From contig JANMYS010000026.1 of the NCBI GenBank assembly GCA_031382385.1, positions 3,954 through 67,953 on the forward strand: DNA of 64,000 nucleotides. The letters run 5' to 3'. Positions 1-64,000 of the stretch are shown one piece after another. Source of the stretch: Gemmatimonadota bacterium (GTDB lineage: Bacteria; Gemmatimonadota; Gemmatimonadetes; Gemmatimonadales; GWC2-71-9). Under the pieces are notes generated by a model that saw nothing but the letters and a program-made list of their open reading frames with translations, had not been told where the DNA came from and searched no databases. The position numbers were made by a program, and so were the translations under genes. Within the stretch, counting starts at the first letter, position 1. Each line of letters opens with the position of its first letter.

Positions 1-1649
1 TCAACGAACAGGCGCCGGTGCTGCTTCCGCATCGCGATCAGGTCGCGGTAGACTCGGAAGAGCGCTGTGTCAGGTGCCACGGTGTTCCGCGGTCGGGGTC
101 GCCCCAGTGGGTGGGCGGTCTCGTCATCGTAACGGAGGTCGTTCCACACGAGCGGTTTGCGTTCATCCGGATCATCGGCACCCCACATCCCCACTTCATC
201 GCCGTTCCAGATGTGCGGTGCGCCGATGAAGGTGAATTGCTGCACCAGGATCATCTGCTGGATCCGGCGGGTGCGCTCGTCGGGCCGGTCGATCCGGTAG
301 CCCGGGTCCTCGCGCGGGCTGGAATGGTATTTGTAGCGGCCGGGGTTGTAGACCGAGGTGCTGAATCGCGGTGTATCATGGCTCGCCGTCAGGTTCATCA
401 TTGCCCGCTGGTTCGCGAGGCTGATGCCGGTGGCCAGTGAGTCGAGGCTGGCGGCGTATGCCGTTGCCGTCAAGTGGGGCGGCGCACCGGTAAAGAAGCT
501 CCGCGTGGGGGTGTACCACTGGTAGTGCATCACCGCGTCGAACACGTCGCCTTGGAGCCACGGCGCCGGATCGTAGAGCTTGTCGGGCCACGTCTCCCAC
601 CACACCTCACCGACCAGGTAGGCTTCCGGACTGACCCCCCGGACGAAGCGGCGGTAGTCGCGCCAGAAGCCGAGCGGCACCATTTCGGCGACGTCGAGGC
701 GGAATCCATCAACGCCATCCGAGGGATCACCGTCCCCGTTGGGGTCCAGCCAGCGCCGGCTCACATTGAAGACGAGGTCCCGTACCCCGGGGATGAGGTT
801 GCCCTCGATCGCGCCCTTGGTCTGCCCCGCGGGCCGCCCGACCTTCTTCCATTCCGGCAGGGAAGGGACGCCGGCCCAGCCGCGATACGCGAACTCGCTG
901 GTGTCTGGCGTGGCAGGGTCGTCAAAACGCTCGATCTCGTACCAGTGGGCGAATCGCGACGCTCGCTGGTTCTTGAGCACATCCTTCCACGCCGGGAAAC
1001 TGGTCCCGGTGTGGTTCCACGAGTAATCGATGATGATGCGCATCCCGCGCCGGTGCACCTCGCGCACCAGCACGAGAAACAGGCTGTCCGCTGCGGTCCA
1101 CGTCCACGTGGCGGGATTGGTGAGATCCTCGCCCACGATGCGGGCTTCGTCGCCCCGCGGGTCGGGGCCAAAGTTGCGGTCGATGTGCTGGTAGTTGCGC
1201 GCGTCGTACTTGTGCAGTGACGGTGCGTCGTTGATCGGATTGAGAAAGAGCGCGGTGACGCCGAGGTCCTGCAGGTAATCCAGCCGGTCAAGCACTCCCT
1301 TGAGGTCGCCGCCGTAGCGGCGGAACTGCGCGGTGCCGTAGAAGTCCTTCCCGCTGGCCCTGGCCCACGGTTCCTGGCTGTACCAGTCCTGTGACCAGGG
1401 CGTGGGCCGCCAGCCGTCCGGCGTCGGCTCTGAGGAAAAGCCTTCGATGTCGTGCGCGGCGGGGTCGTTGGACGGATCGCCGTTGCGGAAGCGTTCGACA
1501 AAGATCTGGTACCAGGTCACATCCGCCGGCCAGGCAGGGACCGCAAGATTGAGCGCGGTATCGGTCACCGCCCGGGGCTGTTCCTTCGAGCAGGCGGCGG
1601 CCAGGAGCAGGAAGAGGAGGGGTGCGCTGCCGCGGATCGTGGTACTCAA
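1..1649 (-). CDS. GH13 alpha-amylase-family glycosidase (neopullulanase/cyclomaltodextrinase-like) lipoprotein; 3' end truncated by the window edge
   Basis: Absent from the ORF track because it runs off the left edge. My own minus-strand translation starts LSTTIRGSAPLLFLLLAAAC, a lipoprotein signal with a TTG start at 1649. GH13 conserved regions follow: GMRIIIDYSWNHTG, DGFRLDVAEMVP, GEVWWE, NLTASHDTPRF, GAPHIWNGDEVGMWG. The TTG start overlaps the TGA stop of the upstream gene (ATTGA). Confidence 0.85.
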   Translation of the reverse strand, partial: MSTTIRGSAPLLFLLLAAACSKEQPRAVTDTALNLAVPAWPADVTWYQIFVERFRNGDPSNDPAAHDIEGFSSEPTPDGWRPTPWSQDWYSQEPWARASGKDFYGTAQFRRYGGDLKGVLDRLDYLQDLGVTALFLNPINDAPSLHKYDARNYQHIDRNFGPDPRGDEARIVGEDLTNPATWTWTAADSLFLVLVREVHRRGMRIIIDYSWNHTGTSFPAWKDVLKNQRASRFAHWYEIERFDDPATPDTSEFAYRGWAGVPSLPEWKKVGRPAGQTKGAIEGNLIPGVRDLVFNVSRRWLDPNGDGDPSDGVDGFRLDVAEMVPLGFWRDYRRFVRGVSPEAYLVGEVWWETWPDKLYDPAPWLQGDVFDAVMHYQWYTPTRSFFTGAPPHLTATAYAASLDSLATGISLANQRAMMNLTASHDTPRFSTSVYNPGRYKYHSSPREDPGYRIDRPDERTRRIQQMILVQQFTFIGAPHIWNGDEVGMWGADDPDERKPLVWNDLRYDDETAHPLGRPRPRNTVAPDTALFRVYRDLIAMRKQHRRLFV

Positions 1650-2914
1650 TCAGGCCTCCGTCCGAACAGGTAGGTCAGCGGGTCTTCGAGGCGCGCGCGC
1701 CAGGATGCTTCGTTGTGGGTCGCGCCCTCGTACCGGCGCATCTCGAAGTCCTTCCCCTCACTGAGCCCCAGCGACAGGAGCCAGGTGCGCACTGCGGTCT
1801 GTGTGGGCGCGTAGGTGGAGTCGAGCCCCAGTGTGCCGTAGTCGAACCAGTACCGCGTCCCGCTCGGCACCCGCAGGCCGTTCGCAATGTCGCGGAGAAT
1901 ATAGGGCGTCGTGTCCGGTGCCGCGGATGTGGCCCCGTCGCGGAAATACTGGGCGACCACGGCTTCCGACAGGGGGAAATGGGAGGAGAGACAGCCACAG
2001 GCGCCAAAGACGTCCGGATGATGGGTCACGAGGAAGAACGACAGCAGCCCGCCCATCGAGGAGCCCATGACGGCGGTGTTCGCCGGCCCGGTCCGGGTGC
2101 GGAACGCCGCGTTGACCCGTGGCATCAGCTCCTCGAGCAGGAACCGGGCGTAGTCCGGCGCTGCGCGCCAGGGGGAGTACTCCGGTCCCCGCGAAGTGCT
2201 GCTCCAGACCCCGACGACGATAACCGGCGGGATGATGCCCCGGTCCACCAGCCGAACCACCGCTTCGTCCACGCCCCAGTCCACTCCCGTGTTCGCGATG
2301 CGGGGGTCGAACAGGTTCTGCCCGTCGTGCATGTAGAGCACGGGGTAGCGGGTGGATCGGTCGTCGTCGTAGCCCGGCGGAAGCCAGATCTCCACATTCC
2401 GCGTGGGGCCCAGAAAGGCCGAGTGGACGTCGGTCCAGTACACCAGGCGGCCCAGGACCCCCGAGCCGCGCCAGTCGGCGATATACTCCCGCACGTCCTT
2501 CTTGAAATCGGCGATCTCATGCACCATCACCGTGTCGCGATCGAGGCGGAGCCGGTAGTTGGGCGGGACCACGCCGGCATAGCCCACCGCCTCGCGGTCC
2601 CAGCTGCCGAGCGTGAACTTGTATTCGAAGGTCGTGCCGGGTGGTGCGGTGATCTGCGTGGTTCGCTCACGGCCCTCGCCCGTCAGCGCGACGCCGTCCG
2701 GGCGCCACGGCCCGAGCTGGGGCAGGCTGCCGGCGAGATAGAGGGTGCCGGTGCCTTCCGGCACCCGCACCAGGATGGTCGCCGTGCAGCAGCGCGGGGC
2801 CACCGCGTGGACCAGCGGTGCCGCACCTTGGCCGGAGGAAATGGCAAGCAGTGCCGCGAGAGCGAGTGCGGATCGCACCTGTGGATTCCCTGGTGATGAG
2901 CGGTGGTGGAGCAT
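1646..2914 (-). CDS. Secreted putative esterase (esterase D/enterochelin-esterase-like fold) with an N-terminal starch-binding (CBM20-like) module
   Basis: Track ORF 1646..3079. I start it at the internal ATG because MLHHRSSPGNPQVRSALALAALLAISSG looks like a signal peptide, while the 55 upstream codons are Arg/Pro/Gly junk. TLYLAGSLPQLGPWRPDGVAL...EYKFTLGSW resembles a CBM20 module. YPVLYMHDGQNLF and GSSMGGLLS (GxSxG) fit the putative-esterase family. Confidence 0.7.
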   Translation of the reverse strand: MLHHRSSPGNPQVRSALALAALLAISSGQGAAPLVHAVAPRCCTATILVRVPEGTGTLYLAGSLPQLGPWRPDGVALTGEGRERTTQITAPPGTTFEYKFTLGSWDREAVGYAGVVPPNYRLRLDRDTVMVHEIADFKKDVREYIADWRGSGVLGRLVYWTDVHSAFLGPTRNVEIWLPPGYDDDRSTRYPVLYMHDGQNLFDPRIANTGVDWGVDEAVVRLVDRGIIPPVIVVGVWSSTSRGPEYSPWRAAPDYARFLLEELMPRVNAAFRTRTGPANTAVMGSSMGGLLSFFLVTHHPDVFGACGCLSSHFPLSEAVVAQYFRDGATSAAPDTTPYILRDIANGLRVPSGTRYWFDYGTLGLDSTYAPTQTAVRTWLLSLGLSEGKDFEMRRYEGATHNEASWRARLEDPLTYLFGRRPD

Positions 2915-3081
2915 GGTGTCAGCTGCGAAGTGACCTTCCGCGCGCGGATAAGCTGCAGGGCGGCGCGAGGCTGGGCAAGTTGTGCCGCGATGGCCGTGGC
3001 ACTTCTCGGTCCTCATCGAGATACTGGTCGAATCCGCACCCGGACTGGCGGCGCCGGCCGGTCCAGCCCGACCGAGCACAC

Positions 3082-4308
3082 TCAGGGGGCAGGCGGCATC
3101 GCCTTGAGCGCCGCGAGCCGTTTGCGGGCTGCAGCGATCGCGGGTGCCAGGGAACGTGGCGCCAACCGCAGGAATGCGGCGAAGTGTTCGGCCGACTCCT
3201 CGACAAACCCGCTGCTTTCGTATGTCACGCCGAGGGGGAAGTGGGGTAGCGCATAGTAGGGTTCCAGGGTTGCGGCCTGCTGCAGCACGGATATTCCGCT
3301 GTCGGCGCGTCCAGCCGCTATCAGGAGCACCCCCAAGTCGTATAGGTAGCCCGCGTCCTGCGGGGCGAGGTGTGCCGCCTGTAGATACTCGGCGAGCGCG
3401 CCCGCGGTGTCGTGTGCGGCCAGCCGTGCCCGGGCAAGCTGGCGGTGCGCCGGATGAAAAGTGACGTCATCCAGCAATGCCCGCTCGTACGCCGCCGTCG
3501 CAGAATCGCGTTGCTCGCTCAAGTCGAAGAGGTACCCCATGCTGTATTCGGCAAAGGCATGAGAAACCCATCCGTACGCGGATTCGTCCTCCGCACGGCG
3601 CTCTAGAGTGAGAGCCGTTCTGACGGCCGTGCGTGCACTGTCGATCTGTCCCATGCCGACAAACGCCAGGGCGCGCGAGAACAGCAGATCCGGATCGTGG
3701 GGGTGCTTCTTGATCACCTCGGCGTATACTGAGGCCGCCATCTTGTGATCCCCCCGGGCGTACGCGGCCCAAGCCGCGAAGCGACGGTCAAACATGCCAA
3801 GATCGCGTAACTCGGCCTGGCCGCCGGTTTCGCGGAACACCCAGGTTGACAGGACCACACCATCAAGCCGGCGATCCACCAACGGATTCTTGAGCACCGC
3901 CAAGTACCCGAGGGAATCGATCCGTCGCACCTTGGGATCGCGAAGCGCCCTCTCCCTGCTGGTGAGATACAGGGTGAGGTCGCCAGGAGGCCAGTCCAGG
4001 AGCAACGCGGCGTACAGGCCATAGAGCGGAGCCGCCCACGAGGGGTCGAGCCGGGACGCCCAGTAATACGCGGATGCGGCCTTGTGTTGATCCCGGTCAA
4101 GTACCGAGTTGCCGTAGAGGTAATAGTCGAGTGCGCTGTTGGTGTCCCGGTCGGCGGCCAGTCGAGGCCGGTCAGGGGGTTTATCGAACCCGAGTTGAGC
4201 CGCTCCCGGGTTAGCTCCAGCTCCGGTGAGCAGGAGAATGGCGAAGGCGCGGACGTAGCGCTGACGAGTCGTCCGAGCGCCCGGGGTCGTATTGCTACCG
4301 TGACTCAT
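3082..4308 (-). CDS. TPR repeat-containing protein, probably exported
   Basis: 408-aa ORF with an N-terminal hydrophobic segment (AFAILLLTGAGANPGAAQ). It then has repeated ~34-aa Ala/Tyr/Leu-rich helical units, e.g. AASAYYWASRLDP, MAASVYAEVIKKHP, AHLAPQDAGYLYDLGVLL. Confidence 0.65.
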   Translation of the reverse strand: MSHGSNTTPGARTTRQRYVRAFAILLLTGAGANPGAAQLGFDKPPDRPRLAADRDTNSALDYYLYGNSVLDRDQHKAASAYYWASRLDPSWAAPLYGLYAALLLDWPPGDLTLYLTSRERALRDPKVRRIDSLGYLAVLKNPLVDRRLDGVVLSTWVFRETGGQAELRDLGMFDRRFAAWAAYARGDHKMAASVYAEVIKKHPHDPDLLFSRALAFVGMGQIDSARTAVRTALTLERRAEDESAYGWVSHAFAEYSMGYLFDLSEQRDSATAAYERALLDDVTFHPAHRQLARARLAAHDTAGALAEYLQAAHLAPQDAGYLYDLGVLLIAAGRADSGISVLQQAATLEPYYALPHFPLGVTYESSGFVEESAEHFAAFLRLAPRSLAPAIAAARKRLAALKAMPPAP

Positions 4309-4374
4309 CGGTGGATTCCTCGGTCAGCGGGTTGGATGAGCAAAGAGGCAGTGGCGTAGCACGCGGGGAGATGG

Positions 4375-4896
4375 TCAGGCTCCCGGCTTGTCCCGCTCCT
4401 TCTTCCCCTTCTGGCTCACGAACCAGGTGAGGGCGGCAATCACCAGTGCTGTCGCGGTGCCGTACCCCAGCAGGTCCCGTACGCCGTCCCACGTCGCGAC
4501 CTGACCGAGAAACAGCACCGCCAGCACCACGATGATGACGCCGATCAGCTTTTCCTTCAGGTCGTTCAGGTCGTGGATCTCGAGCCAGTTGGGCAAGTCG
4601 AGCCGATCATCGATGAACAGCTCGAACAGCCCGATCGCAATTACATACAGCACGGTGGCGAGGAGGAAAAGATCGGTCAGTTCGATGACGGAGAGGATCA
4701 GCCCCTTGGCGCCCTTCGACGCCCCCGTTGCAGTAACGAGCCCCTGCAGAATGGAGAAGGTCTCGACCGTGCCGTACACCAGCAGGGCCGTCCCCGCCGC
4801 GAGGGTGGAGAGTACGGCGAGGATGATGAGATAGCGGCTGGCGCCCAGCAGGCGGAGGAGGGGCCCGCCTGGGGCCGGAGAGCTGGGTGGTGTCAT
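4375..4896 (-). CDS. YqhA (UPF0114) family inner-membrane protein
   Basis: 173-aa ORF with several hydrophobic helices. The pattern RYLIILAVLSTLAAG...VIELTDLFLLATVLYVIAIGLFELFID...LKEKLIGVIIVVLAV resembles E. coli YqhA. Confidence 0.6.
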   Translation of the reverse strand: MTPPSSPAPGGPLLRLLGASRYLIILAVLSTLAAGTALLVYGTVETFSILQGLVTATGASKGAKGLILSVIELTDLFLLATVLYVIAIGLFELFIDDRLDLPNWLEIHDLNDLKEKLIGVIIVVLAVLFLGQVATWDGVRDLLGYGTATALVIAALTWFVSQKGKKERDKPGA

Positions 4897-5020
4897 GCCC
4901 CAAGATATGGCACGGCGGTCGGCGTGGCATGGGGGGCGGGGGCAAGCGCCTCTGGGGCCACTGCTGGCTTGACCCCGGCCGCCGGAGTAGGTTTCGCTGC
5001 CCTAACTTCCCGAGCCTCCT

Positions 5021-5623
5021 CTGCCTCCTGTCGCCCGCTCGCTGGCCCTCACGGGGCTGCTTCTGTCTGGCTGTACCCCGCTCGGGGCCTGGGTCTACGA
5101 CGATCCCTCGTTCCACCTGACGCGGGTTGAGCCTCGCTATCCCGGCTCCACCGGGCCGGAGGCGGATTCGCTGAATCTGGTCTTCCTCGCGTGCAATCGG
5201 AATGACTTCGACCTGCAGTTGCAGACCGTCTCCGCTCAGCTTGCGGTGACGGGTCGAGCGCCCGGCCCCGCGGGTCACGCCGCGCACTACACCCTGCCGA
5301 CCCGCACGATGAGCGAAATCGTCGTCACCGTGTCGCTAGCCGACTCCGCCATCGCCGCCGACCAGGTCCATCGTCGCTTCGACCTGGTAGGGCGGACGAC
5401 GGTGAGCACTCCTTCCGGCGACCGCCTGGTTGCGTGGAAACAGCGTGGCTCAGTCTGGAAGAGTGGGGACTCGCTGCATTGGGCCGGAGAACGGGGTATG
5501 GCCTGCCGCCCGGGACTCTCGCAGCTCCCCGCCAATTTCACTCAGCCGAAAATCGTCGCTCCCGTGATCGAGGAACCGCGGCCGGATTCGAGCGGATACA
5601 ATCGATCCCCAGGGAGGCCCTGA
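5021..5623 (+). CDS. LEA_2 / NDR1-HIN1-like lipoprotein (putative); apparent CTG start
   Basis: The track starts this frame at TTG 5219. Upstream, the same frame reads (L)PPVARSLALTGLLLSGC TPLGAWVYDDPSFHLTRV..LVFLACNRNDFDLQLQTVSAQLAVTG, which is a lipobox plus the beginning of a LEA_2-type fold. An in-frame TAA lies at 5003, and there is no ATG/GTG/TTG between 5003 and 5219, only CTG at 5021, 5042, 5057 and 5063. Confidence 0.45.
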   Translation: MPPVARSLALTGLLLSGCTPLGAWVYDDPSFHLTRVEPRYPGSTGPEADSLNLVFLACNRNDFDLQLQTVSAQLAVTGRAPGPAGHAAHYTLPTRTMSEIVVTVSLADSAIAADQVHRRFDLVGRTTVSTPSGDRLVAWKQRGSVWKSGDSLHWAGERGMACRPGLSQLPANFTQPKIVAPVIEEPRPDSSGYNRSPGRP

Positions 5624-5679
5624 GCGGCGAGGGTAGCAGGAAACAGGCTCCGATAACGACAACAACCTCCTTCGCACAG

Positions 5680-5734
5680 CCCAACCGCCTAACAGCCCAA
5701 TCGCCCAATCGCCCAACCGCCCAACCGCCCATCG
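5680..5734. repeat. Tandem 8-bp microrepeat, about 7 units of CCCAAYCG (cccaaccg cctaacag cccaatcg cccaatcg cccaaccg cccaaccg cccatcg)
   Basis: Read directly from the sequence. It lies between convergent 3' ends and abuts the tsaC/sua5 stop codon at 5735. Confidence 0.9.
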
Positions 5735-6733
5735 TCACTCCCGCGCCGCCCGTTCCAGCCGATCCCGCACCGCATCCCATTCGCTGCCCGGCGGTGGTCG
5801 CTCGATCAGGATGAGTTCCACCCCCGCCGCATCGAGCTGGTGCAGCGACTCATACAGCGATCGGGCGTAGCCGGCGGGGTCATCGGGCTGGAGGATCGTC
5901 CGGTCCGCCGCCGGGCGGGCTCCGCGGACGAGCGCCCCCACCATTCCGCCCTCCGCCCTGACCGCCTCCACCAGCGGCAGGACGCTCGACTCCATTCCCC
6001 GCTCGAACAGCTGCACGCGGGCGGCGGGGGCGTAGTGCCGCTCGAGCATGCCGGGTGATGAACGGGGTGCATCCGCCGGCTGCAGTGCCGCGGGCAGCGC
6101 CAGCGGGCCCAGCTCCCCCTCCAGGTCGCGCCGGGAGACCATCCCCGGGCGCAGCAGAACCGGCGGCTGCACCGAGAGATCCACCACGGTGGATTCGATT
6201 CCCACTTCACACGCCCCGCCATCGAGAATCAGCGGGACCCGTCCCCCGAGTCCACGCGCCACATGCACCGCGGTCGTGGGAGACACCTGCCCTGAGCGAT
6301 TGGCGCTCGGCGCCGCGAGGGGCAGGCCGGCGGCGCGCAGCAGCGCGAGGGCGACCGGATGGGCCGGTACCCGCAGCGCGACCGTATCCAGTCCTGCCGT
6401 CACCGCATCGGGGACGGCCGCGGCCCTCGGCAGCACGATGGTCAGCGGGCCGGGCCACCACCGCGCCGCGAGGCGCTCCGCCGCCTCAGGCCACTCCCGC
6501 GTCAGGCGCCGAGCCGCCGCCACATCCGGCACATGGACGATCAGCGGATTGTAGGCCGGTCGCCCCTTCGCGGTGTAGATCCGCGCCACCGCCGCCGGAT
6601 CGAGGGCGTTGGCGCCGAGGCCGTAGACGGTTTCGGTGGGAAAGGCGACGAGATGCCCTGCGCGAAGCATGCTGGCGGCCCGCGCCAGCAGCGCCGGGTC
6701 CGGGTGGGCCCGGTCAATGGGCTCGATGGTCAC
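5735..6733 (-). CDS. tsaC: L-threonylcarbamoyladenylate synthase, Sua5/YrdC type (t6A biosynthesis)
   Basis: 332 aa. YrdC-domain motifs: LVAFPTETVYGLGANALD, KGRPAYNPLIVHV, LAAPSANRSGQVSPT. A C-terminal Sua5-type domain is present. Confidence 0.9.
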   Translation of the reverse strand: MTIEPIDRAHPDPALLARAASMLRAGHLVAFPTETVYGLGANALDPAAVARIYTAKGRPAYNPLIVHVPDVAAARRLTREWPEAAERLAARWWPGPLTIVLPRAAAVPDAVTAGLDTVALRVPAHPVALALLRAAGLPLAAPSANRSGQVSPTTAVHVARGLGGRVPLILDGGACEVGIESTVVDLSVQPPVLLRPGMVSRRDLEGELGPLALPAALQPADAPRSSPGMLERHYAPAARVQLFERGMESSVLPLVEAVRAEGGMVGALVRGARPAADRTILQPDDPAGYARSLYESLHQLDAAGVELILIERPPPGSEWDAVRDRLERAARE

Positions 6734-6742
6734 GGGCGGGCG

Positions 6743-7198
6743 TCAGTCATCCGCCCTGGGCCGCTGGCGGTCCCGCTTTCGGGCGGACTGGGTCTTCTTC
6801 TCGGTGAGACGGCGCTCTTTGGAAGCCCTGGTGGGTCGGGTGGCCCGGCGCACGCGGGGGATCGCGAGAGCTCGCGCGAGCAGGTGCTGGAAGCGCTCGA
6901 TCGCTTCCGCCTTGTTCTGCAGCTGGCTGCGGGAGGCGGCCGCCACGAGCCGCAGGACGCCATCGGCGGTGAGCCGGGCGCCCAGCCGCTCGATGACCCG
7001 GGCCCGCTGGTCCGGCGTCAGGCTGGGACTGTGCGCGGCGTCCCACCAGAGTTCGATACGAGTGGAGGATCGATTGACGTGCTGGCCCCCCGGGCCACCG
7101 CCGGTCGTCGCTCGCAGGGTGAGCTCGGCCAGCGGCACACTGACGCTGGCGGTGATCGGCAGGGGATCGGGGGTGGCCATGGGCGGGGAGGGGCGCAT
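6743..7198 (-). CDS. arfB: Alternative ribosome-rescue factor ArfB (peptidyl-tRNA hydrolase, YaeJ family)
   Basis: 151 aa with the GGQ motif in TTGGGPGGQHVNRSSTRIEL and a basic C-terminal tail (RKRDRQRPRADD). The start may instead be the internal ATG at 7180. Confidence 0.85.
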   Translation of the reverse strand: MRPSPPMATPDPLPITASVSVPLAELTLRATTGGGPGGQHVNRSSTRIELWWDAAHSPSLTPDQRARVIERLGARLTADGVLRLVAAASRSQLQNKAEAIERFQHLLARALAIPRVRRATRPTRASKERRLTEKKTQSARKRDRQRPRADD

Positions 7199-7218
7199 GC
7201 CGCGCCCCGGTGCTGGGG

Positions 7219-7827
7219 CTATGCCTTGGCCGCGGGGGCGCTCTTGGGGATCTGGTCGGAGCGCTCGATGATCTTGCCGACGAGGCCGTACTGGATCGCC
7301 GTCGCCGCGTCGAGCCAGAAGTTGCGGTGGGTGTCGTCCTCGATCCGTTCCAGGCTCTGGCCGGTGGCCTTGGCGAAGACCTTGTTGAGCCGGTCCCGCA
7401 TCCGCAGGATCTCCTTCGCCTCGATCTCGATGTCGGACGCCGTGCCACCGGACCCGCCGGCGGGCTGGTGCAGCAGGAACCGGGTGTTCGGCAGGCAGAA
7501 ACGATGCTCGACCGGGACCGACACGAAGATCAGCGCGCCCGCACTGGCGACCCAGCCGGTGCCGATCATGCGCACCTTGGGCGCGACGAAGCGGATCATG
7601 TCGTGGATCATGTCGCCCGATTCCACATGCCCGCCCGGCGAGCTGATGTAGATCGTGATGTCCTCGGGGGAATCCGCCGCCAGCGCCAGCAGCTGGGCGC
7701 TGACCGACGCCGCGAGCCGCTGGGTGATCTCCCCGCTGATGATCAGGGTCCGGGAGCGGAACAGCCGCTCGGCCATCTGGTTGGACAGGGCGGCCGCAGG
7801 CCGCTCCGAAGGATCTGGGTATTCCAT
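7219..7827 (-). CDS. clpP: ClpP-family protease subunit with a Ser-His-Asn triad variant
   Basis: 202 aa with [22 protein letters not shown] (Ser95), LLHQP (His120) and [15 protein letters not shown]. When aligned by eye to E. coli ClpP ...SLEQIERDTERDRFL, Asp171 corresponds to Asn169 (codon AAC, 7321-7323 on the minus strand). Confidence 0.85.
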
Positions 7828-7939
7828 CGCGCTGCTCGTCGTGGTGGTGAGAGAAGCGGAATCCTACCCGGCGTCAGCATCATGCCGCAAGCGGTGGCCG
7901 AGGCTGTCGCCACCCGGGGCAACGGCTTACGTTTTTGCC

Positions 7940-8749
7940 ATGGGTTCTCTGGCACTCCTGGACGCGCACCTCCGCACGCTCGGCCGCGTCCTGCTCGGCT
8001 ACTCCGGCGGGGTGGACTCCTCCCTGCTTGCACTCGCGGGCCGGAACGCGCTCGGACGCGACCGTTTGCTCGCCGTGATCGGGAGGAGCCCCTCGTACCC
8101 CGAGGTGCAGTACCAGGCTGCCCTCGCCACGGCCCGCCGATTCGACATCCCGCTGCTCGAGGTCGACACCCACGAGCTGGAGGATGATCGCTACCGCGCC
8201 AATCCCACCAACCGCTGCTACTTCTGCAAGACCGAGCTGTGGCGCGTGCTCCGTCAGGTCGCCGCCGACCGTGGCGCTGACACGATCATCGATGGGACGA
8301 ATGCCGATGATCTCGGCGACCACCGGCCCGGACTGCGAGCTGCCGGCGAGCACCAGATTCGCTCCCCCCTCGCCGAACTGGGCTGGACCAAGGCGATGGT
8401 CCGCGCCGCCGCCGAATCGCTCGGCCTCCCGACCTGGGACGCCCCGGCGGCACCCTGTCTCGCCAGTCGTATCCAGTACGGGCTGGCGGTGACACCGGAA
8501 CGGCTGCACCAGGTGGAAACGGCGGAGGCACTGCTGCGGGCGCGTGGGGTGGTCGGCGACCTCCGGGTACGCCATCGCGGTGAGCATGCCTCGGTCGAAC
8601 TGCTCCCCGCCGAGGGCGCGCGAATGGCCGGCCAGTGGGACGCCATCCGGCGGGAGCTCGAGGCGGTCGGATTCGCCAGCGTCACCCTTGACCCGCGCGG
8701 CTACCGCCGGGGCGGGCTGCTGACCGAGCTTCCGGTGCTGGACGGCTGA
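7940..8749 (+). CDS. larE: PP-loop ATP pyrophosphatase, LarE-like (ATP-dependent sulfur transferase family)
   Basis: Track ORF 7655..8749, trimmed to the ATG at 7940 (MGSLALLDAHL). Motifs: PP-loop LGYSGGVDSSLL, NRCYFCK, and CLASRIQYG carrying the conserved Cys. Confidence 0.75.
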   Translation: MGSLALLDAHLRTLGRVLLGYSGGVDSSLLALAGRNALGRDRLLAVIGRSPSYPEVQYQAALATARRFDIPLLEVDTHELEDDRYRANPTNRCYFCKTELWRVLRQVAADRGADTIIDGTNADDLGDHRPGLRAAGEHQIRSPLAELGWTKAMVRAAAESLGLPTWDAPAAPCLASRIQYGLAVTPERLHQVETAEALLRARGVVGDLRVRHRGEHASVELLPAEGARMAGQWDAIRRELEAVGFASVTLDPRGYRRGGLLTELPVLDG

Positions 8750-9393
8750 TGCGGCTCTGGATCCTCCCTTTCCGGCTGCTTGGAATCCTCGCACTGTCGA
8801 TCCTGATCAGCGCTGCGTGGCTGTTGCGTCACGAGATCCTGAGCATTGTCCGGCCCCAGGTGCACCGCGTCACCGACGCGCTGGTCCCGCATGACGGGGC
8901 GCCTACCGCGACCGCCCGTACGCACGCTGGCGACAAGGTGGACAGTCTGCTCGGGTGGAGCGCGGATTCGGTGGTCCTGACCGCCGGAGAAATGGCCGTG
9001 CTCCTGCTCGACGGACTGTCGTCGGAGGAGCGGAGTCATCTTGATTCGGTGGTGGTGACGCTGGGCGACGGTCGGCTGAGCGTGGATGCCAGGCTGGAGA
9101 CCAGCCAGATTCCGTCGGAGCTGCTCGGGCCACTGGCCGGGGTGCTGCGCGCCTGGGAGGCGGTGACGGTGGCGGGAGACGTCGCGTCGTCCCGGCCCGG
9201 TCAGGCGGAGTGGAGAATCGATGCCATCACGCTGCGCGGCATCACCTTGCCACCTGAGGCCAGCCGCACCCTGCTCGATCGAGGCCTGCCCGGATCCGAG
9301 CGGGGCAAGGTCGCGGTGACCCTGCCCAAGGGGGTAGCTCGAATCACGGTACGCCCAGCCGGCGTGGCACTCTTCCCGGAGCACACGCGGTGA
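8749..9393 (+). CDS. Hypothetical membrane-anchored protein
   Basis: 214-aa ORF with an N-terminal TM helix (LLGILALSILISAAWLL). Its start overlaps the larE stop (TGATG) and its stop overlaps the next start (GTGA). I recognise no domain. Confidence 0.55.
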   Translation: MRLWILPFRLLGILALSILISAAWLLRHEILSIVRPQVHRVTDALVPHDGAPTATARTHAGDKVDSLLGWSADSVVLTAGEMAVLLLDGLSSEERSHLDSVVVTLGDGRLSVDARLETSQIPSELLGPLAGVLRAWEAVTVAGDVASSRPGQAEWRIDAITLRGITLPPEASRTLLDRGLPGSERGKVAVTLPKGVARITVRPAGVALFPEHTR

Positions 9394-10757
9394 GCCGGCG
9401 GCTGCTGGTGGTCGACGACGAGCCGGGAATCCGTGCGGCATTGCAGCAGATTCTCGAGTACGAAGGCATCGAGGTAAAGGTCGCGTCGAGCGGCGGGGAG
9501 GGACTCGCGCTCTTCGAGGAGTTCCGGCCGAACGTCGTCATGCTGGATGTGAAGATGGCTGGGCTCGATGGGCTCGACACCCTCACTCGTCTGCGCGAGC
9601 TCAACCCGGAAGCCACCGTCGTCATGATCTCGGGTCATGGCACTGTCGCCACCGCGATCGAAGCCACGCGTCGGGGCGCCTTTGATTTTCTGGAGAAGCC
9701 GCTCGAGACCGAGCGCCTGCTCCTCACCGTCCGCAATGCGATGGAACATGCGGCGCTGGCCGGCGAGAACACCCGCTTCCGGCGGGAGGTCGAGGCCCGC
9801 TACGCGATGATCGGGGACAGTCTCGCCCTCAAGGAAGTGCGGGACGTGGTTACCCGGGTCAGTCCGACGACCGCCCGGGTGCTGATCACCGGCGAGAGCG
9901 GCACCGGCAAGGAACTGGTCGCGCGGGCGATCCACGAAGGGTCGCCCCGCCGCACCCGCCCCTTCATCGAAGTGAATTGCGCTGCGATCCCCTCCGAACT
10001 GATCGAGAGCGAGCTGTTCGGCCACCTCAAGGGATCCTTCACCGGGGCGGTCGCCGACCGCGTGGGCAAGTTCGAGCAGGCCGATGGCGGGACGCTCTTT
10101 CTGGACGAGGTCGGGGACATGTCGCCGGCGGCACAGGCCAAGGTGCTGCGGGTGCTGCAGGAGGGCGTGGTCACGCGGATCGGCGGCGGGAAGCCGGTAC
10201 AGGTCGATGTGCGTGTTCTCGCGGCGACCAACAAGTCGGTGGAGGAGGAGATCGCCTCCGGCCGTTTCCGCCAGGACCTCTTCTACCGGCTCAACGTGGT
10301 CCCGATCCGGGTGCCGGCGCTGCGGGAGCGGCGTGAGGATGTGCCCGCCCTGGTCGCGTATTTCGCGAAGCAGATCGCCGGTGGCGCTCGCGTGGCGGGA
10401 AAGACCTTCGAGCCGGCCGCCATCGAGCGGCTGCAGGAGCGCCACTGGGCGGGCAACGTCCGTGAGTTGCGCAATGCCGTGGAACGCCTCCTCATCCTGG
10501 CGCCCGGCAAGGTCGTGCGGGCGTTCGATGTAAGTCGCCTGCTCGGCGAAAGCACCGCATCTGAGGCGGCCGGCGAGATTTCCACCGCGAAGTACGGGAC
10601 CTTTGAGGCCTTCCGGGACGATATGGAGCGACTCTGGCTGACCGGCAAGCTGAGGGAAAACAACTGGAACGTCACCGAAACCGCCAAGGTGCTGAAAATC
10701 CCGCGCTCCAGCCTGTACAAGAAGCTCGAGCTGTATGGCCTCTCAAGGGACGACTGA
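9390..10757 (+). CDS. Sigma-54-dependent response regulator (NtrC/AtoC family: REC + AAA+ + HTH)
   Basis: 455 aa. REC domain: LLVVDDEPGIR...VVMLDVKMAG. AAA+ domain: GESGTGKE, GAFTGA-like SFTGAV, ELFGH. A C-terminal Fis-type HTH is present (NVTETAKVLKIPRSSLYKKL). Confidence 0.9.
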   Translation: MSRRLLVVDDEPGIRAALQQILEYEGIEVKVASSGGEGLALFEEFRPNVVMLDVKMAGLDGLDTLTRLRELNPEATVVMISGHGTVATAIEATRRGAFDFLEKPLETERLLLTVRNAMEHAALAGENTRFRREVEARYAMIGDSLALKEVRDVVTRVSPTTARVLITGESGTGKELVARAIHEGSPRRTRPFIEVNCAAIPSELIESELFGHLKGSFTGAVADRVGKFEQADGGTLFLDEVGDMSPAAQAKVLRVLQEGVVTRIGGGKPVQVDVRVLAATNKSVEEEIASGRFRQDLFYRLNVVPIRVPALRERREDVPALVAYFAKQIAGGARVAGKTFEPAAIERLQERHWAGNVRELRNAVERLLILAPGKVVRAFDVSRLLGESTASEAAGEISTAKYGTFEAFRDDMERLWLTGKLRENNWNVTETAKVLKIPRSSLYKKLELYGLSRDD

Positions 10758-11227
10758 TGAGCGAGCAGCCGCGGAACTGGGACAAGGAGATGGCCGATAT
10801 CGACCGGCTGATGGCCAATCCATCGGCTAACGTTCCGGCCAAGAGCGGCGGCGGGTCGCCGCCCGCCCCGCGTGCCAGCGGATCCCCCGCCCTCAGCGGC
10901 GGGCGAATGACCACCATCACCACCTGGCTCCGGGTGCTCCTTGGTGTCGGTCTCGCGGTGGGTATCACCCAGTGGCCCTATCCGACCGCCTGCGGCTTCA
11001 ATCTCGCCGTCTACCTCGGTGCCATCGTCACGGTGGTGGTCGCCGGCATCTGGAGCGGCATCTCCTCGTGGCAGCGACGGCTCGGCCTCGCCCACACCCT
11101 TTCGATGCTGGTGCTCCTCTGGGGCCTGGTGTTGTCCGCGCGCGAAGTGCTGCCGCGGGTGGGCTATGCCCGGCACCCCCGGGTGTGGAGCTGTCCGACC
11201 GGGAACGGGGTCGAAGCGCCGCAGTAG
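10757..11227 (+). CDS. Hypothetical integral membrane protein (about 3 TM helices)
   Basis: 156-aa ORF whose ATG overlaps the regulator's TGA (TGATG). Hydrophobic helices: WLRVLLGVGLAVGI, AVYLGAIVTVVVAGIW, LSMLVLLWGLVL. Confidence 0.5.
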   Translation: MSEQPRNWDKEMADIDRLMANPSANVPAKSGGGSPPAPRASGSPALSGGRMTTITTWLRVLLGVGLAVGITQWPYPTACGFNLAVYLGAIVTVVVAGIWSGISSWQRRLGLAHTLSMLVLLWGLVLSAREVLPRVGYARHPRVWSCPTGNGVEAPQ

Positions 11228-11231
11228 TCAA

Positions 11232-11318
11232 GCCGTTGGTCATCGGCCGTTAGCCGTTGGCGACCAACCGCCCGAGTTCGACCGTCGCTTCCCGTTCCCC
11301 GTTCCCCGTTCCCCGTTC
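11232..11318. repeat. Composite microrepeat block: three GCCGTT(G/A)G units, one CCAACCGCCC unit, then four tandem CCCGTTC (7 bp) units at 11291-11318
   Basis: Read directly from gccgttggtcatcggccgttagccgttggcgaccaaccgccc...cccgttccccgttccccgttccccgttc. It is intergenic, between the stop at 11227 and the ALDH start at 11344. Confidence 0.85.
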
Positions 11319-11343
11319 CTACTTCTCTCTCGCCGCGCCTGTC

Positions 11344-12831
11344 ATGCCTCCAACATTCAAGAATCTCATCAACGGGCAGTGGGTTGCTCCTTCCACCCGC
11401 CGCTACCTCGAGAATCGCAATCCGGCCGACGTCCGGGATCTCATCGGCCGGTTTCCCGATTCCGCCGCGGATGATGTGCACCGGGCCGTGGCCTCGGCGC
11501 AGGTCGCGTTCGAGCGGTGGCGCCGGGTGCCGGCTCCCGCGCGCGGCGATCTGCTGCGTCGCCTGGGCGACCTGCTGGCCCGGGAGAAGGAGTCGCTCGC
11601 CGACGGGATGACCCGCGAGATGGGAAAGGTGCTGGCCGAGGCGCGCGGTGACGTGCAGGAGGGCATCGACACCGCCTACTACGCGGGCAGCGAGTGCCGC
11701 CGGCTCTTTGGCAAGACGGTGCCGAGTGAGCTCCGCGACAAATGGGCGATGAGCTGGCGCCGCCCGATCGGGGTCTGCGGCCTGATCGCGCCGTTCAATT
11801 TTCCGCTGGCCATCCCGACGTGGAAGATGTTCCCGGCACTCGCCTGCGGGAACACCGTGGTGCTGAAGCCCTCGGAGGACGTGCCGCACACCGCCCATCG
11901 CCTGGTGGAACTGGCGCTCGAGGCCGGCTTCCCGCCGGACGTCATTCAGCTGGTCCACGGTCGCGGTGAAACCGTCGGTCGCGCGCTGGTCGATCATCCC
12001 GACGTCCCGGTGATTTCCTTCACTGGGTCCACCGCCACCGGATCGGTGATCGGTGAGAGCTGCGGCCGGCAGCATAAGCGGCTTTCGCTCGAGATGGGTG
12101 GCAAGAATGCGGTCATCGTGCTGGACGACGCCGACCTGGACCTCGCGGTGGATGGCGTGTTGTGGGGGGCCTTTGGGACGACGGGGCAGCGTTGCACTGC
12201 CACCAGTCGCCTGCTGCTGCACCGGAAGGTGCACGATCGATTCCTCGCCCGGTTGCTCGACCGGGCCGGCCGGCTCCGCCTGGGCGACGGCCGGAAGCGC
12301 GGCGTCGACGTGGGACCGCTGATCCACGAGGCCGCGCTGCACAAGGTCGAGTCCTATGTGGCTCTGGGACGCGGGGAAGGGGCGACGCTGGAAGCGGGGG
12401 GCCGCCGTCCGCGGCGCGCGGCGCTGGCGCACGGCTGGTTCATCGAACCGGCGATCTTCACCGGCGTCCGGCCGACGATGCGCATTGCCCAGGAGGAGAT
12501 CTTCGGGCCGGTGCTCTCGGTGATCCGCATCGCGTCGCTGGATGAGGCGCTGACGGTTGCCAACGGTGTCCGCTATGGGCTGTCCAGTTCGCTCTACACC
12601 GGAAACGTCCAGGCGGCGTTCCGGGCGCTTGAGTCGCTCGACACCGGCATCACCTACATCAACGCGCCCACCATCGGTGCCGAGGCCCACCTGCCATTCG
12701 GCGGTGTCAAACAGACCGGGAACGGTCACCGCGAGGGCGGCTGGGGCGTCTACGACTTCTACTCCGAGGTCAAAGTGGGGTACGTCGACTACTCCGGGAC
12801 GCTGCAGCGGGCCCAGATCGATAACTACTAG
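11344..12831 (+). CDS. NAD(P)-dependent aldehyde dehydrogenase family protein
   Basis: Track ORF 11257..12831, trimmed to the ATG at 11344 ([13 protein letters not shown]). The extension would read through the microrepeats. Motifs: [28 protein letters not shown], catalytic LEMGGKN, GQRCTA. Confidence 0.9.
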
Positions 12832-13003
12832 CCATTAGCCGTCGGCCGTCAGTTTGCTGTCATTCTGAGGAGGCCCCCAGGGGCCGACGAAGAATCTCTT
12901 GAGGCCGGAGCTGAGGCCAGGGTCGGGCTCCGAGGCAAAGAGATCCTTCGTCGCTCCGCTCCTCAGGATGACACCATTCGCTGGCCCATGGCCGACGGCT
13001 ACT
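12829..13003. repeat. Long imperfect palindrome (~175 bp), a REP/MITE-like hairpin element
   Basis: Three arm pairs read directly. tagccgtcggcc (12836-47) pairs with ggccgacggcta (12990-13001). gtcattctgaggag (12859-72) pairs with ctcctcaggatgac (12959-72). cgacgaagaatctctt (12885-900) pairs with aagagatccttcgtcg (12938-53). Confidence 0.85.
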
Positions 13004-13010
13004 TCCCCGC

Positions 13011-13039
13011 TTGCCCGCCGTCCGGGCCTTGGGTAAGGT
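13011..13039 (+). promoter_or_regulatory. Possible sigma70-type promoter for the rpoD-like gene (TTGCCC-17 nt-TAAGGT)
   Basis: Hexamers at 13011-16 and 13034-39 with a 17-nt spacer, about 40 nt upstream of the ATG at 13081. Both hexamers match consensus weakly. Confidence 0.25.
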
Positions 13040-13080
13040 TCTGCCAGTAGCAACTTCCTGCCGGTGGTGAGGCTCCGCAC

Positions 13081-13953
13081 ATGAGACCGATGCGAGTGGG
13101 TTCGGGCAAACGAGGTTCGTCGGGTTTCGACGAAGGTTCGCTCGACCAGTATCTCCGTGAGATCAGCCGGTACCCGCTGATCAATCAGGAGGAGGAAGTC
13201 CGTCTCGCGCAGTGCATTCGTGCCGGGGACGCCGAGGGGCTCGACAAGCTGGTGCGCAGCAATCTGCGCTTCGTGGTTTCCGTTGCCAAGAAGTACCAGA
13301 ACCAGGGAGTCTCGCTCTCCGATCTCATCAACGAGGGCAACCTCGGCCTCATCCGCGCCGCCCACAAGTTCGACGAGACCAAGGGGATCAAGTTCATCTC
13401 CTACGCGGTCTGGTGGATCCGCCAGGCCATCCTGCAGGCCCTCGCCGAACAGAGCCGGATCGTCCGGGTGCCGCTGAACCGCGCTGGAACGCTGCATCGG
13501 ATCGGGAAGCGGTCGGCCGCACTGCTGCAGGAGCTCGGGCGGGAGCCGACCCCGGCGGAGATCGCCGAGGGCATGGATATCACGATCGAGGAAGTGCAGA
13601 AGACGCTCTCGATCAGCCAGACCCATCTTTCCCTTGACGCCCCGATGACGCCGGGCGAAGACAACAAGCTGCTCGACTACCTGCCAGACCTGGTGAACGC
13701 CGGACCGGATGCCGAGACGTTCGAGAAGGCCCTGACCGAGTCGATCGAAGAAGTCCTGTCATCGCTGAAGGAGCGGGAGGCCAAGATCCTGCGGCTGTAT
13801 TTCGGGCTCGACGGCCCGGAGCCGATGACGCTCGAGGAGATTGGCGGGCAACTCGGGATCACGCGCGAGCGAGTCCGGCAGATCAAGGAAAAGGCGCTGA
13901 CCAGGCTGCGCCATGTCAGCCGGGCCCGCGCCCTGGAGAGCTTCCTGTCCTGA
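13081..13953 (+). CDS. rpoD: RNA polymerase sigma-70 family factor, RpoD-like (short, no region 1.1)
   Basis: 290 aa. YLREISRYPLINQEEEVRLA, NLRFVVSVAKKYQNQGVSLSDLINEGNLGLIRAAHKFD (region 2), FISYAVWWIRQAI, and region 4 LGITRERVRQIKEKAL. Confidence 0.9.
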   Translation: MRPMRVGSGKRGSSGFDEGSLDQYLREISRYPLINQEEEVRLAQCIRAGDAEGLDKLVRSNLRFVVSVAKKYQNQGVSLSDLINEGNLGLIRAAHKFDETKGIKFISYAVWWIRQAILQALAEQSRIVRVPLNRAGTLHRIGKRSAALLQELGREPTPAEIAEGMDITIEEVQKTLSISQTHLSLDAPMTPGEDNKLLDYLPDLVNAGPDAETFEKALTESIEEVLSSLKEREAKILRLYFGLDGPEPMTLEEIGGQLGITRERVRQIKEKALTRLRHVSRARALESFLS

Positions 13954-13974
13954 ACCGCCGCGCCTCGGCTGGGG

Positions 13975-14382
13975 TCAGCGTCGTCGCAACGACGCGACCA
14001 GCATCATGCCGAGGTTGGCGCCCGCGCACGCCCCCCCCACGATCACCAGCGCCCGCCCGGCCTCCCGCAGGAAATCGAACTGCTTCACGCTCAATCCAAC
14101 CAGCAGCACCTTGATGGACAGCAGGGAGACCGCGGTCGAGAAGATCACGAGCTGCAGCAGCAGCAGCGGACGGAAACCGAGCCCACCGTACAGCCAGTAC
14201 AGCGCAGCCGCCATGAGGATCCACGCCAGAATTGCGGTGCGGGTGGTCTGGCCGAGGGGAAGGGCCCGGATCGCCGGGCCGAGCACCACCAGCGCGCCAA
14301 GCCAGAGCGCCAGGCGCAGGCTGGCCGCCTTCAGTTCCTCGGGGGTCGCGTTCTCAGCGGTATTTCTGGCGGGGCCACTCAC
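13975..14382 (-). CDS. Hypothetical integral membrane protein
   Basis: 135-aa ORF with 3-4 hydrophobic helices (LALWLGALVVLGPAI, AILAWILMAAALYWLYGGL, LLLLQLVIFSTAVSLLSI, ALVIVGGACAGANLGMMLVA). Confidence 0.5.
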   Translation of the reverse strand: MSGPARNTAENATPEELKAASLRLALWLGALVVLGPAIRALPLGQTTRTAILAWILMAAALYWLYGGLGFRPLLLLQLVIFSTAVSLLSIKVLLVGLSVKQFDFLREAGRALVIVGGACAGANLGMMLVASLRRR

Positions 14383-14417
14383 ACCGAGCTCCAGTGGGAA
14401 TCCCCCGGCCGCGCGGG

Positions 14418-15485
14418 CTATTCCCGGTCAGTTCGTCCGTCCCCGAGCAATCGTTCCACCTGATCAAACTCGATCAGGAACGCGTCGTGCCCGTACACGC
14501 TGCGGATTTCTTCGTATCGGGCGGTGACGCCGGCCGCGGCGTAGCCAGCGACCCAGTCCCGAATCTCGCGAGGATAGTACAGGATATCGCTGTCGATGCC
14601 AACGCCCACGACCTCCCGGACCCGCCACGCCGTCTGGCGGGCGGCGGCGGACAGGTCGCCAACATCGTGGCTGTCCATGGCCTGCATGAGGGAGACATAG
14701 CTGCGGGCGTCAAAGCGGTCGACCAGCTTCTGCCCGTGCCGGCGCAGGTAGTGGTCGACGTCGAACCGCCCGGGATTCCGCGTTTGCCGTCGCCCGAACC
14801 GCTGCTCGAATTCCGTCACCGAACGATAGGTAATCATGGCAATCGCGCGCGCCGCGGCCAGGCCAGCCTGCGGGCCCTCCCCGGCAGGATAGGCGCCATT
14901 CTCCCACGCCGCATCGGCCTCGATGGCCATCCGTTGCGCGCCATTCCACCCGATCGCCTGCGCGCTGGTGCGGGCTGGCGCCGCAAAGATCACGAGGCGA
15001 TCGACCGGGACCGGCGTGAGCCGCCCCCACTGCAGCGCGACCATGCCGCCGAGGGACCCTCCGGTCGCCAGCGCAATATGCTGGATGCCGAGGGCCTGGA
15101 TCAGCGGGACATGCGCCAGGGCAAGATCCGCGGTGGTGAGTGTGGGAAAACTGCCATCGCTCAGTTCCGCCGGACCGGACGAGCCGTAGCAGCTGCCCAG
15201 CAGGTTAGCGGCCACGACTGCGTGCCGGTTCGTGTCGAGAGCGCGGCCGGGCCCGAGGATCGATCCCCACCAGCCATCGATGTCGGCGTTGCCGGTCAGC
15301 GCGTGAAAGACGAGGATCCAGCCGTTCGCGTGGCCCTGCGCGGGGTCGCCAAAGATGCGGTACCGCAGCCGGGCATCGCGGATGACTCCCCCGCACTCCG
15401 GGTGGAAGTCCCCGAGCGGGAGTTCCACCGGATGGCTGCCCACCGCCGCGGGGATGGTCATGGACACTCGGGCCTCACGAAGCAC
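14418..15485 (-). CDS. metX: Homoserine O-acetyltransferase
   Basis: 355 aa. LRYRIFGDP...VFHALTGNADIDGWWG, the nucleophile elbow GGSLGGMVAL, and SDILYYP fit MetX. The start may be the GTG at 15485 (overlapping the aspartokinase 3' end) or the ATG at 15461. Confidence 0.85.
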   Translation of the reverse strand: MLREARVSMTIPAAVGSHPVELPLGDFHPECGGVIRDARLRYRIFGDPAQGHANGWILVFHALTGNADIDGWWGSILGPGRALDTNRHAVVAANLLGSCYGSSGPAELSDGSFPTLTTADLALAHVPLIQALGIQHIALATGGSLGGMVALQWGRLTPVPVDRLVIFAAPARTSAQAIGWNGAQRMAIEADAAWENGAYPAGEGPQAGLAAARAIAMITYRSVTEFEQRFGRRQTRNPGRFDVDHYLRRHGQKLVDRFDARSYVSLMQAMDSHDVGDLSAAARQTAWRVREVVGVGIDSDILYYPREIRDWVAGYAAAGVTARYEEIRSVYGHDAFLIEFDQVERLLGDGRTDRE

Positions 15486-16490
15486 GAGCGATCTGGCGGG
15501 GATCGTCCAGCACGAACACGGCGTGAATCACCCCGGTGGCCTTGCCCGCGAGGGCGGCGGGGACGAGGTAGCGACGGCCGTCGGCCGCGGGCTGAATCTC
15601 GATGAGCGGGACATGCGCCGCCCGCAGCGCCTCCCGAATCTGTTCCCACACGCCGTGCGCGACGGCCGCCCCCGTGGCGATCGTCGTGATCTCCGCGGTG
15701 TCGTCCGTGACCCGGGTGGCCACTGCGCGCAGCCCACGGTGCGCTGCATCGGCGGTGATCCGTGTGTCGCAACTCTCGCCGGTGAGCGATACGAACTCGA
15801 GCGGGAGCGATTCGGTTTCCGCGAGCCGGGCGGCGTCTGGCTGCAGCACGCGCGCGCCGGCGGCGGTGAGCGCGCTCAGGAATGCATGGGAGGCGAACGG
15901 AATCGGCTGCGCGTCGACCACCAGCTTGGGGTCGGCAGTACGAAGGCCCTCGGCGTCCTTCACGAAGACCAGGCGCGGGCTCCCCAGCGCCGCGGCCAGG
16001 GCGACCGCGGAGATATCGGTGCCGCCTCGGCCCAGCGTAGCAACCCGCCCGCGACGCCAGCCCTGGAATCCGGTGATGACGGGAAGCTCGCCGCGCGCGA
16101 GCCGACGGAGGATCCGGCTGGTCTCGATCTTCCGGATGTGCGCCTGACCGAAGCGGCCAGCCCCGTGGACACCGGCCTCCCGGGCATCCAGCGAAACGGC
16201 ACGAATGCCGAGCTCTTCGAGCGCCAGCGCCAGGAGTGCCGCGGACACCACCTCTCCCGTTGCGACGGCCCGATCCACTTCCGCATGTGGGCGAGTGCTG
16301 CCCCCGGTGGCGCCCCGGACCTCCCGGACCAGGTCGAGGAGATGATCGGTGACGCCGCGCCGGGCGCTGGCGACGGCCACGACCGGCCCCTCCGCCGCGA
16401 GCCGGCGAATCCGGCGCGCGGCGGCGAGGATGCGCTCGGGGGAGGCGAGCGCGTCTCCCCCCAGCTTCACTACAACCGGATGCTCGGGCA

Positions 16491-16491
<1 letters not shown>
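15475..16491 (-). CDS. Aspartate kinase, short form (338 aa)
   Basis: Track ORF 15475..16893, trimmed to the ATG at 16491 (MPEHPVVVKLGGDALASP). The longer version is Arg-rich junk overlapping metY. Motifs: VVKLGGDA, VITGFQG, TLGRGGTDISAVALAAAL. The ATG overlaps the metY TGA (ATGA). Confidence 0.85.
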
Positions 16492-17831
<1,340 letters not shown>

Positions 17832-17865
17832 TCAACGGTAGTGGCCTGGTTCGCGGGAATGCGAA

Positions 17866-17896
17866 AGGCCCGGTTCACGTTGGGTGAACCGGGCCT
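17866..17896 (-). promoter_or_regulatory. Perfect 13-bp stem-loop in the metY 5' leader (attenuator/terminator-like)
   Basis: The minus strand reads AGGCCCGGUUCAC-CCAAC-GUGAACCGGGCCU followed by UUCGCAUU. It sits about 50 nt upstream of the metY start. Confidence 0.5.
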
Positions 17897-18057
17897 GGGG
17901 TACATCAACGGCTGGGTGTGCTGCCTACCCACCTGCCCGTGACATGCCGCCGGCACAGTCCACCCCGCGAGGGGTGCACTTACACTGGCGACAACACATC
18001 AACGGGCTGCGCTTCATTGCTGAAACGTCTCCGGGTGACGCGCGGCGCGGTAGGTGC

Positions 18058-18090
18058 AAAAAAAACCCCCGCGGCCACGAGCTCGGGGGG
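18058..18090 (-). terminator. Rho-independent terminator (GC-rich stem followed by U8)
   Basis: The minus strand reads CCCCCCGAGCUCGUGGCCGCGGGGG followed by UUUUUUUU (the A8 run at 18058-18065 on the plus strand). Confidence 0.75.
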
Positions 18091-18176
18091 TTGGTATCCA
18101 CCGGCTCTTTAGCTCTTTGTTTTGGGGTTCACAACCCCAGGCGGTAGCAAGTGGCCCTAAATCCGTCCGCCGGACT
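18058..18176 (-). ncRNA. Candidate ~120-nt small RNA, or 5' attenuator/riboswitch element of the metY operon
   Basis: Bounded by the TTGACG-17-TATACT promoter and the U8 terminator. There is no ATG-initiated ORF inside. An internal hairpin GGGGUUGUGAACCCC is present, and a second AACCCC copy lies in the 5' flank of the terminator, allowing an alternative pairing. Confidence 0.45.
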
Positions 18177-18182
18177 GCCGAC

Positions 18183-18211
18183 AGTATAGGACGGCGTCCT
18201 GCCGTCGTCAA
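18183..18211 (-). promoter_or_regulatory. Near-consensus sigma70 promoter (TTGACG, 17-nt spacer, TATACT)
   Basis: On the minus strand the -35 TTGACG is at 18211-18206 and the -10 TATACT is at 18188-18183, with a spacer of exactly 17 nt. It begins 8 nt after the stop of the upstream ORF. Confidence 0.55.
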
Positions 18212-18221
18212 GAGTCGGGCG

Positions 18222-18617
18222 CTAGAAATCTCCCAGATCTTCCAGATCCTCGACCGCGTCAACCTCCGCCACCGGATAAAGCGCGATCGAGATGTACCCG
18301 TTCGGGTAGTCCCGGGCCCAGGCCCGAAACGAGAGCTGCTGCTGCAGCGCTGCCTCCATCTCCTCCCGCTCGCGAACCGAGAGCGGCGAGTGATCTACCC
18401 GCTTGTGACGGTAGATCTCCTGGATGCTGGCCGACAGCAGGGTGATCAGCAGGTCGCGGTTGATGCAGAGTTCCACCGGCATCAGCATGTTGATGCCACG
18501 CGGCAACGGATGCACCTCCCGCTGCGCGCTGGGCTCCCGCTCCGCCGGCTGCCCGGTTTCCGGCTCGAGCTCGGCGGGATTCCAGTCCTTCAGGAGATGG
18601 CGGATCCGGTTGGTCAT
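18222..18617 (-). CDS. Hypothetical protein with an acidic C-terminal tail
   Basis: Track ORF 18222..18770, trimmed to the ATG at 18617 (MTNRIRHLLKDW) because the longer form overlaps the divergent yajQ start. It ends ...VDAVEDLEDLGDF. No domain recognised. Confidence 0.45.
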   Translation of the reverse strand: MTNRIRHLLKDWNPAELEPETGQPAEREPSAQREVHPLPRGINMLMPVELCINRDLLITLLSASIQEIYRHKRVDHSPLSVREREEMEAALQQQLSFRAWARDYPNGYISIALYPVAEVDAVEDLEDLGDF

Positions 18618-18738
18618 CGTGCGTCCTTGCAGGGGTCTGCCTCTGTCATCGGCCATCCCCGTGAAAACTTGAGGCCCACCGTTTACATTCAAACCGCAAG
18701 TCCCAGAAGCACTTAGACCACCCCATCCGATTGCTCCC

Positions 18739-19242
18739 ATGGCCAGCAACCCCACATTCGACATCTCCACCGGCGCCGACCTCCAGGAGGTGGATAACGC
18801 CGTGAATCAGACGCTCAAGGAGATCGGGCAGCGGTACGACTTCAAGGGAACCACCTGCACGGTCGAGTTCGATCGGGAGAAGGCGGAAATCCGCCTCGCC
18901 GCGGATAGTGATTTCCGCATGGACCAGCTGGTGGATGTGCTCCGCATCAAGATGATCAAGCGGGGCGTACCGGTGAAGAATCTCGATTTTGGAGAACCGG
19001 AGGAGGCCACGATGGGCTCGGTCCGGCGCACGGTGAAGCTCACGCAGGGGATCGAGACCGAAGCCGCCAAGAAGATCGTCAAGGCGGTGCGGGATCAGGG
19101 ATTCAAGAAAGTGCAGGCGACCATCCAGGGCGACGAAGTCCGGGTGACCGCCCCGTCACGGGATGAGCTGCAGGCGGTCATCGCCTTCCTGCGGACGCAG
19201 GACTTCGAGATTGAACTCAAGTTCGGGAACTATCGCGGGTGA
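18739..19242 (+). CDS. yajQ: YajQ family (UPF0234) nucleotide / cyclic-di-GMP-binding protein
   Basis: 167 aa. MASNPTFDISTGADLQEVDNAVNQTLKEIGQRYDFKGT...QATIQGDEVRV matches YajQ along its whole length. Confidence 0.85.
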   Translation: MASNPTFDISTGADLQEVDNAVNQTLKEIGQRYDFKGTTCTVEFDREKAEIRLAADSDFRMDQLVDVLRIKMIKRGVPVKNLDFGEPEEATMGSVRRTVKLTQGIETEAAKKIVKAVRDQGFKKVQATIQGDEVRVTAPSRDELQAVIAFLRTQDFEIELKFGNYRG

Positions 19243-20507
19243 GACGAAACGCCGGCGGAAGGGGCCGCGTTCGACGGTACGCTGCGGCAGGCTTGCTGCT
19301 GCTGGCGACCTGCGCACCGCCGATGGGCGATCTGCAGTCGCCCCCCGCGCCCTCCGCAGCCGCGCCCGAGATCCGGATCGGCCTCCTGGTCGGGTCCTCC
19401 ACCGTGGAGGTCACTGGCGATAGCGGCGCCGTGGTGCAGGACGCTGATGGGAACAGTGTGGGGGCTATCGAGCCGGGCTCGCCCTGGCGGGTCCGATCCG
19501 CCGCAGGTCTGGTCGACGCCGGTGCCGCTGGCGGGTGGCAGGTGACGGGACAACAGCAGCTGACCTTCCAGCCGCGGGTCGCCGGCGGCTGGCTCCGGGT
19601 GGGCGGACGCCCGTATCGGGGGCGCCTCACGGTTGCCCGGGACCGCACCGGACTCACGGTGGTCAATGTGGTGAGTCTGGAAGACTATCTCGCCGGTGTC
19701 GTCGCGGCGGAGATGGGGCGGCGGGATTCAACCGAAGGCCAGGCTCTCGCCGCCCAGGCGATCGTCTCCCGCACCTTCGCGCTGCGGAATCTGGGGAAGC
19801 GCGCCACGGAAGGCTTCGATCTGTACGCCAGCGTGGCCGACATGGTGTACGCCGGTGCCAGTGCGGAGTATGCGGCGGCCACTGCCGCCGTGGCCGCGAC
19901 CTCCGGCCAGATCCTCACCTGGCAGGGGGTGCCGATCGATGCCTTCTTCTTCTCGACCTGTGCCGGTCAGACCGCGACTGGCACCGATGTCTTCGCCGCG
20001 GCGGACCGGCCCTACCTGCAGTCCATCCGGGATGTGGACTCCGAGGGGCAGGCGTACTGCCGGATCTCGCCCCGCTTTCGCTGGCGGGAGGAGTGGACCA
20101 TCGAGCAACTGCGTGGCGTGCTGAAGTCCACCCTCCCGTCTGCGTCCGCCGTCACGGCGGAAGCCGCGGCGGGCGTCCGCGGCGTCAGCATCAGCCGCCG
20201 AACCGCGTCGGATCGGGTGTCACGGGTGACGATCCAGCTGCGGAGCGGCGATGTCGTCGTCGAGGGGCCCGCGATCCGGCGGGTGCTGCGCCCGGTGGCA
20301 GATGCGGTGCTGCGGAGCGCCATCTTCCAGCTCAGCGAGACGCGGGAAGGCGGCCAGCTCCGGCGGCTGGTGGCCGACGGCGCCGGTGCGGGACATGGGG
20401 TCGGGTTCTGCCAGTGGGGGGCGGTGGGACGGGCGCGGGCAGGGCAGGATGCGCCGACGATACTCGCCGCCTACTTTCCGGGCACATCATTGAGCCGCGC
20501 GTACTGA
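19239..20507 (+). CDS. SpoIID/LytB domain-containing lipoprotein (lytic transglycosylase / amidase-enhancer family)
   Basis: The GTG start overlaps the yajQ stop (GTGA). Lipobox LLLLATC. Motifs: SLEDYLAGVVAAEMG, ALAAQAIVSRTFAL, FFSTCAGQTA, GHGVGFCQWGA. Confidence 0.8.
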   Translation: MRRNAGGRGRVRRYAAAGLLLLATCAPPMGDLQSPPAPSAAAPEIRIGLLVGSSTVEVTGDSGAVVQDADGNSVGAIEPGSPWRVRSAAGLVDAGAAGGWQVTGQQQLTFQPRVAGGWLRVGGRPYRGRLTVARDRTGLTVVNVVSLEDYLAGVVAAEMGRRDSTEGQALAAQAIVSRTFALRNLGKRATEGFDLYASVADMVYAGASAEYAAATAAVAATSGQILTWQGVPIDAFFFSTCAGQTATGTDVFAAADRPYLQSIRDVDSEGQAYCRISPRFRWREEWTIEQLRGVLKSTLPSASAVTAEAAAGVRGVSISRRTASDRVSRVTIQLRSGDVVVEGPAIRRVLRPVADAVLRSAIFQLSETREGGQLRRLVADGAGAGHGVGFCQWGAVGRARAGQDAPTILAAYFPGTSLSRAY

Positions 20508-20528
20508 ACCCACTGAGCGGGGAATCGC

Positions 20529-21542
20529 ATGTCCGACACACTCAAACTGGGCATCATCGGCGCCGGGGCAATCGCCCAGGTGGCCCACCTCCCCGTCCTC
20601 CGGAAGCTCAAGGGCGTGGATGTCGTCGCCATCTGCGACACCGACGTCGCCAAGGCCCGCGCACTCGGCACCCGTTTCGGGATCCGCGATGCCTTCAACG
20701 ATATCGAGGAGCTGCTGGAGTACGAGCAACTCGATGCCGTCGCGATCTGTACGCCGAACCACCTGCATGAGCCGCACGTGCTCGCCGCGCTGACTGCCGG
20801 TGTGCATGTGCTGGTCGAGCGGCCGCTCGCCTTCACCGCCCAGGGGGCACAGCGGATTCTCAAGCAGGCCGAGAAGCGGGGCAAACACCTGATGATCGGC
20901 ATGAATCACCGGTATCGCGCCGATGTGCAGATCGTGCGCAGCTTCATCCAGAGTGGCGAGCTGGGCCGCCTGGAGAGCGTCCGCGGCAGCTGGCACGTCT
21001 TCCGTCCCAGTCGCGCCCAGCTCGGCTGGCGCCAGCGGCGCGACGAGTCGGGCGGTGGCGCGATGCTCGACCTCGGAGAGACGATCCTGGATCTTGGCTT
21101 CTGGCTGGCCGGCAATCCGAAGCCGCTCCGGGTCAGCGCCAGCCTCCATGGCGGCGATGGCACGAAGGGCGGGGTGGAGCAGTCCGGCAGCGCCTTCGTG
21201 GTGTGCGAAGGGGGATTCTCGATCTTCCTCGATGTGACGTGGCATCACGTCGGTGAGGGCGAACGCTTCGGACTCGGGGTGAAGGCCAGCAAGGGAAGCG
21301 CCGGCATCAACCCGCTGCACGCCTGGAAGGAGCTGCACGGCGTACCGACCGACGTGGCGCCGACCGGATCGATCAGCCGGGAGAATGCCTTCACCGCCTC
21401 GTACCGCGCGGAGTGGGCCCACTTCCTGGGTGTCCTGCGGGGAGAGGCGAAACCGTTCGACAACCAGGAGCAGCTGACGCTGCACCGCGTGCTGGACGGG
21501 ATCTACAAGTCCTCGGCCGAGGGACGGGACGTCGAACTGTGA
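20529..21542 (+). CDS. Gfo/Idh/MocA family oxidoreductase
   Basis: 337 aa. Rossmann N-terminus LKLGIIGAGAIAQVAH, then AICTPNHLHEPH and LVERPLA. Confidence 0.85.
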   Translation: MSDTLKLGIIGAGAIAQVAHLPVLRKLKGVDVVAICDTDVAKARALGTRFGIRDAFNDIEELLEYEQLDAVAICTPNHLHEPHVLAALTAGVHVLVERPLAFTAQGAQRILKQAEKRGKHLMIGMNHRYRADVQIVRSFIQSGELGRLESVRGSWHVFRPSRAQLGWRQRRDESGGGAMLDLGETILDLGFWLAGNPKPLRVSASLHGGDGTKGGVEQSGSAFVVCEGGFSIFLDVTWHHVGEGERFGLGVKASKGSAGINPLHAWKELHGVPTDVAPTGSISRENAFTASYRAEWAHFLGVLRGEAKPFDNQEQLTLHRVLDGIYKSSAEGRDVEL

Positions 21543-21557
21543 GGGGGGCTGGGAGAC

Positions 21558-21652
21558 TGGGCGATTGGGCGATTGGGCGGGTAGGTCGGGCCTCCGTGCC
21601 CGACCGTCGATTAGGCGATTGGGCGATTGGGCGATTGGGCGGTTGGCTGATT
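21558..21652. repeat. Two blocks of the 8-bp microrepeat GGGCGATT (reverse complement of the 5680 unit) flanking an 8-bp-stem hairpin
   Basis: Block 1 is ctgggcgattgggcgattgggcgggtagg. The hairpin is ggtcgggc-ctccgt-gcccgacc (21584-21605). Block 2 is ttaggcgattgggcgattgggcgattgggcggttggctgattg. Block 2 overlaps the candidate start codons of the next gene. Confidence 0.9.
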
Positions 21653-22909
21653 GTCGCGCTGCTCTGCAGTGCCACTCCACTTTCCGCCAGTCAGGCGAGC
21701 GCCCGTCCGCCCGTCCGCCCGTCCGCCCCGCGCGTGGCCGAGCCCGGCTCCAATCTGCGCATCTCCATCCGCACCATGGGCCCCGGCGCCGACGTCTGGG
21801 AGCGCTTCGGGCACAACGCCATCGTGGTGGAAGACCAGGCCGGTGGCCGCCGGACGGCCTACAATTACGGGATGTTCAGTTTCCGGCAGGAGAACTTCAT
21901 CCTCCGCTTCATCCAGGGCCGGATGCACTACTGGATGGCCGGCTTTCCCGCTGAGGAGGATCTCGCCCGCTACGTCGCCGCTGGCCGCTGGGTACGGGAG
22001 CAGGAGCTGAACCTCACGCCGACGCAGCGCGCGGCGGTCCGCGACTACCTCGAGTGGAATGCCCTGCCGGAAAACCGCTTTTACCGCTACGACTATTTCC
22101 GGGACAACTGCTCCACCCGGGTCCGTGATGCCATCGACCAGGTGCTCGGCGGCGCGCTGCATGCCCAGAACCTGGACCCCGCCAGCGGGACCTTCCGCTT
22201 TCATACCCAGCGCCTCGTCGATAACAGCGTGCCGCTCTACACCGGGTTGCTGCTCGCCCTTGGGGCCGGTGTCGACCGGCCGCAGACCCGGTGGGATGAG
22301 ATGTTCCTGCCGTTCAAGCTCCATCAGTACCTGAGCACCGCGACGATCCGCGACGCCTCTGGTGCGGACATTCCGCTGGTCCTCCGCGAGCAGACGCTGT
22401 TTGAGAGTGATCGCTACCCCGTGCCCGAGGTTCCGCCCGACTGGTGGCCGGGCTACCTCGCGATGGGACTCCTGGTGGGGGGATTGCTCTGGTGGGGCGG
22501 GGTGGCGGGGAGAGCACGTGTTACGGCCAGGCGCACCATGCTGCTGCTCGGCACGTTCTGGGCGCTGTTGACCGGTGTCGCGGGGGCCATTCTCGCCGGA
22601 CTGTGGGCGTTGACCGACCATGTCGCCGCGGCAAACAATGAGAACGTGCTGCAGTGCTCGCTGCTTGCCCTGGCGCTGGCGTTCGTGTTGCCACCCGCGC
22701 TCCGCGACCGGAGCGGTCCACTGCGCGCGGCGCGGATGCTGGCGATGCTGGTCGGTGGGCTGTCGTTGCTGGGAGTGGTGCTGAAGGTGCTGCCGATGTT
22801 CCATCAGGTGAACGGGCAGGTGCTGGCCCTCACAGTTCCGGCCAACCTGGGGCTGGCACTCGGTGTCCTCGCCTGGGCGCGTGGCACTGGTGAATCTACA
22901 TTCGGCTGA
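21635..22909 (+). CDS. DUF4105 (Lnb N-terminal periplasmic domain) protein with a C-terminal multi-TM region
   Basis: Track ORF 21413..22909 overlaps the previous gene and reads through the repeats. I start it at TTG 21635 (M)GGWLIVALLCSATPLSASQA, a signal peptide. GTG 21596 is an alternative start. Motifs: GHNAIVVED, YNYGMFSF, YRYDYFRDNCSTRVRD. Confidence 0.65.
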   Translation: MGGWLIVALLCSATPLSASQASARPPVRPSAPRVAEPGSNLRISIRTMGPGADVWERFGHNAIVVEDQAGGRRTAYNYGMFSFRQENFILRFIQGRMHYWMAGFPAEEDLARYVAAGRWVREQELNLTPTQRAAVRDYLEWNALPENRFYRYDYFRDNCSTRVRDAIDQVLGGALHAQNLDPASGTFRFHTQRLVDNSVPLYTGLLLALGAGVDRPQTRWDEMFLPFKLHQYLSTATIRDASGADIPLVLREQTLFESDRYPVPEVPPDWWPGYLAMGLLVGGLLWWGGVAGRARVTARRTMLLLGTFWALLTGVAGAILAGLWALTDHVAAANNENVLQCSLLALALAFVLPPALRDRSGPLRAARMLAMLVGGLSLLGVVLKVLPMFHQVNGQVLALTVPANLGLALGVLAWARGTGESTFG

Positions 22910-22924
22910 CGGCTGACAGCTGAC
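22904..22924. repeat. Tandem 7-bp microrepeat (GGCTGAC x3: ggctgac ggctgac agctgac)
   Basis: Read directly. It spans the stop codon of the DUF4105 gene (TGA 22907-22909) and ends 5 nt before the convergent HD-GYP gene stop. Confidence 0.85.
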
Positions 22925-22929
22925 GGCCC

Positions 22930-24900
22930 CTACGGCCGATTCACCGCCAGGCTATCCCTCCGCCGTTCCGGCCGTTCCTCCCAGATCTTCGCCTCAACAA
23001 AGACCTTGAACAGCTCAGCGTCGAGCTGGCCCTGTTTCACCTCGTCGCCGAGAATGTCCAGGGCGCGAGTGGCCGGGAGGGCCCGCTTGTACGGCCGGTC
23101 CTGGGCTGTCAGCGCGTCATAGATGTCGGCGATCGTCATCATCCGGGTCTGCAGTGGAATGGCGTCGCCACCGACCTTTCTGGGGTAGCCCGCACCATTC
23201 AGCTTCTCGTGGTGGCCGCGAGCGATATGCGGCACCTGCGCCAGCCCCGCCGTCCACGGAATCTTCCGCAGGAACTCGTAGGTGTGGGAGACATGGCTCT
23301 CGATTTCCAGCCGCTCCCGCTCATCCAGGCTGCCCTTCCGGATGCTCAGCAGCCGTACCTCAGGGGCAGTGAGGAACGGCTGCTCGACCCCATCGGGATC
23401 GGTGTAGTGGCGAGCGGCAAATTCGCCGAGCAGCGCGAAGTCCCCTTCCGCCAGCACCGTCGGTTCATTGGCGGCCAGCACGACCTTGAGGAAGCGGTCG
23501 GCGGTCTCCAGCGACTCGCGGTGCGCCGCGTCCAGCGTCGCGAGGAACTCGTCGTAGCCCGCTCGCCCGTGAGTGGCCAGAAAGTCGGCCCGGGCCTTCT
23601 CGAATTCCCACTCCGTGCTGCGCCGGATGAACGCATGCCGCTGACGGACGATCACGAGGTCGCCCTCGTAGAGCTTCTTGGCCTTGACCAGCACCTGCTC
23701 CCGGACGCCCACCTTGCCAAAGTCATGCAGCAGTCCGGCGTAACGCAGCTCGCGCAGGTGTTCCCTGGTGAAGCTGATGTCCCGGAACGGGCCGTCCTGC
23801 AGCGCGTCGATCGCTTCCGCCAGCCCGACGGTGCGGGTCGCGACCCGTTCGGAGTGGCCTGAGGTGGTAGGATCGCGCTGCTCGATCGCATGAACCGAGG
23901 CCCGCACGAAGCCCTCGAACAGCCGCTCGATCGACTCATAGAGCTGGCTGTTCTCCACCGAGACCGCGGCCTGACCGGCCAGGGCCTTTACGATCTTCAC
24001 CGTGTGCGGACTGTAGGCGACGATCTGGCGAGTCGCCTCCTCCGGTGTGGTGAGCCGCGCTGCCGTATCCCGCTTGCGGTTGAGCAGTTGCAGGATCCCG
24101 ATCACGTCGCCGTGGTGGTTCTGCATCGGGATGACGAGCATCGACTTGGTGCGGTAGCCATAGCGCTCGTCGAACGACCGGTTGAACGAGTACTCGACAT
24201 CCGGCGGAAGCATGTACACATCCTCGATCACCAGCGCCTCACCCTCGGTGGCGGCGTAACCGGCCAGCGAAGCGTGATCGATCGGGATGGTGAATTCCAC
24301 CAGCGGGATATCCGGCCGACTGTCGTTCTGACTCAGTTTGAATCGCAGTCGCCGGGTGCCGAACTCGTCGGTCTCGGCGATGTACAGGCTGCCCGCGTCC
24401 GATTGCGTGACTCGGCGGGCCTGGCTCAGGATCAGCTCGAGGAGGCTGTCGAGGTTCTTTTCGGTCGTCAGCCGCACACCGATATCGGCCAGCTCGGTGA
24501 GGTCGTTCAGCCGGGCCGCGCTTTCGGCGCGTGCCTTTGTCTGTTCTCGATGGGAGGCGGAGACCCTGAATGCTGCCCGGAGCGCGACCAGCAGCTGGCG
24601 CGGGCCCACCGGGGCTTTCAGGAACCCGCTCAGGAGTTCGGCGGGGAGATCGGCGGGAATGTCGGCTTCGGCGGCATCGCCCAGGGCCAGCAGGGCGACG
24701 CCACCGTCGCGCAGCCCGGTGAGTAGCTGGGTGGTGACCTGTTGCCGGGCCGGCAGGTCGAGGAGGTAGGCGACCGGTCGGTCATCGGCACGGATTTCGG
24801 ACGGTGATGCCACGGCGCGCAGCTCCACCTGCTCGGCGGCGAGGGGAGCGGCCAGTTCCCCCGGCGACCAGGAGGGGGGGTGGAAGAGGAGGAACTTCAC
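22930..24900 (-). CDS. HD-GYP domain cyclic-di-GMP phosphodiesterase with a GAF domain and an N-terminal receiver-like region
   Basis: 656 aa. The GAF-like core is SDAGSLYIAE...MLVIPMQNHHGDVIGILQLLN. HD-GYP motifs: SGHSERV, LLHDFGKV, GHHEKLNGAGYP. The start overlaps the mlaD stop by 4 nt. Confidence 0.85.
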   Translation of the reverse strand: MKFLLFHPPSWSPGELAAPLAAEQVELRAVASPSEIRADDRPVAYLLDLPARQQVTTQLLTGLRDGGVALLALGDAAEADIPADLPAELLSGFLKAPVGPRQLLVALRAAFRVSASHREQTKARAESAARLNDLTELADIGVRLTTEKNLDSLLELILSQARRVTQSDAGSLYIAETDEFGTRRLRFKLSQNDSRPDIPLVEFTIPIDHASLAGYAATEGEALVIEDVYMLPPDVEYSFNRSFDERYGYRTKSMLVIPMQNHHGDVIGILQLLNRKRDTAARLTTPEEATRQIVAYSPHTVKIVKALAGQAAVSVENSQLYESIERLFEGFVRASVHAIEQRDPTTSGHSERVATRTVGLAEAIDALQDGPFRDISFTREHLRELRYAGLLHDFGKVGVREQVLVKAKKLYEGDLVIVRQRHAFIRRSTEWEFEKARADFLATHGRAGYDEFLATLDAAHRESLETADRFLKVVLAANEPTVLAEGDFALLGEFAARHYTDPDGVEQPFLTAPEVRLLSIRKGSLDERERLEIESHVSHTYEFLRKIPWTAGLAQVPHIARGHHEKLNGAGYPRKVGGDAIPLQTRMMTIADIYDALTAQDRPYKRALPATRALDILGDEVKQGQLDAELFKVFVEAKIWEERPERRRDSLAVNRP

Positions 24901-25832
24901 GGCTGCGACACCGGCAGGAGTGAATCCTGGGCGAGCGGGCGCACCCCGGTCACGAGCTTGTGCGGTCGGCGCGTGATCTCGTCGATGAAGTGATCGAGCT
25001 TCCGGCTCATGACATACATGTTGTTGAGCGTGCGCTTGATGTCCGGGCTCACATCCGTCGACAGCGCGGTCATGTGCGTCGTGAGCGAATCGACATCCTG
25101 CATCAGCCGGCGCGCTTCGGTCAGCGTTCCCAGCAGGGAATCCTGAAGCGTGCCCAGCCGCGCATCCGTGCTGCTGAGCATGCGTTGTGCCTGGGCAATC
25201 GTCGGCTGCATCTGGTCCAGTGTCTGTTGCGCGCTGGCGAGGGTCGCTCGAAGCGCGGGCGCGGTCGCCGTCATCTCCGACTGCGCGGTCGTCGCCGTCC
25301 GGTCGAGCGTCGAGAGCAGCTGGCGGGTGTCGCGCAGGATGCCGGAGACCTGGGTCCGCAGCGTGTCGGCCACTTCCTTCAGCACATCGGTCCAGCCCTG
25401 GGTCAGCGCTCCACGGATCGTGTCGCCCTCCACCAGCACCGCCTGGATGTCATTCTTGGGGACCACGAGCGCGATCGACGCACTGCCGATCAGGCCGGTC
25501 GACACGATCTCCCCCGCCGTGCCGAGCCGGAGCCGGATGGGAACGCCGTTGGCGAAGCGCTCACGGAGCCGCAACGCGACCAGGAATTCGGGCGGGCCCA
25601 TGGCAAGGCTGTCTCCCATCGGCGAGATCGCCGAAACCTCGCCGATGTTGAGGCCCTGCAGGAAGACCGGCGTGTCCTGCTTCAGGTCCTGGACCGAGGG
25701 GCTGCGCATGTAGATGGTGACCCGCCGTTCGGTCCAGCCGCGCGTCAGCACGATCGCCGTGAGGGCGACGGCAACGGCGCCGAGGACGAGGAGACCGATG
25801 AGGGCATCGGCGGAACGGGTGCGGAGAGTCAT
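24897..25832 (-). CDS. mlaD: MlaD/MCE-family substrate-binding protein with a long C-terminal coiled-coil region
   Basis: 311 aa with an N-terminal TM helix (ALIGLLVLGAVAVALTAIVL). The MCE domain reads VTIYMRSPSVQDLKQDTPVFLQGLNIGEVSAI. Confidence 0.8.
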   Translation of the reverse strand: MTLRTRSADALIGLLVLGAVAVALTAIVLTRGWTERRVTIYMRSPSVQDLKQDTPVFLQGLNIGEVSAISPMGDSLAMGPPEFLVALRLRERFANGVPIRLRLGTAGEIVSTGLIGSASIALVVPKNDIQAVLVEGDTIRGALTQGWTDVLKEVADTLRTQVSGILRDTRQLLSTLDRTATTAQSEMTATAPALRATLASAQQTLDQMQPTIAQAQRMLSSTDARLGTLQDSLLGTLTEARRLMQDVDSLTTHMTALSTDVSPDIKRTLNNMYVMSRKLDHFIDEITRRPHKLVTGVRPLAQDSLLPVSQP

Positions 25833-26539
25833 CGGATCGTTTCCATCTGCCCGCGAGCCAGCCGGATCTGCCGGTCCACCCGGCGCCGGAGCACGGCGGG
25901 CAGATCCGTGCCCGTGAGGAAAACCGTGCGCCGGGCGCCTTCGGCCGTCTCGCCGCCGCGGGCCGCCTCCAGCAGTTCGCCGGCAGCGCGCTCGGTGATG
26001 CCATCGAAGGGGTCTTCGAGGATGACGAGCTCGGGATCGAACGCCAGCGCGCGCCCGAGGGCGGTGCGACGGCGGTCTTCGGCTGTCGCCTGAGCCGGCC
26101 GGAGATCGCCCACGCGGGACAGTCGCAATTGGGCCAGGATCACGTCAACCCGTCCTTCGATGTCCTTGGGTCTGTAGTCGCTGCCGAAGCGGAGCGGGAG
26201 TCGGATGTTCTCGCGCAGCGTAAGATTCTGCATCAGCCCCTCGCCGGCGGGAAGGTATCCGAGCTTCCGGCGGAAGGCGAGCCGGGCCCGTCGCTCGAGG
26301 TGGGCCACTTCCGTCCCCAGGGTGAAGACGTGTCCGGACGGTGCGGTCTCGAGGCCCAGCGCGAGCCCGCCCAGCAGGTCCACGCCACTCTGCTCATCGC
26401 CCATGACCGCCACGGTTTCCCGGGCGGCGACCGTCAGGGTCAGCGTCGTGGCGAGGTCGATTCCTGACGGGGGTCCAGCCAGGGTGGAACGCTGGACCCG
26501 GCCGAGCGGAATGCCGTCGAATACCAGGGGCGCGGTCAT
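25829..26539 (-). CDS. ABC ATPase-like protein at the MlaF position, with degenerate catalytic motifs (probable pseudo-ATPase)
   Basis: 236 aa, collinear with ABC NBDs. Walker A reads GDEQSGVD (expected GxxxxGK[ST]). The Q-loop region reads LGYLPA. The signature reads ATAED (expected LSGGQ). Walker B reads LVILEDP (expected hhhhDEP). The H-loop reads FLTGTD, with no His. Confidence 0.7.
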   Translation of the reverse strand: MTAPLVFDGIPLGRVQRSTLAGPPSGIDLATTLTLTVAARETVAVMGDEQSGVDLLGGLALGLETAPSGHVFTLGTEVAHLERRARLAFRRKLGYLPAGEGLMQNLTLRENIRLPLRFGSDYRPKDIEGRVDVILAQLRLSRVGDLRPAQATAEDRRRTALGRALAFDPELVILEDPFDGITERAAGELLEAARGGETAEGARRTVFLTGTDLPAVLRRRVDRQIRLARGQMETIR

Positions 26540-27324
26540 GCCCGCAGCACGGCGACGATGATCGCTGCCAGCACGAAGATGACGGCGATCGAGCCGACCG
26601 TGCCGCGGATCACCGCCTGCGGAATCTCGGTCGGGCCACGCCGAACGGAGAGCCCTTCATAGCTCGGGATCAGTCCGATCACCAGTCCGAAAATGAGCCC
26701 CTTGATCGCTGTCAGGACGACGTCGAGCGTCGTCAGCTGGGCCAGCACGATGCTGAAGTACCGCGCCCCGCTCATCCCGCCGATCACGCCGGCGGCGAGA
26801 TAGCCGCCGCCGATAGCGATCACGTCGAACAGGATCATCAGCGTGCAGACCGAAACCACGCAGCCGAACAGGCGGGGCAGGACGAGGTAGTGGAACGGGT
26901 CGATTCCCATCCCTTCGAGGGCGCGCACCTCTCCGAGGACGGTGTTGGTGGCGAGTTCCGCGGCGATCGCGGTGCCGCTCCGGCCGACGATGGCCAGGGC
27001 GGTGAGCAGCGGCCCGAGCTCCCGCACGATCACGACGACCATGAGCTGCCCGATCAGTTCCGACGCCCCCACCTTGTCCAGCTGGGCGATGGCGCTGGAG
27101 ATGGTGAGGTAGCTCAGGACGGTCGACAGCAGGACGATCAGGCCGACGGCTTCAAGTGCGGTGAAGCGGAGCTGATTGAGCAGCACCCGCGCCGCCACCC
27201 GCCTGCCGGCGCCGGGCAGGCTGGGCAGCGAGCTGAAGGCCTCAAAAGCGAAGCGCGCCAGCGCGCCCACCCGGGCGAGCCAGCGCGCCGTCCCACGCCC
27301 AATGGCGGCGAGGAAATCGATCAC
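26536..27324 (-). CDS. mlaE: MlaE-family ABC transporter permease
   Basis: 262 aa. VIVRELGPLLTALAIVGRSGTAIAAELATNTVLGEVRALEGMGIDPFHYLVLPR is the hallmark MlaE segment. Multiple TM helices. Confidence 0.85.
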   Translation of the reverse strand: MIDFLAAIGRGTARWLARVGALARFAFEAFSSLPSLPGAGRRVAARVLLNQLRFTALEAVGLIVLLSTVLSYLTISSAIAQLDKVGASELIGQLMVVVIVRELGPLLTALAIVGRSGTAIAAELATNTVLGEVRALEGMGIDPFHYLVLPRLFGCVVSVCTLMILFDVIAIGGGYLAAGVIGGMSGARYFSIVLAQLTTLDVVLTAIKGLIFGLVIGLIPSYEGLSVRRGPTEIPQAVIRGTVGSIAVIFVLAAIIVAVLRA

Positions 27325-27328
27325 CGGC

Positions 27329-28054
27329 TCAGCCGCCGCTGATCTTCTTCAACCCCTCATTCGCCTCGGCGTAGTCGGGGAAGACATCAATGGCCTTGCG
27401 GTAGAACTCCGCGGCCTTCGTCTTGTCACCCCGATCCTGGTAGAGCAGGGCGCGGCTGTAGTAGGTGAGCGCCTCGGTGGGCACGTTGCGCGCCCGTACC
27501 GCGCGGCTCATCTCCGCGGTGAGTGCCGGCAGCTTCGTTTCGGCCATCAGCCGCTCCGCCACCGTCTGCAGCAGCTTGAACAGCTCTTCCCGCTTCTCGA
27601 ACTTGGGGTCGCTGCGGACCACCTTGAGGATTTCGCTGGTTTCGACATCGACAATGCGGGCATCGACCCGGAAACGGCCGTACAGGTCGACGAAGCTGCC
27701 CATCACCATGTACCGGGCGCCGACCAGCTTGCCGATCTTCGCGGCGGTTGCCGCATCGGCCCGGCCGTCCTTGCCGAGGTTCTGCTCGTCCAGCAGCCGC
27801 TGGACGCTGCTGCGGTCCACGATGCGCGCGGCGGGATTCTGGGCCAGCTCGCTGATGAGCATGCCGGCGATGCCCTTCTCCAGCGCTTCGAAATTTTCCT
27901 TGTCCTGCCCGTAGGAACCGCCGTTCTCGAACGGCATGACCGCGATGCCGGGACGGGAATCCTGCGCCTGGAGTGCCGGGAGCGCGGGCGATGTAAGCAG
28001 GGCCGCGAGAGCGAGCGCGAACAGCTGTCGAGACTGCATAGTGTTGTACCTCAT
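27329..28054 (-). CDS. Exported CsgG/LpoB-like domain protein with a C-terminal TPR segment
   Basis: 241 aa with signal peptide LFALALAALLTSPALPALQAQ. IAVMPFENGG...GIAGMLISEL...VDRSSVQRLLDEQNL...IGKLVGARYMVMGSF resembles CsgG-like periplasmic lipoprotein folds. The C-terminus ALTYYSRALLYQDRGDKTKAAEFYRKAIDVFPDYAEA is TPR-like. The ATG at 28054 overlaps the MBL stop (TGATG); the ATG at 28039 is an alternative. Confidence 0.55.
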   Translation of the reverse strand: MRYNTMQSRQLFALALAALLTSPALPALQAQDSRPGIAVMPFENGGSYGQDKENFEALEKGIAGMLISELAQNPAARIVDRSSVQRLLDEQNLGKDGRADAATAAKIGKLVGARYMVMGSFVDLYGRFRVDARIVDVETSEILKVVRSDPKFEKREELFKLLQTVAERLMAETKLPALTAEMSRAVRARNVPTEALTYYSRALLYQDRGDKTKAAEFYRKAIDVFPDYAEANEGLKKISGG

Positions 28055-28920
28055 CAGAGAGACAGGGCCATACCTTCCTTGGCCGCATCGACCACCAGGC
28101 CGGGCGCGTGGGCCGCGGCATAACTCCGGGCGCCGATCAGCATGGCGTCCACTGCACTGTCATCGTGTTCCGGCTCATGGTGAAACAGCACCAGCCGACG
28201 GCACCCCGCCTCGTGCGCCAGGTCAACCGCCTGTTCGGGGGTCGAATGCCCCCAGCCGGCCCGCGACTCGATCATGGCTTCGGAGTACATCCCGTCATGA
28301 ATCAACGTATCGACCCCCTGCAGGAATCTCACCAGTCCGGCCCGCCAGTCCGGTCCGACGTCGTAGCTGCCCCCGGTGCCAAGCTCGTTGTCGGTGATGT
28401 AGGCCATAGTCCGCCCGCCGCGCGCCGGGACCAGCTTGTAGCCCAGGGTGTTGCCCGGGTGCCGCAGCCGATAGGCTTCGACCAGAAATCCGTCGATCTC
28501 GAAGGTACCACTGACCACCTCGGTGATGGTCAAATCGGCCGTGAGCGCCTTCAACGGTACCGGGAACACAACCGGGTCCATCTGCCGGTCGAGGATCTCC
28601 TCCAGCGGGACGCCCGCTTGCGCGGCCCCGAAGATCCGCACCGTGTTCCCCTTGGTGTTCAGCGGCTGGAAGAACGGCAGCCCCTGAATGTGGTCCCAGT
28701 GGGTATGCGACAGCAGGATGTCCAGGTTCATGGCGCCGCTCGAGGCCCGCATCAGCTCGCGCCCCAGCAGCCGGATCCCGCTCCCCGCGTCGAGGATGAC
28801 CAGCTGGTCACGATTCCCGGAGACCGCGACGCAGGAGGTGTTTCCCCCGTAGCGCGCGGTATGGACGCCGGGTGTAGGAATCGACCCCCGGGTGCCCCAG
28901 AACGTGACAGTGTAGGTCAC
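28054..28920 (-). CDS. MBL-fold metallo-hydrolase
   Basis: 288 aa. VTFWGTRGSIPTPG, YGGNTSCVAV, and the metal-binding motif LLSHTHWDHIQG (HxHxDH). Confidence 0.8.
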   Translation of the reverse strand: MTYTVTFWGTRGSIPTPGVHTARYGGNTSCVAVSGNRDQLVILDAGSGIRLLGRELMRASSGAMNLDILLSHTHWDHIQGLPFFQPLNTKGNTVRIFGAAQAGVPLEEILDRQMDPVVFPVPLKALTADLTITEVVSGTFEIDGFLVEAYRLRHPGNTLGYKLVPARGGRTMAYITDNELGTGGSYDVGPDWRAGLVRFLQGVDTLIHDGMYSEAMIESRAGWGHSTPEQAVDLAHEAGCRRLVLFHHEPEHDDSAVDAMLIGARSYAAAHAPGLVVDAAKEGMALSL

Positions 28921-28980
28921 TGTGCCTCGCGAATCACGGGTGCTGAGCTTGCAAGGAGCCTGCCAGTGAGACGGTGGGGA

Positions 28981-29005
28981 CGGCGCACACGGGCGGTGTG
29001 CGCCG
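28981..29005 (-). terminator. GC-rich hairpin immediately after the crp-family stop (10-bp stem, no U-tract)
   Basis: cggcgcacac-gggcg-gtgtgcgccg, read directly, 3 nt downstream of the stop at 29008. The lack of a U-run makes terminator function uncertain. Confidence 0.35.
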
Positions 29006-29007
29006 GA

Positions 29008-29685
29008 TCACGACCGCCCGGCGGCGCGCTCGAGCAGCGGGCGATTGACGATGGTGATTTCCTTGCGGCTGACCTGAATCAGGCCCCGCTCCACGAAATC
29101 CCGCATCGTCCGGGAGACGGTCTCCCGGCTCGATCCGATCATCTGCGCGATCACATGATGGGTGATCTTCTTCGTGACCATGTCACCGCCCTCCTCCTCG
29201 GCGAGGCGCAGGACCAGATCGGCCACCCGCCCGTTCACGTCGAGCAGTACCAGGCTGCCGATCTTCTCATCGGCCCGGCGCAGCCGGCGGGACAGCTCCC
29301 GCATGAGGGCGATCGCCACCTCCGGCGAGCTGCGGAGGCGGGCCTGGAAGTCTTCGCGCCGCAGCACCAGCACGGCGGCGTCGATCATGGCGATCACCGT
29401 GGCGGAGCGGGGCTGATCGTCGATCAGCGACATTTCGCCGAAGAAGCTGCCCTCGCCCAACACGGACAGGATGACCTCGCGACCGTCCTCCCCGATCAGA
29501 ACCACCTTGACCTGGCCGGAGGCCACGAGATAGAGCGCGTCGCCGGGATCGTCTTCGAAGACAATGACGCTCCCCTTCGGGTAGGTCCGTTCACGGACCA
29601 GCTCGGAGAAGGCGGTAATGTCACCCTCTCGCATAGTGGCAAAGAGCGGGACCTTCTTCAGTACCTCAAGCGGGCTGAGCGGCAA
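29008..29685 (-). CDS. Crp/Fnr family transcriptional regulator
   Basis: The cNMP-binding domain includes [22 protein letters not shown] and [17 protein letters not shown]. The HTH is [23 protein letters not shown]. The track start at 29859 adds 58 non-conserved codons and reaches to within 12 nt of the rpmE start. I prefer the in-frame TTG at 29685, which gives a typical family length of ~225 aa. Confidence 0.8.
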
Positions 29686-29778
29686 AGTGCCCTCAATGTT
29701 GTGGAAGTGTCGGTCCCTACGATACTTATGTCGTTTCAGCCTGTCAAACAGCCCCCACGGCACCAGTCGGGGGTGAGG

Positions 29779-29808
29779 TTGTTCCACCGGGGGAAGGGCT
29801 GCTATATT
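29779..29808 (+). promoter_or_regulatory. Possible sigma70 promoter for rpmE-prfA-prmC (TTGTTC-18 nt-TATATT)
   Basis: Hexamers at 29779-84 and 29803-08, followed by the AAGGAG RBS and the GTG start at 29871. Confidence 0.35.
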
Positions 29809-29870
29809 CCCCGGCTGCGAAATCCAGACTGTTTCACGGCCCCGTCCGCGGGGTATCAAGGAGCGATGTC

Positions 29871-30089
29871 GTGAAGGCCAATCTTCATCCGAAGTATCAG
29901 AAGGTCACGGTGCAGTGCGCCTGTGGCAACGCCTTTGAGACGCGGTCGACCAGCAGCGCCGTCAAGGTCGACATCTGCGCCAAGTGCCATCCGTACTTCA
30001 CCGGCAAGACGCGGCTCATCGATACCCAGGGTCGGGTCGACCGCTTCCGCAAGAAGTACGCAGGCGACAAGGCCACGGCCCAGAGCTGA
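29871..30089 (+). CDS. rpmE: 50S ribosomal protein L31 (Zn-ribbon type A)
   Basis: 72 aa. [27 protein letters not shown]...[12 protein letters not shown] with CxxG...CxxC cysteines. Confidence 0.95.
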
Positions 30090-30092
30090 GCC

Positions 30093-31151
30093 ATGGAGGC
30101 CAGACTCCGCCAGGCGCTCGCCCGGGCGGAGGATGTCGCCAAGGCGTTGGCCGACCCCTCGACCACCAGTGACCCGGCCAGGCTGAAATCGCTCGGCCGG
30201 GAGTACACCCGCCTCCTTCCCATCGTCCGTGCCTCCGACCGGCTCGACCGGCTCCAGCTGGAGCTTGCCCAGGCTCGCGAGCTGGCTTCCGAATCCGATC
30301 CCGAGATGGTCGAGATGGCACAGGCCGATCTCGACCGCCTCCCCCCGCTGATTACCGCCGCCGAAGCGGAATTGCACGACCTCCTGCTGCCGCAGGATCC
30401 GCTCGATGATCGCGATGCGATCGTCGAGGTCCGGGCGGGGACCGGCGGCGACGAAGCCGCGCTCTTCGCCGCGGACCTCTTCCGGATGTACCAGCGGTTC
30501 ATCCAGCGGAAGGGCCTCACGCTCGAGATGATTTCGGTCAGCGACGGCACATCCGGTGGGCTGAAGGAAGCGATCTTCGCCGTGCGGGGGGCGGATGCCT
30601 TCGGGTTGCTGCGCCGGGAGGCCGGGGTGCACCGGGTACAGCGCGTGCCGGCTACCGAGTCGCAAGGGCGCATCCACACCTCCGCTGCCACGGTGGCGGT
30701 CCTGCCGGAAGCCGAGGAAGTGGATGTCTCGATCCACCCGAACGACCTGAAGATCGACGTCTTCCGCGCCTCGGGGCCGGGTGGCCAGAGCGTGAACACC
30801 ACCGACAGCGCGGTGCGGATTACCCATCTGCCCACCGGTCTGGTCGTCTCGCAGCAGGACCAGAAGTCCCAGCTCCAGAACAAACTCAAGGGCATGGAAG
30901 TGCTGCGCGCCCGCCTGCTGGACCGTCGTATAGCCGAGCAGGAGTCGGCCCGGTCCCGAGAGCGCCGTTTGATGGTGGGCACCGGGGACCGTTCGGCCAA
31001 GATCCGGACGTACAACTACCCGCAGAGCCGGGTCACCGATCACCGGATCAACGTCTCGGTGCACAATCTCCCCGACGTGCTGGATGGAGCGCTCGACGGG
31101 TTCATCGATGCCTTGCGCATGGCCAGTCGCCATGAACAGGATGGTGACTGA
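30093..31151 (+). CDS. prfA: Peptide chain release factor 1
   Basis: 352 aa. PAT tripeptide (RVPATESQGRIHTS) and GGQ (SGPGGQSVNTTDSAVRITH). Confidence 0.95.
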   Translation: MEARLRQALARAEDVAKALADPSTTSDPARLKSLGREYTRLLPIVRASDRLDRLQLELAQARELASESDPEMVEMAQADLDRLPPLITAAEAELHDLLLPQDPLDDRDAIVEVRAGTGGDEAALFAADLFRMYQRFIQRKGLTLEMISVSDGTSGGLKEAIFAVRGADAFGLLRREAGVHRVQRVPATESQGRIHTSAATVAVLPEAEEVDVSIHPNDLKIDVFRASGPGGQSVNTTDSAVRITHLPTGLVVSQQDQKSQLQNKLKGMEVLRARLLDRRIAEQESARSRERRLMVGTGDRSAKIRTYNYPQSRVTDHRINVSVHNLPDVLDGALDGFIDALRMASRHEQDGD

Positions 31152-32004
31152 CGCCGAGGCAGGCCCCCGGCTGGCGGATCTGCTGCGCACCGGTGCTGCC
31201 CGGCTGGCGCGGGGTGGGGTCGATGATCCTCGCCGCGAGGCGAGCCGGATCTGGGCGGATCTGGCAGGAATGGTGCCGGGTGACGCGTCACGAATGGCCG
31301 ACGGGCCAGTGGGCCGGGACCTCGTCGTGCGGTTCGATGGGGCGATCGAGCGGCGGGCCGCCGGCGAACCGCTGCCCTACGTCACCGGGCTCGCAGGCTT
31401 CCGGCGCCTCACCCTGCATGCCGACCGGCGAGCCCTGATCCCGCGGCCGGAGACCGAAGGGCTGGTGGAACTGGTCCTGACCCATGCGCCGGTCGGGCGG
31501 GTGGTGGATATCGGCACCGGGACCGGCTGCATCGCGCTCGCGCTCGCTCAGGAAGGGCGATACGATTCGGTCGTCGCCGTCGATCAGTCCGCCGATGCCC
31601 TCGCCCTGGCACGGGAGAATCGCCGGGCAACCGAGCTTCGCATCGAGCTGGTGCGGTCCGACCTGCTCGTGGCTTTTGGGCCGGGCGCCTTTGACGTTAT
31701 CGTGTCCAATCCGCCCTATCTGACGGTGGCGGAGTACGCCTCCCTCGATCGCTCGGTGCGGGATTGGGAGCCGGCGGCGGCGTTGCCGAGTGGTGCGGAC
31801 GGGCTGGAGGCCACTCGCCGGCTGATGGGGGAGGCGCTCGACCGGCTCCGGCCCGGGGGCCTGCTCGCCCTCGAAGTGGATGCGAGCCGGGCGCAGGATG
31901 TGGCAGAGCTGGGCCGGGCGCCGGGCTGGACCGGTGTCACGGTGCACCATGACCTTTTCAACCGTGCGCGCTACCTGCTCGCATGGAGGAGCGAATTCTC
32001 GTGA
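31132..32004 (+). CDS. prmC: Release factor glutamine-N5 methyltransferase PrmC
   Basis: Track ORF 31084..32004, trimmed to ATG 31132 (MNRMVTD); 31141 is also possible. Motifs: SAM-binding VVDIGTGTGCIALAL and catalytic IVSNPPY. It overlaps the prfA 3' end. Confidence 0.85.
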   Translation: MNRMVTDAEAGPRLADLLRTGAARLARGGVDDPRREASRIWADLAGMVPGDASRMADGPVGRDLVVRFDGAIERRAAGEPLPYVTGLAGFRRLTLHADRRALIPRPETEGLVELVLTHAPVGRVVDIGTGTGCIALALAQEGRYDSVVAVDQSADALALARENRRATELRIELVRSDLLVAFGPGAFDVIVSNPPYLTVAEYASLDRSVRDWEPAAALPSGADGLEATRRLMGEALDRLRPGGLLALEVDASRAQDVAELGRAPGWTGVTVHHDLFNRARYLLAWRSEFS

Positions 32005-32354
32005 TTTGGGACAAGGCAGAGGAGCTGGGGCGGTTGATCGGGCAGACGGCGGAATACAAGGCGCTTCGCCGGGCGGAGACGGTCCTCCGGGAAGATGCCG
32101 ACGCCCAGGCCAAGGTGACACTCATCCAGAAGCTCGCCCGGCAGATGGACGAGTTGGTGACCCAGGGGCAGATGCCTGACCAGGCGACCGCCGAGACCTA
32201 CGAGAACGCCGTCCGGGAGCTGGAAGTGAGCCCGATCGGGCAGGCCTATGCCGTCGGCCGGGCCAACTTCGAAAAGGTCATGGTCAAGGTGAACCAGCTG
32301 ATCGCGCAGGGGATGGAGAAGGGCGCCACCAGCAGCATCATCACGCTGGGATGA
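31983..32354 (+). CDS. YlbF/YmcA-like (UPF0342) helical protein
   Basis: 123 aa. IWDKAEELGRLIGQTAEYKALRRAE...DAQAKVTLIQKLARQMDEL resembles YlbF-family proteins. The start may be the GTG at 32001, which overlaps the prmC stop (GTGA). Confidence 0.5.
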   Translation: MEERILVIWDKAEELGRLIGQTAEYKALRRAETVLREDADAQAKVTLIQKLARQMDELVTQGQMPDQATAETYENAVRELEVSPIGQAYAVGRANFEKVMVKVNQLIAQGMEKGATSSIITLG

Positions 32355-32989
32355 GTCGCGGCTGGTTTCTGGCAGTGGAAGGCCCCGAAGGGGCGGGGAA
32401 GAGCACTCTGGTCCGGGCGCTCGCGGATCGCTTTCTGGCGGCGGGGCTCGACCCGGTGCTGGTCCGGGAGCCGGGCGGAACCCCGGTCGCCGAGCGGATT
32501 CGGGCGGTACTGCTCGATCCGACCCACGGGATCGAACCGGTCAGTGAACTCTTCCTGTTTCTTGCCGCCCGGGCGGATCTGGTCGCCCGGGTCATCCGTC
32601 CGGCGCTTGCGGCCGGGAGGCCGGTGCTGGCCGACCGGTTCCAGCTCTCGACCGAGGCCTATCAGTGTGGCGGCCGGGGCCTTCCGCGCGAGCTGTTCCA
32701 GGCCGCAAACCTGGCGGCCACCGGCGGCCTAGCTCCCGACCTGACCCTGGTGCTCGATCTGCCGCCGGAACTCGGCTTCGCCCGCATCCGTACCACCGGC
32801 GGGACGCTGGACCGCATCGAACAGGCTGGGGCGGCGTTTCACGCCCGAGTCGCCGAGGTATTCCGGAACGCGACAGGCGCCTCCCTGGTGCATCTGGACG
32901 CGACCCAGTCGTCGGAACAGGTCTTGCAAGCTGCTTGGTCCGCAGCGCGCGCCCTGCTCACCGGCGCACCGAGGACCGACCGACATTAG
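32351..32989 (+). CDS. tmk: Thymidylate kinase
   Basis: 212 aa. P-loop FLAVEGPEGAGKST, REPGGT, and LADRFQLSTEAYQ. Confidence 0.9.
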   Translation: MSRGWFLAVEGPEGAGKSTLVRALADRFLAAGLDPVLVREPGGTPVAERIRAVLLDPTHGIEPVSELFLFLAARADLVARVIRPALAAGRPVLADRFQLSTEAYQCGGRGLPRELFQAANLAATGGLAPDLTLVLDLPPELGFARIRTTGGTLDRIEQAGAAFHARVAEVFRNATGASLVHLDATQSSEQVLQAAWSAARALLTGAPRTDRH

Positions 32990-33050
32990 TTTACAGGGGT
33001 AGGCCCCACCCAGAGAGAACACTTCACGGGGCCGGCATCTGGAGGACGGC

Positions 33051-34685
33051 ATGCGACAGCGTTGGGGCCTGATCGCCCTTGTGGCGGTGATTTCCTTTTT
33101 TACCGGTGGCTGGCTGCTGCAGCGCGGTACGACCCGGGACGGCAATGTCTACCAGCAGGCGCGCCTGTTTGATGACGTGCTGTCGCACGTCAGCGCCTAT
33201 TACGTGGATTCGATTCCCGAGACCGAGCTCTACCAGCGGGCGACCACAGGGTTGCTCGATCAGCTCAAGGACCCCTACTCCGTCCTGCTCCAGGGTGATG
33301 ACTACAAGGCCCTGACCGAGACGACGACCGGCAACTACGGTGGGCTCGGTATTCAGATCGATGTCCGCGACGGGTGGATCACGGTGGTGGCTCCGCTGCC
33401 GGAGACGCCGGCGGAGCGCGCCGGGGTGGAGACCGGCGACCAGATTATCTCGGTTGATGCCAAGTCCACCGAAGGCTGGACCAGCGATCAGGCCATCAAG
33501 GCCCTGCGTGGGATCGCGGGAAGCGAGGTCGAGCTCAAGGTCCGCCGGATTGGTTTCAGCACCGCGCTGACCTACAAGCTGACCCGGGCGGTCATTCACG
33601 TCCGTTCCGTTCCGCCCGGCAATCTCTTCCCCGGCGGGATCGGCTACATCTCGCTGAGCCCGGTCTCCGAGACCTCGACCCAGGAGCTGCGCAAGGAGAT
33701 CACGGCGCTGCTGGCCAAGGGCATGAAGAGCCTCGTGTTCGACCTGCGCGGCAATCCCGGCGGTCTGCTCGACCAGGGCGTGAAGGTCTCCGACCTGTTC
33801 CTCGATGGCCAGCAGCAGATTGTTCAGACCCGTGGCCGGGCGCGGGGGGCCACCAAGACCTTCGTCGACGATGCACGGCAGGAATGGCCTGCCCTGCCGA
33901 TCGTCGTGCTGGTCAATGACGGTACCGCGAGTGCGGCGGAGATCATCTCCGGCGCCCTGCAGGATCACGATCGCGCGGTTGTGGTCGGGACGCCGACGTT
34001 TGGAAAGGGGCTGGTCCAGACCCTCTTTCCCTTCTCGGACAACACCGCACTCAAGCTGACCACCGGCCGGTGGTACACCCCGAGCGGCCGGACCATCCAG
34101 CGTGTCGCCCGCAACGAGGTGGACCAGTACCACCAGGCCGCGCTGGAGGCAGATGGGGTGAAGGACTCGAGCGTCACCGATACCGTCGCTCGTCCGGTCT
34201 TTCGCACCGATGCCGGCCGGCTGGTGCGGGGCGGGGGTGGGATCGTTCCGGACCTCATCGTCCGCCAGGACAGTCTGTCCGGGAACGAGCGGGCCTTCGC
34301 GACGGCCCTGGCCGCCAAGTCAGCGGAGTATCGTGACGCGCTCACCGCGACGGCGCTGGACCTGAAGAACAACCACGGGGTGACGACCGAAGACTTCGCC
34401 GTCACCGCGGTGATGCGCGCCGCGGTCCTCCGCCGGATGCGCGCCAAAGGTGTCGAGCTGGCCGATACCACCTTCGTCAGGGCGCAATCGCTCGTCGACG
34501 AACAGCTGGGCTACGAAGTGGCGCGCTATGTGTTCGGACGACCGGCGGAGTTCCGCCGCCGCGCGCGCGACGATCGTCAGATGCAGGTGGCCCTGGACCT
34601 TCTGCGTCGGGCCCAGTCGCCTAAGGACCTGATCGGCCTGGCGATGACGCACGCCTCGGCCGCACCCACCGTGCAGCGGAACTAG
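33051..34685 (+). CDS. ctpA: S41-family carboxyl-terminal processing peptidase with a PDZ domain
   Basis: 544 aa with a signal/TM segment (LIALVAVISFFTGGWLL). PDZ domain: GGLGIQI...VVAPLPETPAERAGV. Catalytic motifs: RGNPGGLL and GTASAAEIISGALQD...GTPTFGKG. Confidence 0.9.
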   Translation: MRQRWGLIALVAVISFFTGGWLLQRGTTRDGNVYQQARLFDDVLSHVSAYYVDSIPETELYQRATTGLLDQLKDPYSVLLQGDDYKALTETTTGNYGGLGIQIDVRDGWITVVAPLPETPAERAGVETGDQIISVDAKSTEGWTSDQAIKALRGIAGSEVELKVRRIGFSTALTYKLTRAVIHVRSVPPGNLFPGGIGYISLSPVSETSTQELRKEITALLAKGMKSLVFDLRGNPGGLLDQGVKVSDLFLDGQQQIVQTRGRARGATKTFVDDARQEWPALPIVVLVNDGTASAAEIISGALQDHDRAVVVGTPTFGKGLVQTLFPFSDNTALKLTTGRWYTPSGRTIQRVARNEVDQYHQAALEADGVKDSSVTDTVARPVFRTDAGRLVRGGGGIVPDLIVRQDSLSGNERAFATALAAKSAEYRDALTATALDLKNNHGVTTEDFAVTAVMRAAVLRRMRAKGVELADTTFVRAQSLVDEQLGYEVARYVFGRPAEFRRRARDDRQMQVALDLLRRAQSPKDLIGLAMTHASAAPTVQRN

Positions 34686-34720
34686 CCCGGCGCCAGGTCC
34701 GCACCGGTCAACCCCATGTT

Positions 34721-34758
34721 CGCCCGGACGATCCGCGGTTTCGCGAGTCGTCCGGGCG
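34721..34758 (+). terminator. Stem-loop downstream of ctpA (11-bp stem CGCCCGGACGA / TCGTCCGGGCG, then TTCTCAT)
   Basis: Read directly. It lies 36 nt after the ctpA TAG and has a short T-rich tail. Confidence 0.45.
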
Positions 34759-34777
34759 TTCTCATGTCCGCCGCCCG

Positions 34778-35611
34778 GTGGCCCGCGTGATCGCCATCGT
34801 CGGTGGTGGGCGGATGGGTCGGGGCCTGGCCGTCGCTCTCGCCGATGCCGATGAGCGGGTGGAGCTGTGGTCGAGGCGGGAGAGCACCGGCGGAATAACC
34901 GACGCGGTGAGTGGCGCCACGGTCGTGATCCTGGCGGTACCCGACGACGCGATCGCGCTCGTGGCCGGGCAACTCGCCTCAACGGGCGAAATAGCTCCGG
35001 ATCAGGTCGTGCTGCATCTCTCCGGGCTGCTCGACCGCGGGGCGCTTGCCGCGCTCGCACCGAGCGGCGCCGGGCTCGGGTCGTTCCATCCGATGCAGTC
35101 AATCGCCGATCCGGCACGGGCCCGTGAAGCGTGGCGTGGTGCAGCGGTGGGTCTGGAGGGTGACTCCCGCGCAGTGGCGCAGGGCGAACGGCTGGCGGGG
35201 CTGCTTGGGCTCGTTCCTGTGCACCTGCCTCCGGGGTCCAAGCCGTTGTATCACGCCGGCGGAGTGATCGCTTCCAACTACCTCGTGGCGCTGGCCGGGT
35301 GGGCCCAGCGCCTCGGGGAGTCGGCCGGGCTGTCACCGGCGGCGGCGCTCGCGCTGTATCGGCCGATCATGTGCGGGACTGTGGAGAACCTGCGGCTCCG
35401 GGCGCCGGCCGAGGCGCTCACCGGTCCGGTGGCCCGGGGAGATGTCGCAACGATTGAGGCCCACCTGCGGGCGCTGCCGGCGGCCGACCGGCCACTGTAT
35501 GCGATGCTGGGGCTGGAGGCGCTGCGACTGGCACAACGCGCGGGGCTGGCTGAGGAGAAGGTGGCTGCCGTCGGCCGCGTCCTGCGCGAGGTGCTGCGCA
35601 CGGGTGCGTGA
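34778..35611 (+). CDS. Rossmann-fold NAD(P)-binding protein with a DUF2520-type C-terminal domain
   Basis: 277 aa. VIAIVGGGRMGRGLAVAL, then SFHPMQS and YHAGGVIASNYLVAL, which are typical of DUF2520 proteins. Confidence 0.65.
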   Translation: MARVIAIVGGGRMGRGLAVALADADERVELWSRRESTGGITDAVSGATVVILAVPDDAIALVAGQLASTGEIAPDQVVLHLSGLLDRGALAALAPSGAGLGSFHPMQSIADPARAREAWRGAAVGLEGDSRAVAQGERLAGLLGLVPVHLPPGSKPLYHAGGVIASNYLVALAGWAQRLGESAGLSPAAALALYRPIMCGTVENLRLRAPAEALTGPVARGDVATIEAHLRALPAADRPLYAMLGLEALRLAQRAGLAEEKVAAVGRVLREVLRTGA

Positions 35612-35622
35612 GGTGGCTCGGC

Positions 35623-36318
35623 CTACTGATCGATGACCCGCACTCCGCTCGGCACGGTGAACTTGAACTGATCCGACGAAATGCGGCGATTCACCTCAAC
35701 CGCGGAAAAGATCAGCGTCCGGCGGGTGCCGCCGCGCTCGCGAATCTCCAGTCGGCGGGGCAGCGCGTCATACTGATCCAGCCAGATGGTGGCCTCGGTG
35801 AACGGCAGCGACTTGTCGAGCGGGACCAGGGCAATGACATCAACACTCCGCCCCGCCACGGCGTCGGACCGGAGATAGCGGCTCTGATAGCGATCCGCCG
35901 GCCGGGTCAGGATCCAGGCGAGAACGTTGGGCCCGTAGGTCGGGTCGGTGGGCACTTTCATCCGGATGACCTGACCCGGTGTCGTGCTTGGTGTATAGAC
36001 CCAGAGATGCTCGCCGTCCATGACGATTGCGTCGTCCTTCGGATCGGAGAACCGCATGACGAGCTGGGCCGGTCCCGCCTGGGTGAGCGTCCCCTGGCTC
36101 TCGTAGGTCCCGATCATGGAGTCCGCGATCACCTGGCGGAAGCTGGCCCGGAACGACCTGAGCGCGGCGTAGGCCTTCGCGGCCTTGTCGACGATCATCC
36201 GTGGGTCGGGGTCCTGCGGGCCGGCCCGTCGGACGGTCGGACGGTCGGGTCGAAGCAGCATCGTGATCGTGAGCAGTGCTGCGAAGCTGCCCATGATGAC
36301 TCTCCCGTGGCGGCTCAC
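35623..36318 (-). CDS. LolA-like outer-membrane lipoprotein carrier family protein
   Basis: 231 aa with an N-terminal hydrophobic segment. [16 protein letters not shown]...[33 protein letters not shown] fits the LolA fold pattern. The GTG start overlaps the aroF stop (GTGA). Confidence 0.65.
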
Positions 36319-37355
36319 TTCGCCACCCCGGACATCGTCCCGATCCGTCGGCCGATGACTTCCGCGATGCTTCGCGTCTCATGCATCAGCCGGGCAAACT
36401 GCTCGGGATAGAGACTCTGTGCGCCATCCGAGAGCGCCCGATCCGGGGTCGGATGGACCTCGACAAGCAGGCCGTCGGCGCCGGCGGCGACGGCGGCACG
36501 CGCCATCGGGATGACCATGTGGCGATGCCCGGTCCCATGGCTGGGGTCGGCGACGATCGGGAGATGCGACAGCGTCTTCACGACGGGAATCGCCGAGAGA
36601 TCGAAGAGGTTGCGCGTCGCGGAATCGAAGCTGCGCACGCCCCGTTCGCAGAGGATCACCTCCGGGTTCCCTTCCGCCAGGATATACTCCGCGGAGAGCA
36701 GCAGCTCCTGGATCGTTGCCGAGAGTCCGCGCTTCAGCAGTACGGGCCGGCGCAACCGGCCGACCTTCTTCAGCAGCGAGTAGTTCTGCATGTTGCGCGC
36801 GCCGATCTGAATGATATCCGCGACCTCGGCCACCTGGTCCGCTCCCTCCGGGTCCATCGCTTCCGTGACGATCAGCAGTCCGGTCTCGGCGCGGGCCATC
36901 GCCAGCAGCCGGAGCCCTTCGGTGCCGAGCCCCTGAAAGGAGTAGGGGGAGGAGCGTGGCTTGAAGGCGCCGGCGCGCAATACGGTTGCACCGGCATCCC
37001 GCACCGCATGCGCCGCCGCGAGAATCTGGGCTTCGCTCTCCACCGAGCAGGGCCCCGCCATGACGACGACCTCATCGCCCCCGATGGTGACGCCTCCGGC
37101 CAGCCGGATGACGGTCGGCTCCGGGCGCCACTCCCGCGACACCTGCTTGTACGGTTTGGAGACGTGGATGACTTCCTGCACGCCGTCCAGTGCTTCGAGC
37201 CGCGACCCATCCACCCGTCCATCGTTTCCGATGAGGCCAACGGTCGTGCGCTGTCTGCCAGGCATGGGGAGTGCCTGGTAGCCCATTTCGACGATGACAT
37301 CACAAACGCGCTGGACCTCGCTCTCGGCGGCGTCCTGGCGCATGACGATCAGCAT
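36315..37355 (-). CDS. aroF: 3-deoxy-7-phosphoheptulonate (DAHP) synthase, type I-beta, with an N-terminal ferredoxin-like regulatory domain
   Basis: Track ORF 36315..37577, trimmed to ATG 37355 ([17 protein letters not shown]). Motifs: [58 protein letters not shown]. Confidence 0.9.
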
Positions 37356-37380
37356 GAGGCGACTCCGGGGAGGCGACGGA

Positions 37381-40300
37381 TCACACGCGCTCCATCTCGC
37401 CCAGCCGCACGCCCACAATGGATGAGACGCCCGGCTCCTGCATGGTGACGCCGTAGACCGCCTCCGCGGACTGCATGGTGCGCGGATTGTGGGTGATGAC
37501 GACGAACTGGGTCGAGTGCTTGAACTCCTCCAGCAACCGGATGAACCGGCCGACGTTCGCATCGTCCAGCGGTGCATCGACCTCGTCCATCAGGCAGAAC
37601 GGACTCGGCTTGGTGAGGTAGATGCTGAACAGCAGCGACACCGCGACCAGGTACCGTTCCCCGGTCGAGAGCAGGTGGATGCGCTGCACCTTCTTGCCGC
37701 GGGGAGCGGCATGGATGTCGATTTCGCAGTCGAGCGGATCGTCCGGGTTGGCCAGGCGGAGGTCGCATTCGCCACCGCCGAACAGCGTCTGGAAGACATT
37801 CTGGAAGTTGGCCTGAATCGCGGTGAACACCTCCATGAACATCGTGCGGGCTGTGCCATCGATTTCCCGGATGGCCTGCTGCAGCGAGCCCCGCGCGGCG
37901 ACAAGATCGTCCCTCTGGGCCGTCAGAAACTCGAGCCGCTTGCTCTCCTCCGCGTACTCCTCGACGGCGAGCGCATTGACCGGGCCGATGCTTTCGAGTC
38001 CCTCCGTGATCCGCTGGGCCTCCGCTTCGAGGGTGGGAAGGTCGAGGTCGAGGATGGGTGCTTCGGCCAGCAGAGTATCGACCGGTTTGCGCCACTCGTT
38101 CTCCACTCGCTCCACGATGGCGCGGCGGCGGCCAGCGGCCTCGGTCATCTCGAGCTCCAGCCGGTGATATTCGGCGGTGAGCCGCTCGACCCGTTCCCGC
38201 GCCTCATGCAGCGCCAGTTCCGCGCTCACCAGTGCCGCTCCGGTGTCCACGGCGGTCTGATCGGCTTCGGCCGCGGCAGCCTCCAACTCCTGCACTGCCA
38301 CATGGCGCTCGGAGCGGGCCTCGATCCACTGCGCCTGCTGGGCGGCAAGGGCGGAGGTGTCGGTCTCGATCTGGGTCAGCTCGCCCATCAGGGTGCTGGA
38401 GGCCAGATCGGCCTCGGTGCCCAGACGCGAGGCGCGGGTGTGGGCCGACTGCGCCGCTTCCAGCCGGGCCTGGAGCTGGGCCTCCTGCACCTGCCAGTGG
38501 ACTCGGGCATCGCGGGCAGCTTCCTGCTGTGTCTCGAAGTCTGCCAGCAGCACGCGACCCTGGCCCAGGGACTCATCGAGTCGCGCGCGGGCCAGATCAC
38601 CCTCGGTGAGGCTGGCATCGATCTCCTGTAGCCGTCGTTCCGATCGCTCCACGCGCTCCGTGAGTGACGTCACCTGCGACTGGGCTTCGCCGAGTTCACG
38701 GGTCACGGCATTCGCCACCCGGATGGCATCCTCGCGCGACGACACCGCGATACGCTCCGTCTCCCGCGCCTGATCGGAGGCGTGTGTTGCGGCTTCCAGC
38801 GCCCGCTCGGTTTCGGCCAGCTTCGCGATGGTGGCACCGAGCGCCAGGTCGGTGCGATGCAGCGCGGCCTGCGCTTCCGCGACGTCGGAGGAGAGACTCT
38901 CCAGCTCGGCCCGGCGACGCAACGGACCGGAGGGACTCGGCGCCCCGGCCAGGAGGATGGCGCCATTGGGTCGGCGCAACGCGCGGCCGCTCGGCTCGAG
39001 TACTTCCGAGCCGCCGAGCAGCGACTGGACCCAGCCGGCGGCAGGGCCCTGCGCATAGAGCCGATCGCCCAGCGGGCTCGCGTTGCCGACAAATGCGGCC
39101 ATCGCCGTGGCGGGAAGGAGGGCGATCGCCCCGGGATGCTCGGCTGCATGCCACGCCTGGATGGCAGGGATGACGTGCTCGTCGCGCACGAGGACCGCAT
39201 GCACCCATTCACCCAGCAGGCGTTCCGCGAGCTCGGCATCGTCGCGGCCGGTGCGGAGGAAGTCGCTCAGGGGCCCGAGGATCGCATCGCCGAACCGTTC
39301 ACGGGCGGAGAGCAGAGCGGCGGCTCCGGGCGCGAGCCCGACCCGGTCCCGCTCGAGTTCCTCCAGCGCCTGGCGCCGGGCGGAGAGCTGCGATAGCGCT
39401 TCCTCCGCGGTCCGGCGATCGGCGCGCTCCAGCGCCTCACGCCGGCGCAGCTCGCCGACGAGATGCCGGGTGCGCTCCGTCTCGGCGGCGAGGCGCTTCG
39501 CTTCCAGCACATGGCGCTCCGCGATGTCGATGGTTTCGGCCCGGCGCCGGTCGGCAACTTCCTGTTCCGCCTGGGCCGCCTCGCGGCGGGCGCTGGCGAC
39601 GGCGGCCTGTTCCCGAAGCGAGGCGAGGTCGTTCTCCAGCGAATGGCGCTCTCCGGCGAGCGAACGCAGCGTCTGGATCCGGCGCTGGATCTCCTCCTCC
39701 AGCTGGCGGACCGTCTGACGCTGTTCCCCGAGCCTGAGGCGCACCTCCTGCTCGGCGGCGCTACGGGCGGAGAGCTCACCCTGCACCCGCTCGCGTTCCG
39801 CCTGCGCCGCGGTCAGCTCGAGCTCGGCCGCATCACGATCCCGCTGGGCCTGCTGGCGCCGGGAGTCCATCACGCCCCGCTCGTCGGAGGCGCGCAGCTT
39901 CCGCGCGGCGGCATTCGCCAGTCGCTCGGCGGCGAGGGCGAGGTCCCCATCCAGCTTGCCGAGCTCGAGTCGCACATTGCCCAGACCGCGCGCGATCTCG
40001 GTCCGCTGTGCCTCCGCGCCGGCCCGGGCCCGGGCGCACTCGTCGCGCCGTTCCTCAAGCTGGCCGAGCCCACTGCGCGCGTCGGGGAGCGTCTGGCCCA
40101 GCTCCCCATGGCGCTGCTCGGAGGTGGCCAGCTGCTCCGTCAGGTCGGAGAGCAGCCGGCGCGCGAGCGTGAGATGCACCGAGAACTTCTCCTCCGTCAG
40201 CCGGGCATGACGCTCGGCCTTGCCCTTCTGCCGCGCGAGGCTGCGGATCTGGCTCTGCACCTCGGCGATGAGATCCTCGACCCGCTGCAGGTCGCCCGCC

Positions 40301-40851
40301 GTTTCCTCCAGCCGCCGCTCGGTCGTCTGGCGCCGGTCGCGATAGAGTCCGATCCCCGCGGCTTCCTCGAACAGCGAGCGGCGCTCCTCCGCCCGGTCGG
40401 AGAGCAGCCACTCGATCATCTTCGACTCGATGACCACGCCGGCATCACCCCCGAGCCCGGTCCCGCGCAGCAGGTCCTGGATGTCGCGCAACCGGACCAC
40501 GCTGCCGTTCAGCAGGTAGTCCGACTGCCCGCTGCGGGAGAGCCGGCGGGTGATCTGCACTTCCTGATAGGCGATCGGGAGGTCGCCATCGGTATTGTCG
40601 AGGAAGAGCGATACCTCGGTGACGTTCACCGGCCGGCGACCCGACGAGCCCTGGAAGATGACGTCCTCCATCTTGCCGCCGCGGAGCATCCGGGCGGACT
40701 GCTCGCCGAGCACCCAGCGGACCGCATCCGAGACATTCGACTTGCCGCAGCCGTTGGGGCCCACCACGGCGGTGACTCCGTCATGGAACGTGAGGGTGAC
40801 GGTGTCGGCAAACGACTTGAATCCGGAGAGCTCGAGCTTCGAGAGCTTCAT
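37381..40851 (-). CDS. smc: Chromosome segregation protein SMC
   Basis: 1156 aa. Walker [14 protein letters not shown], long coiled coils, a hinge, and C-terminal [17 protein letters not shown] and [12 protein letters not shown]. Confidence 0.95.
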
Positions 40852-40866
40852 GCAGCGCGTCCTGGT

Positions 40867-42258
40867 TTAGCGGTCAGGTTGATAGATGAAAAACGGGCGA
40901 CCCAGCCGGCGTCCGGTCGATTCCGCGACTTCGCGTGTGGGGTAGGGGCCAAGCACGACACGGAAGCCTTCTTCTCCGGGGCTGGGGTCAAGCACCGTCG
41001 CAGGGAGCCCCTGTTCGCCCAACTGACGCGCCAACTCGGCGGACCAGTCACGGTTTTGCGAACTTGACACCTGCAGGTATACCCTGGCCGGCGCCGCTGC
41101 CGGAACACCGCCGTCGTCAGCGATCACGGTGCTGGCGGTGTCGCTCGGTGCCGTTCCCGCCGTACCGGTTTCGGGGGTCCAGGCGAGCGGCAACCAATAG
41201 TCGGCGGCGCCGCCTTTGATCCGCCCGCTCTCCGGACGATCCGGCACGGTCAGGTCAAAGGCGACGACGTCGCCACGACTCTTGACCAGCAGGACCTGCT
41301 GATTGGTGATGACCGGGAGATCGGCGGCCCACTCGCTAGCGACACCACCGACATACTCGTTGGTCGACAGGTCCACCAGCCAGGCCGAGTCGGCCGCGGG
41401 CGGGTGCACCAGCAGCCAGCGACCGTACGGATCCACCCGCAGCGCGCCGGCGGTGCCGGGCAACGCAATCTCGGCGACCCTGCTGCGGGTGAATCGGTTG
41501 AACACCAGCACGCCGCCTTCGCGACGCGCCACGTAGAAGCGGTGTCCCGATGGTGAAAAGAGCACCGCTCGTGCGTGGCCATCAACTCGAATGACCACCG
41601 GATCCTCGGGCAGCGCCGGGTTCACCAGCAGGACGGCACTATCGGCCGCGATCGCGAGCAGGTCACCCCAGAAGGTGGCCGCAGCATCGCCGGCCGGGAG
41701 CAGCGCCCGGGTCGGTGGCTGATCGGGGCGGAGCAGGGTCAGCGCGTTCGTGGCGCCGCTGGCGATGGCGAGGAGACTCGTGGTGCGGGTGCCAAAGAGG
41801 TCGCGCGGTCGGGCGGTCAGGCGATTGCTGAAGCGCACCGGGTTGCGCCGCACGAACTGCACGACGCGGAGGCTGTCGTCCACAGTATAGAGGGTGCCGT
41901 CCGGCCCCATCGCGATTTCGCGGGCGTTGCTGATCAGCTGGGAGCGCGGCCGGGCGGTTTTCAGGTCCAGTGCAACGACGTCGTTCTTCGCGCCGAGGGC
42001 GTAGATGAGGCCCTGGTCGAGGTCGGCGCCCACGGGACGGCTGAGCGCCGGGAGGTCGCCCACCGATTGCCAGCCCCACGGCTCGAGCCGCGGGACGTGG
42101 TACAGCCGCGCGATCCCGCCGGCAGCGGGAAGCCGCAGCAGACTCGAGGGCGGCGTGGTCGAGGCCACCGACAGACCGCGGACGTGAGAGCTGGAATCGG
42201 ACTGGCACGCGCCGGCCAGGAGGAGCACCAGGGCGGCCCGGAGGGGGCGGGTTGTCAC
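40867..42258 (-). CDS. SPOR domain-containing lipoprotein with an N-terminal beta-propeller-like region
   Basis: 463 aa with lipobox LLLAGAC. The C-terminus ARVYLQVSSSQNRDWSAELARQLGEQGLPATV...FRVVLGPYPTREVAE fits SPOR. Confidence 0.7.
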   Translation of the reverse strand: MTTRPLRAALVLLLAGACQSDSSSHVRGLSVASTTPPSSLLRLPAAGGIARLYHVPRLEPWGWQSVGDLPALSRPVGADLDQGLIYALGAKNDVVALDLKTARPRSQLISNAREIAMGPDGTLYTVDDSLRVVQFVRRNPVRFSNRLTARPRDLFGTRTTSLLAIASGATNALTLLRPDQPPTRALLPAGDAAATFWGDLLAIAADSAVLLVNPALPEDPVVIRVDGHARAVLFSPSGHRFYVARREGGVLVFNRFTRSRVAEIALPGTAGALRVDPYGRWLLVHPPAADSAWLVDLSTNEYVGGVASEWAADLPVITNQQVLLVKSRGDVVAFDLTVPDRPESGRIKGGAADYWLPLAWTPETGTAGTAPSDTASTVIADDGGVPAAAPARVYLQVSSSQNRDWSAELARQLGEQGLPATVLDPSPGEEGFRVVLGPYPTREVAESTGRRLGRPFFIYQPDR

Positions 42259-42311
42259 GGGGGCAAAATAGTCGCCCCGGGGCGGGCGGGCGAGGCGCCC
42301 CCCGGGGCCGG

Positions 42312-45300
42312 CTAGAAGACCGGCCCGAGGCTCAGCGTCCAGTACCCCTTGATGGCTCGGCGCTCCTGTGGAATCGAATAGTCGAGCCGCAGGACCACGA
42401 AGTTGAAGAGGTTCATGCGCGCCGAGGCGCCGATCGTCTGGGCCGGTGTGCGGACCCGGATCGGATCGTCGCCGACGGCCCGATTGAACTTGAGCTTGTC
42501 ACCCTCGTTCCAGGCCATCCCGACGTCGTAGAACAGCGCGCCTTCGATCGGCGGAAATCCGTTGGGGATGAACCCGAACGAACTGTTCAGCAGCGGAAAG
42601 CGGATTTCGGCGCTCGCCACGGCGAGCTGGGTGCCGACGAGCCGGTCCAGTTCGATGCAGCCGGTGTAGGTGCCCGGGTCGGTGGTGCGGCATTCGTTGC
42701 GGTAGTAGCTCCCCGAGGTATTGCCCCGGAGCAGCTCGGTGCTGCCAAGGTAGACCCGGAATCGATCGGCGTCGCGGCCGATCCTTCCAAAGTAAAGGGC
42801 CCGGGTTGCCAGAGTGAACGGGCCCACGATGTGGTCGTAGCGGCGGTAGTCGGCCAGTCCCTCGAAAAAGCGCCAGCCGCCGATCGATTGCGCGACCGAG
42901 AAGCGATACCGCCGGCCATAGAAGGGCCCCACGTAGCCGGGCAGCGAGTTGTCGAAGGCATAGGCGAGCGAGGGCTGGACATAGCTCGCGCCGTTCAGGC
43001 TGACCTCACGGGAGACGGCGTCGGCGGTGGCCTGGCCGCTGTTGGGATCGTAGCGCTCGAGGATCTGCTGCCGCTTGTCGCTTACCGCGGCGGCGCTGGC
43101 GCCGAACTCGATCCGGGCGAAGCGACTCAACGGGTAATAGGCCTGCGTGGCGACCGAGCGCACCACGATGCGCCGCAGGTTGGTGACGAAGATGCGGTCA
43201 TCCGAGGTCGGCAGGAACGAGTCGCTGATGATCTGGCTCGCCTCCAGGAAGTAGTAGGGCTCCTGGCCCACGCCCACCGCCCAATTGATCCGATGTGCCA
43301 TGTTCACGTACGTGGCGTTGACCGCCGCTTCGGTGATACGCCCGTTCACGTACGCCGAGAACAACAGGTTGTGATCGCCCAGCATGTCGGAAAGGGCGAT
43401 CGCACTGCCGCCGTAGAAGCCCCGGCCGAAGCTGTCGCGGGTATAGCCCACGGAGGGGCGAGCGACATAGTCGGGCCGGTAGCGAACCCGATACTTCTTG
43501 ATGGTGAACTCGGCGGTATCCGGCAGCGGAATGTCCACCTCATGCATCAGCTCCGTAATCGTCGCCGGCCGCGGGGCGGAGTCGGGCAGGGCGGGTGCGG
43601 AATCACTCTGCCGGAAGGTGTTGCCGCTGACATAGAGTGAGCCGGTGGACTCGAGCGGGTCACCGACCGCGGCGACGGTGTCCTTCGGGGTGGTCCGGCG
43701 CGCGGTGTCCGCCCGGGTGATCGGGGTATACCCAGTGACGACGCCATTGGAATCCGGCGGGTTGAGCACGCCGATCGGGGCCATGGCGGAGTCGCGCCGG
43801 GGAGGGATGGGGGTGTAGCCAGTGACGACGCCGTTGGAGTCCGGCGGGTTGAGTACGCCGATCGGGCCCATCGCGGAGTCGCGCCGGGCCAGCAGCGGGG
43901 CCGCCCACGGCTCCTGTTTCAGGCTCCGCGGATCGTCGATGCCATAGACATCGTAGCGGCCGCGCGAGTAGTAGCCGAAGGCGAGGCGATCGGCGTTCCT
44001 GGCCCACGACAGCACGGGGGAGAGCGGCGTGATCCCCTGCGCCCCGGTGTAGAGGTCGGTGATCGGGTAGGTCTTCTGGTCGCCCAGTTCATACAGATAG
44101 ATGTCGCTCACACCATTGCGGTCGGAGACGAAGGCGATGGCCTGGCCGTCGGGCGACCACTGGGGGCTGCGGTTGGTGCCCAGGCCCATGTCCGCCAGCC
44201 CCTCGATGCGACCGGTCGCGACGTCGTACAGCGCGATGCGGGTATTGCCGATGCGGAGCGTGGCAAAGTCGGTTTCCGGCCCGCGGTCGGTGGCAAAGGC
44301 GATGGTCTTGCCATCCGGTGACCAGACCGGGTTCAAATCGGCGTACTTGTCGTTGGTGAGTCGGATGAGTCCGCCACCGCTGACATTGACGATGAAGAGA
44401 TCGGAGAGCCCGCCATCGTAGCCGGCGAAGACCAACTGGCGCCCGTCGGGGCTCCAGGCGGGGGTGGTGACGCCATTCAGCTTCACCTTGATCCGGCGGT
44501 ACTCCCGGTTCTTCGCCACGTCGATGATGACGATCTCGTCCCGCGCCCCGCGCTTGGCGGCGATGGCGATGTACTTCCCGTCCGGCGACCAGCTCGCGGC
44601 GGAATTGATGAAACGATACGTCTCGTAGTTGCTGCTGTAGGACGACTTGAGCAGCCGCTTCTTCACCTTGCCGGTATTGGCATCGGCCAGGTAGAGATCG
44701 ACGAAGTAGAAGTCCTTCTCGCTGAAGTAGGCGACCTCGGAGCCGTCGGGCGACAGCGCAGGGGCCAGGTGCAGGGTCCCCTCGGAGCGGGCCTCGTTGA
44801 GCATCTCCCGGGCGACATCCCGCGCCTTCTGCCGGGTGCCGACTTCGGGCAGGTAGCGCTTCTGCACCGCCTCCTTCCACAGCTCGGAGAGCTCGCGGTA
44901 GTTCACGCCCAGCACCCGGCGGATGGAGCCCTCCAGCCCGCCTCCGCCCGCGAGGGTGCCCTGCATGATGGCCCCGATCGCCTCATCGCCCCAGCGCTCG
45001 CCGATAAAGGCGAGGAGCGCCTGGCCGAACCGGTAGGGGAAGATCTGCGGATCGGTCTCCAGCTGGTTGATCGAGGGGATCTTGCCCTCGAAGGATGCGT
45101 CGCGCAGCCACATCGCCGTATTCGGATCCACGCCGCCGATCGAGAAATACTCCGCCATGCCCTCCACGAACCAGAGTGGCGGATTCACGTTGATGATCGT
45201 CTGCAGCCCCGCCCCGGCGCGTCCGCGGCTCCAGATGTCATACTGGAACTGGTGCACCATCTCGTGCTGCAGCACATGCTCCAGCTCCTGGTAGGAGCCA

Positions 45301-45674
45301 GTGAACGGCAGAATGATCCGCTGCTTGAAGAAGTCGGTGACGCCGCCCGTGCCCTCGCCCGGTGCTTCCCCGCCGAGCGCATTGGTCTGCTGGAAGTCGG
45401 AGTGGGAGGCGTACAGGATGATCGGCTTCCGCTCCTTGTATTCGTGGCGGAGCAGGCGCGACAGGCGCTGATACGACCGTTCGGCCATCCGCCCGGCGTC
45501 CAGCGCCGCGGCGCGGGCCTCGGGATAGAAATGGATGTCGAAGTGTTCGGTCCGCAGGACCTGGAAATCGAAGGCGCGGTACTGGACCTTGTTCTGGCCG
45601 AAGTAGTACTGCGCGGACAGGGCAGCGGGCGCACCGGCGACGAGGCACAGCGCGAGCAGAGAGCGGCGAATCAT
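42312..45674 (-). CDS. Large outer-membrane fusion protein: peptidase-MA (HExxH) domain + PD40/TolB-like beta-propeller + Omp85/BamA-like C-terminal barrel
   Basis: 1120 aa with signal peptide LLALCLVAGAPAALSA. Gluzincin motif HEMVHQF...EGMAEY. Five (W)SPDG PD40 repeats. The C-terminal ...GALFYDVGMAW...RLDYSIPQ...YWTLSLGPVF ends in Phe, as in outer-membrane barrels. Confidence 0.75.
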   Translation of the reverse strand: MIRRSLLALCLVAGAPAALSAQYYFGQNKVQYRAFDFQVLRTEHFDIHFYPEARAAALDAGRMAERSYQRLSRLLRHEYKERKPIILYASHSDFQQTNALGGEAPGEGTGGVTDFFKQRIILPFTGSYQELEHVLQHEMVHQFQYDIWSRGRAGAGLQTIINVNPPLWFVEGMAEYFSIGGVDPNTAMWLRDASFEGKIPSINQLETDPQIFPYRFGQALLAFIGERWGDEAIGAIMQGTLAGGGGLEGSIRRVLGVNYRELSELWKEAVQKRYLPEVGTRQKARDVAREMLNEARSEGTLHLAPALSPDGSEVAYFSEKDFYFVDLYLADANTGKVKKRLLKSSYSSNYETYRFINSAASWSPDGKYIAIAAKRGARDEIVIIDVAKNREYRRIKVKLNGVTTPAWSPDGRQLVFAGYDGGLSDLFIVNVSGGGLIRLTNDKYADLNPVWSPDGKTIAFATDRGPETDFATLRIGNTRIALYDVATGRIEGLADMGLGTNRSPQWSPDGQAIAFVSDRNGVSDIYLYELGDQKTYPITDLYTGAQGITPLSPVLSWARNADRLAFGYYSRGRYDVYGIDDPRSLKQEPWAAPLLARRDSAMGPIGVLNPPDSNGVVTGYTPIPPRRDSAMAPIGVLNPPDSNGVVTGYTPITRADTARRTTPKDTVAAVGDPLESTGSLYVSGNTFRQSDSAPALPDSAPRPATITELMHEVDIPLPDTAEFTIKKYRVRYRPDYVARPSVGYTRDSFGRGFYGGSAIALSDMLGDHNLLFSAYVNGRITEAAVNATYVNMAHRINWAVGVGQEPYYFLEASQIISDSFLPTSDDRIFVTNLRRIVVRSVATQAYYPLSRFARIEFGASAAAVSDKRQQILERYDPNSGQATADAVSREVSLNGASYVQPSLAYAFDNSLPGYVGPFYGRRYRFSVAQSIGGWRFFEGLADYRRYDHIVGPFTLATRALYFGRIGRDADRFRVYLGSTELLRGNTSGSYYRNECRTTDPGTYTGCIELDRLVGTQLAVASAEIRFPLLNSSFGFIPNGFPPIEGALFYDVGMAWNEGDKLKFNRAVGDDPIRVRTPAQTIGASARMNLFNFVVLRLDYSIPQERRAIKGYWTLSLGPVF
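43714..43887. repeat. In-frame tandem duplication (2 x 87 bp) inside the large OMP gene
   Basis: It encodes RRDSAMGPIGVLNPPDSNGVVTGYTPIPP / RRDSAMAPIGVLNPPDSNGVVTGYTPITR. The two DNA copies differ at about a dozen mostly third-codon positions. Confidence 0.9.
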
Positions 45675-45689
45675 CAGGACACCTGCCAG

Positions 45690-46040
45690 TCAGGCACCGG
45701 GACGGTAGTCCGGCGCATCGCTCCAGAGACGCTCGAGCTGGTAGAACCCGCGCGTCTCCGGATGAAAGAGGTGGACGACGAAGTCCACGAAATCGAGCAG
45801 CACCCACCGGCCACTGGGCAGGCCCTCCACATGGTGGGCCCGCACGCCCCGGCCCTGCAGTTTCTCCAGCACCGACTCGGCGATCCCGCGCACATGGGCG
45901 TCCGACGTCCCGGATGCCACAATGAAGTAGTCCGTCGCATCGGTCAGCCCGCGCAGGTCGAGGATACGGATGTCGCGGCCGCTCAGATCCTCGATTGCCT
46001 GGACGGCGGCGGCGACTTCCAGCGAGTTGAGCACTGTCAC
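45690..46040 (-). CDS. rsfS: Ribosome silencing factor RsfS
   Basis: 116 aa. DIRILDLRGLTDATDYFIVASGTSDAHVRGIA...WVLLDFVDFVVHLFHPETRGFYQLERLW. Confidence 0.9.
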   Translation of the reverse strand: MTVLNSLEVAAAVQAIEDLSGRDIRILDLRGLTDATDYFIVASGTSDAHVRGIAESVLEKLQGRGVRAHHVEGLPSGRWVLLDFVDFVVHLFHPETRGFYQLERLWSDAPDYRPGA

Positions 46041-47872
46041 GCGGTACCCGCGGGACGCGTCGGAGTGCCATCCTCGACCTGCCAGAAGAGCGCCCAGGCC
46101 CCGAAGCCGACATGGGTACCCAGCGCGGCCGTCGCCAGTGAGACGAAGCAGTCTTTCGGCCGGTAGGCCGCCATCAGGGCCGCCCTGACCCGCTCGGCAG
46201 CCTCCGGCGCCTCGGCGTGTGCGATCCCGAAACGCACGGCAGCAGGCTTTGGCGAGAGCTGCTTCTCCAGCAGACTCAAAACCCGAGGCACGACGTTACT
46301 GCCTCCACGCACCCGATCCAGCGGGACCACGGCACCGTCCCCATCCAAACCGAGGATCGGCTTGACGTTTAGCATGCCAGCGAGCCAGGCCTTGCCTCGC
46401 GTCACCCGGCCCGACCGCAGCAGGCTATCGAACCGGTCCACGGTGATGAAGCAGCCGGATTGGGCCCGCAGACGGACGAGTTCGGTCACGATATCGGCGG
46501 CCGACCAGCCGGACTCCGCCAGTTCCGCCGCCCGCAACGCCCTCATGCCAAGCCCGAGGGAGGCTGAGCCGCTGTCCATGCAGGACACCCGGTCGATCCC
46601 GGCGACCTTTGTCGCAGCCACCGCCGACTGGTACGTCCCCGACAGCCGGGCCGACAGCAGCACCGCGATCACGTCATCGGCCTCCGCCCGCGCATCCCGC
46701 AGGACCCGGACGAACTCGCCAGGCGTTGGCTGTGAGGTCGTGGGGTGCTCCTTCGACCGCCGCATCCGGCGGTAGAAGTCCTCCGGCTTGAGCTCGACGC
46801 GGTCCCGAAACGTTTCGTCACCGAACATCACCTGGAGCGGCACGAGGGCGATGTGATGCCGGTCCAGTACCGCGTCGGGAAGGTCGCAGGAGCTGTCGGC
46901 GACGATTGCGACCGGGCGGCGGTCGCTGTGGGTCAGGCGACGGTGCTGCGCCCGCATGTCCTCGGCCTTCGTGGCGTCGATGGTGCCCCAGCGCGCTGCG
47001 TAAGTAAAGACGGCTTCCGGCGTATCCGTGTGCACATGGATCTTGAGAATGTCGCCGGCCACCACGACCTGAACGGACCCACCGAAGTTCCGGATCTGGG
47101 TCCGCACTTCGTTGGCCGCGGGGAGCTGGCTCCCCCGGATCCGCACTTCGGTGCAGAACTGGAAGTCCCGCTCCGCCGCCACTCCCGCAAGCGCTGCCGG
47201 CATCATCGCTTCCGCCACTTCGGTGAAGGGAGCGGCGGGGAGGATCGGATCGCCCTCGATGAGACGGACGACACCCTCGATCATGCGGACGAATCCCATC
47301 CCCCCGGCATCGACGACCCCCGCCTCCTTGAGGATCGCCATCAGCTCCGGCGTCCGGGCCAGGGAGAGCTCGCCCTCGGCCAGCAGCCGGGCCATGAAGA
47401 CGGAGATGTCGGGCGAGTCGTTGGCGGCCCGTTCCGCGGCGAGGGCCGCCTCCCGGGCCACGGTCAGAATGGTGCCCTCGCGCGGATCGTCCAGAGAGGC
47501 GTAGAGCCGATCGGCGCCCTGGTGGATGGCGCGGGCGACCTCCTGGGCGCTGACCTGGTCCCGGCCGTCGATCGCGTCCGCGAAGCCGAGGAGGAAATGG
47601 GCCAGCATCATGCCGGAATTGCCCCGCGCGCCCAGCACGGCGCCACGCGCGGCGGTACCGGCGGTCTCGGAAAGCGACGCGTCGCCGAGCGCCCGAAGGG
47701 CGTCGGCGACGGCACGCAGCGTGAGACTGAAGTTGGTCCCGGTGTCCCCGTCAGGGACGGGAAAGACGTTGATCCGGTTGATCTCCTCGCGGCCGGCCGC
47801 CACCCAGTCGGAGGCGGCGAAGAGCGACCGCGCGAGACGCGGGCCGTCGACGTACCGGATGCCGACCGTCAT
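46037..47872 (-). CDS. DAK2 (DhaL/FakA-like) domain protein fused to a DegV (FakB-like) fatty-acid-binding domain
   Basis: 611 aa. The N-terminus INVFPVPDGDTGTNFSLTL is DAK2/YloV-like. The middle FCTEVRIRGS...SVQVVVAGDILKIHVHT is the YloV middle domain. The C-terminus VAIVADSSCDLP...LVPLQVMFGDETFRD...TSQPTPGEF...LSARLSGTYQSA...LNVKPIL is DegV. Confidence 0.75.
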   Translation of the reverse strand: MTVGIRYVDGPRLARSLFAASDWVAAGREEINRINVFPVPDGDTGTNFSLTLRAVADALRALGDASLSETAGTAARGAVLGARGNSGMMLAHFLLGFADAIDGRDQVSAQEVARAIHQGADRLYASLDDPREGTILTVAREAALAAERAANDSPDISVFMARLLAEGELSLARTPELMAILKEAGVVDAGGMGFVRMIEGVVRLIEGDPILPAAPFTEVAEAMMPAALAGVAAERDFQFCTEVRIRGSQLPAANEVRTQIRNFGGSVQVVVAGDILKIHVHTDTPEAVFTYAARWGTIDATKAEDMRAQHRRLTHSDRRPVAIVADSSCDLPDAVLDRHHIALVPLQVMFGDETFRDRVELKPEDFYRRMRRSKEHPTTSQPTPGEFVRVLRDARAEADDVIAVLLSARLSGTYQSAVAATKVAGIDRVSCMDSGSASLGLGMRALRAAELAESGWSAADIVTELVRLRAQSGCFITVDRFDSLLRSGRVTRGKAWLAGMLNVKPILGLDGDGAVVPLDRVRGGSNVVPRVLSLLEKQLSPKPAAVRFGIAHAEAPEAAERVRAALMAAYRPKDCFVSLATAALGTHVGFGAWALFWQVEDGTPTRPAGTA

Positions 47873-47883
47873 TGGGGCGGAGG

Positions 47884-48327
47884 CTACTCCGCCGTGACGG
47901 TGACGCGCAGTTCAGCGTGAACGTCGGGATGCAGCCGAACCGGTACGGTGTGCAGGCCCACGGACTTGATCGGGTGCTCGAGCTCGATCTTCCGCCGGTC
48001 CAGCTCGATGCCCCGGGCGGCAAGCGCGTCGGCCAGGTCCTGGGCCGTGATCGAGCCAAAGAGGCGATCACCCTCGCCCGCCTTCCGCGACAGCGCGAGC
48101 GGGGCGGCGGCGAGCTTCGCGGCAACGGCCTCCGCGCCGGAACGCTCCTCGGCGACGCGGGCCAGCCGGGCCTTCGATTCGGAGGCGATCCGCTTCCGGT
48201 TGCCGTCCGTGGCCTCGTAGGCGAGCCCCTTCGGCAGCAGGAAGTTGCGGGCGTAGCCCGGCTTCACCTTCACAAGATCGCCGGCCTTGCCGAGCGTCTT
48301 GATGTCTTCACGCAGAATCACTTCCAT
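47884..48327 (-). CDS. rplI: 50S ribosomal protein L9
   Basis: 147 aa. [36 protein letters not shown]. Confidence 0.95.
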   Translation of the reverse strand: MEVILREDIKTLGKAGDLVKVKPGYARNFLLPKGLAYEATDGNRKRIASESKARLARVAEERSGAEAVAAKLAAAPLALSRKAGEGDRLFGSITAQDLADALAARGIELDRRKIELEHPIKSVGLHTVPVRLHPDVHAELRVTVTAE

Positions 48328-49280
48328 CGATCACTCCGTTCGCTGCCGGCAGCGAAACGCCGCCGGAAATCCACCCAGGTGTCCGCCAGCCCGAGCGAGA
48401 AGCAGCCGCCCAGCACGACCGGCAGAATGATGATCACGCCAATTCCGATGACGACCAGCACCGGGAGCGGAAATCCCCCGATGCCGCCCCACATGATCGC
48501 GGCCCCGCGTGCGGCGTACAGCCCGCCCACGACTAGGGCGACGTTGCCCAGCGGCTGCCGCAGTTCGACCGGGAGCGGCACCACAATGGCGACCAGCGCC
48601 AGGACCACGCCCCACACCAGCTGATCGGTGAAACGGAACTCGGCGAACCGCTCCGCTGGCTCGCCGACCGGTGTGGCCGCCAGCCGGTGATACCAGGACC
48701 AGGCGATGGCCAGTCCGGGCAGCATCGCCAGAATCAGGAGGGCGGGGAACAACTCCGCCATCCAGCCGACGCTTCCCGCCATCGCGTCGACGAAGAGCCG
48801 CGCCGCCTCGGCTCGCTCGGGGCTGAGCGCCCGCATCTCCGCGAGCAACTGGCGGCACTGTTCCCAGCCCAGCCGCGTGACAGCCAGCTGCAGGTCCTGC
48901 CACCGCGTCCCGAGCGACCAGATCCAGCCCGTCGCCCCGCCCAGGCCGAAGATTGTCGCCAGCAGCGCACCCGGGACCAGCCGCCGTCGACCGGCGAGCA
49001 TCAGGGCGACAAACGCCGCCGTGACGAAGCAGGGCCACGCCTGGGTGAGCTGCGACGCGAGATCGCCTGGCCGCCAGAGAGAGACCGCCAGCCATAGCCC
49101 CGCCGCTCCGATCCACAGCCACTCCCGGAGCGTTGCCGGTCGCGACGCCACCAGGAGTCCCGCCAACGGCCCCAGCACGAACAACGGCGGGAAGAGGAGC
49201 AGGTACCCCAACAGGAGGAGTACCGCCCGCAAGGTCACTCCCGGCCGGGGGAGTGCCTGACTGCCGAGTTCACCCACCAC
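48318..49280 (-). CDS. Multi-pass membrane protein (YybS/DUF2232-like by position and topology)
   Basis: 320-aa hydrophobic ORF overlapping rpsR (11 nt) and rplI (10 nt). A membrane protein in this position between rpsR and rplI recalls Bacillus yybS. The family assignment is not verified. Confidence 0.5.
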
Positions 49281-49494
49281 CCCTCACGTAGGGCAGCAGC
49301 GCCAGGTACCGTGCCCGCTTGATCGCGGTGGCCAGCTGGCGCTGGTGTCTGGCGGTCACACCGGACAGGCGAGCCGGCAGGATCTTGCCCCGATCGGTAA
49401 TGAAGCGGGACAGCAGCTTTTCGTCCTTGAAGTCGACGTAGCGGAGGCCGGCTTCAGCGAGCGGATCGCCTTTCTTCATGCGCTTCATGATCAT
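49270..49494 (-). CDS. rpsR: 30S ribosomal protein S18
   Basis: 74 aa. [51 protein letters not shown]. Confidence 0.95.
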
Positions 49495-49835
49495 TCGTCG
49501 TCTTCCTCCAGCTTGCGGTCAGTCGTGTCGCGGGACGGGGTGTAGTCGTTTTCATCCGCCACGACGAGAAAGCGGAGCACGCCCTCGTCGAGCTTGATGG
49601 CACGCTCGAATTCGGGCAGCTGCGTCGGCAGCGCCTTGAAGGCGGCGACGACGTAGTACCCCGTCTCCCGGCGCTTGATCGGGTAGGCGAGCGTGCGCTT
49701 TCCCCAATGGGTCAGCGTCGGCTGCTCATCCCCGTCCTGCTGGACGAGGGCATGAAAGCGATTGAGTTTTTCGGTGATGGCGGTCTCTTCGAGCGCACTG
49801 TCGAAGATATAGACCGCCTCGTACGGACGGGCCAT
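49491..49835 (-). CDS. rpsF: 30S ribosomal protein S6
   Basis: Track ORF 49491..49949, trimmed to ATG 49835 ([15 protein letters not shown]). Contains [10 protein letters not shown] and an acidic C-terminal tail. It overlaps the rpsR start by 4 nt. Confidence 0.9.
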
Positions 49836-49973
49836 GGCACCTTCCTTTGGTCTGGACGCCCCGGCCCTGGTGCAGGCGCGGGGAGGCAATTTGTGAGCCG
49901 GAAAACGTAGCAGGACGATGGGGTTAACGGTAGTAGGGGTCGCATACATGCGCCGCGTACGACCGGCGGCGGT

Positions 49974-49995
49974 GGGGCGGCATATATGCCGCCCC
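49974..49995. other. Perfect 22-nt palindrome GGGGCGGCATATATGCCGCCCC, with a second hairpin GGCGCCCTGCGGGCGCC at 50001-50017
   Basis: Read directly. It lies between the 3' end of the BI-1 family gene and the rpsF upstream region. It is a likely transcription terminator and/or a protein-binding site. Confidence 0.5.
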
Positions 49996-50016
49996 TACCC
50001 GGCGCCCTGCGGGCGC

Positions 50017-50727
50017 CTACCGCCGCCGGCCGAACAGCCGGAGCAGCATCAGGAAGAGGTTGATGAACGCCAGGTACAGTCCGAGCGCGCCGACGACCGC
50101 ATACGCGCCGACCTTCCCCTCGGGGAGCGCCAGCGCCATGGCCCGCAGCTGCTGGGCCCGGTAGGCCGTCAGGGCGGTGAACACCAGGACGCCACAGACG
50201 GACAGGACGAACTGGAACATGTCGTTCTGCCAGAAGATCCCGACGATCGAGGCGATGATCACGCCGAACAGGCCCATCATGGCGAACTGGCCGACGCCGG
50301 TGAGATCCCGCTTGGTGATCGTGCCGTAGAGCGCCAGCGCGCCGAAGGTGGCCGATGTCGAGAGGAAGGTGCTGGCGATGGACGCGCTGGTGTAGGCCAG
50401 AAAGATGAACGCGAGCTAGATGCCGTTCACCGCTGCAAAGACCGAGAACACGATGGCCGCGGTGCTCGGCGCCATTGTATCCACCTTGGCCGACAGGAAG
50501 AAAACGAACCCGAGCGGGGCGAGCAGGACGATCCAGAACAACAGCCGGTTCTGCTGCAGCATGCCGAGGAGCGCGGGGCTCGAGGCTACGAACAGCGCGG
50601 TGAGCGCCGTGATCCCCAGCCCCACGAACATCCAGCCATACACCTTCTGCAGGAAGCTGGCGACGCGGGCCGATTCGGCCGCGGCTCCGCTCATGGTCTG
50701 GGAGGGGGAGCCGAACGGGTTGGACAT
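50017..50727 (-). pseudogene. Bax inhibitor-1/YccA family membrane protein interrupted by one in-frame TAG (50416-50418)
   Basis: Track ORFs 50416..50799 and 50017..50280 are in the same frame. My translation across the gap reads ...FSVFAAVNGI*LAFIFLAYTSASIASTFLSTSATFGALALYGTITKRDLTGVGQFAMMGLFG..., which is continuous BI-1 family sequence. The probable start is the ATG at 50727 (MSNPFGS). Confidence 0.75.
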
Positions 50728-50795
50728 GCAGATCTCGCAGGACAGGGGTTGGGAGGAATCTAGGCAGTCCGCTCCTCCGATGCAGGAGCGGCTCG

Positions 50796-52544
50796 TCACC
50801 AGTCCCGATTGGCGCCCGGTCCCTTCTTCGGGCGCTGACCCTGGTGGCTGGAGAGCTGCTGCCGCTCCACCGCCTCCAGCAGTGAGCGGGCTTCGGCCTC
50901 ATTCAGCTCCTCCACGGACTCGCCTTCGTCGCCGCCCTGACCGCCGCCCGCCATGGCACCCACCGCCGTGGCGGTGTTCGCGTCGAGCCCCTCCTCCCGC
51001 ATGTTCCCCCGGCCGAAGTCCGCCCGCCCGCCCCGACCCGGTGAGCCGCCGGAGCGGGTGTCGCCCCGCTTCCGTAGCGCCAGTTCGAGATTGTACTTCG
51101 CGTCGACATCGTTGGGATCGAGCTTGAGCGCCTCTTCATAGGCCTGCACCGCGCGGCCGAGGTAATCGCTCATCTCATTGGCATCCTCCGCGGCGCGCAC
51201 GTAGGCATTGCCCATGTTGAAGTAGGCCCGCTCCCGCAGCTGGTCCGATCCATTGAGCGCGTCGCGCCAGGTCTGGGCGGCATCGCGATACTGGCTCATC
51301 CGGTAGAGGGCATTCCCCGAGTTGTACTTGATCTCCGGACCGCCCTGCTGCAGCAGGACGGCCTGGTAGGATTCGAACGCCTCCCTGTACTTGCCCGATT
51401 CATACAACTGCTGCCCTCGCACCAGCTGTGCCCGGCCCCCGCCGCCACAGCTGCCCAGCAGGAACAGCCCGAGCACCGCGGCGGCGGACCGGGTGGCGCG
51501 GGCGACGACAGTGCTCGCGGTCCGCGCTGGCGCCGGGAGCGGCCGACGCACCGGTTGCACAAGCAGCAGCTCGAGGGTCAGCGCCAGCACCGCGAGCAGC
51601 AGCGGCCACTGATAGCGTTCGATCGGCTCGGTGGAGGCCTGAGTCGCCAGAGTGCGCGCCTCGAGGTTGCCCAGGGCATCGGCGAGGCTCTGCATGGCCG
51701 TCGCGTCATCCCAGCGGGCATAGGCGGCGTTGGAGGCATCGGCGATCCGCTTGAGGTCGCCTTCGTTCAGCCGCGAGACCACCGGCCGGCCGATCCCGTC
51801 GAGATGCCAGGCGCCCTCCTCGGCGCCGGAGTCGGCAGGGACGCGCGCGCCGGCCTCTGTGCCGATGCCGATGGCAAACACCGGCAGTCGTGCGGTGCGC
51901 AACAGCTGCAGCACCGGGGGCAGCTCGCCTTCGGAGCGCTCGCCATCGGAGAGGAGCAGGACGGCGCGGGAGCCGAGCAGCGTGCCCTCGCGCCGCAGGG
52001 CGCGCTCGGAGACCCGGAGGGCCGAGGAGATATCGGTCGCAGGATCGGCGATGTCGTCCGGCGTCGCGGCATCGAGGAACTGGCGGAGGGTGCCGAGTTC
52101 GGCGGTCGGCGGCAGCTGCAGGAAGGCGGAGCCGCCGAAGATCACGAGGCCGATGCGGTCGCCGGGGCGCGAGGCGGCCAGTTGCCAGGCCAGCTCCTTG
52201 GCGAGCTGCAGCCGGGTTCCGCCACTCACATCCGCGACTTTCATCGAGCGCGAGAGATCGAGGGCGATGATGATGTCGCGGCCGGTGCGCGAGAGCGAGG
52301 CGGCATGTCGCCCGATCTGCGGCCGGGCGAGGGCGAGGATCGCGGCGGCGAAGGCGATCCATCGCAGGGCCTGCCGCCACCGGGGCACCGGCCCGGGCAG
52401 GGTCGAGGTGCGGCCGAGCAGCGCCGGGTCGCCGAAGCTGCTCAGGGCCCGGTCGCGCTCCCGGGTGGCGATCCGTCCGAGCAGCCAGAGGGCGGGCAGG
52501 ACGGCGATGAGCACAAGGGCCGCAGGCTGGGCGAAGATGTTCAT
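50796..52544 (-). CDS. BatB-like VWA domain membrane protein fused to a BatC-like TPR region
   Basis: 582 aa with an N-terminal TM helix. VWA MIDAS motif IIIALDLSRSM, then LLLSDGE. The TPR segment is GKYREAFESYQAVLL...YNSGNALYR...YFNMGNAYV...AVQAYEEALKLDPNDVDAKYNLE. Confidence 0.75.
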   Translation of the reverse strand: MNIFAQPAALVLIAVLPALWLLGRIATRERDRALSSFGDPALLGRTSTLPGPVPRWRQALRWIAFAAAILALARPQIGRHAASLSRTGRDIIIALDLSRSMKVADVSGGTRLQLAKELAWQLAASRPGDRIGLVIFGGSAFLQLPPTAELGTLRQFLDAATPDDIADPATDISSALRVSERALRREGTLLGSRAVLLLSDGERSEGELPPVLQLLRTARLPVFAIGIGTEAGARVPADSGAEEGAWHLDGIGRPVVSRLNEGDLKRIADASNAAYARWDDATAMQSLADALGNLEARTLATQASTEPIERYQWPLLLAVLALTLELLLVQPVRRPLPAPARTASTVVARATRSAAAVLGLFLLGSCGGGGRAQLVRGQQLYESGKYREAFESYQAVLLQQGGPEIKYNSGNALYRMSQYRDAAQTWRDALNGSDQLRERAYFNMGNAYVRAAEDANEMSDYLGRAVQAYEEALKLDPNDVDAKYNLELALRKRGDTRSGGSPGRGGRADFGRGNMREEGLDANTATAVGAMAGGGQGGDEGESVEELNEAEARSLLEAVERQQLSSHQGQRPKKGPGANRDW

Positions 52545-53533
52545 GGCAGGGTCCGCAGCCAGGTGGCGCGGAGCAGCGCCTCGGTCAGCACCATCGCGAG
52601 TCCGATCCCGACGAGCCAGGGGAACAGCTCCTGATACTCCCGCGTCTCGCTGATCTCGACTTCGATCCGCTCCAGCGGGTCGATCACCGAAATCACATCC
52701 TGGAGGGCCTGCGGGTCGGTCGCCTTGTAGTACTGCCCCCCGGTGCGGGCGGCGATGTCCTTGAGCGCGGCCTCATCGCGATGCGAGAGGCGGCCGGAGA
52801 GGGTCCGCAGGCTCCAGACCCCGTTGAGCGCGACGGCGCCGGTATCGGCGGAACTCAGGCCGATCGAATGGATACGGATACCCAATGCCCGGGCCGCTTC
52901 CGCCGCCTGGACCGGGGAGGGCTCGCCGGTGTTGTTGGCCCCGTCCGTGATGAGAACCACGGCGCAGGCGTTCCGCTGCAGGTTCTTCAGCTGGTTGAGC
53001 GCCAGCGAGAGCGCACTGCCGATCGCGGTCCCATCCGGCAGCTGGCCGATCTCGACCTGAGCGACCAGACGGTCCAGCACGTCGGCGTCACTGGTGAGCG
53101 GCGCCTGCAGCAGGGCCTTGCCGGCGAAGACGACCAGACCCATGAGATCGCCATCCCGGCGGTGAATGAACTCCTGCACCACGGTCTTGGCGACGGCGAG
53201 GCGGTTGCCGGGCTGGAAGTCGGAGGCCTTCATGCTGCTCGAGATATCCAGCACCAGCATCAGGTTGCGGGAGCGCACCCGGGTCGGTTCCGCCTTGCCA
53301 GGGATCTGGGGTCGGGCAAGACCCAGCACGAGGAGTGCGAGGCCGCCCACGGCCAGCAGCTGCGGCAGTCGATGCCACCCTTCCTTTGCCGACGGCGGCA
53401 TCCCCTTGGCGAAGCGCAGTGCCGGGAAGGCGATGCGATAATGCGGGGCGGCACGGCGATGCCGGAACCACCGCACGAAGAGCAGCAGCGGCACCAGGCT
53501 CAGCAGCAGGAACCAGGGGCTACCGAACCGCAT
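52541..53533 (-). CDS. BatA-like VWA domain membrane protein
   Basis: 330 aa. MRFGSPWFLLLSLVPLLLF, MIDAS LMLVLDISSSM, and VVLITDGANNTG. A C-terminal TM helix is present. Confidence 0.8.
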   Translation of the reverse strand: MRFGSPWFLLLSLVPLLLFVRWFRHRRAAPHYRIAFPALRFAKGMPPSAKEGWHRLPQLLAVGGLALLVLGLARPQIPGKAEPTRVRSRNLMLVLDISSSMKASDFQPGNRLAVAKTVVQEFIHRRDGDLMGLVVFAGKALLQAPLTSDADVLDRLVAQVEIGQLPDGTAIGSALSLALNQLKNLQRNACAVVLITDGANNTGEPSPVQAAEAARALGIRIHSIGLSSADTGAVALNGVWSLRTLSGRLSHRDEAALKDIAARTGGQYYKATDPQALQDVISVIDPLERIEVEISETREYQELFPWLVGIGLAMVLTEALLRATWLRTLP

Positions 53534-54449
53534 CGGTCACCTCCGGTCCGGCGGCGGCGGCATCCCACCCCTGCAGCAGCGCACGGGCGCGTCCGAGATG
53601 CTCCTCGGCCGCCGGACGGTCCGGCCGGATCCGGGCGAACTTCACCAGATCGGCTTCGCCGAGCAGGCGCTCGCAGTTCACGCGTGCCGTGCCCGCTGCC
53701 AGCAGTGGGGGCAGGGAGCGCCCGACCTCGGGCGTGGTGAGGCCGTGATGCGGAATCGCCCCGGCGGCGAGCAGGCAGTCGCGCAGCACGACGGCGACAT
53801 CGGCATAGAACGGGGCGACGCCATTGGTACTGGAGCGGAGCGCGGCGTCGAGAGCCTCCAGTCGCGCCAGTGCGGCAGCGAACGGCCCACGTGGGAGCAG
53901 CACCGGTTCGGCGGCGCGGACCCGGCGGCCGCCCCCGCGGCGCCAGAGCCAGTACGAGGCAGCCACCATGAGGACCAGCAGACCGGCGAGCGGCCCCCAG
54001 AGCGGGCCAGCCAGGGCAATGAGCGGCTTGATGTCCTTGAGCTGCGGATTTCCCTCTGGCGCGAGTGATGCGATCACCATGCGGATCGACGGCCCGAGCA
54101 GGGTATCCGGCGGTGCACCTGGTTTGGTGCGATAGAGCAGGCCGAAGATGGGCACCGGCTGCTCGCCGACGCGGTAGAACGCCATACGGATCTTGCCCCG
54201 CCAGATCCGGTCGCCGGCCCCGCGCAGCGTGTCGATGCTCAGGAGGCGCAATCCGTCGGGCAGATTCAGCATCACTCGCGGTGCGGTCTCCAGCAGCTCC
54301 TGACCGGGCGAGAGTTCCACCGTCACCAGGAAGGTGACCGGATCGCCGAGCGTGGCGCGGGGCACCTCCTGGCGCAGGTCCATCCGCTGGGCCACAAGCG
54401 GGCGGCACAGCGCGGCAACCAGGAGGAGCGGCAGGAGGCGGCGCGTCAC
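53520..54449 (-). CDS. Hypothetical exported/membrane protein (DUF4381-like, Bat-operon associated)
   Basis: 309 aa with signal peptide LLPLLLVAALCRPLVA and an internal TM helix (LAGLLVLMVAASYWLW). Its position between the DUF58 and BatA genes is as in Bat operons. The GTG start overlaps the DUF58 TAG by 1 nt. Confidence 0.55.
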   Translation of the reverse strand: MTRRLLPLLLVAALCRPLVAQRMDLRQEVPRATLGDPVTFLVTVELSPGQELLETAPRVMLNLPDGLRLLSIDTLRGAGDRIWRGKIRMAFYRVGEQPVPIFGLLYRTKPGAPPDTLLGPSIRMVIASLAPEGNPQLKDIKPLIALAGPLWGPLAGLLVLMVAASYWLWRRGGGRRVRAAEPVLLPRGPFAAALARLEALDAALRSSTNGVAPFYADVAVVLRDCLLAAGAIPHHGLTTPEVGRSLPPLLAAGTARVNCERLLGEADLVKFARIRPDRPAAEEHLGRARALLQGWDAAAAGPEVTDAVR

Positions 54450-55323
54450 TAGTACCTGCGGCGCTCCCGCCGGCTGAAGAACGCGGCGAGGGGCTCGCCA
54501 TACTGCTGGTCGGTGTGGAGTCGGAGCAGGTCGATGCCGCGCCGCAGGCAGTGATTGCTGAACCCGTCATCGAAGGCCTGCCGCGCCGCCCGGAAGTGCT
54601 CACGTACGTCCGCGCGGCCGGCGTCGACCACCCGCCAGTCATCCTGCTCCGGATCCCAGAGCGTCACCAGTCCGACGGGGGGGAGCTCGCGCTCACGCGG
54701 GTCCACCAGCTGCAGGGCGACGACATCGTTGCGCCAGGCGAGGCGATCAAGCGCGGGCCAGCTGCTGTCGTCCAGAAAATCGGAGATGACCACCACCATG
54801 CTCCGGTGGCGCAGCAGCGGTTCGATGAGGTCGAGGCTCTTCCCCAGATCCGTCGCCCGCTCCTGCGGCGCGTAGGAGAGGATCTGACTCACCACGCCCA
54901 GGGCCTGTCGTCGTCCGCTGCGGGGCGGACTGAACCATTCGACCCGGTCGGAGAAGAACGCGGCCCCGACCCGGTCGCGGTGCCGGGTGGCGGAAAGCGC
55001 CAGGACAGCGCCCAGTTCCGCCGCGAGTTCCCGCTTGGTCCGGGTGACGCTGCCGAAGCCGCTCGAGGCGCTGACATCGAGCAGCAGCAGCAGGGTGAGC
55101 TGCCGGTCCTCGTGGAACCGCTTGATGAACGGGGTGCCGAGGCGGGCGGTCACGTTCCAGTCGATAGTGCGGATGTCGTCGCCGGGGAGGTATTCCCGCA
55201 CCTCGGCGAATTCGATCCCCCGCCCGCGAAAGGTGCTGGCGTAGTCGCCGGCGACGAGATCCCGCACCAGCTCCCGCGTCGTGATCTCGATGCGGCGGAC
55301 TTCCTGTTCGAGCTCCGCCGGCG

Positions 55324-55327
<4 letters not shown>
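54449..55327 (-). CDS. DUF58 domain protein (MoxR-associated, VWA-like)
   Basis: Track ORF 54449..55918, trimmed to the GTG at 55327, which overlaps the moxR TGA (GTGA). Motifs: FRGRGIEFAEVREYLPGDDIRTIDWNVTAR and LLLLLDVSASSGFG. Confidence 0.8.
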
Positions 55328-56349
<1,022 letters not shown>

Positions 56350-56545
56350 GCGGGCAGCATCCTCGGCGGAGGGGAGCGGGTGGCGGATCAGTGACGCTGG
56401 GAGTGGGTCAGCGCGGGACCGCAAAATTATACGGCGGTGCGGGTATGCGGGAGGGGCAGATGGATTACGGGACGCAAAGGTTGGACGGAACCTCCCTGGC
56501 GATGCACCTTTCCCGCTCACTCACCACACGGCGCCTCGGCAGCTG

Positions 56546-57292
56546 ATGCACACAGAGCCGGACACCCGCGCACCGCGGGTCTTTCCTTCAACTCGCGAAT
56601 CGCTGGTCCGCGCCTTCACCAGCGGGGACCCGGGTGTGCGCCGGGCTGGCTTCGAGGCGCTGGTGGCCGCCTACTGGCGGCCGGCATACGCCCATCTCAG
56701 GCTCCGCTGGCATCAGGAGCCGGCGGACGCGGAAGACGGGGTCCAGGAGTTCTTCACCGTCGCGCTCGCCCAGGAGTTTTTCAGCGCATACGATCCCGCG
56801 CAGGCTCGATTCCGGACCTTCCTCCGGCTCTGTCTCGATCGATTCGCCGCCAAGGCCCACCGCGCGGAGCGCCGGCTCAGGCGGGGTGGCGGCGCGGTGC
56901 ACCTGTCGCTGGACTTTGCCGGCGCGGAGCAGGCGCTGGAGGTACTCGCGCCGGGGCAGTCCGAGGAGCACGCCTTCGACCGCGAATGGGTGCGTTCGCT
57001 CTTTGATGGCGCCATCGAGGCGCTGGAGCTGGAGTGTCATGCCGACGGTTACGAGATCCGCTTCGAGGTCTTCAAGCAGTACGATCTTGTGACGGATGGG
57101 GAGGCGGTTCGGCCGACCTATCGCGCGATCGCCGAGCGACTGGGAATCCCCGCGACCCAGGTGACCAATCACCTCGCCTGGTCGAGGCGCCGCCTTCGGG
57201 TGCTGCTGCTCGAGCGGCTGCGCGAGCTCTGCGGCAGTGAGGCGGAATTCCAGGATGAAGCAGTCACCCTCTTCGGGGTGGATGCAGCGTGA
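56546..57292 (+). CDS. ECF-type sigma-70 family factor (kinase-associated type)
   Basis: Track ORF 56039..57292, trimmed to ATG 56546 (MHTEPDTRAP). The region 2-like segment is DAEDGVQEFFTVAL...FRTFLRLCL. The region 4 HTH is TYRAIAERLGIPATQVTNHLAWSRRRL. Its stop overlaps the kinase start. Confidence 0.65.
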   Translation: MHTEPDTRAPRVFPSTRESLVRAFTSGDPGVRRAGFEALVAAYWRPAYAHLRLRWHQEPADAEDGVQEFFTVALAQEFFSAYDPAQARFRTFLRLCLDRFAAKAHRAERRLRRGGGAVHLSLDFAGAEQALEVLAPGQSEEHAFDREWVRSLFDGAIEALELECHADGYEIRFEVFKQYDLVTDGEAVRPTYRAIAERLGIPATQVTNHLAWSRRRLRVLLLERLRELCGSEAEFQDEAVTLFGVDAA

Positions 57293-58245
57293 GTCCCATC
57301 AGTGGCGAGACCCTGCGTCATCTGCAGCGGGTGCTGGAAGAGCCTGAGCTGGAGGGGGATCGCTACCGGCTCGGGCCGCTGCTGGGTCGGGGCGGGATGG
57401 GAGTGGTGTATCAGGCTACCGATCTCGCCCTGGGACGTGAGGTGGCCCTCAAGGTGCTGCGCCCGGAGTTCGCCGAGGGCGCCGCCGATGTCCGGTTCCG
57501 CCGTGAAGCCCAGATCCTCGCTCGGCTGGAGCATCCAGGGATCGTTGCGGTGCACGATGTGGGGATGTTGCGTGACGGCCGCAGGTTCTACGTGATGAAG
57601 CTCGTGCGGGGAGCCCGGCTGGATGATTCGTCCCAGCGACGGTCGCTGCCGGAGCGGCTGCGCAGCTTTCTCCGCATCTGCGAGACGATCGAGTTTGCCC
57701 ATGTGCGCGGAGTGATCCACCGCGATCTGAAACCGGGCAATATCATGATCGGGGAGTTCGGCGAGGTCCTGGTACTCGACTGGGGAATCGCCCGGGTGCT
57801 GGCGACCCAGCCGGAGGAAGCCGGGGCCGCGCCGGCGACCTCCCCCGCCGCGGGTGACACTGCATCCGGTACCGTTCTCGGGACGCCGGGCTACATGGCT
57901 CCCGAGCAGCAATCGGGGCAGATCGACCTGGTCGATGCGCGCAGCGATGTCTTCTCGCTGGGCGCCATTCTGCGTGATCTGGCGGCCGAGAGTGACCCGG
58001 CGCCACGACCGCTGCAGTCGATCTGGAGAAAGGCGATGAACCCGGAGGCCGGGGACCGGTACTCCTCCGCCGCGGCGCTGGCCGCGGATGTCGGCCGGTT
58101 CTTGGATGCCCAGCCGGTTCAGGCGCATCGGGAGACATGGCCTGAGCGCGCTGGCCGATTCTACCGCACGTATCAGACGGCCATTCTCCTCGTCCTGGCC
58201 TACCTCACGATGCGCCTGCTCTTCCTGGCGGGCCGGGGTTTCTAA
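57289..58245 (+). CDS. Serine/threonine protein kinase with a C-terminal membrane anchor
   Basis: 318 aa. GRGGMGVVYQA, VALKVL, HRDLKPGNIM, DWGIA, GTPGYMAPE. The C-terminal TM helix is AILLVLAYLTMRLLFLA. Confidence 0.9.
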   Translation: MSPISGETLRHLQRVLEEPELEGDRYRLGPLLGRGGMGVVYQATDLALGREVALKVLRPEFAEGAADVRFRREAQILARLEHPGIVAVHDVGMLRDGRRFYVMKLVRGARLDDSSQRRSLPERLRSFLRICETIEFAHVRGVIHRDLKPGNIMIGEFGEVLVLDWGIARVLATQPEEAGAAPATSPAAGDTASGTVLGTPGYMAPEQQSGQIDLVDARSDVFSLGAILRDLAAESDPAPRPLQSIWRKAMNPEAGDRYSSAAALAADVGRFLDAQPVQAHRETWPERAGRFYRTYQTAILLVLAYLTMRLLFLAGRGF

Positions 58246-58316
58246 AGAACCCGCCGGCAGCGGGTAACAGGTGGGTGGAAGCGATCAGCAGACAGACAAT
58301 CCAACGGGAGAGGCGC

Positions 58317-58679
58317 ATGAACAAGCCGGTGCTGGGATTGGTTCTGGGTGGAGTCCTCGGTGCGCTGGACGGTCTCTCCGCGCTGGTCTCGGCGCCGGAG
58401 GTCGCGCCTGGGATCACGGGCATCGTGATCGGGTCGATGGGGAAGGGCCTCGTCGCGGGGCTGCTGATCGGTTTCGTCTCGCGCAAGTGGGATTCGCTGG
58501 CGGTCGGCCTGATCGCGGGCACGGCGATCGCAGGGCTCTTTGCGCTCCCCATCGCGCTGATGAACAAGAACGCAGCAACGGGACAGCCCTACTTCTGGGA
58601 GATCATGATACCCGGTTCGATGGTTGGCCTGATCGTCGGTTACGCGACGCAGAAGTTCGGCTCGGCCCGGAGTGGTTAG
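58317..58679 (+). CDS. Small glycine-rich integral membrane protein (hypothetical)
   Basis: Track ORF 58275..58679, trimmed to ATG 58317 (MNKPVLGLVLGGVLGAL) because GGGAGAGG lies upstream. About 4 TM helices. Confidence 0.55.
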   Translation: MNKPVLGLVLGGVLGALDGLSALVSAPEVAPGITGIVIGSMGKGLVAGLLIGFVSRKWDSLAVGLIAGTAIAGLFALPIALMNKNAATGQPYFWEIMIPGSMVGLIVGYATQKFGSARSG

Positions 58680-58869
58680 TGGCCTGTCACCGAGGTTCCG
58701 ATCGTAGTGCTGCGACAGTGAGACCACGGAGCCATGGAGGACACGAAGGGAGCACGGAGGCTTGTCACTCGTCTTCGCCAGTCACGCATCGGAGGTACTT
58801 GATCACTCCGCGCCCCAGGCCGATGCTACCGACCCCCAAGCTCAGGCGTCATTCAAACTCCATGAACTG

Positions 58870-59544
58870 ATGACTATGCGGATTCCATTGCTACTCATTA
58901 CCTCAGGGCTGATCGGACTGACCCAGCCGGCATCGGCGCTGCAGTCGAGTCCTCCCCCCGGCTGGAGGTGGGTGACCGACGCCCCCGCGCGCCAGAGCTC
59001 GGGCTCCGAGAGGATCGCGGATTCGACGTTCACCTTTGTGCAGATGCCCCCTGGCTGGCACATCACGATGGGGCCGGGTGGGGTGCTCTACGATCCGCGC
59101 TATTTCGGCGAGGGGATTTTCACTCTCGAGTCGCAGATCTTCCACTTCCCCAACAGCTCGAACGGCGAGTACGGGTTCATGGTGGGGGGAGCGGATCTAG
59201 AGGGTGCCGGTGCGCACTACGTAGTCTTCGCCGTCCGTGGAGATGGCAGTGTCGCAGCCTGGGAACGGCGGGGCGGGCAGGACCGCCTGCTGGCCGACTG
59301 GCGCCGAGCCGAGGCGGTACATCCCGCCGATGGCAAGGTGGTCATCGGCAATCTCTTCAAGCTTTCTGTCACGTCGAAGGAGGCGGTGCTGAAGGCAAAC
59401 GGGCTCGATGTACTCGTCCTGCCGCTCGCGGGTCTGAGCCTGGACGGGCAATTCGGATTCCGGGTCGGGCGCGGGGTCAACCTGCACGCGAGCACCCTGA
59501 ACGTCACCAGCCGCCTGGCTCCTGTACCCGCCCCCAGGAGCTGA
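58870..59544 (+). CDS. Secreted DUF1080-like (3-keto-disaccharide hydrolase/LamG-type fold) protein
   Basis: Track ORF 58762..59544, trimmed to ATG 58870 (MTMRIPLLLITSGLIGLTQPASA, a signal peptide). Motifs: GWRWV, GEYGFMVGG, GQFGFRVGRG. The family call is tentative. Confidence 0.5.
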   Translation: MTMRIPLLLITSGLIGLTQPASALQSSPPPGWRWVTDAPARQSSGSERIADSTFTFVQMPPGWHITMGPGGVLYDPRYFGEGIFTLESQIFHFPNSSNGEYGFMVGGADLEGAGAHYVVFAVRGDGSVAAWERRGGQDRLLADWRRAEAVHPADGKVVIGNLFKLSVTSKEAVLKANGLDVLVLPLAGLSLDGQFGFRVGRGVNLHASTLNVTSRLAPVPAPRS

Positions 59545-59561
59545 AGGCCCACGAGACAAAC

Positions 59562-59590
59562 GGGGCCCGGAAGCCTCGCTTCCGGGCCCC
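59562..59590. terminator. Perfect 13-bp stem hairpin between convergent genes (possible bidirectional terminator)
   Basis: ggggcccggaagc-ctc-gcttccgggcccc, read directly. It lies between the stop at 59544 (+) and the ychF stop at 59616 (-). There is no strong U-tract on either side. Confidence 0.5.
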
Positions 59591-59615
59591 AGGTCGCCTC
59601 CCACCCATGGTCGCG

Positions 59616-60713
59616 CTAGACGTTGAAGCGGAACAGCATCACGTCGCCATCCTGCACGACGTATTCCTTCCCCTCCGCGCGGGCGATGCCCTGTTCCCGG
59701 GCCGGCTTCCACCCGCCGACACGGATGAAGTCGTCGAAGGCGACGGTCTCCGCCTTGATGAAGCCCTTCTCGAAGTCGGTGTGGATGACGGCGGCGGCCT
59801 GCGGCGCCCGATCACCCCGATGGATGGTCCAGGCGCGGACTTCCTTCTCACCAGCGGTGAAGTAGCTCTGCAGTCCCAGCAGGTGATACGCCGCCTTGGC
59901 GAGCCGGTCGAGCCCTGATTCCGTGGCGCCGAGGGAGGCGAGAAACTCCTGCCGGTCCTCGGGAGCAAGCTCGGCGAGCTCCGCCTCCACCTTGCCGGAG
60001 AAGATGACCAGCTCCGCGGCTTCGCCATCGGCTGCGATGGACTGCCGCAGCGCCTCGACGTGAGCGTTTCCGCTCACGATCTCGCTCTCCAGCAGGTTGG
60101 CGGCGTACAGCACCGGCTTGGCGGTGAGCAGGTTGAAGCTGCGCCAGACGGGCAGCTCCTCGTCGGTGGGCGTGACGGAGCGGGCCGGCTTGCCCGCAGC
60201 GAGGGCATCGCGTGCGGCGGTGAGCAGGCGGGCCTCGAGCTTCGCCAGCGCATCGCCGGACTTGGCGGTGCGCACGGTCTTCTCCAGCCGTTTTTCCACC
60301 GACGCGAGGTCGGCGAGCTGGAGCTCGATATTGATGACCTCCCGGTCCCGGGCGGGGTCGACCGAGCCCATCACGTGCTGGGTGTCCGGATCCTCGAAGC
60401 AGCGGATGACCTGCACGATCGCATCGACTTCGCGAATGTTGGCGAGGAACTGGTTGCCGAGGCCCTCGCCCTGGCTGGCGCCCTTCACCAGCCCGGCGAT
60501 ATCCAGGAACTCGACGGTGGCCGGCACGATGCGCTGGGGTGAGATGATCTTTGCGATCGCCTCGAGCCGCGGATCGGGGACGGTGACGACGCCGGTGTTC
60601 GGTTCGATCGTGGCGAAGGGGTAGTTCGCCACCAGCGCGCCCGCCGATGTCAGCGCGTTGAACAGCGTCGACTTGCCGACGTTGGGGAGTCCGACGATTC
60701 CGAGCCTGAGCAT
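59616..60713 (-). CDS. ychF: Redox-regulated ribosome-binding ATPase YchF
   Basis: 365 aa. [31 protein letters not shown], and the C-terminal TGS-like [14 protein letters not shown]. Confidence 0.95.
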
Positions 60714-60719
60714 CTGGGG

Positions 60720-62795
<2,076 letters not shown>

Positions 62796-62804
62796 GGGCA
62801 GGCT

Positions 62805-63374
62805 CTAGCCGTTGTTGTATCGGTTCATCGCGAGCTCGATTCCGTCGCGCAGCCAGCACTCCACGGCCTCGCTCATCGGATCCAGCAGGCTGGTCAATTC
62901 GGCGCGCTCCGCGGTGGTAAAGGCGCCGAGCACAAAATCCGCCGTATCCTTCGTGCCGGCCGGCAACGGGCCGATCCCGATGCGCAGCCGGGCGTAGTCC
63001 TGGCGCCGGAGTACGCCCTCGATGCTCTTCAGTCCGTTGTGCCCGCCAGCGGAGCCGGCGCCACGCAACCGGAATTTTCCCGTCGGCAGGGCGAAGTCGT
63101 CGACCAGGACCAGCAACGCCGTCGCGGGATCGAAGCCCGGAAGCGCTCGGAGCGGGGCCAGCGCGGCCCCGCTCCGGTTCATGTAGGTCAGCGGTTTCAG
63201 GAGCGTGACATCGTGGCCCAGTGCCCGTCCGCGGATCTCGCGGGCCGAGGGGACTCGGCGGAAGGGCAGCAGGTCCCAGCGGGCGGCGAGATGGTCGGCC
63301 AAGAGAAACCCGGCGTTGTGCCGGGTGTTCTCGTACTCCGGGCCCGGATTGCCCAGGCCGATGATGGTCCGCAG
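62805..63374 (-). CDS. pth: Peptidyl-tRNA hydrolase; non-canonical start (CTG 63374, or ATC)
   Basis: The track starts at TTG 63302, but my translation upstream in the same frame gives (L)RTIIGLGNPGPEYENTRHNAGFLLADHL, the conserved Pth N-terminus with the catalytic His in TRHN. Only CTG and ATC codons are available between the in-frame TAG (63378-63380) and this motif. Confidence 0.8.
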   Translation of the reverse strand: MRTIIGLGNPGPEYENTRHNAGFLLADHLAARWDLLPFRRVPSAREIRGRALGHDVTLLKPLTYMNRSGAALAPLRALPGFDPATALLVLVDDFALPTGKFRLRGAGSAGGHNGLKSIEGVLRRQDYARLRIGIGPLPAGTKDTADFVLGAFTTAERAELTSLLDPMSEAVECWLRDGIELAMNRYNNG

Positions 63375-63377
63375 AGC

Positions 63378-64000
63378 CTAGGCCTTGGCGTCGGGTTCCC
63401 CGTCGGGCTTGGCCTTCCGGATCAGCTCCGGCTCCGTGCCGACAGCGGCGACGGCAGCCACCGGGGCCACCACCTCTTCGGTCCGCGGAGCGACCACCGA
63501 GCAGACCGGCAGGTTGGGATCGTTGAGGATCTTGACCTTGGGCAGCGTCACATCCCGGACGAAGATCGACTTGCCGATGCCGAGCGGGGTCACATCGAGA
63601 TCGATGTGGGCCGGGATATCGGCCGGAAAGCAGCGGATCTCCAGCTTGTAGAGCACCTGGTCGAGTACGCCGCCGAAGTTGCGGACGCCATCGGAGGTAC
63701 CGGTGAGGTGCACCGGGACCTCCAGCGAGATCTCCTCGTCGGCGCTGACCTCGTACAGGTCCACGTGCAGGATGTCGGTCTGGCGCAGCGGATGGCGCTG
63801 GATTTCGCGGATGAGCGCCTTGACCGCCGTCCCGCCGTCAATCGTGACGTCGAGAATTGCGCTGCCGGCGCCGCCCGCCTTGATCAGTCTGGCCAGGGCC
63901 GCGCTGTCGATGCTGAGCGACTCGGCGGCGCGGTTGTGGCCGTAGATCACGGCGGGGATCCGGCCAGCACTGCGGAGGGTGCGGGCGGCGCCCTTCCCGT
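63378..64000 (-). CDS. rplY: 50S ribosomal protein L25 / general stress protein Ctc form; 5' end beyond the window
   Basis: The track ORF starts at an internal Met. My translation of 63951-64000 continues upstream as GKGAARTLRSAGRIPAVIYGH, the conserved L25 N-terminal motif. An extended Ctc-type C-terminal domain is present. Confidence 0.85.
   Translation of the reverse strand, partial: GKGAARTLRSAGRIPAVIYGHNRAAESLSIDSAALARLIKAGGAGSAILDVTIDGGTAVKALIREIQRHPLRQTDILHVDLYEVSADEEISLEVPVHLTGTSDGVRNFGGVLDQVLYKLEIRCFPADIPAHIDLDVTPLGIGKSIFVRDVTLPKVKILNDPNLPVCSVVAPRTEEVVAPVAAVAAVGTEPELIRKAKPDGEPDAKA

Follow-up and report, generated by a model that had tools for sequence, protein, structure and literature searches.

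The window analyzed here, a stretch of 64,000 nucleotides from a Gemmatimonadota bacterium, carries on its minus strand an operon (14418-17813) comprising metY (17813-16491; PF01053, 1.4e-141), an amino-acid kinase resembling aspartokinase (~16480-15475; PF00696, 1.1e-38), and metX (15485-14418; PF00561). Upstream of metY and on the same strand, which carries all of the features described below, lies a sigma-70-type promoter (18183-18211) consisting of TTGACG (18211-18206), a 17-nt spacer, and TATACT (18188-18183), with a predicted transcription start near 18176. The promoter is followed by a predicted aptamer of the SAM-II/SAM-V type (18101-18172), a terminator designated T1 (18058-18092), a small Met/Cys-rich open reading frame (ORF), and a second terminator designated T2 (17858-17896). 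The stretch of about 125 nt from the −10 box to the U-tract of T1 contains no ATG.

A consensus scan of both strands between 16000 and 20000 returned the promoter at 18211-18183 as the only sigma-70-like site (0.5 ± 0.6 in shuffles), and no promoter-like site was found between the U8 tract and metY, which bears out an observation of the initial annotation. Three terminator-like sites, T1 among them, were found in the same region, where 1.4 were expected by chance. In single-sequence folding, the energy of the 124-nt RNA was no better than that of shuffled sequences (z = −0.65), and a tRNA/tmRNA scan gave no match in the region. The sequence features alone are thus not beyond chance, and the unit stands above chance because it is conserved and because its internal hairpin, designated P3, shows compensatory changes.

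Conservation of the unit and its genomic context

A total of 80 metY loci were fetched, about 63 of them from Gemmatimonadota, and the closest MetY proteins and loci all came from Gemmatimonadales/Gemmatimonadota MAGs. Upstream of metY, 57 of the ~63 Gemmatimonadota genome loci have the promoter, the aptamer, and the terminator arranged as in the window, and the arrangement recurs in 97 metagenome contigs. In most loci, the motif GAUUUA-GGCCACUUGCU-CCGCC-(variable hairpin)-GAACCAAAGAGCUAAAG was located 320-350 nt upstream of metY. The full alignment has a fixed order of a TTGAC-N17-TAnnnT promoter, this motif, a GC-rich stem, and a U-tract, and the distance from the promoter to the aptamer is constant in all aligned metY loci. 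The initial annotation had described a promoter, a structured RNA, and a terminator as one transcription unit, and had named conservation in relatives as a check. All of these features lie where it placed them on the minus strand, including two copies of the hexamer AACCCC (18129-18124 and 18092-18087), and the relatives carry the same elements in the same order upstream of metY, with a hairpin that covaries. The unit is therefore real.

A covariance model of the aptamer, R1, was built from 54 distinct copies. In the 64-kb window it found exactly one copy (18098-18178, 80 bits), and in the metY loci it found one copy per locus in 57 loci, while the hairpin-less aptamers of Gemmatimonadaceae described below were undetected at E ≤ 1. 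A metagenome scan with a pattern restricted to the aptamer returned 116 matches, comprising 97 true aptamers and 19 chance matches, the latter number being as expected. Among the 97 true copies, 66 lay upstream of metY at a median distance of 269 nt, and 20 lay directly upstream of metX at ~45-110 nt with the terminator alone in between; the remaining 11 were on contigs too short to tell the downstream gene. All 86 copies with readable downstream sequence therefore precede metY or metX, and none precedes any other gene.

Structure and family of the aptamer

The element is predicted to fold into an H-type pseudoknot, an assignment drawn from sub-threshold Rfam matches, the alignment with SAM-V, and the R1 model. 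Its P1 helix pairs GGCGG with CCGCC (18171-18167 with 18144-18140) and is followed by the U-rich third strand ACGGAUUUA (18166-18158), which includes GGAUUUA (18164-18158). P2 consists of P2a, in which GGC (18156-18154) pairs with GCC (18105-18103), and P2b, in which CUUGCUA (18151-18145) pairs with GAGC-U-AAAG (18115-18107); the bulged U18111 is the counterpart of U47, the base that binds the adenine of SAM in SAM-V. The P3 hairpin GGGGUUGUGAACCCC (18124-18138), which is the internal hairpin of the initial annotation, is inserted after the 3′ strand of P1 and ahead of the A-rich strand. The A-rich strand AAAACAAA (18123-18116; (G/A)AACCAAA in relatives) stands before the 3′ strand of P2, as expected of SAM-II/SAM-V pseudoknots.

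Across the 54 sequences, CUUGC (18151-18147), GCUAAAG (18113-18107), and GGAUUUA (18164-18158) are invariant or nearly so. The P3 hairpin varies from 4 to 12 bp among relatives, and its pairing is kept in 94.4% of cells, compared with 63.5% in shuffled controls; both partners are changed in 60 cells, the observed covariation was reached by none of 500 shuffles, and controls with slid arms collapsed. The pairs of P2 are 97% kept, with two compensatory pairs, and the P1-proximal pair is a mismatch in 14 of the 54 sequences, including the window, where it is A.G. Because P1 and most of P2 are invariant in the clade, neither helix allows a covariation test within it. The MAFFT alignments A1 and A4 and the covariance-model alignment A3 misplace the 5′ strand of P1 by one column in about one third of the sequences, and P1 was consequently not counted by column. 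A compensatory difference in P1 is seen outside the clade, where the Gemmatimonadaceae form has CGAGG/CCUCG in place of GGCGG/CCGCC.

The initial annotation had seen no match to SAM-II or SAM-V and had named Rfam as a check on novelty. At gathering thresholds, there were indeed no Rfam hits in the whole window or in 20 related loci. A permissive scan, however, gave full-length sub-threshold matches to RF01726, the SAM-II long-loop family (18.0 bits against a gathering threshold of 44, E = 1.3), and to RF00521 (12.8 bits against 36). In the alignment to RF01726, the hairpin appears as a 16-nt insertion. RF01826, the SAM-V family, gave no match at E ≤ 10 within 17600-18400. A sister RNA without the hairpin, found in Gemmatimonadaceae (L057-L066), scored 27.9 bits against RF00521 (gathering threshold 36, E = 2.8e-4 in a small search), which places this form closer to SAM-II than the element of the window.

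The layout of SAM-V runs from P1 through a U-rich third strand, the 5′ strand of P2, the 3′ strand of P1, the P3 stem-loop, and conserved adenines docking in the minor groove of P1 to the 3′ strand of P2, whose bulged U pairs with the adenine of SAM (PMC6061858). SAM-II lacks P3, has a GC-rich P2a, and acts mostly at the level of transcription; SAM-V acts on translation, and its P3 is formed with or without ligand (PMC6061858). The element of the window can be compared position by position with the SAM-V crystal RNA (6FZ0): U8-U10 correspond to 18161-18159, U19 U20 G21 to 18150-18148, and C46 U47 A48-A50 to 18112-18108, and A41 and A42 of the A-rich strand are kept. All nucleotides that contact SAM in 6FZ0 are kept in the window, including the U:A.U triple that reads the sulfonium. 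Two P2 pairs are changed on both sides relative to the crystal RNA, namely 22-45 (U-A to C-G) and 23-44 (A-U to U-A), and position 18 is C in the window and A in SAM-V.

With SAM-V, known from metY and bhmT of ‘Candidatus Pelagibacter ubique’ (RF01826; 6FZ0, PMC6061858), the element therefore shares the H-type pseudoknot with its U-rich third strand, a P3 directly 3′ of the P1 3′ strand that is followed by the conserved adenines and the CUAAA strand, the ligand-contacting nucleotides, and the location upstream of metY. It differs in having a P1 of 5-6 bp rather than 4 bp, in its GC-rich sequence, and in belonging to the phylum Gemmatimonadota. It also differs in its output, since the 2-bp P2a of SAM-V hides a Shine-Dalgarno site for translational control, whereas a GC-rich tail and an intrinsic terminator are found here. 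The next start codons beyond the 3′ end of the aptamer (18101) are those of the small ORF at 84 nt and of metY at 288 nt, a spacing that departs from the translational layout of SAM-V.

With SAM-II (RF00521, SAM_alpha; RF01726; Weinberg 2010, PMC2864571), the element shares the consensus GAUUU...GGCUUGC...AAA...GCUAAAG, the GC-rich P2a, the mostly transcriptional mode with a terminator, and the metX/metY contexts. The known members of SAM-II come from alpha-proteobacteria, Bacteroidetes, and marine sequences. SAM-II has no P3, and the covarying P3 of 4-12 bp thus sets the element apart from SAM-II on that point. Searches of the literature library covered here returned no report of SAM-II/V riboswitches in Gemmatimonadota, and none on the SAM-II long-loop form.

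Judged from its sequence, the element is a member of the SAM-II/SAM-V clan and does not constitute a new RNA class. It combines a P3 as in SAM-V with a P2a and a terminator platform as in SAM-II. The earlier statement that it matches neither family can no longer be upheld, given the full-length matches to RF01726 and RF00521, the retention of every SAM-V ligand contact, and the identification of the hairpin with P3, the defining stem of SAM-V.

A fold of this kind might in principle recognize a ligand other than SAM itself, for example methionine, SAH, or a further derivative of SAM. The C at position 18 and the P2a and P3 features that depart from one family or the other would fit such a change in specificity. 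However, every nucleotide that contacts SAM in 6FZ0 is kept, down to the triple reading the sulfonium, SAM-II, too, has C as its consensus at position 18, and a metX/metY context is the classic one for SAM-II/V. We therefore consider a ligand other than SAM very improbable.

Terminator T1 and the transcripts

Terminator T1 consists of a GC-rich stem (18092-18064) and a U8 tract (18065-18058) and is the putative expression platform of the aptamer. Its position after the aptamer is conserved in the metY loci, and in about 7 of 55 relatives the stem stands without a clear U-tract. In the metX loci, nothing but T1 separates the aptamer from the gene, and its U-tract is mostly long. The strand that could link the two elements is AAAGAGCCGG (18101-18110), which in the SAM-bound fold would serve as the 3′ strand of P2b/P2a and is the candidate 5′ half of an antiterminator, with the segment CCGAGCUC of the T1 5′ arm (18086-18079) as its candidate partner. 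When the 3′ arm of T1 was withheld from folding, the tail AAAG(A/C)GCCGG folded onto the T1 5′ arm CCG(A/C)GCU(C/U) in 24 of 26 representatives at −9 to −17 kcal/mol. The duplex of each tail with its own partner averaged −10.3 kcal/mol, compared with −9.7 kcal/mol for the partners of other sequences, a comparison of little power because both strands are conserved. From these folding models, we infer that the tail pairs with the T1 5′ arm as an antiterminator.

According to this model, in the presence of SAM the 3′ tail GAGCUAAAGAGCC would be held in the triple-helical pseudoknot as part of P2b/P2a, so that the T1 stem could form and RNA polymerase would stop at U8, making the device a transcriptional OFF switch. 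In the absence of SAM, the freed tail AAAGAGCCGG would pair with the T1 5′ arm CCGAGCUC, and transcription would proceed.

The initial annotation had proposed a different switch, in which the GGGGUU arm of the hairpin alternates between the AACCCC copies at 18129-18124 and 18092-18087 and thereby between terminator and antiterminator. Such a duplex can form in the window at −9.5 kcal/mol, but its logic is lost in the relatives. The arms of P3 vary freely there (GGGGCC, GGACC, GCCCC, GUCCACUG, and others) while the T1 5′ arm remains unchanged, and pairing with the sequence's own T1 (−7.5 kcal/mol) is hardly different from pairing with the T1 of other sequences (−7.2 kcal/mol). Moreover, the P3 of SAM-V is present regardless of ligand (PMC6061858), and the conserved competitor of T1 is the 3′ tail of the pseudoknot. 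The hexamer swap is accordingly the least credible of the explanations considered, and the tail of the pseudoknot is retained as the candidate switching strand.

Assembled contigs covering the leader of close relatives were available from at least 15 metatranscriptome runs (sludge, sediment, freshwater, and soil), of which nine were examined. In seven of the nine runs, the 5′ ends of the contigs lay at 18160-18167 with no upstream extension, about 10 nt inside the predicted start at 18176; a start close to this position, as originally expected, is thus supported. Contigs reaching upstream of the promoter were found in the other two runs and could represent read-through or DNA in the library. 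The contigs crossed the U8 tract in all nine runs and ended at 17893-17921, just before T2, in eight runs and at 17971 in the remaining one (X29). None of the nine runs contained a contig entering the 5′ part of metY, while in a DNA run the assembly was continuous through the region in which the RNA contigs end. Contig depth was flat, and partial termination at T1 is therefore not readable from it.

Since the contigs start near the promoter and pass U8, the promoter is used and the unit is not a closed RNA of 120 nt. T1 is at least leaky, and a leader of ~300 nt accumulates while the body of metY does not. These data also bear on the description of the element as an orphan, which does not hold: RNA contigs in nine metatranscriptomes pass U8 into the small ORF, and linkage of the element to metY or metX is without exception.

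SreA of Listeria is an example of a terminated SAM riboswitch that can act in trans, and a stand-alone RNA of ~120 nt acting in trans would also be compatible with the strong promoter, the intrinsic terminator, and the abundance of the leader RNA in many metatranscriptomes. We nevertheless regard this possibility as very slight. The element is found only in cis, with metY or metX following on its own strand at a fixed spacing; its transcripts run past the terminator, and no promoter separates it from metY. Of the two proposals of the initial annotation, the other one is right: the element is the sensor of a SAM-responsive riboswitch that serves the operon of metY, aspartokinase, and metX, an operon that is confirmed here.

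The passage of the contigs through U8 in all nine metatranscriptomes, their ends before T2, and the T1 stems without a U-tract in some relatives also raise the question of whether T1 is the main output at all. The SAM aptamer might be real but act through translation of the small ORF, Rho access, or RNA stability, with T2 as the decisive terminator. In the 20 metX loci and in L023, however, the gene is preceded only by the aptamer and T1, and the U-tracts are mostly long. Moreover, ordinary RNA-seq libraries do not retain terminated RNAs as short as ~118 nt, and little can be read from their absence among the contigs. This explanation is therefore unlikely, though it deserves more weight than a trans-acting RNA or a different ligand. 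Taken with its OFF-switch model, a SAM-sensing riboswitch of the SAM-II/SAM-V kind, transcribed from its own conserved promoter at the 5′ end of the metY-aspartokinase-metX mRNA, is the probable identity of the element.

The Met/Cys leader ORF, terminator T2, and the composite leader

The leader ORF and its Shine-Dalgarno site (17925-18032) comprise GGAG (18032-18029), an ATG at 18017, and a stop codon at 17927-17925. The ORF has 30 codons, encodes MKRSPLMCCRQCKCTPRGVDCAGGMSRAGG, and contains a run of Met/Cys codons at 17999-17976; RNA contigs cover it. Five to seven Met/Cys codons within eight consecutive codons were found in 52 of 64 distinct leaders, and a start codon preceded by a Shine-Dalgarno-like site in 42 of the 64. 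The Cys codons vary between TGT and TGC.

A small covarying hairpin, CACCCC-UCGC-GGGGUG (17976-17961), overlaps the candidate antiterminator GGGGUGGACUGUGCC (17966-17952), which can pair with the 5′ arm of T2. T2 itself (17858-17896) has a 13-bp stem, AGGCCCGGUUCAC/GUGAACCGGGCCU (17896-17866), followed by UUCGCAUU. A T2-like hairpin with 8 bp or more and a U-rich tail was present in 61 of the 64 leaders at −20 to −36 kcal/mol. Some compensatory changes were seen in the outer pairs of T2; RNAalifold recovered only the outer five pairs, the inner arms being misaligned.

The motif GGGGUGGAC is kept in two different reading frames, which indicates a constraint at the RNA level. Its duplex with T2 has a constant position, and its energy was −17.0 kcal/mol with the arm of the same leader, compared with −14.7 kcal/mol with dissimilar arms; the own arm paired better in 44 of 61 cases, the motif changing along with the arm in distant lineages. 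When ribosome stalling was simulated by masking the footprint of the ribosome, minimum free energy folding still predicted T2, and the antiterminator idea therefore rests on position and covariation. These observations lend modest support to GGGGUGGAC as a candidate antiterminator for T2.

The downstream module looks like a classical leader-peptide attenuator in its layout. It shares with the trp, his, leu, thr, and pheA attenuators a short ORF with a run of codons for the amino acids of the pathway, an overlapping hairpin, an antiterminator candidate, and a terminator, and differs from them in its mixed Met and Cys codons, its position behind a riboswitch in the same leader, and its host in Gemmatimonadota. 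The nearest described case involving Cys is that of the polycysteine short ORFs of mycobacteria, which, unlike the ORF of the window, are leaderless and contain poly-Cys only (bioRxiv 10.1101/834739).

In the proposed mechanism, RNA that has read through T1 would meet a second, independent checkpoint, consisting of the 30-codon Met/Cys leader ORF and T2. Should charged Met- or Cys-tRNA run short, a ribosome would stall at the Met/Cys codons and thereby expose the GGGGUGGAC antiterminator, and the operon would be made only when SAM and the Met/Cys supply are both low. What we infer in this scheme is that the aptamer binds SAM, that transcription ends at T1, that the antiterminator pairs as proposed, and that ribosome stalling has the effect described.

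The two modules also occur separately. The loci L022 and L049 lack the aptamer, and there the small ORF and T2 come directly after the promoter, while only the aptamer and T1 are found in L023 and the metX loci. Each module is therefore autonomous, and the window carries both in series.

Composite leaders with two sensors in series and two-input control are known from the tandem SAM-I and AdoCbl riboswitches of Bacillus clausii metE and from Salmonella mgtA, where a Mg2+ riboswitch is combined with the proline-codon ORF mgtL. In the leader of the window, by contrast, a SAM pseudoknot riboswitch is combined with a Met/Cys leader peptide, both of them have a terminator of their own, and either module is also found alone in relatives. 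We are evenly balanced between accepting and doubting a joint reading in which Gemmatimonadales control metY through a two-input leader new to the literature, with a SAM-II/V-type riboswitch that reads the end product SAM and a Met/Cys attenuator that reads charged tRNA placed in series, and in which the riboswitch is an evolutionary intermediate that combines the scaffold and platform of SAM-II with the P3 of SAM-V. Under the same reading, the attenuated leader of ~300 nt could also be a small RNA or encode a functional Cys-rich micropeptide.

The main points are a bridging SAM-II/SAM-V architecture in an under-studied phylum and its tandem arrangement with a Met/Cys leader peptide. The element extends the SAM-II/SAM-V clan to Gemmatimonadota, a phylum that is abundant in soil and sediment, has few cultured members, and at present yields nothing of this clan in Rfam-based annotation. 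About 150 sequences are available as a seed for a covariance model that captures this group. Under the joint reading, SAM-II and SAM-V would be a single family whose members may gain or lose P3. If the joint reading is true, the leader would be a rare pairing of a metabolite riboswitch and a ribosome-mediated attenuator, and the separable modules make its two-input logic directly testable.

A leader peptide-like ORF and second terminator before metY

Between the riboswitch terminator T1 and metY, the minus strand carries a conserved 30-codon ORF with its Shine-Dalgarno site (17925-18032). Met and Cys codons cluster in one stretch of this ORF, which encodes MCCRQCKC, and the ORF with this stretch was found in nearly all Gemmatimonadota metY leaders. 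It looks like a Met/Cys leader peptide.

Within 17858-17976 on the same strand, a small covarying hairpin is followed by a GGGGUGGAC element and then by the second terminator T2, which has a 13-bp stem and a U-rich tail. The conservation of the GGGGUGGAC element is independent of the reading frame. Since this element can pair with the 5' arm of T2, it is a candidate antiterminator. The assembled metatranscriptome contigs carrying the leader of close relatives end just upstream of T2.

The two leader modules are carried separately in related loci. In L022 (2220-2500) and L049 (2290-2500), which have no aptamer, the promoter is followed by the small ORF and T2; L023 (2290-2500) lacks the small ORF and has the aptamer and T1.

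The promoter spacer and neighboring genes

The 17-nt promoter spacer contains the inverted repeat GACGGC-AGGA-CGCCGUC (18189-18205, minus strand), which is retained in the closest relatives, L001-L003, and is absent from other lineages. This repeat could be an operator, or else the terminal stem of the upstream ORF.

A 182-aa ORF with no Pfam match (18222-18770, minus strand) lies between the leader promoter and a divergent DUF520/yajQ-like gene (18739-19242, plus strand), and in two metatranscriptome runs the contigs reach from the leader into this ORF. The upstream region was read in three relatives, L022, L049, and L023, and in each of them the yajQ-like gene directly adjoins the leader. 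Separately, the metagenome contig L171 carries a 185-aa ORF between the aptamer and metX, about 200-1800 nt 3' of the aptamer.

Aptamer and T1 variants in relatives

The Gemmatimonadaceae loci L057-L066 (e.g., L058, 2091-2161) have a SAM-II-like aptamer lacking the hairpin, CGAGGUCAUUUGCCGCGUAUUGCUGCCUCG...GCUAAAAAG, which scored 27.9 bits against the Rfam SAM-II model RF00521, short of that model's gathering score of 36. This aptamer is followed on its 3' side by the same layout of terminator, small ORF, and T2. In one sub-clade (L018, L019, L024, L053, L054, and L056), the aptamer is still followed by the stem, but the U-tract is missing, as in GGGGGGCGUCGUGCAUCC; in this sub-clade the riboswitch may act by means other than intrinsic termination.

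Follow-up and report, generated by a model that had tools for sequence, protein, structure and literature searches.

A rigidly conserved Gemmatimonadota gene cluster combining an Mla-like gene set, a pseudo-ATPase, an HD-GYP protein and a Crp-like regulator

The locus analyzed here raises the question of what an Mla-like gene set does in one string with a gene for a second-messenger phosphodiesterase. The string lies in a 64-kb stretch of DNA (hereafter the window) from a Gemmatimonadales MAG, and consists of six minus-strand genes encoding, in this order, an MBL hydrolase, a CsgG-N/LpoB-like protein with TPR, an MlaE permease, an NBD-like protein, an MCE protein and a GAF/HD-GYP protein. An earlier note on this DNA had called the arrangement a non-canonical one for Mla, with which we agree, and had proposed a lipid or polymer trafficking module. 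No description of the cluster was found in the searchable literature.

Layout and conservation of the cluster

The six open reading frames were found at the coordinates that had been claimed for them (Table 1), and all junctions read in the sequence as described. Specifically, the MBL and CsgG/TPR genes share 1 nt (TGATG at 28054), a 4-nt gap (27325-27328) precedes the MlaE gene, ATGA overlaps connect MlaE with the NBD-like gene (26536-26539) and the latter with the MCE gene (25829-25832), and a GTGA overlap (24897-24900) connects the MCE and HD-GYP genes. The six domain assignments were likewise borne out by profile searches.

Table 1. Features of the cluster and its upstream region (positions are those of the window).
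Feature	Position	Strand	Basis
Sigma70-like promoter TTGACA-17-TATCGT, upstream of the Crp-like gene	29719..29747	-	Consensus scan, 10/12 positions; predicted
Crp/FNR-family regulator (cNMP_binding and HTH_Crp_2), 225 aa	29008..29685	-	Pfam 97.8 and 67.6 bits
CRP/FNR-type palindrome GTGA-N6-(T/G)CAC, GTGATCCGGCGCAC	28998..29011	-	Overlaps the Crp stop codon
G+C-rich hairpin, 10-bp stem, no U tract	28982..29005	-	Sequence, RNA fold
Sigma54-type -24/-12 element TGGCAGGCTCCTTGCA	28950..28965	-	30 nt upstream of the MBL start codon
MBL-fold phosphodiesterase-like protein, RNase Z/ElaC-like branch	28054..28920	-	Lactamase_B_2 68 bits
Exported CsgG-N/LpoB/TolB-N-like alpha/beta protein with C-terminal TPR	27329..28054	-	Pfam CsgG (69 bits), LpoB, TPR_1
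MlaE-family permease	26536..27324	-	PF02405 182.7 bits
Pseudo-ATPase, ABC NBD fold with degenerate motifs	25829..26539	-	ABC_tran 39 bits; alignment, orthologs, AF2, dN/dS
MCE protein: N-terminal TM helix, one MCE domain, ~170-aa helical C-terminal region	24897..25832	-	MlaD 30.9 bits
Receiver-like/GAF/HD-GYP phosphodiesterase, cytoplasmic	22930..24900	-	Pfam GAF 55, HD_5 104 bits
 receiver-like part (approximate)	24556-24900		
 GAF part (approximate)	23950-24459		
 HD-GYP part (approximate)	22981-23913		
 insertion (approximate)	23341-23667		

Conservation of the neighborhood had been set beforehand as the point on which the claim of a linked gene set would fall, and the genes were together in every relative examined. 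Wherever the contig reached far enough, the neighbors in 86 related loci had the same order and strand: Crp in 45/45, MBL in 50/50, CsgG/TPR in 66/66, MlaE in 74/75, MCE in 73/73 and HD-GYP in 53/53, counts that are inflated by shared ancestry as all loci come from one phylum. The sole locus without MlaE was one rearranged or chimeric contig. The start-stop overlap between the MCE and HD-GYP genes was retained in 61 of 64 loci, and a clade at 45% identity has the same cluster; gene order and overlaps are thus still kept at divergence down to 45% identity for the NBD-like protein and ~30% for the MCE protein. Downstream of the cluster, the genes differ by clade (Lnb-like in the window's clade, NTP_transf_3/APH in locus L094 and hydantoinase in locus L095). 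Metatranscriptome contigs covered the cluster only patchily, at 90-95% identity. The cluster is Gemmatimonadota-specific and rigidly conserved, and its arrangement is far beyond chance. Since this linkage holds throughout the relatives examined, a functional link of the MCE/MlaE module to second-messenger turnover is, as far as genome comparison can tell, well supported.

A YajQ gene at 18739-19242, to which the earlier note had also pointed, is real (profile score 201 bits against a cutoff of 146) and is no member of the module: it belongs to a separate, convergent plus-strand gene string that is syntenic in close relatives only, and it is missing from the neighborhood in locus L006 and in the distant clade.

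A pseudo-ATPase and its partner proteins

The protein in the MlaF position matches ABC_tran at just 39 bits. Alignment to LolD and MlaF showed that its Walker A reads GDEQSGVD, the Lys being gone, that the Q-loop has Ala instead of Gln and the signature ATAED instead of LSGGQ, and that Walker B has ED instead of DE with loss of the Asp. The H-loop His is absent in the window's copy; among orthologs, this His and the catalytic Glu are usually replaced. The replacements were invariant in a 17-sequence alignment, and in 82 orthologs the Walker A position was never K, the Q-loop never Q, and the SGG signature was found in none. As judged from these alignments, the residues for ATP binding and hydrolysis are lost. 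The gene is, however, no decaying one and is under purifying selection, because its dN/dS is 0.06-0.18, comparable to those of MlaE and HD-GYP, and the AF2 model is a confident NBD (pLDDT 82.8; TM 0.82-0.84 to LolD, YbbA and MlaF). Invariant residues at the remodeled nucleotide site are E49, S51, G52 and V53 as well as E154, R157 and R158, and the most invariant stretch is the Q-loop with the helical-subdomain region, which is the permease contact in ABC transporters. A search of the 64-kb window, and of ~10 kb to each side of the cluster in five related loci, gave no open reading frame for a canonical ABC ATPase.

The cluster resembles the MlaFEDB system, or ancestral MlaEFD core, of E. coli and Veillonella parvula in its E-F-D gene order and its start-stop overlaps (PMC10665443). 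It likewise combines an MlaE permease with a protein of NBD fold and with an MCE protein that begins with a TM helix. It differs in that its NBD lacks the Walker A Lys, Q-loop Gln, LSGGQ and Walker B Asp and is shorter (236 aa vs 269 aa for MlaF), in that its operon has no gene for MlaB, MlaC or MlaA, and in the added HD-GYP, MBL, periplasmic TPR and Crp proteins. The permease scored 141 bits with TIGR00056, under the cutoff of that model, and has a dN/dS of 0.01-0.14. The MCE protein matched Mtu_fam_mce nearly over its full length (46.6 bits) and MlaD structures at E=0.003; it is the fastest-evolving member of the cluster (dN/dS 0.25-0.38), retaining ~30% identity where its partners retain 55-68%.

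The HD-GYP protein appears from its motifs to be catalytically intact: HDxGK and HHExxxGxGYP are present in 45 of 45 orthologs, and the HD-to-GYP spacing is 170-171 aa in all 42 orthologs measured. This agrees with its designation as a c-di-GMP phosphodiesterase as far as the domain is concerned, whereas c-di-GMP and 3'3'-cGAMP as substrates cannot be told apart from sequence. Its closest solved relatives are PmGH of Persephonella marina (4mcw), whose match falls into two parts (137-420 and 523-634), and V-cGAP3 (5z7c); they share the order GAF then HD-GYP with intact HD and HHExxDGxGYP motifs. The protein of the cluster differs from both by an N-terminal receiver-like domain and by an insertion of ~100 aa, fixed among orthologs and having no detectable relatives, between the HD and GYP halves. 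The N-terminal profile matches the CpaE receiver-like domain (E=0.01), and the domain has an invariant Asp, but 'HxPxW' replaces the acidic pocket.

The remaining two proteins are encoded by the first two genes of the operon. The MBL protein has an intact HxHxDH motif (SHTHWDH) and a dN/dS of 0.04-0.09. In NCBIfam it reached sub-threshold scores with RNase Z (84.8 bits) and with a model of a cyclic-nucleotide-degrading phosphodiesterase; RNase Z/ELAC1 was the top profile match in PDB (48 bits), and one ortholog gave a weak Apyc1 match. The second protein, previously named a CsgG-like periplasmic protein, is indeed exported and periplasmic. However, it matches only model positions 5-99 of 210, that is, the N-terminal alpha/beta half of CsgG, so that it is no CsgG channel. 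It has a Sec signal peptide, and the mature N-terminus QDTRPGIAVLPFxNGGS is conserved among the orthologs listed; these have no lipobox Cys, and it was therefore rejected as a lipoprotein. Its sequence features indicate a soluble periplasmic protein.

Upstream regulator and promoter elements

A unit of six genes is too small, as the Crp-like regulator encoded upstream is part of it, together with a conserved, putative CRP-type operator. The regulator gene is upstream of the operon in 45 of 45 loci and is the seventh gene of the module. Its start is TTG at 29685, with GAGGG upstream; a TTG at 29859 was rejected since ortholog conservation begins only at about residue 57-61 of the long open reading frame and orthologs are called at 224 aa. 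The regulator retains the cNMP-type 'RSA' phosphate-binding motif. The predicted sigma70-like promoter sits upstream of the corrected start, in the region shared with a divergent L31 gene.

Of the 41 distinct intergenic sequences between the regulator gene and the operon, 32 carry a perfect GTGA-N6-TCAC palindrome, for which 0.035 of 41 would be expected by chance, and 40 carry the relaxed GTGA-N6-NCAC. The palindrome lies wholly downstream of the Crp stop codon in 7 loci. The window's copy, GTGATCCGGCGCAC, is centered ~60-65 nt upstream of where transcription of the operon is predicted to start, and we regard the palindrome as a putative operator of the six-gene operon. A hairpin directly after the Crp stop overlaps this palindrome and could possibly act as a weak terminator or attenuator; note that the z-score of the whole-leader RNA fold was just -1.2, of weak significance. 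Further downstream, TGGCAGGCTCCTTGCA is the only match to TGGCA-N6-TTGCW within 64 kb (expected, 0.13). The element occurs at a fixed position in 9 of the 41 intergenic sequences, all from relatives with at least 68% pseudo-ATPase identity; in deeper clades its place is taken by another conserved element, TAACTTA (27/41). The transcription start of the operon in the window's clade is thus predicted, from this pattern, to belong to a sigma54-type promoter. Such promoters depend on an enhancer-binding activator, for which the window has no gene.

Possible roles of the cluster

Taken together, the domains, the non-canonical layout and the gene linkage of the earlier interpretation stand, whereas its view of the ATPase-like and CsgG-like proteins, its six-gene extent, its mention of YajQ and its choice of c-di-GMP as the substrate need correction. 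As the ATPase-like protein is a conserved pseudo-ATPase, it is doubtful whether the cluster is a trafficking module that runs on ATP as Mla does. Our preferred reading, held tentatively, is a seven-gene signaling module around an envelope complex of the Mla type in which ATP use has been lost. MlaE(2), pseudo-NBD(2) and MCE(6) would still assemble in the manner of MlaFEDB, as an ATP-independent complex, and would sense the envelope as lipid occupancy or contact via the helical extension of MCE, possibly with involvement of the periplasmic TPR protein. The pseudo-NBD dimer would relay the envelope state to the HD-GYP enzyme. Docking of this enzyme would probably involve its receiver-like domain, which cannot be phosphorylated, and resemble that of the STAS protein MlaB on MlaF; as output, c-di-GMP (or 3'3'-cGAMP) would be hydrolyzed locally. 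The Crp-like regulator, whose ligand may be cNMP or, as for Xanthomonas Clp, c-di-GMP, would close a transcriptional loop on the operon, and the MBL enzyme may clear the cyclic nucleotide of the regulator or the linear product of HD-GYP. Besides the conserved linkage and the lost ATP motifs, independent parallels favor this reading. A second Gemmatimonadota MlaE/MCE triad with a degenerate NBD adjoins a GAF-GAF-GGDEF gene, whose GGEEF motif is intact, in 5 of 5 loci, and a third family adjoins a GGDEF-EAL gene. The P-loop replacements of the three families (GDExSGV, xSEWxxR and GRRGLGKH) are unrelated, which points to ATP use having been lost in general and not to one new nucleotide pocket common to them. 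On the other side, 4 of the 7 degenerate-NBD triad families sampled have no adjacent c-di-GMP gene, and an operon shared by an Mla-like complex and HD-GYP could be due to co-regulation alone.

Known systems parallel parts of this signaling scheme. The best sequence and structure matches of the pseudo-NBD are LolD, YbbA, MacB and FtsE, and FtsEX, LolCDE, MacB and BceAB-BceS are ABC-like membrane complexes that pass conformational information across the membrane. These hydrolyze ATP, whereas the ATP site of the pseudo-NBD is gone, and therefore any signal would run without an ATP cycle. Heterodimeric ABC exporters such as PatAB and CFTR also have non-canonical residues at Walker B, signature or H-loop, but retain one consensus hydrolytic site; the cluster has a single NBD gene, so that a homodimer would have two dead sites. 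In Xanthomonas, the REC/HD-GYP phosphodiesterase RpfG controls Clp, a c-di-GMP-responsive Crp-like regulator. This pairing of an HD-GYP protein having a receiver-type N-terminus with a Crp-family regulator serves as a lead only. The receiver of the cluster is without the acidic phosphorylation pocket and a partner kinase, and its regulator keeps the cNMP-type 'RSA' motif.

The same genomic evidence could be accounted for by a lipid conduit gated by a second messenger, which we consider rather unlikely. MlaE/MCE would then move or equilibrate lipids passively, without ATP, and the pseudo-NBD dimer would be a gate under the control of either the HD-GYP protein or a cyclic (di)nucleotide, which would open or close it, with HD-GYP (GGDEF in a paralogous system) setting the local ligand level; cellulose synthase and LapD-GcbC are examples of such 'local' c-di-GMP modules. 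A pocket that had taken on a new, specific role would be expected to have invariant residues, as the remodeled site does. Moreover, one triad with a phosphodiesterase and another with a diguanylate cyclase would fit an effector with dedicated enzymes. However, with no P-loop replacement common to the three degenerate families, a common ligand pocket appears unlikely. No known c-di-GMP-binding motif was found, a scan of the window's open reading frames for PilZ-type patterns being negative.

An ordinary ATP-driven MCE lipid transporter, energized in trans by an MlaF/MceG-like ATPase encoded elsewhere, is in our view unlikely. The pseudo-ATPase would be an accessory or regulatory subunit, and HD-GYP, MBL and Crp merely co-regulated neighbors. 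Mycobacterial Mce1-4 systems consist of YrbE permeases, Mce proteins and the shared ATPase MceG, which serves several of these operons that have no ATPase of their own. They thus set a precedent in which an MCE operon does without an active ATPase of its own, and their Mce proteins resemble the MCE protein of the cluster, with its nearly full-length Mtu_fam_mce match, in the long helical C-terminal region. MlaE and MCE are under purifying selection, and the ATPase search was confined to the window and the flanks of five loci. Mce operons have two permease and six Mce genes where the cluster has one of each, and the cluster carries a dead NBD-like gene in a diderm host. On the other hand, with start-stop overlaps on both sides and an invariant permease-contact region, the pseudo-ATPase in the MlaF position would compete with a trans ATPase for the two sites of the MlaE dimer; the lack of a canonical ABC ATPase in the searched regions, and HD-GYP linkage in all 53 testable loci, which is hard to explain by co-regulation alone, also speak against this explanation. 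Least probable, and very unlikely, is an operon of convenience, in which co-transcription and lineage-specific synteny go without a joint function. The restriction of the loci to one phylum would favor it, but the seven genes stay together while their flanks vary between clades, their order and overlaps outlast the divergence described above, and unrelated degenerate triads are again found beside c-di-GMP enzymes. On the reading that we tentatively prefer, the cluster looks like an envelope-linked signaling device and not an ordinary lipid pump.

Gene order and conservation of the cluster

The six minus-strand ORFs were found at the coordinates proposed for them in the earlier note, and the junctions were exactly as described there, with TGATG at 28054, a 4-nt gap at 27325-27328, ATGA overlaps at 26536-26539 and 25829-25832, and a GTGA overlap at 24897-24900. 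The domain assignments of all six genes were backed by Pfam and NCBIfam, and no minus-strand terminator-like site was found inside the six-gene string. A seventh, Crp-like gene lies upstream; starting at its true TTG codon, it encodes 225 aa compared with 224 aa in orthologs. Related metatranscriptome sequence came from one dataset only, as patchy contigs with 90-95% identity in which DNA carry-over is possible. With the same proviso, one 677-nt contig spans the Crp/MBL gap (the intergenic region between those two genes), and another spans the junction between the MCE gene and the ATPase-like gene in the MlaF position (pseudo-ATPase).

Positions and supporting matches of the cluster, its regulatory elements and its neighbours (window coordinates unless a related locus is named)
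Feature	Position (strand)	Match or remark
YajQ	18739-19242 (+)	in the plus-strand string 18739-22909, converging on the HD-GYP gene
SpoIID-domain protein	19239-20507 (+)	same string
GFO/IDH/MocA oxidoreductase	20529-21542 (+)	same string
Lnb-like protein	21413-22909 (+)	same string; lipoprotein N-acyltransferase Lnb model 182 bits, below cutoff
GAF/HD-GYP protein	22930-24900 (-)	GAF 55 bits; HD 39 bits; HD_5 (PF13487) 104 bits
MCE protein	24897-25832 (-)	PF02470 MlaD 30.9 bits vs cutoff 25.1; Mtu_fam_mce, nearly full length
Pseudo-ATPase	25829-26539 (-)	ABC_tran, only 39 bits
MlaE permease	26536-27324 (-)	PF02405 MlaE 182.7 bits vs cutoff 22.5
Exported protein	27329-28054 (-)	CsgG 69 bits (model positions 5-99 of 210 only); LpoB matches same region; TPR
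MBL hydrolase	28054-28920 (-)	Lactamase_B_2 68 bits
TGGCAGGCTCCTTGCA	28950-28965 (-)	sigma54-type element
Palindrome, window copy	28998-29011	putative operator
Crp-like gene	start 29685 (-)	cNMP-binding domain 97.8 bits, HTH_Crp_2 67.6 bits (Pfam)
Sigma70-like promoter	29747-29719	upstream of the Crp-like start
L31	~29873-30080 (+)	diverging from the Crp-like gene
RF1 (PCRF/RF-1)	30093-31151 (+)	diverging from the Crp-like gene
PrmC	31084-32004 (+)
Thymidylate kinase	32351-32989 (+)
Second-family triads	L097:4984-9718; L099:4982-9746; L100:3022-7730; L101:3030-7745; L102:521-5275	related loci

Neighbourhood conservation had been named beforehand as the test on which the cluster could fall, and the cluster was kept together in relatives. 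Specifically, species-representative genomes contributed 13 loci and metagenome contigs another 80; the window proteins were mapped onto them by tblastn, and 86 loci gave a usable pseudo-ATPase match (52-97% identity). Wherever the contig was long enough, neighbours of the pseudo-ATPase gene were present with strand and order unchanged for Crp-like (45/45), MBL (50/50), CsgG-N/TPR (66/66), MlaE (74/75), MCE (73/73) and HD-GYP (53/53) genes. The sole cluster break was seen in one related locus (L055:1-1300), where an opposite-strand cysK-like gene abuts a pseudo-ATPase cut at residue 68 and no MlaE lies upstream; this is a rearranged or chimeric contig. A deeper Gemmatimonadota clade, whose NBD is 45% identical, has the identical seven genes. 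Its loci L094 and L095 carry divergent L31, RF1 and PrmC on one flank, like the window, and different genes downstream, indicating that the linkage outlasts the surrounding synteny. The MCE and HD-GYP genes overlap in 61 of 64 loci, the remaining internal junctions are mostly overlapping or no more than 15 nt apart, and the Crp/MBL gap stays within 54-105 nt throughout (median 89). Note that the evidence, here and below, is entirely comparative. Homologs of the pseudo-ATPase were annotated as Gemmatimonadales or Gemmatimonadota, and the DNA runs containing the region were freshwater-sediment metagenomes.

Not every neighbour belongs to the module. The YajQ-type protein pointed out in the earlier note was confirmed with 201 bits (cutoff 146), but it lies in a separate convergent string that is not conserved with the cluster; YajQ and the Lnb-like gene are syntenic only in closer relatives. 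A 444-aa ORF ('unk444', 29856-31190, minus strand) was rejected as an operon member, being a spurious antisense frame over L31 and RF1.

We also considered two loci in which MCE and HD-GYP are read in a single frame, and set them aside as evidence because one (L070) has a poly-C tract and the other (L067), which lacks the MCE tail, stands alone. Long poly-C runs separating the 3' end of MCE from the start of HD-GYP were seen at L073:8060-8130 (a tract of ~70 nt) and L070:7780-7812, in one metagenome series, and are probably a sequencing or assembly artefact; the L070 run is what brings the two genes into a single frame. At L067:2600-2640 the MCE gene is without its C-terminal tail and stop codon and continues in frame into HD-GYP as an ORF of 932 aa, either a genuine fusion or an error; by membrane topology, a fused HD-GYP of this type would lie on the wrong side.

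A dead NBD in the MlaF position and its partner proteins

The NBD in the MlaF position was shown to be dead but under selection. The earlier note had called this protein ATPase-like; it models as an NBD fold, whereas the ATPase motifs are lost. Aligned to the LolD and MlaF structures, the window protein lacks what a functional ABC ATPase requires (GxxGxGK[ST], Q-loop, LSGGQ, hhhhDE and H-loop). The replacements were invariant in a 17-sequence alignment, and the same positions were read in 82 orthologs.

ATPase motifs in LolD, in the window protein and at the corresponding positions of 82 orthologs
Motif	LolD	Window protein	Orthologs
Walker A	GSSGSGKST	GDEQSGVDL	Lys position V, L, I or A, never K
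Q-loop	Gln	Ala	never Gln; Ala in 79
Signature	LSGGE	ATAED	no SGG
Walker B	DE	ED	Asp position Glu in 78; catalytic Glu position mostly Gln (63)
H-loop	His	none	mostly Gln; His in 6

An AF2 model of the pseudo-ATPase was confident (pLDDT 82.8, pTM 0.83), and it was superposed by Foldseek on LolD, YbbA and the MacB NBD with TM 0.82-0.84 and on MlaF in 6xbd with 0.83. Against four relatives, dN/dS was 0.06-0.18 for the pseudo-ATPase, 0.01-0.14 for MlaE and 0.05-0.15 for HD-GYP; the MCE protein (0.25-0.38) evolves faster, and Crp values were set aside because of start-coordinate mismatches. The confident model, its superposition on NBDs and a dN/dS in the range of MlaE and HD-GYP indicate that the protein is not decaying. 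Its most invariant stretch is GYLPAGDGLLQNLTLRDNIRLPLRFGSD, in the Q-loop and helical-subdomain region, which in ABC transporters touches the permease, suggesting that docking on MlaE is retained. The family is narrow: when 1.84 billion representatives were searched exhaustively with the profile, only 18 clusters fell below 1e-30, and the full-length members inspected had the GDExSGV-type P-loop or a close variant.

As for the membrane partners, the permease scored 141 bits with NCBIfam TIGR00056, below the cutoff of 212, marking it as a divergent MlaE member. The MCE protein combines a single TM helix, recognisable in the sequence as a hydrophobic N-terminal helix, with one MCE domain and a helical tail of ~170 aa; residues 5-142 matched MlaD structures (E=0.003). 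MlaB (STAS), MlaC and MlaA were found neither in the operon nor among the annotated neighbours. Judged from sequence, the module is built with Mla/MCE parts, but the ATPase motifs that define an MlaFED transporter are absent, and for that reason it is not filed as one.

The HD-GYP protein conforms to its family's sequence definition, with c-di-GMP or 3'3'-cGAMP as candidate substrates. The window protein carries HDFGK and HHEKLNGAGYP. HDxGK and HHExxxGxGYP are preserved in 45/45 full-length orthologs, with Leu instead of K/R in three of them. Among solved structures, the protein is closest to PmGH (4mcw), a c-di-GMP enzyme, and V-cGAP3 (5z7c), which is cGAMP-specific. In each of the 42 measurable orthologs, HD and GYP lie 170-171 residues apart, indicating that an insertion of ~100 aa is a family trait; a profile search of this insertion against the PDB gave nothing meaningful. 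Over its first ~115 residues the protein follows a receiver-like beta-alpha pattern with an invariant 'LLD' Asp and 'HxPxW' in place of the acidic pocket, and the profile of this region gave weak matches to receiver-type domains (CpaE 4n0p, E=0.01; CpxR, E=0.84). The receiver set of phospho-acceptor Asp, acidic Mg2+ pocket, conserved Thr/Ser and Lys is incomplete, and we read the domain as a putative non-phosphorylatable pseudo-receiver. The closest solved relatives of the GAF domain are cNMP-binding GAFs (CyaB2, PDE2, PDE5 and PDE10), a likeness that we take as a lead only.

The exported protein had been described as CsgG-like. Export and the CsgG match of 69 bits both stand, but the curli channel was rejected, since the match is partial and no Cys follows the signal peptide. 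In the window protein, as in every ortholog listed, a Sec signal peptide lacking a lipobox Cys precedes a conserved mature end, QDTRPGIAVLPFxNGGS, and by these features the product is a soluble periplasmic TolB-N/LpoB-like+TPR protein. The MBL protein keeps HxHxDH and is provisionally placed by Pfam, NCBIfam and PDB-profile searches in the RNase Z/ElaC-like phosphodiesterase branch; models for RNase Z, cNMP-phosphodiesterase and PhnP scored far under their cutoffs, and the PDB profile gave at most 48 bits to RNase Z. One MBL ortholog gave a weak Apyc1 match, but with 12 orthologs no such match was obtained at E<=1.

Regulatory region of the operon

A CRP/FNR-type palindrome was common to 41 distinct orthologous Crp/MBL gap sequences, in the perfect form GTGA-N6-TCAC in 32 and as GTGA-N6-NCAC in 40, where shuffling predicted 0.035 perfect matches. 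In seven sequences it lies wholly 3' of the Crp stop codon, so that coding constraint does not explain it. About 46 nt downstream of its first base, the window has TGGCAGGCTCCTTGCA, which fits the sigma54 -24/-12 consensus (TGGCAC-N5-TTGCW) with exact spacing and is the only sigma54-type match in the 64 kb (0.13 expected). This element is kept in nine distinct sequences of the window's clade, and deeper clades have another conserved element, TAACTTA (27/41), at the equivalent place. The operon appears to have swapped promoter type within the lineage. The deeper-clade element (L030:2925-2933 and equivalents), 'CTTGT...N...GTAACTTAGC', is loosely reminiscent of Bacteroidota-type -33/-7 promoters.

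Both promoter types lie at the same distance from the palindrome, which in either case would have its centre ~60-65 nt upstream of where transcription is predicted to start. Such an upstream position is typical for activation by CRP-family proteins, and the placement would fit activation of the operon by a protein of this family. No ORF with GAFTGA, the mark of a sigma54 activator, was found in the 64-kb window. There was no Rfam match over 22500-30200 at E<=1, and the fold of the leader RNA was not unusual (z=-1.2).

Degenerate triads elsewhere and possible roles of the module

The module is real, conserved and unexplained. We tentatively favour, at slightly less than an even chance, a reading in which MlaE/pseudo-NBD/MCE is an ATP-cycle-free sensor of envelope state, or a scaffold, for the HD-GYP enzyme. 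The complex would assemble as MlaFEDB does but without the ATP cycle, and the HD-GYP enzyme would dock via its pseudo-receiver, analogous to MlaB on MlaF. Envelope or lipid status would then be reported by local cyclic-dinucleotide hydrolysis, while the Crp-like regulator might supply transcriptional feedback and the MBL enzyme nucleotide clearance. The pairing of enzyme and regulator may be likened to RpfG-Clp of Xanthomonas, in which an HD-GYP enzyme is paired with a Crp-like regulator.

Three other readings were weighed against this sensor or scaffold. The same proteins could form a passive conduit gated by the second messenger, which we consider rather unlikely. A normal transporter powered in trans by an ATPase encoded elsewhere is, in our judgement, unlikely; no ORF for a canonical ABC ATPase turned up in a motif scan covering the 64-kb window and, in five related loci, ~10 kb to the left and right of the cluster. 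That the genes share nothing more than co-regulation seems improbable to us.

Loss of ATPase motifs was also found outside this family. About 50 of the best 150 representative matches to the pseudo-ATPase profile (P0121-P0270) had neither Walker A nor the LSGGQ signature, and many of these degenerate matches have the same inverted Walker B, 'LEDP' or 'LEDP[FY]xG'. Degenerate MlaF-like NBDs seem to be common and routinely annotated 'MlaF'. A second family, also from Gemmatimonadota, comprises proteins of 278-281 aa that are 33% identical to the window protein, with the P-loop changed to 'xSEWxxR' and an inverted Walker B 'EDP', and sits in MlaE/pseudo-NBD/MlaD triads. In 5/5 loci the triad divergently adjoins a GAF-GAF-GGDEF gene with intact GGEEF; the gene past it varies, yet the adjacency holds. 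The triad is followed by AP_endonuc_2 and FecR genes in 5/5 loci and by a cNMP-binding MscS channel in 4/5, and the two loci that are long enough have a CHASE2-cyclase gene. In a third, unrelated family (P0156/P0507, the contig of P0507 coming from JGI sample 3300059473), an MlaE/NBD/MlaD triad divergently adjoins a GGDEF-EAL gene. No c-di-GMP gene was found near four other degenerate triads. Three of seven families beside c-di-GMP enzymes is well above what we would anticipate for immediate adjacency; the sample is small and non-random, and we treat it as a lead. No P-loop replacement is common to the three degenerate families, which favours loss of ATP use over a new shared ligand pocket. 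Separately, TPR-protein genes lie beside other degenerate triads at L103:7739-8611, overlapping the MlaD stop, and L098:5220-6173, echoing the periplasmic TPR protein of the window operon.

A broader claim is possible, although we hold it doubtful: ATPase-dead MlaE/NBD/MCE triads may be a widespread, unrecognised class of envelope complex, acting as sensors or effectors of c-di-GMP networks and not as ATP-driven lipid pumps. A full-text literature search gave no account of an MlaF-like protein that is catalytically dead, nor of any connection between MCE systems and c-di-GMP enzymes, and a Veillonella Mla phylogenomic survey does not mention Gemmatimonadota.

Work on MCE/Mla systems treats them as ATP-driven lipid transporters with a role in building and maintaining the outer membrane. 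A version whose motor subunit shows conserved loss of ATP chemistry would, if true, be a new functional type for this machinery, and would offer the ABC field a natural example of a module in which both sites are dead. The link to a c-di-GMP phosphodiesterase, and to diguanylate cyclases in paralogous systems, raises the possibility that envelope or lipid state is reported to second-messenger networks, or alternatively that lipid flow is gated by second messengers; for the c-di-GMP field it would be a new class of input or effector. Gemmatimonadota are a poorly studied, soil-abundant phylum, and the module would, if this holds, provide a first functional handle on their signalling.

Follow-up and report, generated by a model that had tools for sequence, protein, structure and literature searches.

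Among described systems, the closest to the locus considered here are the MlaFEDB complexes of E. coli and A. baumannii, in which the MlaE permease and a protein with a single MCE domain are encoded together with a subunit of the ABC nucleotide-binding domain (NBD) fold, MlaF. In vitro, phospholipid exchange by MlaFEDB is bidirectional, ATP hydrolysis merely biasing it toward the retrograde direction, and the E. coli complex exchanges lipid spontaneously when ATP is withheld (Low, Thong and Chng 2021). How Mla and MCE systems move lipid, in which direction, and what ATP hydrolysis contributes are all still debated. In an NBD dimer each ATP site is built from the Walker A, Walker B and H-loop elements of one subunit and the signature motif of the other, and canonical transporters use the surface formed by the Q-loop and the start of the helical subdomain to hold the coupling helix of their membrane subunit. 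The PqiABC and LetAB (YebST) MCE systems are not known to contain an ATP-hydrolysing subunit. In heterodimeric ABC exporters one of the two sites is degenerate and still binds ATP tightly while the other site powers transport, the degenerate element having acquired a structural or regulatory role (PMC7756269).

The present locus lies in a 64-kb window (the whole stretch of Gemmatimonadota DNA that was analysed) and likewise encodes an MlaE-type permease and a single-domain MCE protein, together with an NBD-like subunit, here called pseudo-MlaF, in which every catalytic motif has been substituted. At least 161 species-level genomes share the locus, and database labels for such proteins read 'MlaF ATPase' or 'ATP-binding cassette domain-containing protein'. 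Surveys tallying Mla ATPases by domain match may thus misjudge these genes.

Gene cluster and its conservation

Seven genes on the minus strand make up the cluster (Table 1), in the order CRP-like regulator, MBL-fold hydrolase, CsgG/LpoB-like TPR protein, MlaE, pseudo-MlaF, MCE protein and REC-like GAF–HD-GYP protein, and with both an MlaE permease (PF02405) and an MCE-domain protein (PF02470) present the locus qualifies as an MCE/Mla-type system. Translation of the plus strand across the pseudo-MlaF interval is full of stops. The permease matches MlaE and YrbE1A in the PDB at 1e-21 to 1e-16, and the MCE protein consists of an N-terminal transmembrane segment, a single MCE domain and a long helical C-terminus. 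An ATGA overlap joins the MlaE stop codon to the pseudo-MlaF start and another joins the pseudo-MlaF stop to the MCE start; given these two overlaps and a gene order that does not vary among the genomes examined, pseudo-MlaF is produced jointly with MlaE and the MCE protein. The start of the HD-GYP gene in turn overlaps the MCE stop, and its product carries HD at residue 392 and HHEKLNGAGYP at residue 563. The CsgG/LpoB-like protein has no Cys and is therefore not a lipoprotein; for the CRP/FNR-family regulator, the longest ORF extends to 29859.

Conservation was followed in the best 80 of 161 matched Gemmatimonadota loci, 79 of which are complete. The seven-gene synteny is kept at every locus with a long enough contig. 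By tblastn, the HD-GYP gene lies 3' of the operon in 72/80 loci, and a motif scan finds it in 68/75 (misses being mostly contig ends). The CsgG/LpoB-like gene is syntenic in 73/80 (the remaining loci being contig ends), and the CRP-like regulator in 66/80. The expression signal is weak, contigs 85–95% similar over the operon being present in one sediment metatranscriptome only, where DNA carry-over cannot be excluded.

Table 1. Coordinates of the cluster genes, a promoter match and the motif positions of pseudo-MlaF, numbered along the window
Feature	Position	Strand	Remarks
REC-like + GAF + HD-GYP protein	22930..24900	-	Pfam HD_5 1e-29, GAF 2e-14; final cluster gene
MCE (MlaD-like) protein	24897..25832	-	311 aa; Pfam MlaD (PF02470) 30.9 bits vs cut-off 25.1; TIGR00996 2e-12
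Pseudo-MlaF (ABC NBD fold, all catalytic motifs replaced)	25829..26539	-	236 aa, ATG start
Ex-H-loop FLTGTD	25904..25921	-	residues 207-212; His to Asp
D-loop FDGIT	25994..26008	-	directly after ex-Walker B
Ex-Walker B LVILEDP	26009..26029	-	residues 171-177
Ex-signature ATAED	26075..26089	-	residues 151-155; instead of LSGGQ
Ex-Q-loop LGYLPA	26246..26263	-	residues 93-98; Gln to Ala
Pseudo-Walker A GDEQSGVD	26378..26401	-	residues 47-54; Lys to Val, Ser/Thr to Asp; Gly-x4-Gly frame intact
MlaE-type permease	26536..27324	-	262 aa; Pfam MlaE (PF02405) 9e-54, 182.7 bits
CsgG-N/LpoB-like + TPR protein, secreted	27329..28054	-	Pfam CsgG 6e-19, TPR_1; signal peptide
MBL-fold hydrolase (Lactamase_B_2, RNase Z-like)	28054..28920	-	second gene in conserved cluster; syntenic
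CRP/FNR-family regulator (cNMP-binding + HTH_Crp_2)	29008..29685	-	likely start TTG 29685
Sigma-70-like promoter match TTGACA-17-TATCGT	29719..29747	-	upstream of cluster; consensus match only

Fold, catalytic motifs and selection

An earlier note on this DNA had described the 236-residue protein as collinear with ABC NBDs, and phmmer, hhalign and fold comparison all bear this out. Pfam ABC_tran (PF00005) matches at 38.9 bits (cut-off 25) over model positions 3–136 of 137. The NCBIfam MlaF model (NF008809) gives 50 bits and fails to reach its cut-off of 441, the top NCBIfam match being LolD at 67 bits against a cut-off of 360. With phmmer, pseudo-MlaF aligns to LolD in the PDB with few gaps (E 1e-17), and a profile-profile comparison (hhalign) between the family and 22 canonical NBDs returns a single collinear block in unshifted register (probability 100%, E 1.8e-41). 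An AF2 model (pLDDT 88) resembles LolD, MacB and MlaF in Foldseek at TM of about 0.8, with LolD at E 1e-17 and TM 0.83. Judged by alignment and model, then, pseudo-MlaF retains the NBD fold, a RecA-like core plus helical subdomain.

Within this fold, the LolD alignment pairs GDEQSGVD with GSSGSGKS, A98 with the Q-loop Gln, ATAED with LSGGE, ED with DE, and D212 with the H-loop His. The losses read in the earlier note from the single sequence, namely of Lys and Ser/Thr from Walker A, of the Q-loop Gln, of the LSGGQ signature and of the H-loop His, are thereby placed at the canonical positions, and they recur throughout the 80 orthologues. The Walker A Lys position is occupied by Val in 68, Leu in 7, Ile in 4 and Ala in 1, and the adjoining Ser/Thr position by Asp in 53, Gly in 16 and Asn in 5, with Thr in just 2; the Q-loop Gln is Ala in 79/80. 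The signature reads [ATS]-N-[AE]-E-[ED] across the family, Glu replacing its second Gly in 80/80, and the H-loop position carries Asp (41), Glu (28) or Ser (6) and never His. The exchange of Asp and Glu claimed for Walker B survives only in part: LVILEDP is present as described, and 77/80 orthologues have Glu in place of the Walker B Asp, but the catalytic Glu position is Gln in 46, Glu in 23 and Asp in 9, and the swap proper is limited to the present sequence and a minority of relatives.

The backbone frame of the P-loop (G47, S51, G52) is preserved, and the site is lined by conserved acidic and Arg residues. The A-loop aromatic is apparently missing, although this rests on inspection of the LolD alignment for one sequence only. 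Pseudo-MlaF contains two Lys residues (the orthologue median is one), and a search of the orthologue alignment columns for a conserved Lys found no such column. Canonical motifs are absent from all 79 complete orthologues and from 4 divergent members (45–55% identity). A relocation of the motifs, or a shifted register that would place the canonical Lys and Glu elsewhere in the protein, was considered and rejected on the strength of phmmer, hhalign and the column counts.

Conservation is higher at the substituted motif positions (entropy 0.70) than in the remaining protein (1.24). That the replacing residues are conserved speaks for a function, whether retained or newly gained, and not for relaxed constraint. 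The most conserved part of the family is the ex-Q-loop with the stretch that follows it, where the entropy of residues 94–101 is 0.20 as against 1.24 at non-motif positions; together with the start of the helical subdomain it reads GYLPAGDGLLQNL[ST]LRDN.

The pseudo-MlaF gene is under purifying selection. All 79 complete orthologues are intact, with ORFs of 219–246 aa, which removes the frameshifted decay that the earlier note had named as a possible refutation, and the dN/dS estimate it had proposed gives about 0.06–0.23 for close pairs, a median of 0.09 over unsaturated pairs, and values below 0.56 in all 900 sampled pairs. The neighbours in the same genomes are similar, at 0.01–0.15 for MlaE and 0.10–0.38 for the MCE gene. 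The inference of a catalytically dead subunit maintained as an intact, translationally coupled ORF thus gains support from motif loss, the ATGA overlaps and selection alike, with inactivity toward ATP remaining a deduction from sequence.

Possible roles of pseudo-MlaF

Given what is established about ABC transporters, the motif replacements lead to the inference that pseudo-MlaF is unable to bind or hydrolyse ATP in the canonical manner. With all the residues for ATP binding and burning lost, this envelope machine probably works, or signals, without its usual energy source. The favoured reading, to which we assign a probability of roughly 0.68 in the absence of any biochemistry, is that pseudo-MlaF is a non-catalytic pseudo-ATPase serving as a cap or scaffold, or as a regulator, in an MlaE–MCE complex independent of ATP hydrolysis. 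A cytoplasmic cap is suggested because the fold is kept, the three proteins are co-produced, the gene is under purifying selection, the motifs are lost and the ex-Q-loop surface is conserved. That it associates with MlaE is an inference from gene order and from this conserved docking surface; the complex would presumably adopt an MlaFEDB-like 2:2:6 stoichiometry, in which pseudo-MlaF would keep the two MlaE subunits joined as a dimer and perhaps determine the conformation of that dimer. As the subunit would contribute no ATP energy, hydrophobic cargo would move by equilibration and not by active pumping. Control of activity would probably lie at another level, the operon being fixed within a second-messenger module formed by the upstream CRP-like regulator and the downstream GAF–HD-GYP phosphodiesterase. 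Another ligand or a metal could occupy the former ATP site and matter functionally, and the tight linkage to a c-di-GMP enzyme means that the subunit may be a regulator or sensor, not a passive scaffold.

Carried further, this last thought becomes a separate explanation, unlikely as matters stand, in which the former ATP pocket has become a binding site for a metal, for a partner protein or for a second messenger, either c-di-GMP or a cyclic mononucleotide, and pseudo-MlaF either switches the MlaE–MCE complex or reports its state to the co-transcribed HD-GYP enzyme. Both explanations regard the subunit as dead as an ATPase, and they differ in that the sensor makes ligand binding the purpose of the conserved pocket; there are no binding data. 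The conservation of substituted pocket residues, which do not drift, is in keeping with a sensor, as are the CRP-family regulator at the head of the cluster and the regular presence of the HD-GYP gene after the operon. A sister family (P0145) adjoins a GAF-GAF-GGDEF gene in 3/3 contigs, against a background beside canonical NBDs of 8/127 for GGDEF and 0/127 for HD-GYP. However, no known c-di-GMP motif is recognised, the acidic P-loop residues vary in divergent members (GPEASGVD, GSDNSGVG, GEED-APLG), and only about two independent lineages stand behind the synteny argument. In addition, the N-terminus of the HD-GYP protein looks REC-like, unlike the STAS protein MlaB that binds MlaF. The fixed linkage to HD-GYP and GGDEF genes suggests a connection, so far unexplored, between lipid transport in the envelope and c-di-GMP signalling. 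At its most speculative, and with rather little weight placed on it, this would make MlaE, pseudo-NBD and MCE protein an ABC chassis turned into a trans-envelope signalling device, and recurrent pseudo-MlaF an unrecognised ATP-independent class of MCE systems. In such a device MlaE and the MCE protein would detect a lipid or the condition of the envelope, and the ATP-blind pseudo-NBD would relay to c-di-GMP metabolism or be controlled by it, either because its rebuilt pocket binds c-di-GMP or because the co-transcribed REC-like GAF–HD-GYP enzyme docks on it.

It is also conceivable, if improbable, that pseudo-MlaF pairs with a canonical MlaF encoded elsewhere, one partner of the heterodimer then supplying ATPase activity. 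In a published survey, Gemmatimonadota genomes are listed with two to four MlaE/MlaD copies, some with a clustered ABC ATPase, and paralogous systems may therefore exist, although canonical and degenerate ATPases cannot be told apart in the table reporting them (Grasekamp et al.). Against such pairing, both halves of pseudo-MlaF are degenerate, and a heterodimer would therefore be left without any consensus site; moreover, MlaE and MCE genes of its own accompany the gene one to one, and it is translationally coupled to them. No ORF of the 64-kb window contains both Walker A and signature motif, and no canonical ABC NBD was found within 10 kb on either side of the 79 loci (1.26 Mb in total) with motif patterns that detected 19/21 positive controls, the remaining genome being outside this scope so that a canonical MlaF elsewhere, acting alongside pseudo-MlaF or in its stead, is not excluded. 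Wider genome scans with generic patterns returned, among the matches listed, mostly proteobacterial MlaF; the additional Gemmatimonadota matches among them, L230 and L250, are ABC-2/DrrA-type ATPases not situated beside MlaE.

Still harder to credit is a non-canonical catalysis, in which nucleotide would be bound and hydrolysed by other residues, for instance with Arg standing in for the Walker A Lys and the metal coordinated by Glu175. The P-loop glycines and Ser51 are kept, many Arg residues are invariant, and Glu is common at the Walker B Asp position and occurs at the catalytic position in 23/80. Yet the Lys position is filled by Val, Leu or Ile and the Ser/Thr position by Asp, Gly or Asn, the Q-loop Gln, the H-loop His and apparently the A-loop aromatic are wanting, the invariant Glu at the second signature Gly would clash with the gamma-phosphate, and the Gln most often present at the catalytic position is the classic hydrolysis-dead substitution. 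That the gene is a pseudogene in decay, or merely an artefact of annotating a GC-rich genome, might be suspected from the low Pfam score and from the many spurious ORFs that a window of 65–72% G+C produces, but this can be dismissed in view of the intact orthologues, dN/dS well below 1, a confident AF2 fold and invariant synteny.

Related families and known systems

Degenerate MlaF-like proteins are not confined to the family described here. Five others (P0145, P0154, P0156, P0148 and P0146) lie directly after MlaE, with the catalytic motifs missing in part or altogether, and they precede an MlaD/MCE gene in 4/4 cases with an identifiable downstream gene, that of P0146 not being identifiable. 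P0145, the sister family beside a GAF-GGDEF cyclase and Gemmatimonadota by the database label of one member, is equally degenerate and resembles the pseudo-MlaF family in having Glu for the Walker B Asp and T-x-Q in the H-loop region. The replacement residues of these other families (e.g., VESEWxAR, GYLFHNSG, LIEH..EGQCL) differ from those of pseudo-MlaF, and so do the neighbours. In P0140 and P0148 Walker A is kept, and only the signature, catalytic Glu and His are lost. One member of P0154 is labelled Spirochaetota. Pseudo-MlaF would on this evidence have arisen several times, in two Gemmatimonadota families, one of Spirochaetota and others, the neighbour-joining tree of the MlaF family being only indicative for independent degenerations. 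In the literature searched, no account was found of an MCE system carrying a pseudo-NBD or a fully degenerate MlaF, and none of these families is described there. An Mla-type complex with a wholly and stably inactivated ATPase would be a natural test case for MlaE/MCE function without ATP, and could reveal a non-hydrolytic need for the NBD in assembly, gating or regulation.

In the comparison with MlaFEDB, the Foldseek TM between MlaF and pseudo-MlaF is about 0.8–0.84 (6xbd_I, 6xgy_A). MlaF, however, is a canonical active ATPase, while pseudo-MlaF has had all its catalytic motifs replaced; MlaF has 269 aa and a C-terminal extension, running about 60 residues past the aligned core, and pseudo-MlaF ends after 19. 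The operons differ in the E-F-D gene order of the Gemmatimonadota cluster, in the long helical tail of its MCE protein and in the CRP/HD-GYP setting. MlaFEDB includes the STAS protein MlaB, and the Gemmatimonadota cluster has no MlaB/STAS gene, no STAS domain having been found in the Pfam-scanned cluster genes. The N-terminus of the HD-GYP protein was considered as an MlaB-like STAS partner and this found no support. Pfam finds nothing there, and a homologue search yielded only 5 sequences; a shallow AF2 model of the region (pLDDT 72) gives weak REC-domain matches (E 6e-3 to 0.1).

The heterodimeric ABC exporters (TM287/288, TmrAB, TAP1/2, CFTR, ABCC1, PatAB, Rv1273c/72c) also show a non-consensus catalytic Glu, signature and H-loop, but their arrangement with one degenerate site is not met here, where there is one NBD gene per operon and both Walker A and signature are lost. 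Since pseudo-MlaF is presumably homodimeric and lacks Walker A too, both of its sites would be dead and nucleotide-free. PqiAB and LetAB, for their part, combine membrane proteins of the PqiA/LetA type with multi-MCE-domain proteins and have no NBD-like subunit, whereas the pseudo-MlaF system retains the MlaE and NBD chassis with a single MCE domain, its NBD inactivated.

Motif register and replaced residues

The pseudo-NBD, a 236-aa protein, is encoded between genes for an MlaE permease and an MCE/MlaD-like protein, in a window of 65-72% G+C. Its nearest relatives all come from Gemmatimonadota/Gemmatimonadales MAGs, and near-identical DNA is present in freshwater-sediment metagenomes. Pfam ABC_tran matches it with only 38.9 bits, and the NCBIfam scores for LolD and MlaF are 67 and 50 bits (cut-offs 360 and 441, respectively). 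The motif register is identical in a phmmer alignment to solved LolD (E 1e-17) and in a profile-profile alignment of the family, comprising the pseudo-NBD and its Gemmatimonadota orthologues, with 22 canonical NBDs (probability 100%, E 1.8e-41, a single collinear block). A confident AlphaFold2 model computed from 41 family sequences (pLDDT 88, pTM 0.87) was placed by Foldseek on LolD, MacB, YbbA, FtsE and MlaF at a TM of about 0.8. These comparisons bear out the earlier note, which had claimed from the sequence alone that the protein is collinear with NBDs and deviates at all catalytic motifs.

Specifically, Walker A (GxxGxGK[ST]) is replaced by GDEQSGVD (residues 47-54), the Q-loop Gln by Ala (98), the LSGGQ signature by ATAED (151-155), the Walker B D-E by E-D (175-176), and the H-loop His by Asp (212). 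A relocated Walker lysine is excluded, since the protein contains two Lys residues, the orthologue median is one, and no alignment column holds a conserved Lys. The proposed swap of the Walker B acidic residues holds for this sequence and a minority of relatives, not family-wide: among the best 80 of 161 matched genomes the Asp position is Glu in 77, and the catalytic position is most often Gln (46, against 23 Glu and 9 Asp).

Coordinates of the gene cluster, nearby features and related loci
Feature	Position	Strand	Remarks
CRP-family regulator	29008-29685	minus	cluster gene 1; cNMP-binding + HTH
MBL-fold hydrolase			cluster gene 2
CsgG-N/LpoB-like + TPR protein	27329-28054	minus	cluster gene 3, upstream of MlaE
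MlaE permease	26536-27324	minus	cluster gene 4; Pfam 9e-54
Pseudo-NBD	25829-26539	minus	cluster gene 5
MCE/MlaD-like protein	24897-25832	minus	cluster gene 6
MCE C-terminal ~110 aa	24900-25235	minus	helical
HD-GYP protein	22930-24900	minus	cluster gene 7 (last); REC-like N-terminus (weak) + GAF + HD-GYP
Lnb_N/5TMH_Lnb membrane protein ORF	21413-22909	plus
8-bp tandem arrays	21550-21653; 21700-21728
P0145 sister family (P0145, P0293-P0321)	L176:3171-5727; L259:4984-9718; L261:5007-9742		MlaE-x-MlaD-AP_endonuc_2 operons on related contigs
Other degenerate or half-degenerate NBD families	L093:4185-6714; L094:2-1985; L095:5216-7703; L178:187-2053		after MlaE on related contigs; MlaD next in L093, L094, L095

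Conservation and the search for a canonical NBD

When one genome per GTDB species was scanned by pattern, 161 proved to encode a relative of the pseudo-NBD, and the best 80 of these are all Gemmatimonadota. Within these 80, each of the 79 orthologues that are not truncated at a contig end has an intact reading frame (219-246 aa), and no canonical motif was found in any of the 79; four divergent members (45-55% identity) are equally degenerate. Pairwise Nei-Gojobori dN/dS over five genomes is 0.06-0.23 for the pseudo-NBD, 0.01-0.15 for MlaE and 0.10-0.38 for MCE, and over 900 random orthologue pairs it never reaches 0.56 (about 0.09 with unsaturated dS), consistent with purifying selection. The substituted motif positions have a mean column entropy of 0.70 versus 1.24 for the rest of the protein, and the former Q-loop stretch GYLPAGDG is near-invariant (0.20). 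Intact orthologues, low dN/dS and conserved replaced positions rule out pseudogene decay. The suggestion that the ORF is maintained intact and translationally coupled is likewise upheld, with ATGA overlaps at both junctions. Evidence for transcription of the operon is weak (85-95% similar contigs in one sediment metatranscriptome).

A Walker A plus signature regex detected no canonical ABC NBD in the window, and a stricter regex, which added Walker B DEP and picked up 19 of 21 canonical controls, detected none within ±10 kb of the 79 loci (1.26 Mb in total). In a published survey (Grasekamp et al. 2023, PMC10665443), Gemmatimonadetes genomes carry 1-4 copies each of MlaE/MlaD. Its Supplementary Data 1, in which canonical and degenerate NBDs are not told apart, lists two MlaE and two MlaD without an in-cluster MlaF/ATPase for both Gemmatimonas aurantiaca T-27 and G. 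phototrophica, and MlaE and MlaD of T-27 have consecutive accession numbers, so that some Gemmatimonadota MlaE-MlaD pairs may lack any NBD gene.

Genomic surroundings and degenerate relatives

Wherever the contig of a related locus reaches far enough, the content, order and orientation of the seven-gene cluster are the same. Second-messenger genes, the CRP-family regulator first and the HD-GYP gene last, frame the MCE operon, with a sigma-70-like promoter match (consensus only) immediately 5' of the likely CRP start. The HD-GYP domain is intact (HD and HHEKLNGAGYP, for HHExxNGxGYP) and follows a weak REC-like, pseudo-receiver fold modelled with low confidence; an MlaB-like STAS domain was sought in this protein without support. 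An HD-GYP gene lies near the family pseudo-NBD at 68 of 75 loci, compared with none of 127 control loci around canonical NBDs, eight of which have a GGDEF ORF. These counts are not phylogenetically independent, and the link is in effect seen in two lineages. Judged by its sequence, the CsgG-N/LpoB-like + TPR protein is soluble and periplasmic rather than a lipoprotein, despite lipoprotein-family Pfam matches, since it carries a signal peptide and lacks cysteine. The C-terminal part of MCE is about 18-60% identical (30-residue windows) to that of L005/L031, an otherwise near-identical relative whose other cluster genes are 92-99% identical, and has the look of a periplasmic tip that is swapped or mosaic. 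In the interval from a GFO/IDH/MocA oxidoreductase gene to the probable start of the Lnb_N/5TMH_Lnb protein there are short tandem arrays with 8-bp units, (CGATTGGG)n and (CGCCCGTC)n.

Only nine clusters at E<1e-30 came out of an exhaustive HMMER search over 1.84 billion representatives, and the family is therefore compact. Many of the next-best single-domain matches are partly or wholly degenerate NBDs, which a rough NJ tree places outside the fully canonical LolD/MacB-like block. In every readable context these lie directly 3' of MlaE, and the identifiable downstream gene is MlaD (homologues P0145, P0148, P0154, with one member labelled Spirochaetota, and P0156; the gene following P0146 has no domain call). 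The nearest outgroup, the P0145 family, one member of which NCBI labels Gemmatimonadota, is wholly degenerate (V[ED]SEWxAR, GYLFHNSG, LD[ED]xSRKR, ILEDP, TSQGL), has Glu in place of the Walker B Asp, as does the pseudo-NBD family, and adjoins a divergently transcribed GAF-GAF-GGDEF gene in all three contigs. The families at L093, L094, L095 and L178 appear independent. P0140 and P0148 keep Walker A and have lost the signature, catalytic Glu and His. In full-text literature searches, no account of a completely degenerate MlaF came up.

A probable pseudo-ATPase in an Mla/MCE-type system

In ABC NBDs the β/γ-phosphates and Mg2+ are held by Lys and Ser/Thr of Walker A, and the γ-phosphate is enclosed by the signature that the opposite subunit contributes. 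The Glu following Walker B serves as catalytic base (E-to-Q being the standard hydrolysis-dead mutant), and the H-loop His is the linchpin. Contact with the membrane subunit, at its coupling helix, is made through the Q-loop and the helical subdomain. In the pseudo-NBD all phosphate- and catalysis-related residues are lost, with Glu at the second signature Gly, and the best conserved part is the membrane-subunit-contact stretch. The best-supported reading, to which we assign a probability of about 0.68, is for these reasons a non-catalytic NBD that would cap the MlaE dimer without supplying ATP energy. The complex that it would form with MlaE and MCE would act by equilibration. Such a mode is consistent with MCE systems that lack an ATPase altogether, PqiAB and LetAB. 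It also fits E. coli MlaFEDB, in which phospholipid exchange is spontaneous, ATP-independent and bidirectional (Low, Thong and Chng 2021). On sequence evidence, ahead of any biochemistry, the protein is a genuine and strongly conserved pseudo-ATPase subunit belonging to an Mla/MCE-type system, a finding relevant to work on lipid transport and on ABC proteins.

A role in regulation or ligand sensing, to which the conservation of the pocket residues and the fixed link with c-di-GMP enzymes lend some weight, is a distinctly weaker contender in the absence of binding data. Heterodimerisation with a canonical MlaF encoded beyond the window and ±10 kb flanks is improbable, as each composite site is degenerate in both of its halves; in heterodimeric exporters, by contrast, degenerate sites still bind ATP and depend on a second, active site (PMC7756269). 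Non-canonical catalysis by the pseudo-NBD is less likely still, and gene decay can be dismissed.
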